Positions 1-32,000 of a DNA stretch of 32,000 nucleotides are shown piece after piece; positions within the stretch are counted from its first letter, which is position 1, and each line of letters opens with the position of its first letter. The notes under the pieces are model-generated. The model did no database searches. It was not told the origin of the DNA and saw only the letters and a list, made by a program, of their open reading frames with translations. The stretch spans positions 360,001 through 392,000 of the forward strand of contig CP001848.1 of assembly GCA_000025185.1 (NCBI GenBank), in the 5' to 3' direction. The stretch is from Pirellula staleyi DSM 6068 (lineage in GTDB: Bacteria; Planctomycetota; Planctomycetia; Pirellulales; Pirellulaceae). The position numbers were made by a program, and so were the translations under genes.

Positions 1-1
1 G

Positions 2-1498
2 TCGGCAGTTGCGCTCGTTCGCATCTGGCTCATTCAGCCGCCGCATTCAGACGACTGTGCCAATTGCCGATTCGCCACCGAGTGTCAGAACCGAGAGCGT
101 TGCTTGCATCTGGTAGCCAGCGCCGGTCGTTCACTCACGGGAACTCCTGCTACGTGGGAAAGGCTTGATGGAACCTTTCGCCGGTTTCCAGTTGGGGTCC
201 GCAAAGTTGGGCAGATCGCCAAGACAGGCAGGTCACTCGAAGTCGCTGATGTCGCTCACGACCATGGCTGGGCTGCTGATCGCACTTGGATTAGTAACGA
301 GCGTATCGCTTCGTTCGCTGGTCATCCTTTATTGCATCGTGGCGAAGTGCTGGGGGTGCTGGGGCTATTTGCACGCCAGTCGCCTGGCGAATCCTGCTTC
401 GAGTGGTTGCGGATGATCGCCGATCATCTGGCGGCTGCGATAGCGAATGCCCGCGCGCTCGACGAGATCGATTCGCTCAAAAAGCGGTTGGAGCAGGAAA
501 ACGAATACCTGCGTGAAGAAGTGCAACAGATTACCTCGTTTGGCGATCTGATTGGGCAAAGTCCGTCACTGCAGGCAACGACTCGTCAGATCGAGTTGGT
601 CGCTCCCACGGATTCCGCTGTTCTGATACTTGGCGAAAGCGGTACGGGTAAAGAGGTCGTGGCCCGCGAACTTCATCGCCGGAGTCGCCGGGCCGATCGC
701 CCGCTGATCAAAGTGAATTGCGCCGCGATTCCGCGTGAACTGTACGAGAGTGAGTTCTTTGGGCACGCGAAGGGATCTTTCACTGGTGCACTTCGTGACC
801 GGGCGGGGCGATTTGAACTTGCCGATCGGGGCACGCTGTTTCTTGACGAGATCGGTGAAATTCCTCTCGATCTTCAGGCCAAGCTATTGCGGGTACTTCA
901 GGAGGGAGAACTCGAAAGAATCGGCGAAGAGCGAACTCGCCGGATCGATGTGCGCATCATCGCGGCGACGAATCGGAATCTGCGCACCGAAGCAGAAGCC
1001 GGTCGGTTTCGGCAGGACTTGTTTTATCGGCTCAGTGTGTTCCCCATGGAGTTGCCGCCGCTTCGCAAACGCGTCGAGGATATCCCGCTGCTTGCCGAGC
1101 ATTATCTGGACCGATTCTCTCGCCAGTTAGGGCGACCTCGACCTCGACTCACACTCGCTCATGTTCAAGACCTGCAGCGTTACCCTTGGCCAGGGAATGT
1201 GCGCGAGTTGCAGCATGTACTGGAAAGGGCCTGCATCGTCGCAACCGACGGGAAGCTGCAATTTGATTTCCCCAAAGATCAGCTCAAACGTCGCGAGGAA
1301 CCAGCAGAGCCTAGCTCACCGCAGCATATTTTGACCGCAGCGGAGTTAAGGGAGTTGGAAGCCAGCAATATCCGTAAAGCCTTAGCCGCATCTAACGGGA
1401 AGATCTATGGCAAGAATGGAGCCGCGTCTCGCCTTGCCATGAAACCGACGACGCTCGCATCAAGGATTAAAGCTCTTGGCATTCGCCTCATCCATTAG
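2..1498 (+). CDS. sigma-54-dependent Fis-family transcriptional activator (GAF-like sensor + AAA+ sigma54-interaction domain + HTH), 5' end beyond window
   Basis: The frame is open from nt 2, with no stop upstream of the TTG at 104, so the N-terminus is off-window. Motifs: Walker A GESGTGKE, sigma54-contact loop GSFTGA (a GAFTGA variant), ESEFFGH, Walker B LFLDEIGE, and a C-terminal Fis-type [24 protein letters not shown]. Confidence 0.9.
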
Positions 1499-1784
1499 AA
1501 ACCGGGCTCGTCCTTTGCGCTTTGCGGAGAAGGCCTAGCACGGTTGACCGTCGACTTCGCAGTCATCTGTCACGCAGTCTTGCGACTGTAACTACAGATC
1601 ATTCCGCCGAGTCGCTGCTCGCAGCAAACTTCCTGTAGCGGCGCTTTCTCGTTCTCGAAGCTGTGCTGTTTGGTCTTCAGCCCCCCCGCATTCCTTGGGG
1701 GTCGCCATTGGTTCAACCGCGAAGCAAGTACGATGACGAGATAGCAGTGATGGAAGCTCATGGTGATAGCTTTTGTTTTTCGGA

Positions 1785-3154
1785 TCAGGGAGCAAGAGCT
1801 GGCTTTCGTGGAGGTGCTTGCCATGGCGTTGCCCCACCTCGCTGAATATGCAAGCGAAGTGCGGCAGCGAGTTCGTTTACGACTTTCTTGTTGCTGGCGG
1901 CTAGGTCTTTCGTCTCTCCAGGATCATTCTGGATGTTGTATAGCTCCAGTGCGCTGTACGGATCGTTTTGCAGCAGTTTCCACTCTCCCCGGATGATCGC
2001 TTCGTAACTCTTGCCGCCGTACGTCACTCCCCCTTCGCGGCGGACAAAATACAGATCGCGCGAGGTTGTGATTTTGCCACCCTTGAGCACCGGCACCAGA
2101 CTCACGGCATCGAGTTCTTTCGATGGTGTCGCTCCCGCCAGCTCCAAGAACGTTGGGAAAAGATCGAAGTTCAAGCCCACGTAGTCGCTGCGCGATCCAG
2201 CCTTGATCTGCCCCGGCCAGCGGACCATGAACGGCACACGGAGGCCGCCATCGTAGTGACTTTGTTTGCCGTCGCGCCACGGATCGTTGTTCTGGGCATG
2301 TGGAAGCGAACCACCATTGTCGGAGGTGAAAACAACAACGGTGTTCTGATCAAGACCCGTCTCCTTGAGCGTCTTGAGAACGCGTCCGATCGAGTGATCG
2401 AGATGTTCGACGAAGGCGACATTCTTTGCCCGCTTCTGGTCAAGCTGAGGTGCTCGCTCCTTCACCTTGGCCAGCCACTCGGCCGGTGGTTCGATGGGAA
2501 AGTGTGGTGCGTTGTAAGCGAGGTAAAGGAAGAACGGTTGCTCTTTCTGCTTCGCTCGCTCTACTAAATATTCCGACGCCCAGTCAGTGAATAGTTCGGT
2601 CGCGTGCCCCTGCGGCTCAATGACTTCCCGATTGCGCCGCATGTAGTTATTGCCATAACGCAAGTGCGTGGTGTAGCTATCCATCATGTCGCCGAGAAAG
2701 CCCTGGAAGAAGTCGAATCCCCGTTCGTTCGGAGTGTTCGGCGATTCGAGCCCCAAGTGCCACTTGCCGACGATTGCCGTGTGGTAACCGACTCGTTTCA
2801 GTTCGTCAGCCAGCGTTGGAACGGTGGGATCAAACCATCCCCACGAATCTTCGGGCTTGGTGCGAATAACTCCTGGCACCCCCACGCGATCGGCGTAGCG
2901 CCCGGTCAATAGCGCGGCTCGCGAGGGTGAGCAAACCGTGCAGTTGGCCCGCATGGAGGTCAGCAGCATCCCTTCAGCCGCGAGTTGGTCGATCTGTGGT
3001 GTTCGAACGTCGGACGGATGATACGTCGAGACATCGCCGTACCCCAAGTCATCCGCAAGTATAAGCACTATATTAGTTACACGGCCAGAGTCGGCAGATT
3101 CAGCTGCATTTCCTAGGGAAAGTGTCGTTGCTGCAGCGAAGCTGGCAATGATTA
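1785..3154 (-). CDS. formylglycine-dependent sulfatase (arylsulfatase A family), start codon / signal-peptide n-region removed by IS insertion
   Basis: Motifs: LILADDLGYGD, formylglycine motif CSPSR in CTVCSPSRAALLTGR (nt ~2919-2933), GKWHLG, SDNGG. The frame continues upstream of the listed start (3068) to the IS boundary. That extension encodes ..LIIASFAAATTLSLGNAAESADSGRVTN, a signal-peptide h/c-region, and no start codon remains before nt 3155. Confidence 0.85.
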
Positions 3155-4005
3155 GAGCCAGTTATTGACTTTGTCTGTAGATTTTTGCGAGGAGGATCGT
3201 GAGGAAGGCGAGCCAGTGGAAGTTGGTGAGCGTGACGGTGAGTCTCTCATAATCACGCGCGAGACGGCGGAAGCGACTCAGCCAACCAAACGTGCGCTCA
3301 ACAACCCAGCGGCGTGGCAATAGGACAAAACCTCGCTTGCCCTCGGTATGTTTGACGACTTGTAGTCTTATAGAAGATGCCTTGGCTTGATCAGCTGCGG
3401 AATCAACTGTATAGCCTTGGTCCACATAGGCAATCTCCACGTTGCTGCCCGTCACCTCTTGCACTCTCTGCGAGAGGATGGCGACTTGGTCGCGGTCTTG
3501 CTCATTGGCTGCAGTGATGTAAACCGCCAGCAGATTTCCCAGTGTATCGACGGCAATATTGGCCCTTCTTTTTCTTCGCGCCGTCGTATCCCGCGCGGCC
3601 TCCACTTTCAGGAGTCGATTGCAGCGTTCGAGCATCCATGATCACAGCGGTTGGCTGTTCGTCACGTCCTTCCAAAAGACGCACCATCAGCCTGAGGTCT
3701 TGCGCAATTTCCTCAAAGACTCCCGCTTCGAACCAGCGTCGCATTTGTTGATAGACGGCCCGCCACGGAGGCATTTCATGCGGCAGGAAGTCCCACTGGA
3801 TTCCTGTTTTCACCACGTAGCGCATGGCGTTAAACTGGTCGCGCAGTGAATAGGCGCGCTGCGGCACATCCTCGCGCATGAGGCTCAAATAGGGGAGCAG
3901 GAATTCTCACTACGCATCCGTTACGTCGCTGGGATACGACTTCCCTGTCGTGTGTTTCATCCCCTAACTACAGCAATTGCAAGCAGATAAGTCAATAACA
4001 GGCTC
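3155..4005 (-). mobile_element. IS5-superfamily insertion sequence, copy 1 (851 bp, decayed)
   Basis: Imperfect terminal inverted repeats GAGCC(A/T)GTTATTGACTT lie at 3155-3171 and 3989-4005, each end flanked by TA. The body is near-identical to 19644-20494 and 31529-32000. Confidence 0.9.
3162..3960 (-). pseudogene. IS5-family (DUF4096 + DDE) transposase, inactivated
   Basis: The translation starts MKHTTGKSYPSDVTDA and then hits TAG TGA, where copies 2 and 3 read GAG TGG (EW). It also lacks the 8 nt present in copy 3 (junction 3562/3563), which splits the gene into two frames. The C-terminal part keeps VDTLGNLL, YVDQGY and RRWVVERTFGWLSRFRRLARDYERL. Confidence 0.85.
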
Positions 4006-4007
4006 TA

Positions 4008-4200
4008 GAACCCATTTCAGAACCTTTTGACGCAGATAAGTGCACAGGTGAGGTGTAGGAACGTCTGATAGAGATGGCCGTAACATTCGTGGCGTACGAT
4101 GATGCGGGGGAAGTTGCCGGGCCAGCCGATTGTGCGTTCGATGATCCAGCGGTTGCTGTAGCGACACAGCTTGCGGCCATCCTGCGTGGCTGGTAACGCA
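4008..4200 (-). mobile_element. remnant (3' end only) of a second, different IS5-superfamily element
   Basis: The last ~58 codons of ORF 4017-4340 read ..RKLCRYSNRWIIERTIGWPGNFPRIIVRHECYGHLYQTFLHLTCALICVKRF*. This is the conserved C-terminal block of DDE_Tnp_1-type transposases (compare RRWVVERTFGWLSRFRRLARDYERL in the other IS). The upstream part shows no transposase similarity. Boundaries are approximate. Confidence 0.5.
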
Positions 4201-4726
4201 GTTGAAAACCGCAGACAAGGTAAACATGAAACGTGCACCCTAAGCCGTGTCCGTCTAACGACGGGGGTTTCACGGAAAGGGAAACCTTGCCTAAAGCAGC
4301 GAAGGTTACTCCGTCTTCGGTAGCTGAGCGGTTTCGGCAATGACCTTCTGCATTAAGTATTCCGATACGGTGTATCGCTTTAGTTGATTCATAAAGTCGC
4401 TGTGAAACTGTTCCGGGACATGATCGAAGCTCTGCACATCGATGTTGCACCGCTGCCTTGAACCGCCTTGCGCAGTTCGTCGCAGCGCCAGAACGGGCAG
4501 CTATGAAGGTTACCGCAGAGGAACCAGTGACTGAACGGATCAAGCAGCAGATGGATGAAGTGCAGTGCGAAAAGCCGCAACGGGCAGCGGGTTGGGCAAG
4601 GTAGCTCCCCACGCGGCCTCCTTGCAGTCCGTTTTCATCACGGCAACAATGTGCACGCGGTTTGCGGCAATCGGTATTGCCTCCGTTTTCCAGATACGCC
4701 GCTTACCATTCAGATGTGAGTTCAGC

Positions 4727-7147
4727 ATGACGACCGAATGGCTCGCCGATGACGCACACAAGGCATTTCGAGCGTTCCTCACTACGATCAAACCAGACGA
4801 GGACATCAACGAAGCAGCGACGAGGTTGCGGTTCATCGACGATATTCTGATCAAGGTTCTGCAATGGGACAAGAACCATGTTTGGCCAGAATCACATGTC
4901 AAAAACGTCGGCTATATCGACTATGAGTTCAATAAGCCACGCCCCTCCTTGATTCTGGAGGCGAAGAGTGTGGACAAAACCTTTATACTTCCCGGTTACG
5001 AGTATCCCGCGGAGCCGGTTCCATTTAGCCTGATTGCAAGCGAATGCAAGGAGGCCGCCGCAGCGCTTACGCAGTGCCAAAACTATGCTAACAAGCGTGG
5101 TGCCCGCTATTCCGCCATTTCGAACGGCCACCAATGGCTGTTGTCGATGACGTTCGTCCAAAACGAACCCGTCGAAGATCGGCTGGTGTATGTCTTCGAG
5201 TCGTTGGACGCGATCAACAAGAAGTTCAGAGCATTCTTTGAATGCTTCGGGCCTATGGCGATCCGGTCAAACCAACCGAGTATGAAGCTTTTAGACGCTC
5301 GTCGCGCGCCAGCTCCCGCAAAATTCTCCACGACAATCCCTGGCTATCCTGTCGCCGCCGACCGTAATTCCTTGGCACCTTCGGTCGGCGGATTGCTGCA
5401 ACTTATCTGGGAGGCCATTGATGGCGATCAGGACAATGAGCTCTTTCTGCGCAGTTGCTACATTCCCTCGGCACCCTCTTCGGACATGTTGAAAAAGGCT
5501 CACACCTTGCTGTCCCAGCGGGCCACAACTGACGAGCAGCTGGCTGCAGCCGATGTTAAACCAGCGACTCGGAGGTCGGTCCTCGAACATCAGGACCGAT
5601 CAGACCGCGAACAACCAGTAGTGATCCTAGGACGAATTGGACACGGCAAATCCACGTTCCTGAAGTACCTGAGACACATCGAGGCCAAAGACATACTGTC
5701 TAGTAAGTATCTTCAGATTGACCTCAATTTCCTGCGCACCCCCGCAACGGCTGCCGAAGTACCTAATTTTGTAATGAGGCGAGTTCAAGAGCAGCTGAAG
5801 GGGTACGGAATCGAATACGCGGACGATCCTTTCGTTCGGAGGGTTCTGAAACGCGAGTTGAATGACTTCCGGAAGTCACCGCGAGGAGTGCTGTTAAAGG
5901 AAAAGCCAGATGAACTTCGGGAGGCGGAGGTAGACTTCCTTGAAACGTTCACCAACGACGCTGAACGATACATGGCTCTAGTGATGAAGTTTATCCGTCG
6001 ATCGCATCACAAGTCGGTAGCCATTTTCTTCGACAATTTGGACCGCCGCGGTGACGACCTTCAGGAGGCGGCATTCCTGCGGGCCGCTGCGATGGCGAAT
6101 GACTGGGGAGTTCTGGTATTCGTCTGCCTTCGACCGGGGAGCGTCCAACGGTCAAGTGCGGCGGGAGTCTTGGACACCATGGCTCCACGAATGCTGGTAA
6201 TCCCGCAACCTGACATTGCCGTCGTACTCCGGAAACGCTTCCAGTACGCAAGCAAGTATGCAGGACTCAGTCTTCCTTCGGACGCCTACACCCACAATAC
6301 TTTCGGTGCAGACGCCGACAAACAGCTACCAGAGGCGTCTCGCTTCTTCGCCATGTGCGATGATTCCATCCATTCCAATCCGGTGCTTGCGGAACAGTTC
6401 GAAGCCGTATCGAACGGAAACATCCGTAGGGTAATGGAGTATGTCCAGAAAGTGATAACAAGCCGACATCTCGACACGCAAAAGATACTGGATAAGTTGG
6501 CAAAGCCGGACGGCTATACGCTTGCCGATCACGAGACAAACCGAGCATTGATATTTGGTCCATACATACACTTTGACTCACGAGAGTCTCTCTTCACGAA
6601 CCTGTTTGACATCTCGCACGCAGATCCGACCGAGCATTTTTCGCGTGTGTTCCTGCTCGACTACTGCCATCGCCACGCAAATAGCGTGACAAATCACGGC
6701 TACATCCCGGTCACGACGCTCCAAGAGTATATGGCGTCCCTAGGCTACTCAGCCAACCATATAACTGAGTCTTTGTCACTTCTGGTTGAACGCAATTGCC
6801 TCGAAGGACAGGACGAATATCGTGACCAAGAGGAAACGCCCAAGCTCGGAGCGGACGTCCGCATCACGAGCTTGGGCAGTTTCCACATCACTACTCTGGT
6901 GCGGACCCAAGAGTATATGGACGCTATTTCCATCGACACACCGATTCTCGACGAAACAGTGCGTGCCTCGATAAAAGACGTGGAAGACATACGCAGCCGT
7001 CTCAAGCGTGCACGGGTTTTTACAGCATACCTAGCCCGTCAGGCTGAGTATTTCACGGACGCAGACGCTCGCAGGGTATTAGATGACATCTTAACGGCTG
7101 CCGCCAATGATATTACGGACATTGAGGCTGATTTGAAGAAGTCGTAA
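4727..7147 (+). CDS. PD-(D/E)xK (type I restriction HsdR-N-like) nuclease domain fused to a P-loop NTPase and a C-terminal helical domain
   Basis: N-terminus: ..INEAATRLRFIDDILIKVLQW..VGYIDYEF..PSLILEAKS..LTQCQNYA..YSAISNGHQW. This is the D..ExK core plus the QxxxY / NG..W pattern typical of HSDR_N-type nuclease domains. Walker A GRIGHGKST is at nt 5630-5656 and the Walker-B-like VAIFFDNLD follows. I prefer the ATG at 4727 over the GTG at 4565, because the upstream 54 codons overlap decayed sequence. Confidence 0.75.
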   Translation: MTTEWLADDAHKAFRAFLTTIKPDEDINEAATRLRFIDDILIKVLQWDKNHVWPESHVKNVGYIDYEFNKPRPSLILEAKSVDKTFILPGYEYPAEPVPFSLIASECKEAAAALTQCQNYANKRGARYSAISNGHQWLLSMTFVQNEPVEDRLVYVFESLDAINKKFRAFFECFGPMAIRSNQPSMKLLDARRAPAPAKFSTTIPGYPVAADRNSLAPSVGGLLQLIWEAIDGDQDNELFLRSCYIPSAPSSDMLKKAHTLLSQRATTDEQLAAADVKPATRRSVLEHQDRSDREQPVVILGRIGHGKSTFLKYLRHIEAKDILSSKYLQIDLNFLRTPATAAEVPNFVMRRVQEQLKGYGIEYADDPFVRRVLKRELNDFRKSPRGVLLKEKPDELREAEVDFLETFTNDAERYMALVMKFIRRSHHKSVAIFFDNLDRRGDDLQEAAFLRAAAMANDWGVLVFVCLRPGSVQRSSAAGVLDTMAPRMLVIPQPDIAVVLRKRFQYASKYAGLSLPSDAYTHNTFGADADKQLPEASRFFAMCDDSIHSNPVLAEQFEAVSNGNIRRVMEYVQKVITSRHLDTQKILDKLAKPDGYTLADHETNRALIFGPYIHFDSRESLFTNLFDISHADPTEHFSRVFLLDYCHRHANSVTNHGYIPVTTLQEYMASLGYSANHITESLSLLVERNCLEGQDEYRDQEETPKLGADVRITSLGSFHITTLVRTQEYMDAISIDTPILDETVRASIKDVEDIRSRLKRARVFTAYLARQAEYFTDADARRVLDDILTAAANDITDIEADLKKS

Positions 7148-7149
7148 TA

Positions 7150-8145
7150 CGGACTCTTCCTAACTTGACTTCGCACGGGCCCGTTGTGCGTCTCGGCCAT
7201 CCGACGACGCCTCCCATAGAAAGTTCTTGACGAGGGCAATCGTCCGCGATAGGTTCGGCTCACGCATGGGCAATTCTGCCCGGTGAAGTATGGAGAGCCG
7301 GGCTGGAATCGGCTAGACACTGATGGGCCTATCTGGATAGAAGAACCGAACACGCTAAACGGTTTAGTTTCGTCGTCGAAGCGGACCTTCTCAAGAAAGA
7401 AGTAAAGCCCGATTGGACGGGGTTCCATGCGGATAACGTCGGCAATCGATCGGCTTTTTAGCCTCCGGCGAGTAGCTTCCGAGTTATAGCCTCTACCCCC
7501 CACGATAGCCTGCGGTCGGCGATGTCGCCGATGCATGCTGAGTTCGCAATTCGCAATCAGCTTTTCGAACTCGGTCGACTCGTGACTTTGACCAGCGGTC
7601 GCCGTGACACCGAGCACAATTCCATTGCCATCGGTGAGCAAGTGCAGTTTGGTAAAATAGCCTCCGCGCGAGTAGCCAATCGCATTTAAATCGTCGTTCT
7701 CTGGGCTTTTTGACAGCATTCCCGAAGCACATCGATGGGCCCGCACGACACTGCCGTCGATGCACCAGCGCTGTCGGCTGATCTTGCCTCGGGTGTCGAG
7801 CAACTTCAGTGGTACGCGATTGATCGAGTCCCATAATCCACTGCAGGTCCAGCGCCGGAAGCGGTTGTAAGCTGTCTGCCACTTGCCTAGTTCCGCTGGC
7901 ATATCCCGCCACGGGGCACCTGTTTTGAGAACCCACAGGATGGCATTGATGGTCGTGCGATGATCAGCCCAGGGGCGTCCGGGATGGCCTGTTTTCGCCT
8001 TGGGCGAGCAGAGGTCGTATTGCGTTAAACTCTCGATCCGTGAGAAGATGTCGCAGCATTTGGCATCCCTGTTTGAGTCACCGTGGTAAGTAACTCAGGC
8101 AGGTTGCCAAATGCCCTTTTCAAAGGTCAATTAAGAGACAGCGCC
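7150..8145 (-). mobile_element. third IS5-superfamily element (DUF4096 + DDE transposase), frameshifted and decayed
   Basis: On the minus strand the start at 8058 gives MLRHLLTDREFNAIRPLL. A frameshift follows, then ..GRPWADHRTTINAILWVLKTGAPWRDMPAELGKWQTAYNRFRRW..DGSVVRAH..GYSRGGYFTKLHLLTDGNG..TAGQSHES..GGRGYNS. The C-terminal third has lost similarity. A terminal sequence CTGTCTCTTAATTGACC (complement of 8125-8141) has a degenerate partner GACTCTTCCTAACTTGAC at ~7152-7169. Ends are approximate. Confidence 0.6.
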
Positions 8146-8187
8146 TAGTCTGCTTCTGCCATAACCGCCTCTAAAGATTTAATACCC

Positions 8188-9849
8188 ATGCCTGACTCAA
8201 ATCGATCATTTTCATCACGGCACTTTCCGTATCGGAAACACGATCGCAATATCGCAGCTGATGCGGCAACGGCAGGGCTGGAATCTTCCGACGCTCCCCA
8301 GGTTCCAGCTCTAGTACCGAGGACTGTCTATCGTTTCGTTCTTGGGCAGGATCTGCGTCCAATCGCAATGAACGCAAACGACATTGGTGTATGGCTCAGA
8401 GATCCGTTTGGAAAGTTTGTTATCTCGCAAGGCCGGTTCCCTCTGACACTGCGGAAGCTACTGGAACAATTTGATAAAGCGGAGAGTCGACTAGACGAGC
8501 AGCAAAATTTTGTAGTTGCTGATGGTGGGCAGATTTTGTGGAACGCAGAGACGGAGTTCGTGGAGCGGAGCATGCGGTTCGCAATCACTCGCTTTAACGC
8601 TCAAGGCGACAGCGTATTGATCAGCACTGCGGTCCCTTTCGATTCAGAGAGCCAGTTTTTACAGCTTCTTGCATGGGACGCAAGTAATGAAGTTTTCAAC
8701 TACTACGAGCGCCGTAACGGCACTTGGATTTGGGCGGGCAACTCATATCACGCGTTGCGAGAACCCACGAGAGGTAAAGGACCGTTCGATAGCCACGTTA
8801 ACGGTTCGTTGGTAATGAAGGAGTTGAAATTTCCCTGGATGCACTGGCACAGTATGGCATCGATCATTTCGGATGACGTATTGGCCCCAAGCGATCTATT
8901 GCGAACCGATCCGATCTGGCGATCAAAGCTTGGTGCCGATGACTTCGAAATAGCGGTGGTAAGGCCTGGAATACGTAAATGGACAGAGGCCAGAACGAAA
9001 AAATTCGTCAGGGATCACTCGTCCGAAAATGCTTCCAATGCACGCGAAATACTCCGCCATCTGTTCGAAACAACCACCGTCAACTTAATCGCCTCGGGTG
9101 AACAAAGTCGCTCGATTACCGACCAGTCGTCCGTGAAGCTTCCGATCACGTTCTTTCTGAATTCTGACGTTCTGTTCGATTTGCTCGAACTTGAGCCCGA
9201 AATTGTGGTCCCGTCGGTTGCAGGGGAGTTTTATCGCGAAAGCCTTCGTACATTTGAATTCAAGCTACAGACGAATAACTTCGAGCAACCCGGCGATACG
9301 CATTTCGCTTTCATCGTTCCCGAAGCCGCCTTTGAGGACAATCTGGTAGTTGCCGAGTTGTTGAAGCAATCTGTGGTCTCAGCACGATTCGTTGCCTGCG
9401 TATTGATGGTTGATTTTGCAAATCCCATCTCCTCTTCAAGTCGCGAACTTTTACTCAAGTATATTCCTGACCGAATGGCTATACGTGATGGCGTCCTCGA
9501 CCTAGAGGCACAGTTCATAGCAAATGTTGAGGCCGCTATCAGTGAAACCGATGAATCGGATCCTGCATCGCCGGAACAGCAGTTCTTAAGCCATTGGAAC
9601 TTGGGAGACGCCTGGAAGCAGGCATTTGAGTCTCGAGTCGAAGCTTATTTTCAAGCAATCCAGCAACGTCTAGGCACTCAGCATGGGTACGATGATTACA
9701 TCAGGCTAGCCGAATCACGTCGACGCGAGTTTCGAAGGCGTCCCCTTTCTGAGTTCGATCTCACCCTTCCAGTCACCAACATCCCAGCCGATGCACCTCT
9801 GCTTCAAATGTTTGAAGATGGACGTGTCGGAATCAAGCAAGGAACCTAG
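8188..9849 (+). CDS. hypothetical protein (553 aa), first gene of the six-gene operon
   Basis: A long uninterrupted ORF with no competing ORF. It stops 3 nt before the next start. I recognise no catalytic or targeting motif. A distinctive segment is FLQLLAWDASNEVFNYYERRNGTWIWAGNSYHALREPTRGKGPFDSHVNGSLVMKELKFPWMHWHS. The start is uncertain; the alternative is the ATG at 8367 (MNANDIG..). Confidence 0.7.
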   Translation: MPDSNRSFSSRHFPYRKHDRNIAADAATAGLESSDAPQVPALVPRTVYRFVLGQDLRPIAMNANDIGVWLRDPFGKFVISQGRFPLTLRKLLEQFDKAESRLDEQQNFVVADGGQILWNAETEFVERSMRFAITRFNAQGDSVLISTAVPFDSESQFLQLLAWDASNEVFNYYERRNGTWIWAGNSYHALREPTRGKGPFDSHVNGSLVMKELKFPWMHWHSMASIISDDVLAPSDLLRTDPIWRSKLGADDFEIAVVRPGIRKWTEARTKKFVRDHSSENASNAREILRHLFETTTVNLIASGEQSRSITDQSSVKLPITFFLNSDVLFDLLELEPEIVVPSVAGEFYRESLRTFEFKLQTNNFEQPGDTHFAFIVPEAAFEDNLVVAELLKQSVVSARFVACVLMVDFANPISSSSRELLLKYIPDRMAIRDGVLDLEAQFIANVEAAISETDESDPASPEQQFLSHWNLGDAWKQAFESRVEAYFQAIQQRLGTQHGYDDYIRLAESRRREFRRRPLSEFDLTLPVTNIPADAPLLQMFEDGRVGIKQGT

Positions 9850-9852
9850 AAC

Positions 9853-10992
9853 ATGGCACTCTCCCATTTTGACCCGCCGGCATTCCTGGATGACTTCACT
9901 CAGGAACAAAAGGACGCTTGGAGCGAATGGATTTCCCAACAGATCGATGCCGCGATCGCTGGTGATCCTAACGGCTTGGAGTTCGACGCGCCTCGCGCCC
10001 AGTTCTTCAATGCGACGAAAGTAGACTTTGCCGCCGATATGGCAACGCTGGATATCGAATGGACCGCCTTTCCTCGAAACGTTCAGATCAGTTCGATCAG
10101 CGATCGCCAACGCTGGCGTCGTGCGGAAAGCAGTAGGGATCTGCAGGACGAGTACTGCGAATGGAGCGTTGAACGAGATCCGAACACGGAAAAGATTACG
10201 CGTGTCACCTTCACTTGCGAAGGCCCAGAGTACTGGCAGTTTCTCGCTGCTACATCGCCACAGAAAGTGCTTGAACTATACAAGCAGTTCGTTAGCCAGT
10301 CAGTTCAGTTAAGCGACCTGTTTTCTACGAACGGACGCTACAATCCCCGCAACGTTTGGAATAATTCATCGACTAATGGCGCGATGCATTTGATCCAACC
10401 AAACAATACGCTTGGAGCCGAGATTGAGCTTGCTGGTGGATCGAGCGTTGTACGATCGATCAATGGTCAATTGTTAACTGGCGAACGCGAATTGATCGAT
10501 TGCGGCAAGTACGGTGGCCGCGAACGGCACAGCGACCCACGGATTGGCTCCGAAGTAAACAGCCTAACGCGGCAAAAGGCTGACGTAACGTTGGCCAATC
10601 CGGTTGGCCTGTATTTTTCAAAGCTGATTACCGCTGGCTGGGAAGTTCCCAATGGTGAGGATGCTCAGAATTTCTGGAAGTATGTTCGAGGCACGGCAAG
10701 TCATCCAGTCCGCGCCGTCTTTGAAGTGCCATCTGATCGTGGTTTCGTCGTGGGAGATATCAAGATTGATGGCCGTGATATCGAGTTCGGAGCGCAGATT
10801 GCGGACAAGATCAAAATAAAGCTCATCGGCGTAGCTCACAAGTTCGGTCAAAACGCCGTAGCCCCGATGACTGGCTGTCGGCGCGTAAGGCAGCAAGTGT
10901 CGGAATCGATCGAGGCCGTTGTTCTTCAGAAAAAGCCAACCGTATCCAGCATACTGAGTCTACGGGCGGTGACTGCGCCTGCGCGGCATTAG
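9853..10992 (+). CDS. hypothetical protein (379 aa), second gene of the operon
   Basis: The ORF begins 3 nt after the previous stop. I recognise no motif. Distinctive segments are LQDEYCEWSVERDPNTEKITRVTFTCEGPEYWQFL and NGAMHLIQPNNTLGAEIELAGG. There is no signal peptide or TM segment. Confidence 0.7.
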   Translation: MALSHFDPPAFLDDFTQEQKDAWSEWISQQIDAAIAGDPNGLEFDAPRAQFFNATKVDFAADMATLDIEWTAFPRNVQISSISDRQRWRRAESSRDLQDEYCEWSVERDPNTEKITRVTFTCEGPEYWQFLAATSPQKVLELYKQFVSQSVQLSDLFSTNGRYNPRNVWNNSSTNGAMHLIQPNNTLGAEIELAGGSSVVRSINGQLLTGERELIDCGKYGGRERHSDPRIGSEVNSLTRQKADVTLANPVGLYFSKLITAGWEVPNGEDAQNFWKYVRGTASHPVRAVFEVPSDRGFVVGDIKIDGRDIEFGAQIADKIKIKLIGVAHKFGQNAVAPMTGCRRVRQQVSESIEAVVLQKKPTVSSILSLRAVTAPARH

Positions 10993-11031
10993 TAATGAAA
11001 GCTCTATACCCAAACCAAACGGAGAATCCCT

Positions 11032-12195
11032 ATGGCCTATTTGACTCAGGATCAGATTCACGAGATTCATTCTCAGGCAGTGAACCGAACACCGGGACTA
11101 CTTGACGCGTGGAAACAAATGTTGATTGGTCTTCCAATCGCATATATGAGCACACTTCCGAACATTGATGGAAACAAGAACCTTGGATTGCTTGCCCAGT
11201 TGAGCACAATGAATGAGGTTGATGTCATCAAAGGTGGAGTAGTTCCTCTTGAAGTTTGGTTAAACAACGCTGCGTACTTTTCTGAGCTCTTTCCTGATAG
11301 CCAAAAACTGTACCGCGACTACGCGCGAGTCATATTGGAGAAGCGTGCTATTACGAAAAGAAACGCTACGAGCTCTTTTGATCAAACGGTGAATGCACCA
11401 TCACTGAAAGGCATGTCCGAAGTTAAGGAACGCATAATCTTCATCAATGAGATGGTTCCGTACGGTTTTGCACAAGGGGCTGTGCGAACGGGGCAGTCGG
11501 TCGCTCGCCTCATCGTTCCAAGGTTCGATGGGAAGCAACCCCGGAAACTACCCTTTACCGACGAGCAGATAAAGTACTTTGGCACGGGCTGGCTATTAGG
11601 GACTCGTCACATTGTTACGAATCATCATGTCATCAATGCAAGAGACGCTGGCGAAGCAGATGCGATTTCTGAGGACTTCAACCTTCAAGGTATTAAGACG
11701 ACCGTGCAGTTTGATTACAACCAACGGAACGCGGCCGGTGACCCGCGAAGTGTTAAGCAGGTCTCCGGGTACAACAAAGAACTTGATTATGCTGTTCTTG
11801 AACTTGAGGCTCCATCAGGGCGCGAGCCGCTTCCCGTTTTTGGAGGGCAATTTGTCCTGCCAGCTCAGTCACTTTTTCCGGTGAACTTGATCCAGCATCC
11901 AGGAGGTGAGCCAAAGAAGCTAGGTATTCGCAGCAATCTTGTGGCGGCCGTAAACGAGGTGAATCTTGCCTATTTCACAGATACCGAACCTGGTTCCTCG
12001 GGTTCTCCTGTTTGCTCGGACGATTGGTATGTACTCGCATTGCACAAAGCTTCATCTGCGTCCTATGGGGAGTTCGAGTACCAAGGCAAGCAAACGGCTT
12101 GGGTAAATCATGGAACGCGAATTGACGTTATCCTCGCAGACTTAAAGCAAAACCACTCGACTTTGTGGAATCTTATCGGCGCTAATGTGGTTTAG
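11032..12195 (+). CDS. trypsin-fold (S1-type) serine protease with N-terminal ~95-aa helical adaptor-like domain
   Basis: The catalytic triad is intact: His in GTRHIVTNHHV (H199), Asp in ELDYAVLEL (D252), Ser in TDTEPGSSGSPV (S323, nt ~11998). A GGAG lies 8 nt upstream of the ATG. N-terminal aa 4-97 are homologous to the C-terminus of the next protein. Confidence 0.9.
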   Translation: MAYLTQDQIHEIHSQAVNRTPGLLDAWKQMLIGLPIAYMSTLPNIDGNKNLGLLAQLSTMNEVDVIKGGVVPLEVWLNNAAYFSELFPDSQKLYRDYARVILEKRAITKRNATSSFDQTVNAPSLKGMSEVKERIIFINEMVPYGFAQGAVRTGQSVARLIVPRFDGKQPRKLPFTDEQIKYFGTGWLLGTRHIVTNHHVINARDAGEADAISEDFNLQGIKTTVQFDYNQRNAAGDPRSVKQVSGYNKELDYAVLELEAPSGREPLPVFGGQFVLPAQSLFPVNLIQHPGGEPKKLGIRSNLVAAVNEVNLAYFTDTEPGSSGSPVCSDDWYVLALHKASSASYGEFEYQGKQTAWVNHGTRIDVILADLKQNHSTLWNLIGANVV

Positions 12196-12206
12196 GAGGT
12201 TCTGCT

Positions 12207-13412
12207 GTGGCCATTATTATCCCGGAGATACGAGAGCTGGAATCAATTGTTCACCAGATGCGGCCGGCCTTGCGTGTTTCGAAAAATAGATTTGAACGCT
12301 CGCCAATCGGCTGGGAAGAACTGGACGCACATCGAGAATCGATCGAACGAGCCCTCCAGGCAACTGGGCGACTCGAATCGGACGATCCGTCGGTGCCCTA
12401 TTTTGGTACAGCATTTCTCGTTGGTGACGGAATAGCCCTAACCACACGTCATGTTGTGGAGTTGTTTGCGAATGGGCATGGCGAAACAGATCTAAACATC
12501 AAACGCCACCGCAAAGTATGGATTAATTTCAATGCCGAAACAGAAGGCGACACTAGCGAAGTTGCCTATGTGACCGGCATTGAATTCATTCATCCTTACT
12601 GGGATGTTGCGGCGATTCGGGTAGAAACATCGCGGGGTGGACTTGTACTTGAGTCCGCTCCTTCCACCGCGAATACTAATATAACGGTAATCGGTTACCC
12701 AGCTTTGGACATGCGGTCTGACTTAGACATCCAGCTAAGGATCTTTGAATCCGTATTCAACGTCAAACGCTTGCTCCCAGGAAGACTAGGTGGCGAAGAA
12801 TTGATTGAGTCCTACGGCAACAACGTGCTGGCGCTAACCCATGATGCTTCCACTTTAGGCGGTACTGCTGGCGCTCCGGTTATTGACATACGATCTGGCC
12901 ATGTCGTGGGAATTAACTTTGCAGGCGTATATCTGAAAGCTAACTACGCGGTCCCGTCATGGAAATTGATGCAAGATTCACGAGTTAGACGGCATCTTGG
13001 CTTTCTAGAGCCACCATGGATGAACCTTTGGGAAAAGCCTATTCAACCACTTAACTTGAAAGAGAATCCGGCGTGGACCGTAATTTCTGGGCAGGCAATT
13101 AGGAATCATGAGGCCTACCTTACCCACGATCAAGTCTTGGATCTTTGCCGACTTTTGGTAGGTGCCTTTCCTACAGATGAAAGCATTGCATCGCTGTTTC
13201 TGGGCATTGCTCCAGAAATCGTCGCCTCGCTACCTAGCGGTAACAATCCGAAGGAGAAATTGCTAAATCGACTTCAAGCGTTAAATAACATCGGTCGCAT
13301 CATAGGTGGTCAGTCACCGCTGCAATTGATATTGAAAACGGCAGCATTGCTAAGGGAGTCGTTTCCAGACGAACAGATCTTGCAGCAGTACCTAGCAATT
13401 GTAAGTAAATAA
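12207..13412 (+). CDS. trypsin-fold pseudoprotease (nucleophile Ser replaced by Ala) with C-terminal adaptor-like domain
   Basis: GTG start with a strong AGGAGG 8 nt upstream. His is retained (ALTTRHVVE, H82) and Asp is retained (YWDVAAIRVE, D133). The GxSGxP motif reads GGTAGAP, with Ala221 encoded by GCT at 12867-12869. C-terminal aa 305-401 match the N-terminal module of the preceding protease. Confidence 0.88.
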   Translation: MAIIIPEIRELESIVHQMRPALRVSKNRFERSPIGWEELDAHRESIERALQATGRLESDDPSVPYFGTAFLVGDGIALTTRHVVELFANGHGETDLNIKRHRKVWINFNAETEGDTSEVAYVTGIEFIHPYWDVAAIRVETSRGGLVLESAPSTANTNITVIGYPALDMRSDLDIQLRIFESVFNVKRLLPGRLGGEELIESYGNNVLALTHDASTLGGTAGAPVIDIRSGHVVGINFAGVYLKANYAVPSWKLMQDSRVRRHLGFLEPPWMNLWEKPIQPLNLKENPAWTVISGQAIRNHEAYLTHDQVLDLCRLLVGAFPTDESIASLFLGIAPEIVASLPSGNNPKEKLLNRLQALNNIGRIIGGQSPLQLILKTAALLRESFPDEQILQQYLAIVSK

Positions 13413-13478
13413 TCATTGTCACTCCTAGTCAACCAAGATAGCTCATTTACAAGACTCAGTCACGGAATCTGAAGGTTT

Positions 13479-15398
13479 ATGCCAAGACTCTTGCAACAAA
13501 AACATCGGCTTCACAAGATACTTATCGAATGCAAACTAGGGGATTCGGTTGATTTGCTCGTTTCATCAATCAACTCAAGCGTTCGTGCCCAATTGCCAAA
13601 TGAAGATATCCCAGCAAAGCGATTGCTGGGGATAATTGATTTCCTATGCGAGTATGATCTGCCAAAAAACAGCGCAGACCCCCTGGTTCAATTTCTGCAA
13701 CGAGTCGTTCACCTCTTGGATCAGTATCCAGACCAATGTGAAGAGGTCAAAGTGTTTTTATTGAGCCTTTCGACAAGAGATACTGAACTCAATAATACGC
13801 AACACGATTCGTCAACGGACAACGCACCCGCTGGGCATCATCCTGCTATTGGCGTTCTCGTCATCGCTACAACTCATGTGGAGCTCGACGCAATGAAGTC
13901 GAGTCTCAATGTTTCGGACCGCCTGTCGATTGGCACGTTGGAGTATTGGCACGGCACAGTCGGGGGGCTTGAAATTGCAGTCACGCAAAGTGTTCCGCCT
14001 GAGGGAATTGTGATTCTTCAGGAAACGCTTCAACCTTCTGCAGTAATCTATGTATGCCCAGTAATTTGTCTAAAGAAGCAACCTAAAGACCAAGCACATA
14101 CTATCCTTGCAAGTACTTTGCATGAGAATCCTAAGCAGGCCTCTCGGACTCGTTCGTTGCGACTGTGTGACGCAATGACATCGTACATGGCAAGAACTTT
14201 GCCGTCTGGGAGATACGCAAATGTAGTTGAGATTCTTGATATACCGCAATGGGAACAACTAAACCCCGCGGCGCTACAGCATGTAAAATTGTCGTTTGTT
14301 GTGGCCTCAGACAATTCGATTCTAAGTTTACTGAAGGAAATCGACTCACCTGTTGCTTTGCTTGGCTCGGTGGTATGGAGGCATGAGCCCCGATCTGAAA
14401 AAATACCAACACTGCAGGAAATCTTGGGCTCTGAAGCCCACCATATAGCGTCTGAAGCATCTGGCAGTATTTTGCATGAGATATTATCCACCGAGAGCTG
14501 TCCGTATAAGAACGCCGAACGGGTGCTATCGGTCGACAGTTCACATCCCGGAGCATTAGACGTTTGGATACGATCACCAAGCGACGCTGATGACGTCAAG
14601 CCGTTTGTGAATCGAGCTCAATTCCGGACTGATCTTGTTAGACTACTTCGTCCTGGCAATCCGCGAACTATGGTAGTCAGCGGTGAGGAGGGCTCGGGGA
14701 AATCATTTTTATTTGAGTTCCTTATGCACCTTCACATCACGAACGTTGTGCGGGCAAATATCATCCCAATACAGTTGCCGAAGGAGTCACGTCCTCCTGA
14801 ATGGACTTGGAGAAAGCTGATGCAACTCTTGTGTGAAGGGCTTAAAATTCAAAGATTGGCGATAGATGAGTTCCACGACCCAAGCGAGTTTGTGTCCCGA
14901 TATCTTGTGAGAACGATAAGCCCAAGCAGCAGCAAAAGTTTCGAGAGCATGCCGGCAAGACATCAAGCAAACATATTTGTCTTCGACGGTTTTGCGAGGC
15001 AAGGCTTTAGCCCTGATATTTATGACACCCTTCTCGCGCTGGAAGATGCTATTGCGAGTTGTGCCCTTCCGAACTTTCGATGTTTAGTTCTTGGTTGCAA
15101 TGCACATACTTTGTTGCGGGACAGCCCGTCGCGAATTGTGCGTACTTACAAGGTTGACGATGTTCCTGAGGCCGCAGATATAGATGGATTTATTGCGCAC
15201 TTTTCTCGTCAACATAACGTTGCACCAAGCCCAGAAGCTATACAGACTTTTCGCGAGACAATATCTTTTAACGTTGCTGCTGTAGATGAACGGCTCGGAG
15301 CTGCCGAGCGGCACATCCGAATGCTTAAGGTGAATTCAATTTTTCTGAGGGCATCACAGCTGCTCCTCGCTCAGTCAAGTACAATTGGAGGTGTATAG
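13479..15398 (+). CDS. P-loop NTPase with N-terminal adaptor-like domain and a possible degenerate nucleoside-phosphorylase-like middle domain
   Basis: Walker A GEEGSGKS is at nt 14682-14705 and the Walker-B-like NIFVFDGF follows. N-terminal aa ~5-95 share the LP..LL..PL..L..(Y/F)PDxQ pattern with both proteases. The segment AIGVLVIATTHVELDAMKSSL..EYWHGTVGGLEIAVTQS resembles the start of PNP_UDP-type phosphorylase folds, but the later glycine-rich motifs are not evident. Confidence 0.75.
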   Translation: MPRLLQQKHRLHKILIECKLGDSVDLLVSSINSSVRAQLPNEDIPAKRLLGIIDFLCEYDLPKNSADPLVQFLQRVVHLLDQYPDQCEEVKVFLLSLSTRDTELNNTQHDSSTDNAPAGHHPAIGVLVIATTHVELDAMKSSLNVSDRLSIGTLEYWHGTVGGLEIAVTQSVPPEGIVILQETLQPSAVIYVCPVICLKKQPKDQAHTILASTLHENPKQASRTRSLRLCDAMTSYMARTLPSGRYANVVEILDIPQWEQLNPAALQHVKLSFVVASDNSILSLLKEIDSPVALLGSVVWRHEPRSEKIPTLQEILGSEAHHIASEASGSILHEILSTESCPYKNAERVLSVDSSHPGALDVWIRSPSDADDVKPFVNRAQFRTDLVRLLRPGNPRTMVVSGEEGSGKSFLFEFLMHLHITNVVRANIIPIQLPKESRPPEWTWRKLMQLLCEGLKIQRLAIDEFHDPSEFVSRYLVRTISPSSSKSFESMPARHQANIFVFDGFARQGFSPDIYDTLLALEDAIASCALPNFRCLVLGCNAHTLLRDSPSRIVRTYKVDDVPEAADIDGFIAHFSRQHNVAPSPEAIQTFRETISFNVAAVDERLGAAERHIRMLKVNSIFLRASQLLLAQSSTIGGV

Positions 15399-15400
15399 TG

Positions 15401-18376
15401 ATGGCTAAAGTGGATCTGACTGTTGAACTTTTCGCCGACTCTGGCCGCCCTCGATCTCGTGGTCATTTTTTCGAGGCAGCTTCTTTACTTACAAGCTTTC
15501 TACCAGCGCAGCTTCGCGCAGCCGATGGCAGCTTAATCGATCGTCAATCGTTAGATATTCTAGCGCGTAATTGTGATACGACCGGTTCGGAATGGATACT
15601 TGACGATGCTGTTCGTCGCGACGAAATCCATGCCCTTGAGTCTCTAGAAGTGCCCATATCGATTTGGAAAAACAACGCGGAGAATTGTCCGGATGACCCG
15701 GTTCAAAAGATGCTTCAGCAGGTCGTGCGAGAATCTGTGAAAGTGGACGAATTGGATTCTACTCAGTTATCGTCTCTACTAAGAGTCCTTTCTTGGTTTG
15801 GTACCTCACTCATCAGCAAATCGCTTCGGCTGCCAAGTATTGATGAAGTCCGTGCAGAGTTCGGATATAAGACTTGGTGTGATCGTTTGACGCGCTACCG
15901 CACACCAGACTTCTTAGGTCGTGAACAAGAAATGGACGAACTCTATCGATTTATGGTTAGCCCACTTTCTTTTTCGGCAACTGTTTGGGGGGTTGGTGGG
16001 GTAGGTAAAACAGCCTTGCTCTCAAATTTTGTCCTTGAACACTGCTTGAATTCTGAAGCTCGAAGGCCATTTGCTTGGTTTGACTTTAACCGTAGTGACT
16101 TACTTAATGCGGAGTCACCAAATTCACTTCTTCTCGAGGCCGCTTCGCAACTGTCGCAACAGAGAATTGTCTCTGTAGGTACGCAATCGGAAATTGAAGA
16201 TTTCTGCAGAGACATGATCGATGGCCCAATCATTAGCCGCCAGCTACTCACGTCCCAGCAAATCATACGCTTTGGCAAAATTCTTCAGAGTTCTGGTACA
16301 TCAGGTATAGAGTATATATGGGTGCTTGATAGCTTGGAAGAACTTCTCGAAACTGCTCCAGGTTTCATTGACTATATCACAGCGTATCTCGAGGAGCTTC
16401 GCGAAATCATACCTCAGCTGCGGGTTTTCTTCGTTGGTCGTAGCCAGTACTTCGGAGATACGTCGGTTCGACGTGAGCTGCACCTCCAATGTCTTGAGCT
16501 TAGTCTTGCAAGGGAGTTCCTGGAAAGAGGCGGTGTTCCAGAAGCAGAATCTTTATTCATCGCGAATGCATGCGGAAAACACCCACTGCGATTATCGCTA
16601 GCGGCAAGCATTTATCGCCAAGCGATGAAGGATCGCCAAAGTGGTTCTCCATTTGAGCAATTGAGATTCCTGTCAACTACTTTACCGAAAGGCTCAGAAA
16701 AAACATTGTTTCTTCGGTTTCTTGAACATCTTCACGACGATGATATCAAGAGACTTGTAGCGCCGGGCTTCTTGGTGCGGAGAATAACACCACTGGTTAT
16801 CGAGAAGATACTAGCTGAGCCGTGTGGTCTTGAGGTTAGAAGTGCGGTTGAAGCGACCGCCGTTTTTCAAAAGCTGATTAGAGAAGTCTCACTAATCGAG
16901 TCTGTCGACGACGAGACTGCGGTGCTGCGGCGAGACGTGCGCAAGGAATTGTTGCCTCTTATTCGCAGTGCATTCAATCACGAAGCCAATGCCATCCATA
17001 CATCCGCTATAGAATTCTACCGTTTTCGTCGAAATGACGAATCAAGAGCAGAGGAAGTTTACCACCGTTTAATGATTGGAACTGATGCCAGAACATTAGA
17101 TCGATGCTGGCGACCATCGCTAGCTGAAAGACTGGTTGGTAGCATTGACGAAATGCCGTTTCGGTCGCAAGTTTACCTTGCTAGGAAAACGGGAAGAGGT
17201 ACTACGGTGCCAACGGATTATTTCTCTGATCGAGCGGACAATTTCGACTGGGAATGGAGAGTCGCAAGTCGTGCAAGATCATTGCTCGATCACGATGAAC
17301 CTGAGAAAGCGATCGCACTAGTGCGCGAGCGAGATTTTCGTAGCCCTACCAGTCCACTTTACGTCATTGAGTCTAGAGCTTTGCGACGACTAGGAAAACT
17401 GGCGGAGGGGCGTCGAATACTCGAGAATGCGGCCAACAAACTAGCTTCGCTTACCAATTTTGGAACGAATGCGGATAGAGGGCATGCTATCGAGTTGTTG
17501 CTTAGTTTCTTTTGGATAGAACTCGATTGTTCGGAATGCCTGTCGGCCCGCGAGACATTGGACGATCTTTGCAAGTTGATTGGCTTTAAGACCGATCTTA
17601 TCGAGGTTTGCAATAACGAAAAGCCAGTTTTGCATTTAGAAATATTGCTCCGTTCGATTGCCTTGAGTAAGAAATGTCCTCAGCAGTCGTCCGTGGTTGA
17701 TCGGGACCTCGCTTACCGCAAAGCGCACGAAATACTTAGCGATGAGGAGATATTGGAAGATCATGATTTTGAGGATTCGCCGAAGATGTTCCGTCGCTTG
17801 GCAGCGGAAGTATGTTGGAATGATGTAAAAGTTGTTTCCCGTGTCGTCAGGAATTCCGGTATCGGCACTCCCTACCCGTTGGCGTGTGAGGTTCTTGGTG
17901 AAGAGATTGCTAGGTGGTCGTCGGGGCGATTTGAATTGGAAACCCTCGGACCAATACCAGTCGATTGCAACAGGCCGAGTGTTTGGAAACATTGGTTTAT
18001 GCGAGCGTCTTCTTCTTCGATAAGCGATTCATTTTCACGATTAATTGAATCTAGAGAGCCTCCGCGAAAAGTCATGGAAGCTGTTCGCGACTTGCTCCTG
18101 TTGTCTGATGAAGGGCCTAGAACCGAAGGAGATATAGAATACCTAAAAGATATCGCAATGGCGCAAAACGAGCGTTTACAACTAAGAAAACACCTTCGCC
18201 ACTATGGACACTCACCTGAGAAGATTAGGCACCTTTTTAGTTCTGGCTTTGGTTTGAGTTCCTATGATGTAATCTCGAAAAACGAAATCGATGCTCCTGT
18301 ATTGATCCGCGAGATTGCCTCATGGAGCGTTCGGTTTGGCCTTGCCAACCGTTTGCTCGATTCAATCAATGAATGA
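15401..18376 (+). CDS. STAND-type (NACHT/NB-ARC-like) NTPase with C-terminal helical (TPR-like) repeats
   Basis: FLGREQEMDELYRF..VWGVGGVGKTALLSNF gives Walker A at nt 15989-16012, followed by Walker B YIWVLDSLEELLE. The C-terminal ~450 aa are helix-rich, for example AIEFYRFRRNDESRAEEVYHRLM and EKAIALVRERD..LGKLAEGRRILENAANKL. The start is the ATG at 15401 (or the GTG at 15398), abutting the previous stop at 15396-15398, with GGAGG at 15387-15391. Confidence 0.88.
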   Translation: MAKVDLTVELFADSGRPRSRGHFFEAASLLTSFLPAQLRAADGSLIDRQSLDILARNCDTTGSEWILDDAVRRDEIHALESLEVPISIWKNNAENCPDDPVQKMLQQVVRESVKVDELDSTQLSSLLRVLSWFGTSLISKSLRLPSIDEVRAEFGYKTWCDRLTRYRTPDFLGREQEMDELYRFMVSPLSFSATVWGVGGVGKTALLSNFVLEHCLNSEARRPFAWFDFNRSDLLNAESPNSLLLEAASQLSQQRIVSVGTQSEIEDFCRDMIDGPIISRQLLTSQQIIRFGKILQSSGTSGIEYIWVLDSLEELLETAPGFIDYITAYLEELREIIPQLRVFFVGRSQYFGDTSVRRELHLQCLELSLAREFLERGGVPEAESLFIANACGKHPLRLSLAASIYRQAMKDRQSGSPFEQLRFLSTTLPKGSEKTLFLRFLEHLHDDDIKRLVAPGFLVRRITPLVIEKILAEPCGLEVRSAVEATAVFQKLIREVSLIESVDDETAVLRRDVRKELLPLIRSAFNHEANAIHTSAIEFYRFRRNDESRAEEVYHRLMIGTDARTLDRCWRPSLAERLVGSIDEMPFRSQVYLARKTGRGTTVPTDYFSDRADNFDWEWRVASRARSLLDHDEPEKAIALVRERDFRSPTSPLYVIESRALRRLGKLAEGRRILENAANKLASLTNFGTNADRGHAIELLLSFFWIELDCSECLSARETLDDLCKLIGFKTDLIEVCNNEKPVLHLEILLRSIALSKKCPQQSSVVDRDLAYRKAHEILSDEEILEDHDFEDSPKMFRRLAAEVCWNDVKVVSRVVRNSGIGTPYPLACEVLGEEIARWSSGRFELETLGPIPVDCNRPSVWKHWFMRASSSSISDSFSRLIESREPPRKVMEAVRDLLLLSDEGPRTEGDIEYLKDIAMAQNERLQLRKHLRHYGHSPEKIRHLFSSGFGLSSYDVISKNEIDAPVLIREIASWSVRFGLANRLLDSINE

Positions 18377-18538
18377 AATACCATGAAGTTGGCGTGATCT
18401 CCTGACCAAAATCTGAACGGATTTCCAGATTTTAACCTCCGGCTCGTGAAACCGTTCTGGAACTAGAGCGTTGAGTTTGATGAGAAGTGTTCTAAGAGAA
18501 GTGCGATCCCTTTCAACTTTAGCAACAAAGAAGGTTTC

Positions 18539-19643
18539 TATGCGAGTTGCACCATTTTTGTACTCGTCCTTACTTTTGTCAGTCTCCCCGATCCGTTCGC
18601 GACGTGTGCTTGTGCTTGTGCTTGTGCTTGTGCTTGTGCTTGTGCGTTGGCCCAGTCATTGCATCTCGAACAAGGCTGGACTGCAGAGGAACGCGAGCGT
18701 TTTTACTTTACCGCACAGGGCTCTCAGTTGATTCCCTTTAAGTGGTTTCTTGAGCTTGAGCAGGTCGAAAGCGAAAAAAGCCCTTTCGCGACGTTCAGAA
18801 CATGCAACGATATGGATTCTTGCCAGCCCCTCGTGGCAAGCTAGATCCTGAAGGACTTCCCGTTGGCTTCGTTCGCGATGGCATCAATCCGGTGGCGAAT
18901 GAAGTTGCCGGGATTGAGTCAGTCCAACAAGCAGTGATCGCCGCTGCGACTCGGTTCGGGATCAAAAGAGCCTATTTGGGTTCGGAGTTTGACGAAAAAC
19001 TTTACCCGAATGAGCAGCAGGCATGGTTCGGTCTTACCTGTGCCGCATGCCATACGCACGAGATGGCATTCAACGGAAAGACTTTGCGGATCGATGGCGG
19101 GGCGTCACAAGCAGATGCCGAGTCCTTCCTGCGTGATCTGGGTGTTGCTTTGCAAGCGACTGTGGATAGTCCGGAAAAACTAAAACGATTCGCGAATGCA
19201 GTAGGACAAGGTGGACGTGACCTCGCCGAGTTCAAGAGCGAGGTCGGACAGATTGCAGACGCTGTCAACCGGCTAGTCGCACGCAACAAGTCCAAGCACC
19301 CTTACGGTTTCGCTCGCTTAGATGCCTTTGGAGCAATGCTCAACGCGGTTTGCGAGACCGCACTAAACATCCCAGAGAATCACCAGGAATCCAAGCGCCC
19401 GTCAGTTATCCCACGCTTTGGAACACGCCGCAGATGTCGTATGTGCAATTGAACGCATCTGCTGCGAACGCAGAAGGACGTAACGTAGGTGAGGTCCTCG
19501 GCGTCTTTGGAACGTACCCGCTCGAACCAGGGGAAAAGCAGTTTGACTCGACAGTTCGACTTCGAAATCTTGTTGTGCTTGAGCATGAACTGATTGCGAA
19601 ACTTCGCGCACCTGACTGGCCAGAAGACTTGTTTGGCAGACTA
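18539..19643 (+). pseudogene. haem-c (CXXCH) di-haem-peroxidase-like protein gene, frameshifted at least twice and 3'-truncated by an IS
   Basis: The homologous reading path jumps frames. It runs ..GWTAEERERFYFTAQGSQLIPFKWFLELEQ..SPFATFR in frame 2, then MQRYGFLPAPRGKLDPEGLPVGFVRDG..WFGLTCAACHTHEM (CXXCH at 19039-19053) in frame 1, then ..APVSYPTLWNTPQMSYVQLNASA..APDWPEDLFGR in frame 0. The last part runs straight into the IS end at 19644. A possible signal peptide MRVAPFLYSSLLLSVSP at 18539 lies in yet another frame. The family assignment rests on motif recall only. Confidence 0.6.
18606..18641. repeat. hexanucleotide microsatellite (GTGCTT)x6, followed by the variant GTGCGT
   Basis: Read directly from the sequence: gtgctt gtgctt gtgctt gtgctt gtgctt gtgctt gtgcgt. 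It encodes (VL)6, (CL)6 or (CA)6 depending on frame. Confidence 0.95.
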
Positions 19644-20494
19644 GAGCCTGTTATTGACTTATCTGCTTGCAATTGCTGTAGTTAGGGGATGAAACACACG
19701 ACAGGGAAGTCGTATCCCAGCGACGTAACGGATGCGGAGTGGGAATTCCTGCTCCCTTACTTAAGCCTCATGCGCGAGGATGTGCCGCAGCGTTCCTATT
19801 CACTGCGCGACCAGTTTAACGCCATGCGCTACGTGGTGAAAACAGGAATCCAGTGGGACTTCCTGCCGCATGAAATGCCTCCGTGGCGGGCCGTCTATCA
19901 ACAAATGCGACGCTGGTTCGAAGCGGGAGTCTTTGAGGAAATTGCGCAAGACCTCAGGCTGATGGTGCGTCTTTTGGAAGGACGTGACGAACAGCCAACC
20001 GCTGTGATCATGGATGCGCGGACACTCCAATCGACGCCTGAAAGTGGTGGCCGCGCGGGATACGACGGTGCGAAGAAAAAGAAGGGCCAATATTGCCGTC
20101 GATACACTGGGAAATCTGCTGGCGGTTTACATCACTGCAGCCAATGAGCAAGACCGCGACCAAGTCGCCATCCTCTCGCAGAGAGTGCAAGAGGTGACGG
20201 GCAGCAACGTGGAGATAGCGTACGTCGATCAAGGCTATACGGGCGCCGCAGCAGCCGAGCAGGCTGAAGCATCCTCGATAAGATTACAAGTTATAAAACA
20301 TACCGAGACCAAGCGAGGCTTTGTCCTATTGCCACGCCGCTGGGTTGTTGAGCGCACCTTTGGTTGGCTGAGTCGCTTCCGCCGTCTCGCGCGTGATTAT
20401 GAGAGACTCACCGTCACGCTCACCAACTTCCACTGGCTCGCCTTCCTCACCATACTCCTCGCAAAAATCTACAGACAAAGTCAATAACTGGCTC
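19644..20494 (+). mobile_element. IS5-superfamily insertion sequence, copy 2 (851 bp)
   Basis: Terminal IRs GAGCCTGTTATTGACTT (19644-19660) and AAGTCAATAACTGGCTC (20478-20494) are flanked by TA on both sides. Same element as 3155-4005 and 31529 onward. Confidence 0.92.
19689..20487 (+). pseudogene. IS5-family transposase split into two frames by an 8-nt deletion (orfA 19689-20147, orfB-frame 20014-20487)
   Basis: orfA has the DUF4096-type N-terminus (YPSDVTDAEWEFLLPYL..KTGIQWDFLPHEMPPWRAVYQQMRRW). The orfB frame has the DDE part (ANIAVDTLGNLL..YVDQGY..RRWVVERTFGWLSRFRRLARDYERL). Compared with copy 3, 8 nt are missing at 20086/20087, so the two halves sit in frames 0 and +1. Confidence 0.85.
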
Positions 20495-20613
20495 TAGCCA
20501 ATTTGCGCCAAAATAGGTCGTAGTGTAGGCCTGGCAGTAGAGAAATCAGAAAGTGAATCGCTGTTTCCGAGCAACTGCCCTTTGACCTCATTTGGGCCAT
20601 TCTGAGGTACGTA

Positions 20614-21453
20614 ATGACGACGAATGTGAAAACGATGCTGACAGTCATAGACTCCCGCGAATCTCCAAGTCCCAGGAGATGCGTTGAAGTCGCGCTGGTT
20701 ATTCTGCTCATCAGCGCATACGTGATCGCAAGTGGTATCGTACTTCAGATTGCGGACGCCCAGATAAGCACTTCAATTGAGACATTGCAGGAACTAGCGC
20801 ACAATGGAAATGCCGAATCACAGTATGAACTGGGTCGAGCTTATGCCAATGGAGACAGCGTAGCGCAAGATTTCCGCGCGGCGCATCGGTGGTTCACTCG
20901 GGCTGCGCACAAGGGCCATCGACCTGCACAACGAGCGTTGGCGACCATGTATACGGAGGGCGACGGCGTTCCCCCTGATGCAGAGGTGGCCGCGCATTGG
21001 CTGTCACTCAGCAAGGGCAAAGAAGCCGAAGTTAAAACCAAGAGAACCGTACGAGTTCATAAGGAAAATGAATCAGCGACAGAGGTGAGTAAAGGATTTG
21101 AACTACTCGCTCTACTTGAGCGATTCATCCCCGATAGCGACCGAGTGCCACGTAGTTGGAGTACTGGAACAAATGAAGGACTACCAATTGCTTGGGAGAC
21201 GCAAGGCGTTTCGTCAATCACAGCAGGTGAGTTCGCCTCCGAGAGGGTTGGCACTGTAGTGCTTACAGTTCGCGGGGAGCCAACGTACAAAGTCCTCAAG
21301 AAGCAGGTGGAGCCGGGCAAGTGGCGGTTACGTCTATTGGGCGCCGAGTATGGGTACCATGCCTTCGAACTCGATGAGATGGAATTTACTGGAGCTACGT
21401 CTGCGTTTGGGGAGCAATTTATCGCTGAGCAGTTGGGGGACATCGCGAAATGA
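20614..21453 (+). CDS. Sel1-like repeat (SLR/TPR-family) protein with N-terminal TM anchor
   Basis: TM segment VEVALVILLISAYVIASGIVL. Sel1-type repeats: GNAESQYELGRAYANGDSVAQDFRAAHRWFTRAAHKGHRPAQRALATMYTEGDGVPPDAEVAAHWL. Confidence 0.75.
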   Translation: MTTNVKTMLTVIDSRESPSPRRCVEVALVILLISAYVIASGIVLQIADAQISTSIETLQELAHNGNAESQYELGRAYANGDSVAQDFRAAHRWFTRAAHKGHRPAQRALATMYTEGDGVPPDAEVAAHWLSLSKGKEAEVKTKRTVRVHKENESATEVSKGFELLALLERFIPDSDRVPRSWSTGTNEGLPIAWETQGVSSITAGEFASERVGTVVLTVRGEPTYKVLKKQVEPGKWRLRLLGAEYGYHAFELDEMEFTGATSAFGEQFIAEQLGDIAK

Positions 21454-21498
21454 ATACTGACGCGTGAGCCAGTCAGAGGTTTAAGTGGGAGAAAATAC

Positions 21499-22077
21499 AT
21501 GCCCTCCTTGCCGGGTAAGATGGAATCGTGGCTGTGGGAGACAAAATCATGCGGATCAGGGGGGTGTAGCAGTTCTTTGAAAGTGCTTTTCCTTGAAAGT
21601 GACGCGTCGGTTGATCAGTGTCCTGAGAAAGGCATCACACCAGTGGAACGTCAGTACGAGAAAGTAGAGGCGATCAATAGCGAAAGTGCCGTGCCAGACA
21701 AAGGCAGTGTTAAATCGGAAGAGCCTGTGGCCAGCTCAAGGGAAGTAACATGCCAACAATTCAGTACGATGTTTGGAAACGCCTCGGATTTCACGGATCT
21801 ACAAAAGAAGATCATATTTGAGAAAGTAATAAATAAGGATGTGGACTGGGTGGGTGAAGTGGTGGATGTGAGGTTATTTCTGGGGAGCGTGATAGTGTCA
21901 GTTAAATTCGCTGATGCAACCTTGGTTTCCGATGTCGACGTGTATGTAAAGAAGTCGGAAGGTGAAAAAGCGGCGAACCTACGAAAGGGTGTTGAAGTGC
22001 GGTTTCGCGGTCGATTAACCGAGTGGGGCGAAATCAGCAACCATACAGTGCAGGACGCGACAATTGTCGAAATGTAG
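21499..22077 (+). CDS. hypothetical protein (192 aa)
   Basis: An ORF with no recognised motif. The C-terminal half (VDWVGEVVDVRLF..VSVKF..VDVYVKK..LRKGVEVRFRGRL) has a beta-rich, possibly OB-like pattern. A slightly later start is possible. Confidence 0.5.
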   Translation: MPSLPGKMESWLWETKSCGSGGCSSSLKVLFLESDASVDQCPEKGITPVERQYEKVEAINSESAVPDKGSVKSEEPVASSREVTCQQFSTMFGNASDFTDLQKKIIFEKVINKDVDWVGEVVDVRLFLGSVIVSVKFADATLVSDVDVYVKKSEGEKAANLRKGVEVRFRGRLTEWGEISNHTVQDATIVEM

Positions 22078-22118
22078 AGTCGTCGGCAGGAGCAATCTTC
22101 CGGAAGAAGTGTCCTCGT

Positions 22119-22583
22119 CTACCTGCAATCATCGACGCAATAGATCAGACGCCAGATGCGATCAATTTCCCCACGCTCGATGACTTCCAGCGGCTTGAAG
22201 CCGTCCAATGCATTGTTCGGTGCCAGAAGCCACACTCCGATCTGCTCGGCAGGAATGACTTCGACCAGCGACTGTCTCAGTCGGTGAATCTCCATCAGCC
22301 GTTGCCGAGAAGAATCGCTCTGCTCTTTACCTGCCTCCCATTCGGCGATCGCCCGCTCCGAGTAACCAGTGAGCCGCGAAAACAATTTACGAGTGAGACC
22401 GAGCGACGCCCGCAGGTCCGCCACAGAAGCGGCACGCGGTGCCGCCCGGAAGGCAGTGCCAAACGACATCAGCTTTTGGTGCGGTCGGGAACCCATCGAA
22501 GTATCTCCAATGGTACTGTCGGCTGCGGCCAGAATTCGCTCAAGCAGTCGTGCATGCAAAAGTGCAGGTAGAAGCGCAAGCAC
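22119..22583 (-). CDS. Xre-HTH / DUF2384 (MbcA/ParS-type) antitoxin-like protein, with no cognate RES toxin gene adjacent
   Basis: LRASLGLTRKLFSRLTGYSERAIAEWEAGKE (HTH) is followed by RLMEIHRLRQSLVEVIPAEQIGVWLLAPNNALDGFKPLEVIERGEIDRIWRLI, the WL..PN.AL.G..PLE..(G)..D signature of the toxin-binding domain. The N-terminal start is uncertain. Confidence 0.75.
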   Translation of the reverse strand: MLALLPALLHARLLERILAAADSTIGDTSMGSRPHQKLMSFGTAFRAAPRAASVADLRASLGLTRKLFSRLTGYSERAIAEWEAGKEQSDSSRQRLMEIHRLRQSLVEVIPAEQIGVWLLAPNNALDGFKPLEVIERGEIDRIWRLIYCVDDCR

Positions 22584-22890
22584 TTGTAATTGCTGATATT
22601 TCTACCGCCAAAACCGTGCCTTTCCCGCACCAGCGTGCTATGGATTGCAGCCTCAGAACTTGCTCTCTGTTCATCGGAATTAGAGGGAAGAAACGCACCG
22701 CCTCTCGCTGACAGTCCGGCTGCCATCGGGAGGTCGGTGATGCCAACAGGTTCTCAGTTGGTTTACCTCCAGCTTCTCTCCTTCGGCCCTGTGCGGTCGA
22801 GTCCCCGGTTGCCTTGTTGGGCATCCAGTGGCTCGGCTGCGTCAGCCGGGCGGTTTCTCACGTAACCGTGTTTCGAAAAGGAGAGTCATC

Positions 22891-23912
22891 ATGGCGAATC
22901 TTACTGCGGCCAATCAGGAGTTGTTCCGGCGACGTCCGGACGAGTGTTTCGCTTCACTCGACCAGCTTCAGGACTTTTGCCGCCAGCAACGCGCCGAATC
23001 CGCTGACATCTGGCACAAGCCGCAGGACGTGCGGCTCACTCACGACATGACGTTGATGATCGGGGAGAATCCCGATTACTCGCTCAACGACTGGTCGTTC
23101 ACGCAACTCTGTCGGATGGCCGGCGTCAGCAAAGAAACGATCAATCGTCTGTCGCCGAAGACGGCCAGCAAGGCGTTTGAAGAAACGCTGCCGCAATCAG
23201 ACAAGCCGTTGCAGCTACTGACGACTGGCGATCGCGTGCGGTCGGTGCATGGCGTGGCGTACACGCGGCTGTGGAATGCGGACCTGCTGGATGCCGTGCG
23301 CGAGGTCGCGACTGACTTCGACGCTCCGCAGCAGAGCAGCTTCGGTGGAACTGGGCTGTATTGCGGTGAGCAGGATCTGTTCGCGTTTCTCATCGACCCG
23401 CTGGGGTGGATTGAGATCGGCGACGAAGCGTTCGCTCCGGGCTTCTTCGTTTGGAACAGCGAAGTCGGTCGGCGAGCGCTCGGCATTCAATCGTTCTGGT
23501 TCCAGGCGGTCTGCCGGAATCATATCGTCTGGGATGCTGTGGAAGTGGTCGAGTTCACGCGCAAGCACACGGCCAACGTGCGTGAAGGGCTGGGTGAGAT
23601 CCAAAAGATCATCGCCTCGCTCGTGGCCAAGCGGGACGAACGCAAGGACGGATTCGTTCGCGTGCTGCAAAAAGCAATGACGGAAAGCTCGGCGACGACG
23701 CCGAAGCCGTCAGCAAGGTGTTGAGCGGCGAGGGGATTCCTCGCGAGCTGGCCAAGAAGGCCCTGGAAATCGCGTCGCAGCAAGGTCGCTTCACGATCTT
23801 CTCGCTGGTGGACGCGCTGACTCGGTTGTCGCAAACGGTGGTTTACGCGGGCGACCGGACCGAGCTCGACCAGAAGATTGGTCGGCTGCTCTCGCTGGCG
23901 CTCGCCGCCTGA
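22891..23912 (+). pseudogene. DUF932-like (phage/plasmid-associated) protein gene with a single-base frameshift
   Basis: ATG at 22891 with AAAGGAGAG upstream. The body reads ..YTRLWNADLLDAV..GLYCGEQDLFAFLIDP..FFVWNSEVGRRALGIQSFWFQAVCRNHIVW... The reading continues naturally into ORF 23718-23912 (..VLSGEGIPRELAKKALEIASQQGRFTIFSLVDALTRLSQ..) if one extra A is added to the run GAAAG at ~23683-23687. That would give KAMTEKLGDDAEAVSKVLSGEG. Confidence 0.7.
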
Positions 23913-23926
23913 AAGGCAGGCAAGCG

Positions 23927-24310
23927 ATGTCCGATCCTATTCCGCTGTCTGACGACGTGCCGTTCACGCTCTCGTGTTACGGCTGCGACTGCGACAGTCC
24001 GCAGTCCTACGAAGAAGCCATCCGCGACGGGTGGACTCTGATTCAGTTCACTCCTGATGGCGTGGCTGAAAACTACCTCGGACTTTGTCCGGAGTGCGCT
24101 GTTGAGTGGGATGCCCCTGGAGTGTCTGGGGGTGACCAAGCCTTGAAATCTAGTTCAGGAGATTGCAACGATGGCGAAGAAACCCGGGGTGATGGGACGC
24201 GAATAGAACTATTTGTTAACAGACTGCATGATTGGAGTTCGGAGAATCCGATGAATATCTACAACCGAAAGGGTTGCAGTGACAAAATTTGCTATGAATC
24301 ATTGCTTTGA
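23927..24310 (+). CDS. small Cys-rich hypothetical protein (possible zinc ribbon)
   Basis: It carries CYGCDC ... CPEC cysteine pairs. The 3' half of the ORF lies in the AT-rich cassette, so the C-terminus may be chimeric. Confidence 0.45.
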   Translation: MSDPIPLSDDVPFTLSCYGCDCDSPQSYEEAIRDGWTLIQFTPDGVAENYLGLCPECAVEWDAPGVSGGDQALKSSSGDCNDGEETRGDGTRIELFVNRLHDWSSENPMNIYNRKGCSDKICYESLL

Positions 24311-24429
24311 GCATAGAAGGATTCACTAGGTCTTACGATATGTTGGAAAAGAACTTCTCATCAATCATGTTCTCGGATAGGATCTAGCAGAATGCTGTTC
24401 GGTGCTTTGGGTATAAAGGAAGCAAGACG

Positions 24430-25329
24430 TTAGTCAAGTGTATATTCAGTTTCTACGGAAAAGCTGCCGATGTATCCATCAAATTTAGATTGCCGTTCCT
24501 TAACCAATCCATTGTGCGAATAACCTGGATTAGATGAATAGACGTGCACCTTATTGTCGATCAAATCAAACGTAATGTCTTGAGCTTTATTTTGCGTGAT
24601 TACATTGTAGCCAGTGTAATAAGTTAGATGCCGAGAGGGCGCTTCGCCAATTACGATGAACTGAGGGTCAAGTTTCTCCATCCATCTGCGCGGAATTTTT
24701 CCCGATTCACGTCCGTGGTGCGCCGCGAAGACAACAGTAGTCTTTTGAAGCAGAATGTGGTCAGCGATACTTTCCATGAATTCAGTCTCTAGATCGCCAA
24801 GCCACATGAAACTGGCTCCATCCTGTAAGGAGTAGCGGATTACAGCAGATGTGTTGTTATAGCTTTTGCCGGCATTGCATTCCGCAAGAGCTTCTTTGAA
24901 GTGTATATTGGAAGTGTCTGGCCACAGAATACTGATTCCGGATGATCCGCGTTCTTCGTCGGCCTCATTCATCCATTTTCGTGAGCAGTCTTTAGATATA
25001 TAGAATGCATTTTCGCCGTCGCGTAGTTTGCAATACCTCTCAAATGAATTGGTATTTTGAGCCTTCACGGCCGCATTCTTTACGGCATAAAAATTCGAGA
25101 TCGGCATATTGTCATCGAGTAGCTCAATCCCCCCAAAATGGTCCTCGTCTGGGTGGGTGGAAATGAACCGAACAATACTTTTGCTTCTCGACGCTTCTTT
25201 TAGCTCTGTAATTATTCTCTTAAAATTCTCTTCGCTTAGATCGCAGTCAATTATAGTGAAATTGTCTGATCCATGGTTTATATAAAACATATCGCCATTG
25301 CCAACGGCAAAGCTTTTAATAACAGGCAC
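24430..25329 (-). CDS. metallo-beta-lactamase-fold hydrolase (ComEC/Rec2-C-terminal-like, stand-alone)
   Basis: FAVGNGDMFYINHG..FTIIDCD, then the HxHxDH-type motif variant STHPDEDHFGG, then a later VVFAAHHGRESG. GTG start with AGGAGG 8 nt upstream. AT-rich codon usage, unlike the flanks. Confidence 0.8.
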   Translation of the reverse strand: MPVIKSFAVGNGDMFYINHGSDNFTIIDCDLSEENFKRIITELKEASRSKSIVRFISTHPDEDHFGGIELLDDNMPISNFYAVKNAAVKAQNTNSFERYCKLRDGENAFYISKDCSRKWMNEADEERGSSGISILWPDTSNIHFKEALAECNAGKSYNNTSAVIRYSLQDGASFMWLGDLETEFMESIADHILLQKTTVVFAAHHGRESGKIPRRWMEKLDPQFIVIGEAPSRHLTYYTGYNVITQNKAQDITFDLIDNKVHVYSSNPGYSHNGLVKERQSKFDGYIGSFSVETEYTLD

Positions 25330-25482
25330 AGCATCCTCCTCTTTCTGTGTTCCGAAATTGTGTTCATTTCACGAAGTTTAGGGGTTGCTCGTGATTCACA
25401 CACCCGCAGAAGTTCGTGCACAACTGAATTCTTGCGGGTTGGCAGAAGCACATCTCTTACTTCGTTAGATATCCACGCTCTC

Positions 25483-26247
25483 TTAGTTTGCGGAAGTTAT
25501 AATTGAACTTTTAGTGGAGTTTGACGAGGGGAATGTGTCACAAGTTGCTATCAATCGCTCAGCATACGCAAAAGCTGTGACTCGAACCCAGCTTGGCTTG
25601 ATCCGAAGCAGCCACCAAACAAGCATCCAAGCGCTGATTAAGCTGGCGGTAGCCGGTAAGGAATAGGGCATGCCCGATTCCGATCTCAGATATGTGACCA
25701 ACAGCGTTGCGATCAGAGAGCATATTGAAATGACTATCCCGGCTTTCTTCATGCCCCACAGATTTCTCCGAAAGCCGTAGTTGACATTCTCCGCATGTAC
25801 CAGTGGAAAATCTCTCTTGTCTCGAGTCCGTTCGCGAAGATATTGTGCACAAGATTCGTATACCGCGTCAGCTGCGGTTGGGTTGTTCTTTTCTGTAGTG
25901 TCACTAGGCATAGGCAGATTTGGTAACAGACTGGAAAGCGTTCGATGATATCGGGCCTTTGTGTTGATATCTAAATATGAATTCCGATGTCTCAATATTT
26001 GTGTAGTCGGCTTACCGCCCCAGTGCTCGAATAGCCATGGCTCTAAACGTTTTCCTTCGTCACGTCCAAGTTGCGCAATTAGGGCTGTCAATCCAAAATA
26101 TGTAACTATTCCAATCAATAAATGCATCTCAGAGATATCTGAGAATATACTTACGATTGCCAGAGCGAATGGTAAACTTACCAGTAAAGCAGGTTTGAGT
26201 CTTGCGCTACGATCGTAGTCACTACTAATCAGTGTAGTTAAAGACAT
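25483..26247 (-). CDS. 4-TM membrane protein of unknown function
   Basis: Hydrophobic segments: ALLVSLPFALAIVSIFSDI, LLIGIVTYFGLTALIAQLG, AGIVISICSLIATLLVTYL, LPATASLISAWMLVWWLL. A ~110-aa soluble loop lies between TM2 and TM3 (..HAENVNYGFRRNLWGMKK). Same strand and same AT-rich composition as the MBL gene 153 nt downstream. Confidence 0.7.
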   Translation of the reverse strand: MSLTTLISSDYDRSARLKPALLVSLPFALAIVSIFSDISEMHLLIGIVTYFGLTALIAQLGRDEGKRLEPWLFEHWGGKPTTQILRHRNSYLDINTKARYHRTLSSLLPNLPMPSDTTEKNNPTAADAVYESCAQYLRERTRDKRDFPLVHAENVNYGFRRNLWGMKKAGIVISICSLIATLLVTYLRSESGMPYSLPATASLISAWMLVWWLLRIKPSWVRVTAFAYAERLIATCDTFPSSNSTKSSIITSAN

Positions 26248-26956
26248 GGGTTTATTTACGTTGTTAGAATAAAGTGGTGTGTGAACGATAGTTGCTCAAG
26301 TCATTAGTATCTGTTGAGCTCTGGTCGATCTTTCGGCACATTGGTGCTGCATTCACTAGATCGCCCAAGGTTCGCTCAGTTTCCATGCCCAAAGAGAAGT
26401 GCATAAACGATCAGTGATACACAAGCGAACTCAAGTTGCACCTGCGTGGTGTGAAGTATGAAATTGTTCGCGAACAGAATCGGAACCGGTCCGTTGGGGG
26501 TAGGCGGGTTAAAAAATAGCAGTCATCAACTTTGGTCCTCTGTAGCCGAATAAAGTTGATTGCCAGCAATGCAATTATCGCGCCGTACTATCGGGGGATT
26601 TGCATACCCGCGTCCTAAAGCTTTGAAGCATAAGTAATTACTGATTCCTGTCCCCTTCTGCTGTGAAACTTTTCACGAAGCATCAATTTCAATTCGTGTT
26701 GAAAATGGCAGAAGTGTCTGTTCCAAATTGCCGGAGTGGCAGTTTTGCTTGTATGTCGAAAATTTCTTTGCACTTGCCTTACCGAACAGTCGCCATTTGT
26801 GTGATCGAATGAGGCCGGACTAAACTTTTTTGACCACTTCCCTAGATCAATCATCTAGTTTTTTGCGAAAACTGCAAAAAACGCTTGAAATGAGTGTGCG
26901 GATTTTGGTACTAGCTCGTTCGTTACTGGAATCATGGACGATTCGCGGGAGAGGCG

Positions 26957-28036
26957 ATGCTAGCGATTGAACAATGGGCTGAGGGGCGTTCGTTACTGCT
27001 GGCGATGGTCTCGCACATGATGGCAGTCAATGCGAGTGCTGCTTTCGATATCATCCAACTGGTTCGAAGCGAGGCCTTTCTTGCTCATCGTCGCGCCTCG
27101 GGTCTGCAGACTGCAGCTTGGCATGCTTGTTATCGCAAGCCCTTCAGTGTGGAAGCGGCAGCTCTCTCGGCAGTTCAATGTCTTGATGCAGGCATGAACG
27201 AGCAGGAAATTTCTGAAGACTGGCACGAGGTCTGCCATTTCGGTACTCCCTTATTCCTTCAGGAATTGACCCGATTATTGGTTTTCGGGGGTGTTACTCA
27301 GCGCGAGTATCGACTCTTTAGCAGACTGGCAAAGCGTTACTATCAACGGTCTCACTTGCCACTGATGCAGAAGATGTTGCGAGACGAGTGTCCTCCACTT
27401 CTGGATTCCGAGAGAGTGATGGCGAAGCCCGAGATTCTCTTCACTTTTTCAGTCGCTTTCCCCTGCTGGATTCACTTTCGCAAAACACCTTGGGAGTTGT
27501 ACCTAGCGGCAAGGTGTGGGGATTTTGAGGCTTTCGAGTCTCTGGCAAGGCTCGATTCCAGCATTCTCCAGGAGCCTCGTTTAGCCTCTCAAGCGGCTCG
27601 ACTAGCGCTTCATCATCCTGATCAGTCTCGGCTTCTTCTGAGGGCTGCTGAGCGTGGTATTTCTGACACGCTAACTCTGGCGAAAGTGAAGTTCTTCCTG
27701 GGTGGCTTTTTGTATTCCATGGCCGAACAGATGGAGAGATTCGCCAAACGGGAACCGATCTACGAAGCTGTTCTCCAAAGTGCTCAGCCAGGCTACGAAC
27801 GAGAAGTGCGTGGTTGGGTTAGCAAAGAGCGGCGAAAGATGGAGCGTGTAAAGACTGGTTGCCGCCTCACTTCGATGGATATTCGTAAGCTGTTCGATGC
27901 GGTCGCTCGGGATAAGGGGACTGGACTTGTCGATCCCGATTTTGATCAACAGCCCAATACCATACACCAGCGTTTGGCGCGTAACTGCTGGCCGGTGAGT
28001 GACTTGCTACAGAGTGACATTCGGCGCGCTGCGTGA
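26957..28036 (+). CDS. hypothetical protein (359 aa)
   Basis: A long ORF with no competing frame and no recognised motifs. First gene of the same-strand run leading to the Rep and recombinase genes. Confidence 0.55.
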   Translation: MLAIEQWAEGRSLLLAMVSHMMAVNASAAFDIIQLVRSEAFLAHRRASGLQTAAWHACYRKPFSVEAAALSAVQCLDAGMNEQEISEDWHEVCHFGTPLFLQELTRLLVFGGVTQREYRLFSRLAKRYYQRSHLPLMQKMLRDECPPLLDSERVMAKPEILFTFSVAFPCWIHFRKTPWELYLAARCGDFEAFESLARLDSSILQEPRLASQAARLALHHPDQSRLLLRAAERGISDTLTLAKVKFFLGGFLYSMAEQMERFAKREPIYEAVLQSAQPGYEREVRGWVSKERRKMERVKTGCRLTSMDIRKLFDAVARDKGTGLVDPDFDQQPNTIHQRLARNCWPVSDLLQSDIRRAA

Positions 28037-28077
28037 TGCGAGGGGCTTTCAGCCCTTGATTCGCGATCGTTGCTTCC

Positions 28078-29439
28078 ATGTCAAACCGGAAGCAAAAAAC
28101 ACCGATCGTGCCTCGCCAATACGGCGAATTTCTTGTCACAGAGGCCATTGTGGAGCGCCGCAAGCGTTCCAAGCGTCCTGAGAGCGCGAAGGCCTTGCCG
28201 CTTTTTGATGCGGCTGATGGTAAGCAGCCTGAAACGCCTTGGGCGTGCGAGCGGAGCAAGAGCGAGCGGGCGGAGCCCGCCGCACTGCCCGCCGCCGCAG
28301 GCGGTGGGCTCTTATTTCAATCTAATGCGCAATGCTGTGACAAAGATCCTTCTGAATCCCTGCCTTCTGTTTCCTCCCCTACTCCTACCCCCTCCTTCGA
28401 TTCCTTCCCTCCTGATCCTTCCGTCGTCTACTCCCTTGATGAAATTAGTCGTCCTCTAGGGACGAAACTCATCCTCCGTGGCTGTGGCTGTCGTAAGTGG
28501 CACTGTGCCGACTGTGGCCCAAGTATGGGCTGGCGGCTACAGTCGAAGCTGATCGAACGCGTAGGGCACTTTAAGAGCGTCCTGGGGATCACGCTCACCG
28601 TCGATGGGAGTTTGTTCGAAAGTCAGGAGCTGGCTTGGCAGTACGTGATGGAAGAACGCCTGCTTTCGCGGTTCCGTCGAGAGCTCGAACGCTTGGGCTA
28701 TCTCCACAGCAAGCATTACTTCTGGTCGATGGAGTTTCAGAAGAAAACCTTCCAGTCCCACTGGCACCTGCTTTTCGATGCTAAGCATGTCCCGTATGGC
28801 GTCGTCGTCGAAATCTGGAGTCGTTTTCGCCCGAAGTGGGCTCCTCCCCTCGCCGAGCCGATTACAGCGGAAAACTATCAAGGAAAGGCACCAGCGTTTG
28901 GAAGTGTCTGGATCAGTCCTCCTGGGCCAGCGCACAAGGCCGCCTTCTATGCCACGAAGTACTTGATCAAGCATCCCGCCGAGGGCTATCCCGATTGGGT
29001 GCTTGATCGTGTGGGACGGATGCCGAGGTTCGGGCATAGCAATGGGTTCTTCCCTCGTCCAAGCAACCACGATGCCAGCTGCTTCTGTGAAGAATGTCGT
29101 GGAGAACGGGCACCTTCCCCTGTCGCTAGTAAGCCGCGAAAGCCGAGTAGCCAGCCAGCAGCGCGCCGCCGTGAAGCAAAAACGATTCGAGAGCGAATTG
29201 CCGCGTGCAAAACTACTTGCTCCATCGTGGAAGTCGAGCAGCTTCAGCTTCCCGATGGGTCGGTGGTGGATGGTAAAGGCCGATATGGCGGAAAGCTCGA
29301 AATTCCCTACGCCGAAGTTCGCGAGTACATCGGAGCCGAAAACGATAAGCGGTCGGCCCTCGAAGTTGATCCATACACCCTCGATGAACTGCAAGCGAAA
29401 GCGAGAAGCAGTCAAGATCGTCAGGAGAATCCCTCATGA
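28078..29439 (+). CDS. HUH-type rolling-circle replication initiator-like protein with N-terminal Cys4 cluster
   Basis: Cys cluster GCGCRKWHCADCG, HUH motif SHWHLLFD, and a downstream tyrosine motif AAFYATKYLIKH (YxxKY..K). The order Zn-cluster > HUH > Y matches Rep proteins of integrative or conjugative elements and small replicons. The assignment is by motif, not by search. Confidence 0.65.
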   Translation: MSNRKQKTPIVPRQYGEFLVTEAIVERRKRSKRPESAKALPLFDAADGKQPETPWACERSKSERAEPAALPAAAGGGLLFQSNAQCCDKDPSESLPSVSSPTPTPSFDSFPPDPSVVYSLDEISRPLGTKLILRGCGCRKWHCADCGPSMGWRLQSKLIERVGHFKSVLGITLTVDGSLFESQELAWQYVMEERLLSRFRRELERLGYLHSKHYFWSMEFQKKTFQSHWHLLFDAKHVPYGVVVEIWSRFRPKWAPPLAEPITAENYQGKAPAFGSVWISPPGPAHKAAFYATKYLIKHPAEGYPDWVLDRVGRMPRFGHSNGFFPRPSNHDASCFCEECRGERAPSPVASKPRKPSSQPAARRREAKTIRERIAACKTTCSIVEVEQLQLPDGSVVDGKGRYGGKLEIPYAEVREYIGAENDKRSALEVDPYTLDELQAKARSSQDRQENPS

Positions 29440-29618
29440 TTTCTCCTGGTCCATCTCACGAATCTGTTTATCCCTCGTGGATCGATGCGAAACTCATCGA
29501 GCTGACGATTCTCACGTGGTCACCGTTCTACGGTCGCGAGTTGACTCGGCAAGAGGCGATCGAGATACTCGTCAACTTCGGCATGCTCATCGATACGATC
29601 AAGGCAGAAGAATCATGA
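29436..29618 (+). CDS. small protein (60 aa) translationally coupled between the Rep and recombinase genes
   Basis: ATGA overlaps occur at both ends: 29436-29439 with the Rep stop, and 29615-29618 with the recombinase start. No motif recognised. Confidence 0.5.
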   Translation: MISPGPSHESVYPSWIDAKLIELTILTWSPFYGRELTRQEAIEILVNFGMLIDTIKAEES

Positions 29619-31105
29619 AGCGATACGTGGCACTGGCGCGAGTTTCCAGCCGTGAGCAAGAGCGAGAAGGGTTTTCGCTCGAAGTGCAAGAGAGTGCTCT
29701 CGAAGGATTTGCCAAGCGCTCGGGCGGAGAGATAACGAAGCTCTATCGATTAGCGGAGACTGCCAGCAAGCAGGAAGCGCGAACGTCGTTTCGTGAACTC
29801 CTGGCCTATGCCCGTGAGCATGCTGCGAATCTGGACGGGGTTTTGTTCTACAAGGTCGACCGAGCGGCCCGAAATCTCTTCGACTACGTCGAACTCGAGC
29901 GACTCGAAGCCGACTATGGCTTGCCTGTGATCTACGTGGCACAGCCGACCGAAAATTCTCCTGCGGGAAGAATGCAGCGTCGAATTCTAGCCAATATGGC
30001 GACGTTCTACACCGAGCAGCAATCGGTGGATGTGCGTGAGGGGTTGGCTCGCCGAGTGCAAAGTGGCCTCTTCGTGGGCAAGGCTCCGTACGGCTACACC
30101 AACAAGCGACAGGATGGGCGGAGTGTTGTTGTCGTCGATCCGAAAGCAGCAGCTGCCGTTCGTCGTGCCTTCGAACTCTATGCCTATCACAGTCACACGC
30201 TCGATAGCCTCTCGGCACAACTCACGCGCGAGGGGTTCGAATACTCGCCTACTCATCCTGGGTTCGTACGCAGTAAGCTCCACATGATTCTGCGCGATCG
30301 TGCCTATCTCGGCGAAGTTCGGTATCGCGATGCCTGGCACCCTGGCGTTCATCCTCCGATTGTTCCTGGGGAGGTTTTCGAGCGGGTGCAAGAGCTGTTC
30401 GGGGTGAAGACCTACCATGCCAGTGAATCGGTCTACGGTGGTGCAATGATTCTTTGCGGCCACTGTGGCAAGCCCCTGGTGGTGGAAGTGAAGCGAAAGA
30501 CTTCCAAGACAGGGACACGCGAGTATCGGTACTATCGATGCGCTCGCTACAACGCCGAAGAGCATCCTCGCGTTCGTCTGGTGGAATCGGAACTAGATCG
30601 GCAAATGCTCGATCTGTTTCAGAGGATGCGAATCGAAGATGAGGGAGTTCGCCGCTGGGTGGTCGAAGTGCTTCGTGCAAAGTCCAAAACTGCGGAGCAA
30701 GATGCGACGGCTGAGCGCGATGAGCTGCAGCGAGAACTCGACGCTGTTCGGAAGCAGAAAGATCGATTGCTGAGCCTGCGTCTCCTTGATGAGATTGAAT
30801 CGGAGACTTTTGCCGCGAAGCAGTCGGAACTACGTTCCAAGGAAACGAAGCTGCAAACACGACTCGAAGGAACTTCTCGTCAGCAGTCGGAAAGAGGCGA
30901 TTTGGCGGTGAAAGTGTTTGAACTTTCGCAAGCTCTTGGGGCTAAATGGCTTGCGGCCGATATCGCAGAAAAGCGACTACTTCTAGAAATCGTCTGTTTG
31001 AACTTGAAGCTCGTCGACGTAACTCTAGTCCCAGCAATGAGAAAGCCCTTCGACATGCTCGCCGAAGGGCTTCTTGTCTCATCAAGTCGGGGTGACAGGA
31101 TTTGA
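29615..31105 (+). CDS. large serine recombinase (resolvase-domain + recombinase domain + zinc ribbon + coiled coil)
   Basis: MKRYVALARVSSREQEREGFSLEVQ carries the catalytic Ser motif. Further motifs: VDRAARN, GKAPYGYT, LRDRAYLGE, Zn ribbon CGHCG..YYRCARY, and a long coiled-coil tail. The real start is at 29615; the listed ORF from 29003 overlaps Rep in another frame. Confidence 0.92.
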   Translation: MKRYVALARVSSREQEREGFSLEVQESALEGFAKRSGGEITKLYRLAETASKQEARTSFRELLAYAREHAANLDGVLFYKVDRAARNLFDYVELERLEADYGLPVIYVAQPTENSPAGRMQRRILANMATFYTEQQSVDVREGLARRVQSGLFVGKAPYGYTNKRQDGRSVVVVDPKAAAAVRRAFELYAYHSHTLDSLSAQLTREGFEYSPTHPGFVRSKLHMILRDRAYLGEVRYRDAWHPGVHPPIVPGEVFERVQELFGVKTYHASESVYGGAMILCGHCGKPLVVEVKRKTSKTGTREYRYYRCARYNAEEHPRVRLVESELDRQMLDLFQRMRIEDEGVRRWVVEVLRAKSKTAEQDATAERDELQRELDAVRKQKDRLLSLRLLDEIESETFAAKQSELRSKETKLQTRLEGTSRQQSERGDLAVKVFELSQALGAKWLAADIAEKRLLLEIVCLNLKLVDVTLVPAMRKPFDMLAEGLLVSSSRGDRI

Positions 31106-31128
31106 ACCTACGGCATCTACATCCCGAA
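31087..31128 (-). other. tRNA-Pro(CGG)-like 3' half (anticodon loop to discriminator); not an intact tRNA gene
   Basis: The minus strand reads TTCGGGA TGTAG ATGCC GTAGG TTCAAAT CCTGT CACCCCG A. That parses as anticodon loop (CGG), 3' anticodon stem, variable loop, T-arm, 3' acceptor strand and discriminator. The 32 nt upstream cannot form the matching 5' acceptor (CGGGGTG), the D-arm or the 5' anticodon stem. It overlaps the last 19 nt of the recombinase ORF. Confidence 0.6.
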
Positions 31129-31287
31129 TGGTGGAGTGCAGCACTGTAGCAATGTGTAGTTATTTGTTGGCATTCGGGGAGAACTGACTGCAATTCAACT
31201 GAATGTGGTAGTTATCACAGAAGTAGGTGGAAATCGCAGATCTGCCGCGAATTTAGGCTGAAAAGTGGAGCGATAAAGTCCAAAATG

Positions 31288-31397
31288 CTACTTGTCATCC
31301 GCAAAGATCACGATGAAATTGGGCTTGGCTTTATCAGCACCAAAGACAGGCCACGCAAGCAGCAAAGCTGCTGCCGCGAATAGGAATGTACGAGTCA
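31288..31397 (-). pseudogene. 5' fragment of a second sulfatase gene (signal peptide + first motif only)
   Basis: MTRTFLFAAAALLLAWPVFGADKAKPNFIVIFADDK*. It has a signal peptide and the start of the sulfatase (I/L)xxADD motif. Similarity ends right after GATGAC (~31290). Confidence 0.7.
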
Positions 31398-31528
31398 TGG
31401 CGCATGTAATCCGTGTCAACTGGGAGAATCACTGATTGTAAACTGCTCAACATGCTGCCACCACTTTTTGGAGTTCAATTGCCAAATTGTGAAGTTCAGC
31501 GCAGCCGCGAAGTCGCGGTCCAATCCTA

Positions 31529-32000
31529 GAGCCTGTTATTGACTTATCTGCTTGAAATTGCTGTAGTTAGGGGATGAAACACACGACAGGGAAGTCGTAT
31601 CCCAGCGACGTAACGGATGCGGAGTGGGAATTCCTGCTCCCTTACTTAAGCCTCATGCGCGAGGATGTGCCGCAGCGCGCCTATTCACTGCGCGACCAGT
31701 TTAACGCCATGCGCTACGTGGTGAAAACAGGAATCCAGTGGGACTTCCTGCCGCATGAAATGCCTCCGTGGCGGGCCGTCTATCAACAAATGCGACGCTG
31801 GTTCGAAGCGGGAGTCTTTGAGGAAATTGCGCAAGACCTCAGGCTGATGGTGCGTCTTTTGGAAGGACGTGACGAACAGCCAACCGCTGTGATCATGGAT
31901 GCTCGAACGCTGCAATCGACTCCTGAAAGTGGAGGCCGCGCGGGATACGACGGCGCGAAGAAAAAGAAGGGTTCGAAGGCCAATATTGCCGTCGATACAC
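31529..32000 (+). mobile_element. IS5-superfamily insertion sequence, copy 3 (continues beyond window)
   Basis: The left end TA|GAGCCTGTTATTGACTT at 31527-31545 is identical to copy 2. The body is collinear with 19644 onward. Confidence 0.9.
31574..32000 (+). CDS. IS5-family transposase, apparently intact single frame (3' end beyond window)
   Basis: The ORF is open from the ATG at 31574 to the window end. Across the site where copies 1 and 2 are frameshifted it reads ..GGRAGYDGAKKKKGSKANIAVDT. This has the same spacing as the canonical IS5-family YDxxKKxKGxKxHxxVD block. Confidence 0.8.
   Translation, partial: MKHTTGKSYPSDVTDAEWEFLLPYLSLMREDVPQRAYSLRDQFNAMRYVVKTGIQWDFLPHEMPPWRAVYQQMRRWFEAGVFEEIAQDLRLMVRLLEGRDEQPTAVIMDARTLQSTPESGGRAGYDGAKKKKGSKANIAVDT

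Follow-up and report, generated by a model that had tools for sequence, protein, structure and literature searches.

A six-gene locus of Pirellula staleyi probably combines an EAD5 trypsin/STAND NTPase cassette with a separately conserved DUF8225 protein pair

In this study, we have analyzed a block of six plus-strand open reading frames, p1 to p6 (Psta_0283 to Psta_0288), within a 32,000-nucleotide stretch of the Pirellula staleyi DSM 6068 genome (the window), and we conclude that this locus is, on balance, probably a composite of two separately conserved modules, p1-p2 and p3-p6. The p3-p6 module is a member of an already described type of conflict system, which is built around effector-associated domains (EADs), and p1 together with p2, a DUF8225 protein, is an undescribed module. 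A sequence-only reading had proposed a single undescribed system made up of all six genes; this proposal was not borne out, since the p3-p6 cassette occurred without p1 or p2 in all 80 metagenome loci sampled around p6-family genes and a p6-family NTPase was found in only 1 of 91 p1-p2 loci.

The description of the block as six tightly spaced genes on one strand was exact. The coordinates, strands and lengths were verified, and the intergenic gaps are 3, 39, 11, 66 and -1/+2 nt, of which the 39-nt gap between p2 and p3 separates the pair from the cassette; at the last junction, the p5 stop codon TAG (15396 to 15398) overlaps the p6 GTG at 15398, and the public record starts p6 at ATG 15401. 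A scan of the locus for promoters and terminators returned counts at or below shuffled expectation and was uninformative; therefore, it is the spacing alone that supports a single transcription unit. The block has a GC content of 0.46 to 0.52, compared with 0.53 to 0.58 in the left flank, and insertion sequence (IS) copies flank it on both sides, in agreement with the earlier impression of a lower-GC segment among IS elements. An 856-bp IS5-family element is present in three copies (3153 to 4008, minus strand; 19641 to 20496, plus strand; and 31526 to 31971), and the first two, each with a DDE transposase and inverted relative to one another (inverted repeat I1, 95% complementary), bracket the operon-bearing segment. 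A further IS4/IS5-family transposase remnant or element (7039 to approximately 8060, minus strand; Pfam DDE_Tnp_1 and DUF4096) ends approximately 130 nt upstream of the p1 start, at the site where the close relatives L001, L010 and L091 carry a Lipase_3 and S8 peptidase gene. This insertion may have altered expression. The locus bears the hallmarks of a conflict system, with an EAD on a P-loop NTPase and on two trypsin-fold proteins, a STAND NTPase whose C terminus is long and helical, and a setting in an IS-rich island of lower GC content.

The p3-p6 cassette and its relatives

The helical module common to p3, p4 and p5 is Pfam EAD5, an adaptor of the NTP-dependent conflict systems of Kaur, Aravind and colleagues, and it is terminal in each of the three proteins. 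In p3 (387 aa; 11032 to 12195, plus strand), EAD5 at residues 3 to 148 (E = 3.8e-43) is followed by a trypsin-like serine peptidase domain at residues 184 to 337 (Trypsin_2, 6.3e-17). The intact catalytic triad that had been noted in this protein is present as His198/199, Asp252 and Ser323, the last within GSSGSP; H199, D252 and S323 fall in columns conserved in a 46-sequence alignment, and p3 is predicted to be a catalytically intact PA-clan trypsin-like serine peptidase. The order is reversed in p4 (401 aa; 12207 to 13412, plus strand), where a trypsin fold at residues 67 to 236 (Trypsin_2, 3.7e-13) precedes a C-terminal EAD5 at residues 304 to 400 (8.8e-14). Its nucleophile is replaced, as had been reported, by Ala221 in GTAGAP (codon GCT); p4 fails the PA-clan triad and is a predicted pseudo-peptidase. 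Because the serine is retained in all of the other trypsins in a comparison of 45 complete ones and the replacement requires a single nucleotide change, the loss may be a recent defect.

The third EAD5 carrier, p5 (639 aa; 13479 to 15398, plus strand), consists of a divergent N-terminal EAD5 (residues 1 to approximately 100), a middle domain of approximately 230 aa and a P-loop NTPase, in which the Walker A sequence GEEGSGKS recognized earlier was located at residues 402 to 409 and the Walker B aspartate is Asp503. Its Pfam matches (AAA_22, 1.9e-5; NACHT, 0.0088) are both below the Pfam cut-offs, and a word-indexed homologue search returned only p5 itself. The start of the middle domain is faintly similar to MTA/SAH nucleosidases; a PNP/MTA-nucleosidase fold is no more than a lead, the match being marginal (46 residues; E = 0.045) and not visibly followed by the glycine-rich motif that is usual in such folds.

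The p6 protein (992 aa, or 991 aa from ATG 15401; 15398 to 18376, plus strand) is a STAND-type NTPase with a long helical C-terminal region, as had been claimed. It has the P-loop features of this class, namely, an FLGRE motif, Walker A (GVGGVGKT, residues 198 to 205) and Walker B (VLDSLEE, residues 309 to 315) motifs, a family-wide core and C-terminal repeats, and an alignment of 40 family members shows no variation at residues G198, G200, G201, G203, K204, D311 and E314. The family is large (1,941 cluster representatives at E ≤ 1e-3, of which 770 reach E ≤ 1e-30), and the only Pfam match to p6 is a subthreshold one to AAA_16 (6.6e-4). The helical C terminus is the presumed sensor.

The EAD5 regions of p3 and p4 are 32% identical (E = 1e-9). 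The p5 match is weaker than these: residues 9 to 98 gave a Pfam value of 0.023 when searched as a fragment, with a collinear match to an independent metagenome-derived hidden Markov model (HMM) at 2.3e-4 and local scores of 49 to 53, compared with 26 ± 4.5 for shuffled sequences. The earlier claim of a module of approximately 90 aa in four proteins therefore stands for p3, p4 and p5; for p6, the evidence is marginal, since residues 57 to 111 resemble p3 residues 43 to 99 (score 51, against 27.8 ± 4.7 for shuffles) but there is no Pfam match, the independent HMM gave 0.029 and profile-profile comparison (hhalign) gave a probability of 0.2%. The p6 C terminus and an upstream 860-aa NTPase were also tested as EAD5 carriers and rejected.

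Of the 80 metagenome neighborhoods sampled for the p6 family, 53 had enough upstream sequence to be assessed, and 42 of these had a gene encoding 250 to 760 aa directly upstream of the p6-family gene, most commonly with a 4-nt overlap at the junction. A canonical Walker A motif was present in 29 of the 42 small genes, and p5 is the positional equivalent of this small P-loop gene. A trypsin was encoded no more than three genes away in 45 of the 77 loci scored for this feature, and in a further 5 it formed part of the STAND protein itself as a fusion (50/77 in total). Adaptors are swapped between p6-family systems: 19 small NTPases and 21 trypsins carried EAD1, 14 trypsins carried EAD5 and one carried EAD11. 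Judged by these neighborhoods, p3-p6 is a recurrent EAD-trypsin/small P-loop/STAND cassette that is conserved independently of p1-p2.

No PADLOC or NCBIfam model classified the locus when p1 to p6 were scanned, and the PADLOC check proposed earlier thus matched none of the six proteins to a named system. The parallel that had been drawn with effector-associated-domain systems was the correct one. According to the EAD principle, an adaptor EAD is found at the termini of the NTPase core and of the effectors (Kaur, Burroughs, Iyer, Aravind; eLife 2020, PMC7159879; eLife 2021, PMC8195603). The P. staleyi locus resembles those systems in carrying EAD5 at the termini of the NTPase component (p5, with its weaker match) and of two trypsin-like peptidases encoded by adjacent genes, in its inactive peptidase paralogue, in its STAND NTPase with C-terminal repeats and in its bacterial host of complex lifestyle. 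Unlike them, it has no MoxR-vWA pair, VMAP, iSTAND, GAP1 or double-GTPase core; none of the 24 window ORFs scanned had a MoxR or vWA Pfam match, which sets the locus apart from the MoxR-vWA ternary systems (VMAP/iSTAND). Its core is instead a small P-loop NTPase with a p6-family STAND protein, joined to p1 and DUF8225, and this small P-loop/p6-family cassette was not found named in PADLOC or in those papers.

Like Avs/AVAST and bNACHT proteins, p6 joins a P-loop STAND NTPase to a helical C-terminal region, in p6 the presumed sensor, and some Avs types (Avs1b) have protease effectors; however, in P. staleyi the effector is on separate adaptor-linked polypeptides and there are two NTPase genes. 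The Avs1b model scored 9 to 10 bits against a cut-off of 1500 (E = 0.049 to 0.088), in the protease domain only; Pfam NACHT (PF05729) scored 16.3 bits in p5 against a cut-off of 26.7 and did not match p6; and the PADLOC nacht model matched only the p4 protease domain. The locus shares with bacterial gasdermin and CARD-linked protease-ATPase operons the coupling of proteases to an NTPase via a Death-like or EAD-type adaptor, with proteolytic effector activation proposed, but it has no gasdermin, and p1 and p2 had no PADLOC or PDB fold match.

The p1-DUF8225 pair

The p1 protein (553 aa; 8188 to 9849, plus strand) has a conserved N-terminal motif (consensus FPTRxYPYR; HFPYRK in P. staleyi) that precedes a variable, disordered linker and then a folded domain without a recognized fold. 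The annotated start, which yields 493 aa, is too short, because homologues span 100% of the 553-aa ORF; 673 homologues were obtained at E ≤ 1e-3 from 8,000 candidates scored, and p1 itself matched nothing in Pfam, PADLOC or NCBIfam. The second member, p2 (379 aa; 9853 to 10992, plus strand), has the invariant motifs QDEYCEW, EGPEYW, MHLIQ and CGxYGG..RHSDP and 1,267 homologues, all of those listed carrying PF26676; its assignment to DUF8225 (PF26676) is by proxy, from precomputed matches in 120 of 120 listed homologues, including some that are 88 to 91% identical to it. AlphaFold2 models had pLDDT values of 84.3 (p1) and 92.6 (p2). Foldseek searches of both models against the PDB and of p2 against BFVD gave no match with E below 0.5, nor did PDB sequence-profile searches with either protein, and a phage-genome search with p2 gave no match. 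Literature searches for DUF8225/PF26676 and Psta_0283 to Psta_0288 found no mention of them, and the same names are absent from a Kaur et al. supplement.

The pair was found in approximately 490 species and on 38 plasmids. The p1 gene lies directly upstream of p2 in 79 of 80 genome loci, the two are sometimes fused, and in 27 of 66 scored loci (approximately 40%) they have no same-strand neighbor. Mean column identity across phyla is 54% for p1 and 66% for p2, and this conservation is far above that of typical defence effectors. By gene order and alignment, p1 and p2 are a widespread, separately conserved and fixed two-protein unit with no literature of its own. One outcome anticipated as unfavorable to a single system, that the two upstream proteins would be ordinary enzymes with independent conserved neighborhoods, was realized in part: the neighborhoods are independent, but the proteins are not ordinary known enzymes, and what they usually adjoin is again a peptidase or another domain of the effector type.

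Where neighbors exist, the pair habitually adjoins or is fused with peptidases and other effector-type enzymes. Peptidases from seven families make up 22 of 95 operonic neighbors, where only a few per cent would generally be expected, and enrichment is judged on this count; a seed-based census of neighbors, which had no neutral control, placed one or more peptidases within 10 kb of the pair in 30 of 80 loci. The adjoining peptidases are of unrelated families with differing specificities, so that a single conserved cleavage site seems less likely. Fusions of DUF8225 to PLD occur in three loci, and one locus (L012) has a fusion with trypsin, EEP and NucA; the closest p1 relatives have NucA/Lipase_3/S8 polyproteins immediately upstream; Endonuclease_NS (NucA) is present in the relatives' loci L008, L012, L038 and L089; and EAD1-trypsins and STAND NTPases also occur near relatives of the pair. 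Oxidative enzymes recur as well: LodA with a LodB-like flavoprotein in 9 of 80 loci, GMC oxidoreductase in 7 of 80, a PvdP-like tyrosinase that follows the pair in relatives (E = 2.9e-24 to PDB 6eys), RoxA/MauG-like dihaem cytochromes, galactose-oxidase-like proteins and haem peroxidase.

These contexts recall the NucA-trypsin "System 3" of Kaur et al. 2020, which a section of that paper (PMC7159879) proposes to act via a proteolytic cascade. The similarity lies in the p2 relatives that are fused to trypsin, EEP and NucA or are found beside trypsin-NucA proteins, NucA-Lipase_3-S8 proteins, EAD1-trypsins and STAND NTPases; in contrast, the window contains no NucA (Endonuclease_NS) or other nuclease domain detectable by Pfam, and the p1-DUF8225 pair is not mentioned in that section's description of System 3.

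Relationship between the two modules

Recurrence of the six-gene synteny was only partly confirmed, in that p1-p2 and p6-type NTPases were joined in a single other locus, L001, and both modules were found together in only 2 of approximately 170 sampled loci. L001 has the order p1, p2, peptidase, P-loop NTPase and p6-type STAND, and its trypsin-like domain is fused straight to the p5-like P-loop protein, which is followed by a full-length p6 homologue (28% identity). The EAD model predicts just such a direct fusion in place of the adaptor of P. staleyi. The L001 p1 and p2 proteins are 87% and 89% identical to those of P. staleyi; its NTPases are only 25 to 28% identical to their P. staleyi counterparts and its peptidase is of a different family (S8), and the two halves therefore have different histories. 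In a third planctomycete locus (L010), an nSTAND1 NTPase and a trypsin lie downstream of p1-p2.

The first alternative to a composite locus is that p1 and p2 are a non-defence two-subunit enzyme, for instance an oxidase or dehydrogenase that contains a metal or a protein-derived cofactor and depends on proteolytic and oxidative maturation, and that they lie beside the EAD5 cassette by chance. The very high conservation and invariant Cys/His/Trp/Tyr motifs are in keeping with such an enzyme, as are the solitary pairs, the IS-rich setting and the recurrent neighbors that oxidize side chains or make H2O2 (LodA with LodB-like flavoprotein, GMC oxidoreductase and PvdP-like tyrosinase). There is a precedent in quinohaemoprotein amine dehydrogenase, whose maturation employs an S8 peptidase and a flavoprotein. 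We nevertheless consider this explanation unlikely, because the DUF8225 fusions, the NucA/lipase/S8 polyproteins and the EAD1-trypsins are typical of conflict effectors and not of maturation factors, the pair again adjoins NTPases in L001, and no cofactor-binding fold was recognized by Foldseek or by PDB profile searches.

Somewhat less probable again is a single integrated system that evolved as a unit, with p1 and p2 as dedicated killing effectors of the STAND/protease machinery. The 3- to 66-nt spacing, with just 39 nt between p2 and p3, the gene order of L001 and the NTPase and trypsin of L010 would all be expected of such a system; however, the absence of p1 and p2 from the 80 p6-family loci, the single p6-family gene among 91 pair loci and the unequal divergence of the L001 components count against it. 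The least credible account is that of a locus in decay that has ceased to work as a system. In its favor, the IS end stands where relatives carry the Lipase_3 and S8 gene, p4 has lost its serine by a unique single-base change and no close homologue of p5 could be detected; against it, each of the six ORFs is intact and, compared with its homologues, of full length, and the catalytic or Walker motifs of p3, p5 and p6 are preserved.

Proposed mechanism and significance

For the composite locus, we infer a sequence of sensing, EAD-EAD binding, protease activation, p1/p2 cleavage and a defence phenotype. The helical C terminus of p6 would detect an invader-derived cue, and p6 would switch or oligomerize upon NTP binding. 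It would work with p5 (the two genes overlap at the p5 stop codon), and p5 would recruit p3 and p4 through homotypic EAD5 contacts, p3 then being turned on by induced proximity. The p4 protein could be a noncatalytic regulator or substrate-binding cofactor, or merely a recently inactivated paralogue. The p1-p2 pair may be a target of the p3 protease; p1 and p2 would most likely supply its downstream effector or substrate, for example, if the conserved peptide at the p1 N terminus is cut off, and infected cells would be expected to stop growing or die. The close spacing, with 39 nt between the modules, and the position of the conserved p1 motif ahead of a disordered linker favor this model. Several observations weigh against this model: adjacency of the modules in an IS-rich island may be fortuitous, given 2 of approximately 170 loci; the pair is often alone and is highly conserved; and the p5 EAD5 is weak by Pfam.

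A broader and decidedly speculative proposal, which we think improbable as a whole, is that p1 and DUF8225 form an undescribed "constant component" of new fold, a latent effector and possibly a pro-oxidase, present on conjugative plasmids too. It would be activated by many protease families, would be able to replace or to be combined with effectors of the nuclease, PLD, lipase, LodA and tyrosinase types, and in P. staleyi would have come under the control of an NLR-like STAND sensor and of a serine protease/pseudo-protease pair assembled by an adaptor. In the arthropod prophenoloxidase cascade, active serine proteases and catalytically dead homologues act upstream of an oxidase zymogen. If the proposal is true, P. 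staleyi would have an arrangement that follows the logic of that cascade in a bacterium. The comparison is by analogy only and implies no homology: it draws on the active/dead protease pair and on the relatives in which a PvdP-like tyrosinase follows p1-p2; in contrast, the window has no tyrosinase gene, and the oxidase idea for p1 and p2 is conjectural.

In conclusion, the EAD-trypsin/small P-loop/p6-family STAND cassette is common in soil and sediment metagenomes and is missed by PADLOC and NCBIfam. Because their homologous cores use EAD1, EAD5, EAD11 or direct fusion, p6-family cassettes offer a clean test of the proposed EAD principle. The context of p1 and DUF8225 marks either a new conflict-system effector or core or a new cofactor enzyme; P. 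staleyi and L001 are the only loci found in which a sensor-protease machine lies directly beside the pair, and they are therefore a natural entry point to its function.

Composition and setting of the locus

The best-supported interpretation of the six-gene block p1 to p6 is that it is a composite of two modules. Module B, comprising a trypsin (p3), a trypsin with a Ser-to-Ala replacement (p4), a P-loop NTPase (p5) and a STAND NTPase (p6), is best read as an NTPase-gated trypsin cassette assembled through effector-associated domain 5 (EAD5), and would be an added member of a published class; module A, comprising p1 and p2, is best read as an undescribed constant pair.

The six open reading frames, the first of which (p1) is the 553-aa Psta_0283 of Pirellula staleyi DSM 6068, lie on the forward strand (8188-18376); p1 to p5 are spaced by 3, 39, 11 and 66 nt, and the TAG of p5 (the 639-aa Psta_0287) shares one base with the GTG of p6. 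It is this spacing that suggests a single transcription unit, since a promoter and terminator scan of the window performed no better than on shuffled sequence. The lower GC content remarked on in the sequence-only reading was borne out (0.46 to 0.52 in the block versus 0.53 to 0.58 on the left side), as were the insertion sequences on both sides; the surrounding island is rich in such elements. An IS4/5-type transposase gene on the reverse strand (7039 to approximately 8060) ends approximately 130 nt 5' of the p1 start, and an 856-bp IS5-family element forms an inverted pair around the operon, with its left member (copy 1) on the reverse strand at 3153-4008 and its right member (copy 2) on the forward strand at 19641-20496. 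A third copy of the 856-bp element lies on the forward strand (31526-31971), and the three copies share 95 to 99% identity; the inverted pair encloses 15.6 kb, including the operon, in a composite-transposon-like layout, and a direct pair encloses the segment from 20.5 to 31.5 kb. Genes for a DUF932 protein, a Rep-like protein (28078-29439) and a large serine recombinase (29003-31105) all fall within 22828-31105, which looks like an integrated mobile element. The GC content dips to 0.44 to 0.46 at 24 to 27 kb, where orphan ORFs are located. A separate, defence-like gene on the forward strand (4565-7147) encodes an 860-aa protein with a PD-(D/E)xK-like N terminus (IDYEF...LILEAKS) and a P-loop (GRIGHGKS); it matched the NCBIfam Sll1717-family ATPase model (E = 1.9e-5) and, weakly, AAA_16 and nSTAND5, and its 3' end overlaps the insertion sequence at 7039-7902.

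The protease-NTPase cassette

The helical module originally proposed for four of these proteins is Pfam EAD5. It is N-terminal in p3 (3.8e-43) and C-terminal in p4 (8.8e-14), in each case adjoining Trypsin_2, and a divergent copy forms the N terminus of p5: Pfam matched a fragment (E = 0.023), an HMM built from metagenomic EAD5-trypsins only gave a collinear match over residues 13 to 98 (2.3e-4), and local alignment scores against the p3 and p4 domains exceeded those of all 500 shuffles. For p6 the evidence is contradictory; residues 57 to 111 resemble residues 43 to 99 of p3 (score of 51 versus 27.8 +/- 4.7 for shuffles), but there was no Pfam match, the independent HMM gave 0.029, and a comparison of family profiles with hhalign returned a 0.2% probability. 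The proposal therefore holds for p3, p4 and p5 and reduces to pairwise likeness for p6, and we count three EAD5 carriers rather than four.

The catalytic motifs were as first read. The His/Asp/Ser triad of p3 is intact, with Ser323 in GSSGSP, and the p4 nucleophile is replaced by Ala221 in GTAGAP, whose GCT codon is a single base from a Ser codon. p5 carries Walker A (GEEGSGKS) and also Walker B (Asp503), and p6 has the STAND motifs FLGRE..., GVGGVGKT and VLDSLEE, with Walker residues that do not vary among the 40 members of a family alignment. Between the EAD5 and P-loop domains of p5 is a region of approximately 230 aa, the first 46 residues of which bear a faint likeness to the beginning of MTA/SAH nucleosidases (E = 0.045), no more than a lead.

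Kaur et al. (PMC7159879) defined EADs as small adaptors at protein termini: one copy belongs to a core component of NTPase type, and others belong to effector or signalling enzymes encoded by adjacent genes. Homotypic binding between the copies is proposed, and inactive trypsin domains are among the features noted. A 2021 follow-up (PMC8195603) extends the "EAD principle" to STAND NTPases whose partners include trypsin, caspase and TIR. With a terminal adaptor, an NTPase component and an inactive trypsin, p3 to p6 fit this EAD-coupled conflict class in their domain content, a parallel that had been drawn from the sequence and that the EAD5 domains of p3, p4 and p5 support. The components of the named MoxR-vWA, GAP1 and NucA cores had no Pfam match in the window, so p3 to p6 stand outside these systems. 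They reached neither Avs, bNACHT nor any other PADLOC or NCBIfam model, and the PADLOC check of the whole operon likewise matched no model.

An exhaustive phmmer search for p6 relatives returned 1941 cluster representatives, of which 770 had E <= 1e-30 and approximately 30% identity. ORFs were called in a sample of 80 metagenome loci. Where at least 1.3 kb of upstream sequence was available (53 loci), a same-strand gene of 250 to 760 aa directly preceded the STAND gene in 42, most commonly with a 4-nt overlap, and 29 of these 42 small genes had a canonical Walker A. A trypsin-like gene lay within three genes of the STAND gene in 45 of 77 loci and was fused to it in 5 more. By Pfam, EAD1 is carried by 19/42 small NTPases and by 21 trypsins, EAD5 by another 14 trypsins and EAD11 by a single one; where an EAD5-trypsin lay downstream of the STAND gene, the HMM found no second EAD5 on other ORFs. 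All 43 complete trypsins kept the triad, and in this comparison p4 is the only Ser-less member. No relative of p1 or p2 was found in the 80 loci. Because the trypsin-small NTPase-STAND cassette recurs in these loci with EAD1, EAD5 or EAD11 and without p1 or p2, module B is self-sufficient, with an exchangeable adaptor. We found no name for it in PADLOC, NCBIfam or the available parts of PMC7159879 and PMC8195603.

The p1-DUF8225 pair and its neighbours

The first two genes had been regarded as orphans lacking a known motif. For p1 this stands, in that no family matched in Pfam, PADLOC or NCBIfam, and neither protein has a known fold in the PDB; however, they form a widespread conserved pair, and p2 homologues carry PF26676 (DUF8225). 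There were 673 p1 homologues among 8000 candidates scored and 1267 p2 homologues, with an unusually high mean column identity across phyla (54% and 66%, respectively). The AlphaFold models are confident (pLDDT of 84.3 for p1 and 92.6 for p2); neither matched the PDB, the p2 model had no match in BFVD, and neither sequence profile reached a PDB entry. Among GTDB species, each represented by a single genome, 492 had a DUF8225 relative; these were mainly Streptomyces, Kitasatospora, Bradyrhizobium, Pseudonocardiales, Myxococcota, Acidobacteriota and Planctomycetota, with some Nitrospira and Flavobacterium. DUF8225 was present on 38 plasmids (23 conjugative) and in no phage genome. Of 80 loci fetched, 79 had a p1 homologue directly upstream of p2, and p1-p2 fusions occur. 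In p1 a conserved motif (consensus FPTRxYPYR) is followed by a variable, low-confidence linker and a folded domain. Since homologues align along all 553 aa, including this motif in the unannotated part (8188-8367), the annotated start of Psta_0283 (493 aa) is 60 codons too late.

No same-strand neighbour lay within 300 bp of the pair in 27/66 loci, mostly from Streptomyces. At the remaining loci, peptidases of seven families made up 22 of 95 operonic neighbours (S8, 6; caspase, 4; astacin, 3; trypsin, 3; M10, 3; S41, 2; M20, 1); others included metallo-beta-lactamase fold, DUF2278-LTD, galactose/glyoxal-oxidase-like, haem peroxidase, tyrosinase, GMC oxidoreductase, Endonuclease I, Lipase_3 and EAD1 proteins. 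By clustering and seed searches within 10 kb of the pair in 80 loci, at least one peptidase was present in 30 (S8 in 13, trypsin in 8, astacin in 6 and M4 in 6), a GMC oxidoreductase in 7, and LodA-like lysine-oxidase and LodB-like flavoprotein gene pairs in 7 to 9 (L018:4593-7688 and 8 further loci, e.g., L011, L012, L051 and L054 to L056). RoxA/MauG-like dihaem cytochromes were also recurrent. DUF8225 is fused to tandem PLD domains in proteins of 829 to 923 aa (L065:9782-12550, L072:10001-12541 and L078:10004-12490) and to Trypsin_2, EEP and Endonuclease_NS in a 1390-aa protein (L012:9959-14131). Plasmid copies of the PLD fusion are annotated merely as "phospholipase D-like".

In the closest relatives of the window's pair (L001, L010, L089 and L091), a Lipase_3 and S8 protein, which in L089 also bears NucA, is encoded directly upstream of p1, a position occupied by an insertion sequence in the window. 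Directly after p2, planctomycete and anammox-type loci encode a protein of approximately 350 aa (L009:11179-12228, L010:7806-8879, L089:6978-8027 and L091:7852-8073) that lacks a Pfam match and is homologous to the pyoverdine tyrosinase PvdP (PDB 6eys, E = 2.9e-24); the copies are 69 to 70% identical to one another, and the gene is absent from the window. Between the tyrosinase-like and caspase genes of L089, a 128-aa ORF (8079-8462) has faint similarity to TIR, ThsB-TIR and nucleoside deoxyribosyltransferase domains (E = 0.01 to 0.1).

Joining of the modules and the role of the pair

The p6-family HMM had one match among 91 p1-p2 loci, in the metagenome-assembled genome locus L001, and phmmer with p5 and p6 found none in L009 to L088. 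L001 encodes, in order, the Lipase_3/S8 protein, p1, p2, an S8 peptidase and proteins of 473 and 986 aa. Its p1 and p2 are the closest relatives of those in the window (87% and 89% identical), its 986-aa protein is a full-length p6 homologue (28% identity), and in its 473-aa protein, which has no EAD, a trypsin-like domain is joined straight to a p5-like P-loop domain. L001 thus builds by direct fusion the same functional set that P. staleyi builds with an adaptor, as the EAD model predicts. In L010 (Pirellulaceae), the pair is followed by genes for another kind of STAND protein (nSTAND1) and for a trypsin. The junction is therefore recurrent but rare, with nonorthologous parts, and divergence from L001 of 87 to 89% identity for the pair versus 25 to 28% for the other half shows that the modules lack one common history. 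Of the proposed six-gene synteny, the junction with a p6-family gene was seen again in L001 but was absent from the 80 p6-family loci and the other 90 p1-p2 loci. The proposal of an undescribed conflict system is partly supported: the locus is conflict related and unclassified by PADLOC and NCBIfam, but it is not a single new six-gene system, since module B recurs without p1 and p2.

By analogy with the published systems, we envision that p6 would sense a cue and cooperate with p5, that EAD5 contacts would recruit and activate p3, and that p4 may modulate p3. It is plausible that p1-p2 is a downstream substrate or effector of the protease in this locus, given its frequent adjacency or fusion to peptidases and classic effector domains, the conserved N-terminal peptide of p1 on a flexible linker, and its joining to a sensor-protease machine in two genomes. 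The main alternative is that the pair is a conserved two-subunit enzyme, perhaps redox active with a metal or protein-derived cofactor, in which case the adjacency would be incidental; its high conservation, invariant Cys/His/Trp/Tyr motifs and oxidase-rich neighbourhoods suggest this explanation. These views are compatible: oxidases of the LodA type are effectors that kill cells, so a pro-oxidase activated by a protease would fit either view, an identity that we consider rather unlikely for p1-p2. Half of the locus, module B, belongs to a described class; the pair of p1 and DUF8225 is its more interesting object.

Follow-up and report, generated by a model that had tools for sequence, protein, structure and literature searches.

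A conserved two-gene module at the head of a protease/STAND NTPase operon in Pirellula staleyi, tentatively read as a protease-activated pro-effector

What do two large genes do at the head of an operon of proteases and NTPases? The question arises in a window of 32,000 nucleotides of the Pirellula staleyi DSM 6068 genome (contig CP001848.1, positions 360,001 to 392,000), in which the pair, here called A and B, heads a single operon (8188-18376) together with two protease-like genes and two STAND-type NTPases (Table 1). An initial annotation of this DNA had suggested, by analogy with protease-linked STAND and gasdermin-type systems, that both proteins could be latent toxins or protease substrates. 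Our analysis leads to a tentative reading along those lines, which we give somewhat less than an even chance of being right, namely, that A-B is a protease-activated pro-effector, through which a protease-gated operon would bring about cell suicide or defence.

Both ORFs were recovered as that annotation had described them, i.e., a 553-aa and a 379-aa ORF separated by 3 nt, with B ending 39 nt before the first protease gene (next ORF at 11032). It had also reported neither signal peptides nor transmembrane segments, and indeed no fitting hydrophobic segment was found in A or B (maximum Kyte-Doolittle 19-residue window of 1.62 and 0.87, respectively), so a secreted or membrane location was rejected for the canonical family. 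Its description of the two proteins as motif-less stood for A, for which no family was matched, and had to be corrected for B. Searches of Pfam-A, NCBIfam, and PADLOC at E<=0.1 gave no family for either protein, save one sub-threshold chance match, with no EAD or other Pfam domain, and no PADLOC-DB v2 family of known anti-phage systems matched them by HMM at the same threshold. B is nevertheless not wholly family-less, because its homologues carry PF26676 (DUF8225), which is precomputed on all 240 B relatives listed and on homologues that are 89 to 91% identical to B over 97 to 99% of its length. This assignment is indirect, by way of the homologues, as the Pfam-A version searched has no PF26676 model. 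DUF8225 is described in Pfam as a domain of unknown function and covers the B side of the pair, while its partner A has no family in the three libraries; no mention of DUF8225 or PF26676 was found in the literature searched. A and B are not paralogues of each other (hhalign probability of 0.6%). In the noncoding sequence, an Rfam scan of the window found no riboswitch or other RNA leader, and promoter and terminator scans were uninformative, because their signals were not above the shuffled expectation.

Table 1. Features of the A-B operon and its downstream flank (coordinates within the window)
Feature	Coordinates	Strand	Remarks
ORF A, putative partner subunit of the pair	8188..9849	+	553 aa, ATG start
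A, conserved N-terminal peptide F8-R16	8209..8235	+	Consensus F-P-T-R-x-Y-P-Y-R; in 34/41 homologues
A, most conserved block G196-S222, GKGPFDSHVNGSLVMKELKFPWMHWHS	8773..8853	+	Alignment of 41 homologues
ORF B, DUF8225 (PF26676) protein by its homologues	9853..10992	+	379 aa, ATG start
B, motifs QDEYCEW (Q98-W104) and FTCEGPEYW (F120-W128)	10144..10236	+	Alignments
B, motifs HLIQxNNTLxAE (H179-E190) and RxSDPxIG (R225-G232)	10387..10548	+	Alignments
Protease-1, EAD5 and trypsin-like domain, intact His/Asp/Ser triad	11032..12195	+	EAD5 3.8e-43, Trypsin_2 6.3e-17
Protease-2, trypsin-like domain and C-terminal EAD5	12207..13412	+	EAD5 8.8e-14; GTAGAP
NTPase-1, P-loop, weak N-terminal EAD5-like region	13479..15398	+	Weak AAA_22/NACHT matches
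NTPase-2, large STAND-type (AAA_16), long helical C-terminal region	15398..18376	+	Pfam and homologue
RoxA-like di-haem cytochrome c gene, 5' remnant, frameshifted and truncated	18540..19645	+	Conserved downstream flank of A-B in the lineage

Both are real, strongly constrained genes and not chance ORFs. The patterned stretches that had looked conserved by eye turned out to be those in which two large families vary least; mean column identity across phyla is 56% for A (41 diverse homologues) and 66% for B (39 homologues). In A, residues of the most conserved block (F200, D201, S202, H203, N205, G206, K211, E212, W217, and W220) are invariant in all 41 sequences. The B superfamily forms 1434 clusters at 50% identity, from which about 150 representatives were aligned. 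In the segments Q98-W104, F120-W128, and H179-E190, substitutions are absent or rare among the 39 homologues, and this mostly holds across these representatives as well. A set of thirteen residues is kept in at least 138 of the roughly 140 to 148 representatives that cover each column, six of them without exception; it consists of E100, Y101, E103, W104, E123, and Y127 (at least 138 of about 142), N167, N170, H179 and N185 (the latter two invariant), and R225, S227, and D228 (146 of 147). Conservation of this kind, with polar residues resembling an active site, is enzyme-like. The N-terminal peptide of A, followed by a variable linker (residues ~17 to 40) of low model confidence, is a candidate propeptide or docking motif, and its presence in 34 homologues makes the 553-aa start more likely than the one that gives 493 aa in the database.

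The structure prediction and Foldseek comparison proposed in the initial annotation gave confident AlphaFold models for both proteins (pLDDT of 83.4 and pTM of 0.84 for A, 88.7 and 0.86 for B) and no match in the PDB, the best hits having E values of 1.5 (A) and 1.9 (B). No hit had an E value below 0.6, whether either model was compared with the PDB or the B model with BFVD, and profile searches with the two alignments found no PDB sequence at E<=10. By Foldseek, the predicted models apparently represent a new fold each. Homology to a housekeeping enzyme family, which the annotation had named as an outcome that would speak against its proposal, was found neither in the family libraries nor in the PDB profile searches nor by Foldseek. 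Several of the weak Foldseek matches of A (E of 3 to 6) are NTF2/SnoaL-like folds, a hint only. In the A model, pLDDT falls below 50 at residues 1 to 5 and 16 to 37, and confidence is also low at 212 to 224, within the most conserved block, which suggests that this region is a loop ordered only once a partner or ligand is bound.

A and B probably work together as two subunits of one conserved module, since A immediately precedes B in 82 of the 83 loci compared and the two can be joined in a single polypeptide (L002, L026, P0241, P0246, P0253, and P0304). The module occurs in 492 bacterial species genomes. B can also be fused at its C terminus to other domains, i.e., to PLD (L059, L066, and L072, and as A-B-PLD in P0244), to S8 (P0243), and to trypsin, EEP, and Endonuclease_NS in one B-trypsin-EEP-NucA protein (L006); the fused trypsin, S8, nucleases, and PLD have no export signals. 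As nuclease, PLD, and lipase domains are fused either to B or to a protease, other effectors are present in these loci and B looks core-like. A sister subfamily is exported, its A-like partner carrying signal peptides and one B a Tat signal. In Bradyrhizobium loci, MBL genes follow B.

Co-occurrence of A-B with proteases in other genomes is real. With the A and B ORFs themselves excluded from the census, proteases of the S1, S8, M4, M10, or M12 families make up 48 of 878 neighbourhood genes; they adjoin A-B on the same strand in 14 of the 83 loci and lie within 5 kb in 30 (M4 and M10 examples are L083 and L084). Two further loci, both of planctomycete type, also have STAND NTPases: L001, whose cassette combines an S8 protease and two NTPases with A-B, and the distant L006, where an EAD1-trypsin and an EAD1-STAND protein come after the pair. 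A lack of such neighbours in other genomes, which had been named as a second outcome that would weaken the initial proposal, was thus not seen. The linked trypsins form one clade and the linked S8 enzymes another, each spanning phyla, and none of the enzymes of these clades that travel with A-B has a signal peptide. Protease-1 falls within this trypsin clade, with ~30% identity to its members in L078, L080, L042, and the L006 fusion. On the other hand, no protease of these families occurs within 10 kb in 49 of the 83 loci (59%), which are mostly from Streptomyces and Kitasatospora, so a protease of its own in the neighbourhood cannot be a requirement for A-B to function, and most loci lack NTPases.

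Within the operon, protease-1 is predicted from its intact triad to be an active trypsin-like protease and protease-2 to be a pseudo-protease, because its nucleophile Ser is replaced by Ala. The genes that follow A-B also differ from those of a close relative. Compared with L001, A-B is 86% identical at the DNA level and the RoxA-like remnant 93% identical over 18653-19645 (and not at all beyond), whereas the block between them has no DNA similarity; the protease/NTPase block has been swapped beside a conserved A-B. NTPase-2 aligns with an L001 homologue over its full length, but at only 28% identity. An effector under constraint next to sensors that diversify would be expected to give such a pattern.

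In the pro-effector reading, the fast-evolving NTPases would sense an invader or a stress signal and oligomerise, EAD5-EAD5 contacts would recruit and activate the trypsin-like protease, and the protease would cleave A, B, or both. Candidate cleavage sites are the N-terminal FxxRxxPYR peptide of A with its disordered linker and the variable C-terminal tail of B after a conserved CRR. The freed A-B heterodimer would then exert a harmful catalytic activity leading to cell arrest or death. The order of an uncharacterised pair, then protease, then NTPase is that of proven pro-effector/protease/sensor modules (10.1101/2025.11.14.688446; PMC12799240), and L001 and L006 act as independent replicates of A-B with protease and STAND genes. 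EAD5 in the two protease genes, with a weak match in NTPase-1, fits the homotypic recruitment proposed in PMC7159879, and A and B are then the sole members of the operon left without a role. The match of the EAD5 model to the NTPase-1 N terminus is sub-threshold (E=0.026, 14.8 bits against a Pfam cutoff of 27), with no significant BLASTP similarity between that N terminus and the EAD5 of protease-1, and this counts against the pro-effector reading, as do the 49 protease-free loci. The sequence data establish the obligate pairing and the fusions of A and B, their extreme conservation with its polar residue set, the enrichment and variety of the linked proteases, the recurrence beside EAD/STAND cassettes, and the block swap; that A-B acts downstream of the protease, is cleaved, and is toxic is something we infer only. 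The latent toxin or substrate idea of the initial annotation is partly supported, in its protease link and gene order, while its direction (substrate or pro-toxin, and not core or sensor) is a proposal. The reading is plausible but unproven, as the protease link and the block swap stand against the protease-free loci, the oxidase and peroxidase links described below, and the exported sister subfamily, which is odd for an intracellular death effector.

As a two-gene module, A-B stands on its own and has further strong partners. LodA/LodB oxidases are linked to it in 10 of the 83 loci and in L088, an adjacency that spans phyla, and haem peroxidases are linked as RoxA-like proteins, DyP fusions, and an animal-type peroxidase; GMC and galactose-oxidase-like oxidases adjoin it as well. 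The pro-toxin model does not explain the LodA/LodB and haem peroxidase links. For a relationship between either protein and the LodA-like quinoproteins encoded nearby, hhalign gave a probability of <1%, and this idea was rejected. So was the idea that B is a new Cys-Trp quinone enzyme based on QDEYCEW, because 33 of 141 representatives have Leu in place of C102. Such partners would suit an autonomous two-subunit enzyme that is mechanistically unconnected with the NTPases and serves, for instance, oxidative or degradative metabolism. The protease/STAND block would then be a separate defence cassette that entered, and is replaced at, a hotspot separating B from the RoxA-like gene. We consider this rather unlikely, although much agrees with it. 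The conservation of A-B is on a par with that of metabolic enzymes, the block is lower in GC than the pair (0.47-0.49 versus 0.51) and is swapped between conserved flanks, and a paralogous locus in the assembly of L001 (L083) has the M4 protease, A, B, and the RoxA-like gene in this order without NTPases; the exported sister subfamily and the frequent absence of NTPases and proteases point the same way. Yet the cassettes of the window and L001 are homologous in architecture (protease plus two NTPases, with NTPase-2 aligning at full length), which indicates that the same kind of cassette is kept at the site and not random cargo, and in L006, a third and distant locus, A-B is once more followed by EAD-tagged trypsins and a STAND NTPase. 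The fusions of B to enzymes without export signals, the membership of protease-1 in the A-B-associated trypsin clade, and the short gap on the same strand between B and protease-1, which has no convincing terminator, also argue against independence. A bolder reading, to which we give very little credence, would make A-B a new-fold two-subunit oxidative "executioner" shared among complex bacteria, making or consuming reactive species together with LodA-type H2O2-producing oxidases and three unrelated haem-peroxidase families that recur beside it or in fusion with it, with proteases, nucleases, PLD, and lipases co-deployed; if true, it would be a bacterial analogue of the oxidative burst, controlled in this operon by an NLR-like STAND/protease cascade.

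The protease link could also run the other way. A-B would then be the constant component of a conflict system, acting upstream as its core (sensor or switch), and the proteases, nucleases, PLD, and lipases would be the effectors that vary; in the window, protease and STAND parts would have been added to the pair. A constant pair beside highly variable hydrolytic neighbours would suit this arrangement, and effector domains on the C terminus of B are expected of a core or sensor rather than of a substrate; proteases or effectors fused to the sensor or core protein are known from other systems (PMC12799240). Unrelated immune cores are also known to capture protease-nuclease and protease-MBL pairs, which the MBL genes of Bradyrhizobium recall, and L006 corresponds to the NucA-peptidase system of PMC7159879 with A-B in front. 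We find it doubtful all the same, as a protein that senses variable invaders would not usually be so highly conserved or have active-site-like residues, A-B shows no NTPase or nucleic-acid-binding signature, most of its loci have no recognisable effector nearby, the window, L001, and L006 each already contain STAND proteins dedicated to sensing, and the sister subfamily is exported.

Protease-gated latent death effectors are a newly recognised, dominant logic of prokaryotic immunity, with a short catalogue of effectors that are small or single proteins. A-B is distinct in being widespread, extremely conserved, and made of two subunits, with confident predicted folds that match nothing solved. 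Its partners include at least five protease families, nucleases, PLD, lipase, and EAD/STAND cassettes and, unexpectedly, LodA oxidases and haem peroxidases. Whether effector, core, or independent enzyme, it is a well-defined and experimentally tractable pair.

Among known systems, the logic of a latent executioner encoded beside the protease that activates it, together with sensor repeats or NTPases, is shared with bacterial gasdermin-protease operons. The gasdermin-type analogy drawn in the initial annotation holds at this level only, because A-B has no gasdermin family or structural match (Pfam, PADLOC, and Foldseek) and no membrane-active features, and differs in its two subunits with enzyme-like invariant polar residues. 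In the EAD-coupled NTPase conflict systems of multicellular bacteria, which include the NucA-peptidase system and the EACC1 "constant component" two-gene system (Kaur, Burroughs, Iyer, Aravind 2020, PMC7159879), no A-B-like pair was found by term searches or in the NucA-peptidase section. These systems resemble our locus in the EAD5 on the proteases and, weakly, on the NTPase, in the joining of trypsin, S8, and NucA in single polypeptides (L006 and L059), in their range (actinomycetes, planctomycetes, myxobacteria, and cyanobacteria), and in a constant component beside variable effectors; unlike them, A and B carry no EAD and are widespread outside the NTPase context. The protease-licensed latent effector modules of antiviral defence employ trypsin-, caspase-, or S8-linked MBL pro-nucleases, alpha/beta-hydrolases, Pepco/Trypco, and EACC1 (Evans et al. 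10.1101/2025.11.14.688446; Tuck et al. Science 2025, PMC12799240). A-B departs from them in consisting of two large proteins (553 and 379 aa) with no similarity to the ten listed families, in having no nearby protease in over half of its loci, in that B itself may carry protease or effector domains, and in that its role in this operon is a prediction from sequence. It agrees with them in lying directly upstream of a protease coupled to a STAND-type sensor, in the use of one putative effector family with several unrelated protease classes, and in the conservation of that family beside diversifying sensors.

The two ORFs at the head of the operon, A and B, lie exactly where the initial annotation had placed them (see the table), with a gap of 3 nt between them and 39 nt from the end of B to the next gene, and neither has a hydrophobic stretch that would suit a signal peptide or a TM helix. 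The conserved-looking stretches it had singled out are indeed invariant blocks of both families. Public databases begin A at an internal Met (493 aa), and we take the 553-aa reading to be right because the longer ORF encodes an N-terminal peptide, F-P-T-R-x-Y-P-Y-R, common to 34 of 41 A homologues. Neither protein has a family match in Pfam-A, NCBIfam, or PADLOC; PF26676 (DUF8225), a model newer than the Pfam-A copy searched, falls on all B relatives. Both families are large and annotated only as hypothetical, a word-index search listing 673 A relatives and 1267 B relatives. Run against 1.84 billion representatives, the B profile recovers 1434 clusters (50% identity). With one genome scanned per species, B turned up in 492 species, the hosts including Streptomyces, Kitasatospora, Pseudonocardia, Bradyrhizobium, Sphingomonas, Planctomycetota (Kuenenia among them), Acidobacteriota, myxobacteria, and one Flavobacterium. 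One homologous protein (P0388, 1132 aa) combines a DyP peroxidase with a B-like domain, and its N terminus, MLRCSRLASRRLLSGRASRAL..., looks like an organellar targeting peptide of eukaryotes, so the DUF8225 superfamily may, judging from this terminus, reach into eukaryotes as a peroxidase fusion.

Features of the window (positions in nucleotides)
Feature	Position	Strand	Length	Remarks
Transposase remnant, IS4/IS5-type DDE	3162-3635	-		
P-loop NTPase, Sll1717-like/AAA_16	4565-7147	+	860 aa	N-terminal region weakly matches PADLOC candidate PDC-M54B
Transposase remnant, IS4/IS5-type DDE	7039-7902	-		
ORF A	8188-9849	+	553 aa	
ORF B	9853-10992	+	379 aa	
Protease-1, EAD5-trypsin	11032-12195	+		3' of B; His/Asp/Ser triad intact
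Trypsin-like protein with C-terminal EAD5	12207-13412	+		His and Asp kept; GTAGAP for GSSGSP, nucleophile Ser to Ala
NTPase-1, P-loop NTPase	13479-15398	+		After the preceding trypsin-like gene; N terminus weakly EAD5-like (E=0.026)
NTPase-2, AAA_16/STAND-type	15398-18376	+	992 aa	After NTPase-1
RoxA-like di-haem cytochrome c gene	18540-20500	+		Decayed; flanks A-B in relatives
Tandem hexanucleotide (TGTGCT)	18605-18645			6.8 perfect copies, where the RoxA-like gene encodes its signal peptide
Weak DUF932 match	22828-23724	+		E=5e-4
Weak RVT_1 reverse-transcriptase match	26957-28036	+		E=0.15

A and B travel as one unit. Of 83 loci, 82 have A directly 5' of B in the same orientation, the sole exception (L037) being a short contig with no A detected 5' of B, and single-chain A-B fusions recur (loci L002 and L026; proteins P0241, P0246, P0253, and P0304). 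The divergent sister subfamily B2 comes from myxobacteria, filamentous cyanobacteria, and planctomycetes, and each of its four inspected loci also has an A homologue ahead of the B2 gene (E values of 1e-104 to 1e-125). At these B2 loci (L086-L089), and in P0494, the A-like partner begins with a Sec or lipoprotein-type signal peptide, and one B2 protein has a Tat (twin-arginine) signal; these export signals place this part of the superfamily outside the cytoplasm, unlike the canonical pair. Comparison of A with B ruled out that the two are paralogues.

Conservation across phyla is unusually high, with columns averaging 66% identity in B and 56% in A. Among about 150 representatives of the B superfamily, W70, P74, E103, E123, N170, H179, N185, and P250 never vary, and E100, Y101, W104, Y127, N167, R225, S227, and D228 are kept by no fewer than 138 of the 140 to 148 or so representatives covering each column, while C102 of the QDEYCEW motif is Leu in 33 of 141. 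This pattern resembles that of a polar active or ligand site to which no cysteine is essential. AlphaFold2 gave confident models of both B (pLDDT, 88.7; pTM, 0.86) and A (pLDDT, 83.4; pTM, 0.84), and the Foldseek search proposed in the initial annotation found no PDB match (best E, 1.9 for B and 1.5 for A); Foldseek of B against BFVD and profile searches of PDB sequences with A and B were also negative. The best-conserved loop of A (residues 196 to 224) has yet the lowest model confidence within its fold, and we infer that it becomes ordered against B or a ligand. The pair is a widespread, uncharacterised two-subunit module, its folds, from these models, apparently new.

Downstream of the pair, the second trypsin-like protein is, from its active-site residues, probably a catalytically dead pseudo-protease and could regulate protease-1 or act as its adaptor. 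Kaur et al. 2020 (PMC7159879) describe EADs as bringing effectors to a core NTPase through homotypic contacts. Locus L001, from a close relative, is similarly organized, with an S8 protease and two NTPases 3' of A-B, and its DNA is 86% identical to the window over A-B (8209-10892) and 93% identical where the RoxA-like gene begins (18653-19645). The intervening 7.7 kb (10893-18652; 11041-17217 in L001) has no DNA similarity; at the protein level NTPase-2 is 28% identical, and the protease clans differ (two trypsins versus one S8). On the DNA comparison, one cassette has been exchanged for another at a fixed site. The L001 assembly also has a paralogous locus with the RoxA-like gene directly 3' of B, and from this, together with the lack of similarity between conserved flanks, the protease/NTPase block behaves as an exchangeable, fast-diverging cassette that stays in one place next to a strongly constrained A-B. 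Its GC content is below that of A-B.

The RoxA-like protein has 988 to 989 aa and a signal peptide in both L001 and L083. In the window, the gene is frameshifted at an A-run near 18780, several overlapping ORF fragments follow, and similarity to L001 stops at 19645; it is either a pseudogene or an assembly error. Because the TGTGCT unit is 6 nt, changes in its copy number would preserve the frame. Upstream of A, transposase remnants bracket the large NTPase, which may belong, as a defence gene in its own right, to an island that is mobile or degraded, and the region at 21 to 28 kb, of patchy GC (0.45 to 0.61), may derive from mobile elements.

The genome loci surveyed were the 80 most similar among 492, with Streptomyces over-represented; ORF calls were heuristic, and neighbour Pfam counts were pooled per batch. 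No third universally conserved gene was found beside A-B in these loci. The neighbourhood is nevertheless far from random, the nearest same-strand genes being rich in degradative enzymes: on the 3' side Trypsin_2 (5/33), S8 (4), and PLD (3), with Endonuclease_NS, Endonuclease I, astacin, and MBL, and on the 5' side S8 (5/34), with S41, M4, and Lipase_3-S8. In a census of protease families S1, S8, M4, M10, and M12, leaving out ORFs matching A or B, 14 of 83 loci had a protease adjacent on the same strand (≤300 bp), 30 had one within 5 kb, and 49 had none within 10 kb. Such proteases make up 48 of 878 neighbourhood genes (5.5%), about ten-fold above a genome background estimated from the usual peptidase content of bacteria and not from a matched control. 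At least 10 distinct architectures occur, including M4, A, B (L002, L083); A, B, an intervening gene, M10 (L084); S8-S41, A, B-PLD (L059, L066); and Lipase_3-S8, A, B (L001, L004). The linked trypsins (protease-1, L078, L080, L042, and the L006 fusion) form one clade and the linked S8 enzymes (L032, L014, L057, L001, L004) another, each spanning distant taxa, and no signal peptide was found in the enzymes of either clade. B itself is fused to S8 (P0243, P0344) and to PLD (L059, L066, L072; P0244 as A-B-PLD). In the closest non-identical relatives, Kuenenia- and Pirellulaceae-type loci (L003, L004, L084, L085), two extra unannotated genes absent from the window flank A-B (about 370 aa upstream and 350 aa downstream; 71% identity between L003 and L004), followed by an M10 metallopeptidase in L003, L084, and L085.

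Oxidative enzymes are also, unexpectedly, linked to the pair. LodA-like quinoprotein oxidases and LodB flavoproteins occur near A-B in 10 of 83 loci from five phyla, many of them sharing an operon with the pair or transcribed divergently from it, and B2 locus L088 repeats the association. Haem peroxidases of three families are associated with A-B; RoxA-like di-haem cytochromes occur at the window, L001, L083, L003, and L088, DyP is fused to B-like domains, and the third family is represented by one animal-type peroxidase.

The initial annotation had proposed that A and B could be latent effectors or protease substrates, and this idea is supported in part. Of the readings considered for this operon, a protease-activated pro-effector is the likeliest, if a tentative one, because the linked proteases are diverse, the STAND contexts are replicated, the effector would be constrained while the sensors diversify, and the N-terminal peptide and disordered linker of A and the variable C-terminal tail of B are possible removable elements; the position of the pair also favours it. 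Against it, most loci have no protease nearby, the LodA and peroxidase links are left unexplained, B2-subfamily partners carry export signals, and effector domains are joined to B, as is usual for sensor or core proteins. We therefore keep two rivals: that A-B is an autonomous enzyme beside which the defence cassette was inserted independently, which we consider rather unlikely, and that A-B is a sensor or core that stays constant while its effectors vary, which seems improbable. The pair merits experimental follow-up.

Among known systems, L006 encodes A and a B-trypsin-EEP-Endonuclease_NS fusion, then an EAD1-trypsin, an EAD1 protein, and an EAD1-STAND protein, and this downstream part corresponds to the NucA-peptidase system of PMC7159879. 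Recent experiments show that genes just 5' of sensor-coupled proteases are latent death effectors freed by site-specific cleavage (MBL pro-nucleases, alpha/beta-hydrolases, Pepco, and EACC1), and one effector family may pair with a trypsin, a caspase, or an S8 enzyme (10.1101/2025.11.14.688446; PMC12799240). A-B falls outside the ten families surveyed there and, like those effectors, lies directly 5' of a sensor-coupled protease here; the protease-licensed effector module is its closest functional counterpart.

Follow-up and report, generated by a model that had tools for sequence, protein, structure and literature searches.

Effector-associated domains (EADs) were introduced in work on vWA-MoxR ternary systems and on GAP1 GTPase systems (Kaur et al. 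2020, PMC7159879). According to the "EAD principle", EADs carried by the termini of effectors and by a core NTPase couple these proteins homotypically (PMC7159879; Kaur et al. 2021, PMC8195603). EAD5 (PF19957) was predicted to be a mixed alpha+beta domain (Kaur, Burroughs, Iyer and Aravind, eLife 2020, PMC7159879). In the literature searched, we found no report of binding, oligomerisation or defence for EAD5 or for the locus described here.

Like published EAD5 domains (PMC7159879), the copies found in Pirellula staleyi are small, non-enzymatic and terminal; copies 1 and 2 score far above the cut-off and copy 3 was recognised by a deeper profile. The arrangement also follows the EAD principle (PMC7159879), with EAD5 on one core NTPase and on peptidase-fold proteins encoded by adjacent genes. 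In contrast to published EAD systems (PMC7159879), Pfam scans of 16 window ORFs (of 45 with at least 120 aa; 217 ORFs in all) detected neither vWA nor MoxR genes. The window is the whole 32,000-nucleotide stretch of P. staleyi DNA that was analysed. The locus matched none of the PADLOC or NCBIfam system models.

As shown in Table 1, four genes encode two trypsin-fold proteins and two NTPases. The start of NTPase-2 overlaps the stop of NTPase-1, and an SD-like GGAGG lies 5' of this start. Two upstream genes, encoding proteins of 553 aa and 379 aa, are tightly linked to protease-1, with intergenic distances of 3 and 39 nt, and probably belong to the same operon. Neither protein had a match in Pfam, NCBIfam, PADLOC or PDB. 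No counterpart of the pair was present in 21 related genomic loci, and no match to either protein was listed when 7 window proteins, both of these included, were searched against 80 metagenomic loci.

Table 1. Features of the P. staleyi locus (window coordinates).
Feature	Position	Strand	Residues	Description or basis
Two upstream genes	8188..10992	+	553 aa, 379 aa	tight linkage to protease-1
Protease-1	11032-12195	+	387 aa	N-terminal EAD5, then active-looking trypsin-like serine protease
EAD5 copy 1, helical core	11041..11358	+	protease-1 aa 4-109	AF2, hhalign
Protease-2	12207-13412	+	401 aa	trypsin-fold without nucleophile serine (GGTAGAP), then C-terminal EAD5
EAD5 copy 2	13116..13406	+	protease-2 aa 304-400	Pfam EAD5 profile positions 1-98
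NTPase-1 (Psta_0287)	13479-15398	+	639 aa	EAD5, middle domain, small-NTPase-family P-loop domain
EAD5 copy 3, diverged	13494..13736	+	NTPase-1 aa 6-86	deeper profile, hhalign, phmmer
NTPase-1 middle domain	13836..14588	+	aa ~120-370	~250-residue insertion relative to small-NTPase family
NTPase-2	15398-18376	+	992 aa	large STAND-type; family-specific N-domain; helical/TPR-like C-terminal region
NTPase-2 N-terminal domain	15398..15922	+	aa 1-175	not an EAD5 copy
Local EAD5-like patch in NTPase-2	15578..15685	+	aa 61-96	includes VPISIWKNNA; hhalign
EAD1-like tail of NTPase-2 (possible, degenerate)	18167..18367	+	aa 924-990	hhalign

Residues 3-148 of protease-1 matched Pfam EAD5 with an E value of 3.8e-43 (99.8% in hhalign against the EAD5 profile for copy 1), and residues 304-400 of protease-2 did so with 8.8e-14. 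The two copies share 32% identity (BLASTP, E 5e-12). The Pfam model's final ~35 positions reach into the pre-trypsin linker of protease-1 and are missing from the C-terminal copy. On sequence grounds, the assignment of copies 1 and 2 to EAD5 is certain. AF2 modelled copy 1 from a 45-sequence alignment as a six-helix, all-alpha domain (helices 6-19, 27-31, 36-39, 49-62, 72-83 and 88-109; pLDDT 96.5). The coordinates and quoted peptides of the preliminary description were correct, and the columns given there as shared (LP; PL..WL; FPD) coincide with the conserved EAD5 columns L42, L57, N61, P72, L77 and A80. Unlike the published alpha+beta prediction, the ~110-residue Pirellula core is thus all-alpha as modelled. 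The proposal of a homotypic EAD-type adaptor agrees with the two Pfam EAD5 matches and with the published arrangement, but its death-fold or CARD-like label is not supported: Foldseek against PDB returned nothing better than E 1.7, with the TNFR1 death domain only at rank 27 (TM 0.39/0.45, E 6.3).

Both proteins matched Pfam Trypsin_2, protease-1 with E 6.3e-17 and protease-2 with E 3.7e-13. The triad H199/D252/S323 of protease-1 was kept in all 19 of 19 orthologues. In protease-2 the nucleophile position is Ala, and it is Ala, Gly or Thr in 7/7 comparable trypsin paralogues that carry EAD5 at the C-terminus; those lacking EAD5 retain GGNSGSP. Because the nucleophile serine is lost in protease-2 and in all seven of these paralogues, protease-2 is probably an inactive, predicted pseudoprotease. 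The preliminary description spoke of two proteases, of which the second is probably not a working one.

The N-terminus of NTPase-1 matched Pfam EAD5 at 14.9 bits (E 0.023), which falls short of the 27-bit cut-off. With a deeper profile built from 155 EAD5 domains, no window sequence included, it scored 31.4 bits (E 1.6e-9 over all 217 window ORFs), and hhalign gave 96.5% (E 8e-10, 81 columns) for EAD5 and only 2% for EAD1. In a phmmer search NTPase-1 matched 10 EAD5 proteins (best E 1.3e-10), in each case precisely over the EAD5 region; a Pfam scan of 8 of the 10 confirmed EAD5 there in every one. These comparisons confirm a diverged EAD5, seen solely with deeper profiles. Further along, NTPase-1 has a Walker A motif (GEEGSGKS), and its aa 373-602 matched a family of small NTPases (hhalign 99.2%, E 3.5e-19), which are ~350-aa P-loop proteins encoded beside relatives of NTPase-2. 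The intervening middle domain had no Pfam match. Its top PDB sequence match was the MTA/SAH nucleosidase 5b7g (E 0.067, over 46 residues only), and it is possibly a degenerate nucleoside-phosphorylase-like domain. No close homologue of NTPase-1 was found and none of the 150 best EAD5 proteins joined EAD5 to a small NTPase, so the Pirellula architecture is a single example.

NTPase-2 has a Walker A motif (GVGGVGKT) at aa 198. Its Pfam matches, to AAA_16, ATPase_2 and TPR_14, were all below threshold, and its relatives matched nSTAND1, NB-ARC and TPR models. Its tail had no Pfam match. Against a 121-sequence EAD1 profile the tail gave 49% in hhalign (E 1.7e-4, 65 columns) with a score of 23.7 (shuffles: mean 10.0, maximum 19.7), and against a profile of C-terminal EAD1 domains alone just 0.9%; it is a possible degenerate EAD1-like segment.

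Relatives of NTPase-2 were encoded in 136 metagenomic stretches, of which 80 were kept; 74 non-duplicate metagenomic loci contained such relatives. Across ~95 related loci an adaptor-trypsin protein, an adaptor-small P-loop NTPase and a large STAND-TPR NTPase recurred, in the gene order protease, small NTPase, large NTPase. The small NTPase adjoined the NTPase-2 relative in 63/74 metagenomic loci, with an N-terminal EAD1 on 45 of the 63. EAD1-trypsin was encoded in 27 loci, 26 of which also had an EAD1-small NTPase; EAD5-trypsin occurred in 12, in none of which the small NTPase clearly carried EAD1. Pfam confirmed the EAD1 assignments. We found no name for this EAD1-type cassette in the EAD literature examined. 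The Pirellula locus shares with it the small NTPase domain, the N-domain-bearing large NTPase, the trypsin effectors and the gene order. It differs in a probable pseudoprotease with a C-terminal EAD5, in the NTPase-1 insertion between adaptor and P-loop domain, in the two additional upstream genes and in its adaptor, which is EAD5 instead of the usual EAD1 on protease and small NTPase alike. This matching of EAD5 on both partners supports homotypic docking. Of the 12 metagenomic EAD5-trypsin cassettes, 1 (L044) showed a core protein with a partner EAD5: its large NTPase ends in EAD5 and is followed by an EAD5-trypsin. In 13 Streptomyces genomes a single frame of ~1750-2000 aa, truncated at a contig edge in one locus, encodes a small-NTPase-like P-loop together with an NTPase-2 homologue, EAD5 and trypsin, and is followed by a second trypsin gene.

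The preliminary description had placed the adaptor in all four proteins, reading the NTPase-2 N-terminus as an EAD5 that had diverged strongly and gained an insertion of ~20 residues; both NTPases would then recruit the proteases directly. BLASTP did align the protease-1 EAD5 with this N-terminus over 58 residues (E 8e-4), and the LP and PDD motifs are compatibly placed, but there was no match to Pfam EAD5 at E<=10 and the 155-domain profile gave 3.0 bits (E~1). With the Pirellula sequence, hhalign found a co-linear patch (38%, E 3.4e-4) that aligns with EAD5 helix 4, loop and helix 5 and covers the most conserved EAD5 motif (VPL..WL.NA vs VPISIWKNNA), though over only 36 of ~100 columns. The patch score of 26.0 was reached by 0/150 shuffles (mean 11.4, sd 2.1, maximum 19.9). 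The signal weakened as homologues were added, to 1.2% with 12 from Streptomyces and 0.8% with 42 metagenomic ones (43-member profile); those 42 family members scored at most 19.1, at inconsistent positions, and the motif is not conserved in the family, whose consensus there is AL.ANP. By these comparisons the patch is above composition chance and confined to the Pirellula protein. Homology of the N-domain began at aa ~20 in 50/84 relatives. The domain was equally present in EAD1-type and EAD5-type cassettes and did not co-vary with the adaptor, and the adaptors on large NTPases of relatives sit C-terminally. The family profile gave 1.7% against EAD1, and a single-sequence AF2 model of the N-domain was uninformative (pLDDT 33.5). 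The fourth copy was thus unconfirmed: the module is present in protease-1, protease-2 and NTPase-1, the NTPase-2 N-terminus is the constant domain of its own STAND family, and direct recruitment by both NTPases is quite unlikely.

EAD5 may instead be a shared regulatory or sensing module, responding to a common ligand, peptide or invader component or acting as an autoinhibitory lid, in a parallel response without assembly. The diversity of its partners (kinase, TIR, KAP NTPase, FGE-sulfatase, LRR) and the 21/155 domains that stand alone would fit such a role, but 116/155 are terminal (N or C) in multidomain proteins. EAD5 docking is itself a prediction, and a core-protein EAD5 is not visible in most EAD5-trypsin cassettes; yet adaptor types match within cassettes (EAD1 in 26/27, EAD5-EAD5 in Pirellula), and the Streptomyces direct fusions stand in for the adaptor link. 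Proteins bridging two adaptors, EAD1-EAD5 in P0075, P0133 and P0144 and EAD5-EAD7 in P0064, fit docking and not sensing. We consider a sensing role unlikely. It is also hardly credible that the recurrence is a functionless relic of trypsin-gene duplication. Such an origin would suit the trypsin fold shared by protease-1 and protease-2 and the fact that, of all EAD5 copies here, theirs resemble each other most, but these copies lie at opposite termini, the two trypsin domains come from different subfamilies, and EAD5 is also found on the unrelated NTPase-1. The EAD5 family has 401 members at E<=1e-3, and both EAD5-trypsin arrangements are kept across phyla; an N-terminal EAD5-trypsin followed by a C-terminal-EAD5 protein recurs in Kuenenia, which has a third EAD5 on an LRR protein, in Mesorhizobium and in other proteobacteria. 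These conservation data already contradict a relic.

Like the death-fold adaptors (CARD, DED, Pyrin, DD) of the animal apoptosome, inflammasome and DISC, EAD5 is a small helical terminal domain on a protease and on an NTPase that would oligomerise. No relationship in fold or sequence was detected and the protease is trypsin-like, not a caspase, and the likeness is an analogy only. By the same analogy protease-2, as a probable dead paralogue with the adaptor of protease-1, resembles c-FLIP, a pseudo-caspase regulator. Like Avs and other NLR-like STAND defence proteins, the locus combines a STAND-type NTPase, a repeat sensor and a protease effector. Avs1b carries a trypsin-like protease, and the Pirellula trypsin domains gave weak matches to Avs1b and to a PADLOC NACHT-associated model. 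Avs-type effectors are fused to the NTPase in a single polypeptide, whereas the Pirellula effector is separate and predicted to be adaptor-linked, and the core has a second, small NTPase.

We propose that the cassette core comprises NTPase-2 (STAND, with a helical/TPR-like sensor), the small P-loop NTPase and at least one trypsin-like protease. In Pirellula the small NTPase would be the C-terminal half of NTPase-1, immediately 5' of NTPase-2 and translationally coupled to it. NTPase-1 and NTPase-2 would form an NTP-dependent core that assembles when an invader is sensed. The EAD5 of NTPase-1 would then dock that of protease-1, concentrating and activating the protease, in parallel to the CARD-CARD contacts of caspase-9. 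Protease-2 may compete for or co-occupy this hub through its C-terminal EAD5, as a c-FLIP-like regulator or a substrate-binding subunit. Tethering of one active and one dead protease to the small NTPase is the most likely role predicted for EAD5 here, and the operon is probably one EAD5-coupled form of a widespread NTPase-and-protease conflict cassette of the immunity or programmed-death type. Since the adaptor concept was published in 2020, the Pirellula operon illustrates a known principle well and does not establish a new one.

The sequence of NTPase-1 is that of Psta_0287 from Pirellula staleyi DSM 6068. Its gene belongs to a block of six co-directional and tightly spaced genes that spans 8188-18376. 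The start of NTPase-2 overlaps the stop codon of NTPase-1, and a GGAGG lies just 5' of the overlap. Four proteins of this block had been described as sharing one helical adaptor of the death-fold, CARD-like or effector-associated domain (EAD) type, and the coordinates and peptides quoted for them check out.

Features of the operon and its flanks, with positions in the window
Feature	Position (nt)	Strand	Length or residues (aa)	Remark
Further STAND-like P-loop NTPase	4565-7147	+	860	Weak AAA_16, ATPase_2 and nSTAND5 matches
IS4/IS5-type transposase ORF	7039-7902	-		DDE_Tnp_1 and DUF4096 matches (Pfam)
First upstream gene	8188-9849	+	553	Function not assigned
Second upstream gene	9853-10992	+	379	Function not assigned
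Protease-1	11032-12195	+	387	
PF19957 model positions ~99-135 in protease-1	11329-11475			
Protease-2	12207-13412	+	401	
Trypsin domain of protease-2	12207-13076			
GGTAGAP motif of protease-2	12858-12878		218-224	
NTPase-1	13479-15398	+	639	
Inserted domain of NTPase-1	13836-14588		~120-370	
NTPase-2	15398-18376	+	992	
Extreme C-terminus of NTPase-2	18167-18367		924-990	
Two overlapping ORFs	19689-20487	+		Frameshifted IS5-type transposase by eye only

Copies 1 and 2 of the module, at the N-terminus of protease-1 and the C-terminus of protease-2, both matched Pfam EAD5 (PF19957) above its curated cut-off of 27 bits. Protease-1 was matched over aa 3-148 (147 bits, E 3.8e-43) and protease-2 over aa 304-400 (51.9 bits, E 8.8e-14), in each case adjoining a Trypsin_2 domain, and the two copies share 32% identity (BLASTP, E 5e-12). 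The N-terminus of NTPase-1 reached 14.9 bits (E 0.023), under the cut-off, and that of NTPase-2 gave nothing at E<=10; the best BLASTP values were 3e-4 for protease-2 against NTPase-1 and 8e-4 for protease-1 against NTPase-2. Because these values were weak, an independent EAD5 family profile was built. Word-index homologue searches returned one protein for NTPase-1, one for the protease-1 EAD5 and six for a 45-sequence EAD5 alignment, and the data were instead supplied by an exhaustive profile search and by scans of loci. The exhaustive HMMER search, queried with both protease copies plus a metagenomic relative, yielded 401 proteins at E<=1e-3; 155 EAD5 domains were extracted from the best 150 of them, a set from which the window sequences are absent.

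Against this 155-domain profile, aa 9-86 of NTPase-1 scored 31.4 bits (E 1.6e-9 in a search of the 217 window ORFs), and hhalign aligned it with EAD5 at 96.5% (E 8e-10) over 81 co-linear columns. A phmmer search from NTPase-1 found ten EAD5 proteins, each matched over its EAD5 segment (best E 1.3e-10), and Pfam confirmed EAD5 in all eight of the ten that were scanned. An assignment to EAD1 was rejected, with only 2% against the EAD1 profile. On these profile matches the N-terminus of NTPase-1, proposed as copy 3, is an EAD5 that Pfam misses. In the EAD class, copies from neighbouring genes would be expected to resemble one another most. The NTPase-1 copy is nearest to P0134, an EAD5 protein from the family search, and not to its operon partners; a metagenomic protein shares 72-77% identity with the protease-1 EAD5, and protease-1 orthologues reach about 47% over their full length. 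The proposed assignment of the module to the effector-associated domains is supported. EAD5 sits on the core NTPase-1 and on two adjacent trypsin-fold proteins, as in the layout given for this class by Kaur et al. 2020, in which a core component bears one copy and nearby effector or signalling genes encode the others, and all three copies are terminal, with a helical core of about 100 aa that has no catalytic motifs. Terminal placement in multidomain proteins was also found for 116 of the 155 EAD5 domains.

The fourth copy, placed by the preliminary description at the N-terminus of NTPase-2, was not sustained. Besides lacking a Pfam match, this region scored 3.0 bits (E~1) against the 155-domain profile, and hhalign gave 38% (E 3.4e-4) over just 36 columns (aa 61-96). 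Homologues of NTPase-2 were gathered from thirteen Streptomyces genomes and 80 metagenomic loci. Since the alignment to NTPase-2 begins already near residue 20 in 50 of 84 relatives, the N-terminal ~175 residues are a conserved domain of the NTPase-2 family. The profile of this domain is unlike EAD5, with 1.2% when built from 12 Streptomyces sequences and 0.8% from 42 metagenomic sequences, the best local alignment of the latter lying elsewhere than aa 61-96; the motif VPISIWKNNA, cited earlier for the fourth copy, corresponds to AL.ANP in the family consensus. The patch itself nonetheless stands out from noise, scoring 26.0 against a shuffle mean of 11.4 (sd 2.1, maximum 19.9; 0 of 150 reach it), while other family members (n=42) score at most 19.1 against EAD5, at scattered positions. 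A single-sequence AF2 model of the domain was uninformative (pLDDT 33.5). We read aa 61-96, on these sequence comparisons, as a lineage-specific local likeness to helix 4, loop and helix 5 of EAD5 within a domain that is not EAD5.

The helical fold proposed for the module was borne out for the EAD5 core by a confident AF2 model. Computed from protease-1 aa 1-110 and the 45-sequence alignment (pLDDT 96.5, pTM 0.89), it has six helices, two of them just 4-5 residues long, and no strand of three or more residues. The suggested relationship to the Death fold or CARD was not supported by either Foldseek or Pfam. Foldseek of the model against the PDB returned nothing at E<1 (best E 1.7), with the TNFR1 death domain at rank 27 (TM 0.39/0.45, E 6.3), and nothing significant was returned against viral models; Pfam Death, CARD and DED had zero matches in the three EAD5 copies. 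EAD5 was predicted to be alpha+beta in the original paper (PMC7159879); contrary to that first prediction, the core is all-helical as modelled here. Model positions ~99-135 of PF19957 are matched only by copies fused N-terminally to trypsin, and the protease-2 match ends at profile position 98. The last third of PF19957 probably spans the linker that leads to the protease domain, outside the adaptor core, and its inclusion may explain the earlier alpha+beta prediction.

The catalytic triad of protease-1 (H199, D252, S323) was invariant among 19 sequences. Protease-2 keeps the His and Asp, and its Ser position is occupied by Ala within GGTAGAP. Seven comparable trypsin paralogues have a C-terminal EAD5 (three loci and four cluster representatives), and each of them lacks the nucleophile Ser, with Ala, Gly or Thr in its place; two of the seven have lost the His as well. 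Paralogues without EAD5 retain the Ser (GGNSGSP). Because the nucleophile is replaced and its loss is conserved in the C-terminal-EAD5 paralogues, protease-2 is most likely a pseudoprotease, and from their active-site residues these paralogues appear to form a conserved pseudoprotease family. The arrangement of an N-terminal EAD5-trypsin followed by a C-terminal-EAD5 protein is also found in Candidatus Kuenenia, in Mesorhizobium and in other proteobacteria. Among planctomycete relatives of the protease pair, that of Kuenenia (L001) is the closest, and the third EAD5 of this locus (12208-13707) is on a leucine-rich-repeat (LRR) protein, not on an NTPase. Motifs alone point to an endonuclease-I-like gene 5' of the Kuenenia proteases.

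NTPase-2 has a Walker A GVGGVGKT and a Walker B VLDSLEE. Its own matches to Pfam AAA_16, ATPase_2 and TPR_14 were all under cut-off; its homologues matched nSTAND1 (31.5 bits, cut-off 27.1), TPR_12 and TPR_7 above cut-off, with further and weaker TPR and NB-ARC matches. NTPase-1 aa 373-602 falls within a family of small P-loop NTPases of about 350 aa (hhalign 99.2%, E 3.5e-19). Between its EAD5 and its P-loop domain, NTPase-1 carries a domain of ~250 residues that the small-NTPase family lacks. The start of this inserted domain (IGVLVIATTHVELDAM...) resembles nucleoside-phosphorylase or MTA-nucleosidase folds, and its best PDB sequence match is 5b7g, at E 0.067 only. P0069, another EAD5 protein from the family search, has a weak PNP_UDP_1 match. 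The extreme C-terminus of NTPase-2 has a weak EAD1 likeness (hhalign 49%, E 1.7e-4, z ~5.7 against shuffles) in which Pfam detects no EAD1, and no EAD1 partner for it is present in the window. Many relatives of NTPase-2 carry a genuine EAD1 at this C-terminal position.

We counted the components over 74 non-duplicate metagenomic loci. A P-loop protein of ~350 aa lies directly 5' of the large NTPase in 63 of the 74, and this adjacent small NTPase bears an N-terminal EAD1 in 45. An EAD1-trypsin occurs in 27 loci, together with an EAD1-small NTPase in 26, so adaptor types match in 26 of 27 EAD1-trypsin cassettes, which is indirect support for homotypic interaction; the EAD1 assignments were confirmed by Pfam. 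An EAD5-trypsin occurs in 12 loci, and in none of them does the small NTPase show a clear EAD1. The small-NTPase N-termini in these 12 loci gave 89% against EAD1 and 0.4% against EAD5, and by sequence look like a diverged EAD1, not EAD5. In one of the 12 (L044) the large NTPase has a C-terminal EAD5 and is followed by an EAD5-trypsin. Compared with the EAD1-type cassettes, Pirellula has the same order of protease, small NTPase and large NTPase, with EAD5 in place of EAD1 on both partners. No name for this widespread three-part cassette, made up of an adaptor-trypsin, an adaptor-small NTPase and a large NTPase of putative STAND-TPR type, was found in the literature searched.

In Streptomyces (L007-L016 and L019-L021) one continuous reading frame (~1750-2000 aa) joins a small-NTPase-like P-loop domain, an NTPase-2 homologue, EAD5 and trypsin (for example, 5765-11026 of L021), the frame being truncated at the contig end in one locus. 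The fusion ties together the full set of Pirellula components. The Walker A of its small-NTPase-like part is degenerate (GEPDSGRS, with GRS replacing GKS), and a second, EAD-less and active-looking trypsin gene follows the frame. The N-terminus of the giant protein was rejected as an EAD5 (2.4%).

The operon block has a G+C of 0.47-0.52 against 0.53-0.58 in the flanks, with a drop from ~0.55 to ~0.48 across 8-19 kb, and transposase genes of IS type, those at 19689-20487 recognised by eye only, flank it on either side. Together with the further STAND-like NTPase, the G+C drop and the transposases suggest a horizontally acquired defence island. A promoter and terminator scan was uninformative, its counts being equal to or under shuffle expectation. 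The vWA-MoxR ternary systems (VMAP, iSTAND), the first context of EAD5, encode MoxR AAA+ and vWA proteins beside the EAD-bearing component; in Pirellula neither domain was found by Pfam among 16 scanned ORFs of the operon and nearer flanks, a set without the ORFs at 3162-4902 and those past 28 kb. The two upstream genes share the orientation of the operon, 3 nt apart from each other and 39 nt from protease-1. They had zero matches in Pfam, NCBIfam, PADLOC and PDB sequences and have no counterpart in the related genomic loci, the similar-size genes 5' of protease-1 orthologues being unrelated to them; possibly they are lineage-specific operon components. An EAD5 on these two proteins or on the further STAND-like NTPase was ruled out (hhalign E 0.19-0.48).

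A mechanism can be proposed from the gene and domain anatomy and the published EAD principle (PMC7159879, PMC8195603). Sensing would fall to the helical or TPR-like C-terminal part of the large NTPase, which would assemble with the small NTPase, a pairing indicated by their recurrent adjacency (63/74), by the translational coupling in Pirellula and by the Streptomyces fusion. The EAD5 of NTPase-1 would then dock that of protease-1, which would be activated by proximity, and protease-2 would share the docking site and modulate the output. Proteins of ~200 aa that consist of two different EADs only (EAD1+EAD5 in P0075, P0133 and P0144; EAD5+EAD7 in P0064) likely bridge systems using different EADs. 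The concerted EAD5 on both Pirellula partners and these two-adaptor proteins are the strongest indirect evidence here for the predicted homotypic docking. A wider joint reading, which we regard as unlikely, would make this a natural adaptor-swap operon in which EAD1 was exchanged for EAD5 together on protease and small NTPase. The pseudoprotease, conserved and bearing the same adaptor, would by analogy with c-FLIP govern the active protease, and the lineage-specific patch at aa 61-96 would mimic helix 4, loop and helix 5 of EAD5 and let NTPase-2 engage the same hub. If true, apoptosome or DISC regulation would have a compact counterpart in bacteria, one with specificity controls built in.

Neither the EAD5 domain nor the adaptor principle is new. 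What the Pirellula operon adds to them is the particular cassette, the swap of adaptors, the apparent family of pseudoproteases and the EAD5 that had been missed on NTPase-1. One supplement of Kaur et al. 2020 mentions neither Pirellula staleyi nor EAD5. Since the adaptor idea is already published, the Pirellula finding opens no new category, and its value is that of a clean test case. In the literature searched, homotypic specificity of bacterial EADs has so far only been predicted. Here EAD5 occurs three times in one operon, on an active-looking protease, on a probably dead one and on a small NTPase, thus on three different scaffolds, and the relatives of the operon, which use EAD1 at exactly the same positions, provide a built-in control by which homotypic EAD specificity is directly testable.

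Follow-up and report, generated by a model that had tools for sequence, protein, structure and literature searches.

Two consecutive genes of Pirellula staleyi DSM 6068 encode trypsin-fold proteins, and the second of these, P2, carries alanine where serine proteases have their nucleophile. The question raised by this locus is whether P2 is a genuine pseudoenzyme and, if so, what it might do next to its neighbor with an intact catalytic triad, protease-1 (P1). The window is the whole stretch of 32,000 nucleotides that was analyzed (contig CP001848.1, positions 360,001 to 392,000), and its first letter is position 1 of the features below.

11032..12195, + strand: P1 (protease-1, Psta_0285), with EAD5 at residues 3-148 and Trypsin_2 at residues 184-337
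12194..12199, + strand: Shine-Dalgarno sequence AGGAGG, 7 nt before the GTG of P2 and overlapping the stop codon TAG of protease-1 (12193-12195), as read in the sequence
12207..13412, + strand: P2, the putative pseudoprotease gene (401 aa: trypsin-fold domain, linker, C-terminal EAD5)
12207..12218, + strand: conserved N-terminus M-A-I-I of P2, from the alignment with the clade and the active relatives
12261..12992, + strand: trypsin/S1-fold domain of P2, residues ~19-262 (Pfam Trypsin_2 at 67-236)
12450..12452, + strand: H82, the catalytic-His position, kept in P2 and in 15/30 clade representatives
12603..12605, + strand: D133, the catalytic-Asp position, kept in P2 and in 19/30 clade representatives
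12864..12869, + strand: T220 (ACT) and A221 (GCT), the latter at the nucleophile position
12915..12917, + strand: N237, in the column of chymotrypsin His213, a residue that helps to define the S1 pocket of Glu-specific endopeptidases
12993..13115, + strand: linker of P2, residues ~263-303 (residues 267-296 with pLDDT <50 in the AF2 model)
13116..13406, + strand: C-terminal EAD5 of P2, residues 304-400, a predicted six-helix bundle (domain model pLDDT 92)
13479..15398, + strand: 639-aa P-loop NTPase with Walker A GEEGSGKS and a divergent EAD5-like N-terminus (residues ~8-103)
15398..18376, + strand: STAND-type NTPase of 992 aa; its AAA_16 and FxSxx_TPR-like matches are weak, and its start overlaps the stop of the previous gene

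P2 is 100% identical to a P. staleyi DSM 6068 protein that currently bears the database name 'Peptidase S7 flavivirus helicase (NS3)'. The GTG start codon is supported by the upstream AGGAGG and by the N-terminus M-A-I-[IV], which is kept in all orthologs. Because the gap between P1 and P2 is only 11 bp, translational coupling is likely; P1, P2, the 639-aa P-loop protein, and the 992-aa AAA_16-like protein form a single co-directional run (11032-18376). Scans of the sequence for promoters (6 promoter-like sites vs 11.7 expected) and terminators (14 terminator-like sites vs 13.6 expected) were uninformative. The protease-like part of P2 matches Trypsin_2 (PF13365; E=3.7e-13, 50.9 bits vs a cut-off of 27.6), and its AF2 model has a pLDDT of 70-94 over most of the domain. 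In a Foldseek search, the best matches of this domain were Rv3671c, HtrA1, DegP, Spl, and Esp (E ~1e-9, target-normalized TM-scores of 0.6-0.74). By sequence match and predicted structure, P2 is a member of the PA-clan, S1 trypsin-like fold.

The residues that the earlier note had assigned to the active site of P2 are all where it placed them: TTRHV begins at residue 79 and yields H82, WDVAAI begins at residue 132 and yields D133, and GGTAGAP begins at residue 218, so that the GCT at 12867-12869 encodes A221. The catalytic His and Asp (chymotrypsin 57 and 102), which are invariant in active relatives, have H82 and D133 as their counterparts in the alignment. The nucleophilic Ser (chymotrypsin 195, in G-x-S-G-x) is absent and replaced by Ala221; in a profile alignment, GGtaGAP of P2 falls on GGNSGSP of V8 protease (1qy6), and the A221 column is Ser in 108 of the 120 homologs aligned with P2. 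The substrate pocket is altered as well. As far as the alignment can tell, the S1 pocket of the glutamyl-endopeptidase type (Thr/Ser190 plus His213) is incomplete in P2, with the Thr190-equivalent T216 present and N237 in place of the His.

To put these substitutions in context, we compared 30 Trypsin-EAD5 representatives (<60% identity), the P2 clade, with 79 N-extended relatives that lack EAD5; the grouping was by architecture, not by the state of the triad. The full His/Asp/Ser triad is present in 3/30 clade representatives vs 77/79 of the N-extended relatives, and Ser at the nucleophile position in 6/30 vs 77/79; the sequences being phylogenetically related, Fisher p-values for these comparisons are descriptive only. 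The full triad is also missing from all four proteins with the MAII-type start that lack EAD5 (0/4). At the nucleophile position, clade members have A, G, S or T (in the P. staleyi subclade, A, A, A, S, G, T), and many of them have also lost His (15/30 representatives) or Asp (11/30). In a neighbor-joining tree, the losses are scattered, with HDA, HDG, HDT, and HDS in one subclade, and FGS, YGG, SDG, and NKG elsewhere, which suggests that catalysis has been dispensable since about the time the clade arose. The few members that keep the full triad are P0004 and a Bradyrhizobium/Rhizobium subclade; these may still be enzymes, and the family is thus best described as 'catalysis-optional' rather than uniformly dead. 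The His213-equivalent is His in 77/79 active relatives vs 12/30 clade representatives, and this additional erosion of the S1 pocket weakens the idea that the cleft still binds a specific peptide.

Other parts of the domain are under apparent constraint. At least 80% conservation was found in 44 of the 243 columns of the P2 domain, and R19-P20, R55, D168, R170, P191-G192, H212-D213, G222, and G231 are conserved at or near 100%. P2-type ORFs are intact in Planctomycetota and Alphaproteobacteria, and the family comprises ~30-35 clusters at 50% identity from these two groups and metagenomes. The orthologs are at most 52% identical, synonymous sites being saturated. The earlier note had asked whether the Ala is conserved or strain-specific, and had regarded uniform Ser in the orthologs as grounds for abandoning its view; the orthologs are not uniformly Ser, and the loss is clade-wide. 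By these sequence comparisons, P2 displays the defining traits of a pseudoenzyme, with catalytic residues lost across the clade, and ORF, fold, and other residues conserved. P2 thus appears to be a true pseudoprotease, a trypsin fold that would be unable to perform serine catalysis.

The partner gene shows the opposite pattern. The motif TEPGSSGSPV that had been read in protease-1 lies at residues 318-327 of P1, and the triad is intact (TNHHV, LDYAVL, GSSGSP, with the Ser323 codon at 11998-12000). His, Asp, and Ser are kept in 7/7 aligned partner proteases (TNHHV, D, GSSGS), namely, P1 of the window, five EAD5-bearing orthologs, and the P1-like gene of locus L043; among P1 homologs, G[GS]SGS[PA] is kept in 115/120. 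The pairing of an intact-triad enzyme with a nucleophile-less neighbor, as proposed from this single locus, proved to be conserved: an intact-triad EAD5-Trypsin gene lies directly upstream of P2 in 9/9 genomic contexts seeded with P2, with a spacing of 9-61 bp in those for which DNA was available. Conversely, P2 follows P1 in 3/4 contexts seeded with P1. The remaining one, the Rhodopseudomonas locus L059, lacks P2 and otherwise matches locus L042 in gene content, so P2 is not obligatory. Across loci, the identity of P2 follows that of P1 but is 6-17 points lower. The Mesorhizobium P1-P2 pair stands alone, and locus L044 contains two P2-type genes in tandem.

P1 and P2 are nevertheless only distant relatives, with 26% identity between their trypsin domains over 95 aa (E=1e-4). 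The description of P2 as an 'adjacent paralog' of P1 therefore holds for adjacency but not for close kinship: P2 is nearer to active proteases fused to nucleases or lipases, with 41-48% identity to Trypsin-Endonuclease_NS, Trypsin-Lipase_3, and Trypsin-TIR proteins. In these active relatives, the S1 residues are typical of Glu-specific endopeptidases, with Thr at the 190-equivalent in ~98%. They also have an N-terminal extension of ~70 aa that ends with the motif E-A-I-[VI], and it is at this motif that P2-clade proteins start. The start M/L-A-[ILV]-[ILV] is found in 33/33 clade members, with codons that differ synonymously between loci, and E[AS][ILV][ILV] is found just upstream of the RP motif in 212/213 active relatives. 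The conserved LE-AIV of the latter is plausibly, by its sequence, a site of cleavage after Glu. In the AF2 model, residues 1-14 of P2 have a pLDDT <50 and thus no confident position.

The same adaptor was said to sit at opposite ends of the two proteins, and Pfam bears this out: EAD5 (PF19957) is N-terminal in P1 (E=3.8e-43) and C-terminal in P2 (E=8.8e-14, 51.9 bits vs a cut-off of 27; model positions 1-98 of 135). The 639-aa NTPase begins with a region that resembles EAD5 below threshold (Pfam EAD5 E=0.028; BLAST against the EAD5 of P2, E=3e-4; HMM derived from P1, E=0.0013), and a third gene with such an NTPase-type EAD5-like N-terminus follows P2 in loci L001 and L004 as well. In the definition of Kaur et al. 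2020 (PMC7159879), EADs are adaptors that couple the products of neighboring genes homotypically. A search of the PDB with the EAD5 domain model gave no match with E <2.4, and bacterial CARD-like structures were not among the matches; the best TM-score, 0.51, was to the CARD-like domain of DR6 (2dbh, E=6.3). The 992-aa STAND-type NTPase is presumed to be a sensor or hub. PADLOC and NCBIfam gave no system-level assignment, only generic protease-domain matches (RT-Protease_XI, a 'nacht' model, PDC-M35A).

None of the large ORFs in the window encodes a NucA/Endonuclease_NS, lipase or gasdermin effector, and nuclease/lipase-protease effectors are present in the orthologous loci L001, L003, L004, L042, and L056-L059. 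Two upstream ORFs (8188-9849 and 9853-10992) were considered as the effector of the system and dropped; the 379-aa upstream protein, a member of the distinct and very conserved family PF26676, does not occur in the orthologous cassettes and was therefore left out of the system.

We propose, with a probability of roughly 0.6 for the scenario including descent, four changes, and mechanism, that P2, tethered through EAD5, serves the neighboring protease P1 as a non-catalytic partner or regulator. The trypsin domain of P2 would descend from the nuclease- or lipase-fused 'effector' proteases of conflict systems of the NucA-trypsin or CARD-NLR type. On the way, (i) the N-terminal extension of ~70 aa would have been lost, so that P2 begins at the E-A-I-V motif as M-A-I-I; (ii) the C-terminal toxin domain would have been lost; (iii) the EAD5 adaptor would have been gained; and (iv) selection would have been relaxed on the catalytic and S1 residues, with the fold and many surface residues still constrained. 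P2 would be co-translated with P1, homotypic EAD5 contacts would gather the two on the NTPase hub, and P2, in a 'processed' conformation but unable to cut, may gate or direct proteolysis by P1. EAD5-EAD5 pairing is itself a published inference; P1, P2, and the NTPase, presumably in physical association, probably form a bacterial self-defence module. The proposal that the second protein has a regulatory, scaffold or decoy role is thus well supported as a class of explanation by the clade-wide loss of the triad and the conserved pairing with P1. The window contains no identified nuclease/lipase-protease effector or substrate, which counts against the partner model.

Such effectors are central to one alternative, in which P2 would bind trypsin-nuclease or trypsin-lipase proteins, which lack EAD5, or their pro-regions, and its EAD5 would dock them beside P1 for cleavage and activation. 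The kinship of the P2 domain with Trypsin-Endonuclease_NS, Trypsin-Lipase_3, and Trypsin-TIR proteins fits this picture, as do the Glu-type S1 residues and the plausible LE-AIV cleavage site of the active relatives and the presence of such effectors no more than a few genes away from the pair in L001, L003, L004, L042, L046, L057, and L058. However, the P. staleyi window lacks one, the Mesorhizobium pair has no companions, dimerization of these trypsin domains is an assumption of the reading, and the protease domain of LypC, an active Trypsin-Endonuclease, gave no two-hybrid interaction (PMC13236601). We consider a bridging role of this kind possible but unlikely.

No more probable is a role of P2 as a decoy or dominant-negative brake that mimics the processed effector protease and soaks up substrates, partners or phage-encoded inhibitors, and thereby sets an activation threshold or acts as bait. 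The 'born-mature' N-terminus without a pro-region would suit a mimic, the faster evolution of P2 compared to P1 is what is expected of bait in an arms race, and the tandem P2-type genes of L044 are compatible with this role; furthermore, dominant-negative or decoy roles have been proposed for inactive enzyme domains in such systems (Kaur et al., PMC7159879). Yet the S1 and catalytic residues, which a faithful mimic should keep, are precisely those that erode; P2 is tightly coupled to P1 rather than to effectors, which is better explained by partnership with P1; and there is no known inhibitor or bait target for P2.

The invariant start of P2 invites a different kind of explanation, which we regard as quite unlikely, namely, that P2 is a 'born-mature' zymogen mimic in which the strictly conserved free Ala-Ile-Ile N-terminus would be the functional element. 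In one version, this N-terminus would lock the dead cleft of P2 itself in the activated conformation; in the other, it would insert in trans into P1 and cause non-proteolytic zymogen activation on the NTPase hub. If the mimicry is real, a corollary is that the active relatives fused to nucleases and lipases would be made as zymogens, with processing after Glu at LE-AIV. Taken as an explanation in its own right, and a still more doubtful one, trans-activation would have the free A-I-I terminus, with Met removed, enter the protease domain of P1 and complete its S1/activation pocket, such that the activity of P1 would depend on EAD5 contacts that join the two proteins. The protease domain of P1 lacks a free N-terminus because EAD5 is fused there. 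Staphylocoagulase and streptokinase provide the precedent for trans-activation through an N-terminus. Conservation of the extreme N-terminus at the protein level throughout the clade is in line with this possibility, and P1 has T318 at the Thr190-equivalent position and, in an alignment by eye, the His of 'ALHKAS' at that of His213. But an action in cis is the simplest role for the corresponding motif of the active relatives, the first 14 residues of P2 are placed with low confidence, and L059 has P1 without P2.

That P2 is still a hydrolase, with Thr220 or another residue as the nucleophile, was the alternative offered by the earlier note, and it fares poorly. Thr nucleophiles occur in other hydrolase folds, the P. 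staleyi subclade has both H82 and D133, and 21/31 representatives have T220. However, residue 220 is not constant within the clade (T21, S4, M2, A2, C1, G1), His and Asp are frequently lost, and position 221 tolerates A, G, S, and T, as expected if only small size counts. Moreover, the counterpart of T220 in chymotrypsin is residue 194, and by established S1 geometry the side chain of that residue points away from His57. Retained activity through Thr220 is, in our estimate, very unlikely. A sequencing error, strain-specific mutation or recently decaying functionless gene has a negligible chance of being the explanation: GCT is one substitution from TCT, but the genome is finished, GCT, GCG or GCA occupies the A221 position in orthologs from unrelated assemblies, the clade as a whole has A, G, S or T there, and the ORFs are intact, with conserved motifs across phyla and conserved synteny.

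If P2 is the partner of P1 that we propose, the locus bears on a subject under active study, the bacterial NLR/STAND systems with protease cascades, which are regarded as counterparts of inflammasomes in prokaryotes. Operons with two proteases have been described in this context, which raises the question of what the second protease is for; in the P2 family, the catalysis knockout has in effect already been run by evolution. The contrast between MAII and LE-AIV offers a testable hypothesis for the activation of the widespread trypsin-nuclease and trypsin-lipase effectors. Should P2 turn out to be no more than a passive relic in many systems, an annotation correction is all that would remain of the finding.

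Among known systems, the EAD-coupled trypsins analyzed by Kaur et al. 2020 (PMC7159879) resemble the P. staleyi cassette in that EAD5 was defined there and the adaptor is shared by adjacent genes and, in P. staleyi by a match below threshold, perhaps by an NTPase. According to that work, trypsin domains in effector positions are often inactive, and in vWA-MoxR systems nearly all of them are (PMC7159879). The NucA-trypsin System 3 of the same study likewise has several trypsin paralogs per operon, and Trypsin-Endonuclease_NS fusions are the nearest relatives of P2; the differences are that System 3 was described with EAD1 and bDLD2, whereas P. staleyi uses EAD5, and that the window lacks a NucA nuclease. 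The cassette of an active EAD5-Trypsin followed by a dead Trypsin-EAD5, with the EAIV truncation, is absent from the main text and one supplementary file of Kaur et al., and that supplementary file contains no mention of EAD5, Pirellula or Psta (PMC7159879).

The combination of trypsin-like peptidases with a STAND NTPase in one operon (here, 11032-18376), by which NucA-trypsin/CARD-NLR systems are recognized, is found in P. staleyi. Two consecutive trypsin-like protease genes with a STAND/NLR-like ATPase also occur in the Lysobacter gasdermin operon (Wein et al. 2023, PMC10312443) and in Caulobacter LypABC (PMC13236601), and CARD-NLR systems carry an adaptor domain on both protease and ATPase, as the P. 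staleyi cassette may do. LypC, in particular, has the Trypsin-Endonuclease architecture of the closest active relatives of P2. In the Lysobacter operon, the active site of the first protease is dispensable for defence (PMC10312443); that protease, however, possesses an active site, which was mutated in the test, whereas P2 naturally lacks the nucleophile. Unlike the CARD-NLR systems, P. staleyi uses EAD5 as the adaptor, without a significant match to CARD structures, and has no gasdermin, nuclease or lipase effector in the window.

The glutamyl endopeptidases V8, BIGEP, and Esp (S1B; PMC5508998) are relatives of P2 by sequence and fold. Their mature N-terminus is functionally important (PMC5508998), and a hydrophobic N-terminus is conserved, as in the P2 clade. 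The Thr190 and His213 equivalents are kept by the active relatives of P2, whereas P2 itself has N237 for His213 and Ala for Ser195 and is cytoplasmic, with neither signal peptide nor pro-peptide. In magnetotactic bacteria, too, a trypsin-fold protein whose active site has degenerated, the pseudoprotease MamO, is encoded close to an active protease of the trypsin type; MamO activates MamE-dependent proteolysis non-catalytically, and pseudoproteases arose repeatedly in that system (Hershey et al. 2016, PMC4794232). MamO and MamE differ from the present pair in being HtrA-like, membrane-bound, and involved in biomineralization, without an EAD adaptor or NTPase, and MamO gained metal binding. In cFLIP-L with caspase-8 and in the insect clip-domain serine protease homologs with PAPs, a dead relative shares the recruitment domain of an immune or death protease, enters its signaling platform, and tunes its activation; these lineages are unrelated to P2, cFLIP has an unrelated fold, and the analogy is one of logic only. 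With this logic in mind, the P1-P2 pair is a clean system for asking how dead homologs tune bacterial immune proteases. What is new here, in a variant of the known EAD-coupled protease conflict systems, is a second protease that is apparently dead by nature and bears the same adaptor as its live neighbor.

The trypsin-fold protein under study (P2) and the neighbouring protease (P1), each 100% identical to a Pirellula staleyi DSM 6068 protein, are encoded as follows:

11032-12195, forward strand: P1 (Psta_0285), with Pfam domains EAD5 (an adaptor domain, 3-148) and Trypsin_2 (184-337), above curated thresholds
12207-13412, forward strand: P2, a 401-aa ORF with Trypsin_2 (67-236) and EAD5 (304-400), both above curated thresholds

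The sequence bore out all the details of the earlier note: the coordinates, H82 at the His position (in TTRHV, beginning at residue 79), D133 at the Asp position (in WDVAAI, from residue 132), A221, encoded by GCT at 12867-12869, in GGTAGAP (from residue 218), and the serine motif of P1, TEPGSSGSPV (residues 318-327). A profile alignment pairs GGtaGAP of P2 with GGNSGSP of V8 protease, which places A221 at the nucleophile position. The AF2 model of P2 (mean pLDDT 76.5) matches the folds of Rv3671c, HtrA, DegP, Spl and Esp with E ~1e-9. Two features back the GTG start: an AGGAGG located 7 nt before it, overlapping the P1 stop codon, and the conserved N-terminus. EAD5 indeed lies at opposite ends of the two proteins; their description as paralogues holds only loosely, the kinship of the two trypsin domains being remote (26% identity over 95 aa). 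Among active proteases, the nearest relatives of P2 (41-48% identity) carry a fused Endonuclease_NS, Endonuclease_1, Lipase_3 or TIR domain. The name that P2 bears in public databases, 'Peptidase S7 flavivirus helicase (NS3)', misleads; neither an S7 nor a helicase signal was found in the protein.

A profile was searched exhaustively against 1.84 billion representatives and gave 3,937 matches. For triad counts, the matches listed were grouped by their architecture, not by the state of the triad, and reduced to sequences with <60% identity. In this set, His, Asp and Ser are all retained in 77/79 N-terminally extended relatives without EAD5, compared with 3/30 members of the Trypsin-EAD5 clade, to which P2 belongs (His 15/30, Asp 19/30, Ser 6/30), and 0/4 proteins with an MAII start, tandem double pseudo-domains and no EAD5. 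The residue equivalent to chymotrypsin His213, which in Glu-specific endopeptidases is a conserved part of the S1 site (PMC5508998), is His in 77/79 of the listed extended relatives vs 12/30 of the clade; P2 of P. staleyi has N237. The closest full-length orthologues of P2 carry GGT-x-GAP with x = A, A, A, S, G and T, and some of them also lack His or Asp. The earlier note had left a choice between a clade-wide and a strain-specific Ala, and these counts decide for catalytic loss across the clade. Ala codons at the nucleophile position vary by locus (GCT, GCG, GCA), and retained Ser codons are TCN; the clade-wide loss and the differing Ala codons rule out a sequencing error or private mutation at Ala221.

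In a rough NJ tree, the Trypsin-EAD5 clade is monophyletic and triad losses are scattered, with HDA, HDG, HDT and HDS (residues at the His, Asp and Ser positions) in the P. staleyi subclade and FGS, YGG, SDG and NKG elsewhere. Conserved in the clade are structural glycines, R19-P20, R55, D168, R170, P191-G192, H212-D213, G222 and G231, and 44/243 alignment columns are >=80% conserved; as judged from these alignments, erosion across the clade is confined to the catalytic and S1 positions. Such a pattern marks a pseudoenzyme family that could do without catalysis from early on and whose lineages then lost it independently. A Bradyrhizobium/Rhizobium subclade of P2-type proteins (P0133, P0143) has the triad HDS, with the motifs SGTSGAP and SGTSGAA, and an extra domain of ~100 aa after EAD5; its members may still be active and would be natural comparators. 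Other relatives, of ~650-700 aa (P0126, P0134, P0138, P0158), contain two degenerate trypsin domains in tandem (such as IGG + YQG) and begin with MAI[IV], and EAD5 was not detectable in them; at both of the loci inspected, the double-trypsin gene directly follows a P1-like protease gene. A metagenome contig (L044) carries two tandem P2-type genes, both with EAD5.

L056, 8135-9673: triad-keeping P2-type gene (Bradyrhizobium sp. USDA 4472)
L057, 8149-9645: triad-keeping P2-type gene (Rhizobium ruizarguesonis)
L043, 1375-3462: double-trypsin gene
L053, 1840-3243: double-trypsin gene
L044, 3-1175 and 1240-2559: tandem P2-type genes (HDA and WDA)

All 33 of 33 clade representatives start with M/L-A-[ILV]-[ILV] (MAII in 21, MAIV in 7). 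In 212/213 active relatives, E-[AS]-[ILV]-[ILV], usually LEAIVLP, closes an N-terminal extension of ~70 aa, just upstream of a common R-P motif; the internal form (P0012-P0263) is LE-A-I-[VI]-L-P-x-x-R-P. The shared motif positions indicate that the pseudoproteases start exactly at the E-A-I-V motif, with the initiator Met replacing Glu, and the N-terminal codons differ synonymously between loci, so selection acts at the protein level. We infer that the active relatives would be zymogens with processing after Glu, whereas proteins of the P2 type would be made already 'processed'. P2 of P. staleyi (start at 12207-12218) has both the MAII start and an internal LESIV copy (MAIIIPEIRE-LESIVHQM-RPA).

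With P2-type proteins as seeds, an EAD5-Trypsin_2 gene was found directly upstream on the same strand in 9/9 contexts, with a gap of 9-61 bp in contexts with DNA; these are the window, L046, Mesorhizobium neociceri, a Ca. Kuenenia MAG, two JGI contigs and three Logan contigs. Conversely, a P2-type gene follows 12-32 bp downstream in 3/4 loci seeded from P1; none was found at the P1 locus of Rhodopseudomonas sp. AAP120 (L059), where the other genes match L042. Both loci encode an Endonuclease_NS protein of ~800 aa, an EAD5 protein of ~550 aa, a Trypsin-Endonuclease_NS protein of ~690 aa and P1, and only L042 has P2, a natural presence/absence comparison. Across loci, P2 identity follows P1 identity, 6-17 points lower. 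Frequent neighbours of the pairs are Trypsin-Endonuclease or Trypsin-Lipase proteins and more EAD5 proteins. TNHHV, Asp and G(S/G)SGS are retained in 7/7 aligned partner proteases, and the Ser motif in 115/120 P1 homologues. Between EAD5 and the protease domain, P1 contains E-[KR]-[IV]-[IL]-F (11425-11445, residues ~132-138), present in 66/120 homologues 50-51 residues upstream of a GTGW strand and similar to E-A-I-V of effector-type proteases; it might be a processing site that frees the protease from the adaptor.

Downstream of the pair, P. staleyi encodes two NTPases, one of 639 aa with a putative, divergent N-terminal EAD5 and the P-loop motif GEEGSGKS, the other of 992 aa and STAND-like. 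In three loci, the gene after P2 has the same EAD5-like N-terminal domain of ~90 aa but a different C-terminal module, with the P-loop NTPase for P. staleyi and, elsewhere, a 450-aa protein that matches LRR faintly and a 284-aa protein:

L001, 11245-12597: gene with EAD5-like N-terminus
L004, 9262-10116: gene with EAD5-like N-terminus
Window, 13479-13778: EAD5-like domain

IS transposases and a serine recombinase flank the cassette, which lies in a mobile-looking region. Encoded there are a DUF932 protein, a Rep (ORF2/G2P)-like protein and the large serine recombinase, besides three IS4/5-type transposase genes or fragments. Just upstream of the cassette, with a transposase in between, lies a further STAND-type NTPase of 860 aa with weak AAA_16, ATPase_2 and nSTAND5 matches. 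The 379-aa ORF (Pfam tag, precomputed: PF26676) begins 4 bp after the 553-aa ORF, for which no family match was found. Its family is very widespread (1,267 matches) and unusually conserved (56-91% identity among the matches listed), with sources including Pyrinomonadaceae, Azospirillum, Sinorhizobium, Bradyrhizobium and Vitiosangium; the ORF lies outside orthologous protease cassettes.

3162-3635, reverse strand: gene of the mobile-looking region
4565-7147, forward strand: 860-aa STAND-type NTPase
7039-7902, reverse strand: gene of the mobile-looking region
8188-9849, forward strand: 553-aa ORF
9853-10992, forward strand: 379-aa ORF
19689-20487, forward strand: gene of the mobile-looking region
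22828-23724, forward strand: gene of the mobile-looking region
28078-29439, forward strand: gene of the mobile-looking region
29003-31105, forward strand: gene of the mobile-looking region

At the sequence level, then, P2 is a trypsin fold without nucleophile or S1 His, its coupling to a live protease with the same adaptor is conserved, and a putative third, divergent adaptor copy is found on an NTPase. EAD5 contacts would bring P1 and P2 together on the NTPase hub, where P2 would be a non-catalytic partner gating or directing P1. There is bacterial precedent: the trypsin-fold pseudoprotease MamO activates MamE-dependent proteolysis (PMC4794232), and in Lysobacter the active site of the first of two operon proteases is dispensable for defence (PMC10312443). 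The P1 locus without P2 and the minority of clade members with an intact triad speak against P2 as a strictly 'obligate partner'. P2 might alternatively be a bridge to effector proteases, which we consider unlikely; a search of the window for a nuclease, lipase, gasdermin or further trypsin/EAD5 gene found none. A decoy or brake function is similarly doubtful, and trans-activation of P1 via the P2 N-terminus would be quite improbable. A residual enzyme using Thr220 is rejected on the clade-level conservation and triad counts, and a non-functional gene on codon variety, the tree, column conservation and triad counts.

The EAD5 domain, trypsins coupled through EADs and trypsin effector domains that are inactive are known from Kaur et al. 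2020 (PMC7159879), and no other work on the EAD5 protein domain was found among ten listed of 39 papers containing 'EAD5'. We found no description of a conserved cassette in which a live EAD5-protease precedes a dead protease-EAD5, of P2 descent from an effector-type protease, or of the truncation at the EAIV motif. P1/P2 loci share their architecture with LypABC (PMC13236601) and with the CARD-NLR systems of Wein et al. (PMC10312443), among which we do not class the locus because a death/CARD fold of EAD5 was not demonstrable by structure comparison. Unlike the P. staleyi window, the NucA-trypsin system of Kaur et al. has a NucA effector; the setting of P1/P2 pairs with Trypsin-Endonuclease/Lipase and EAD5 neighbours is that of this system.
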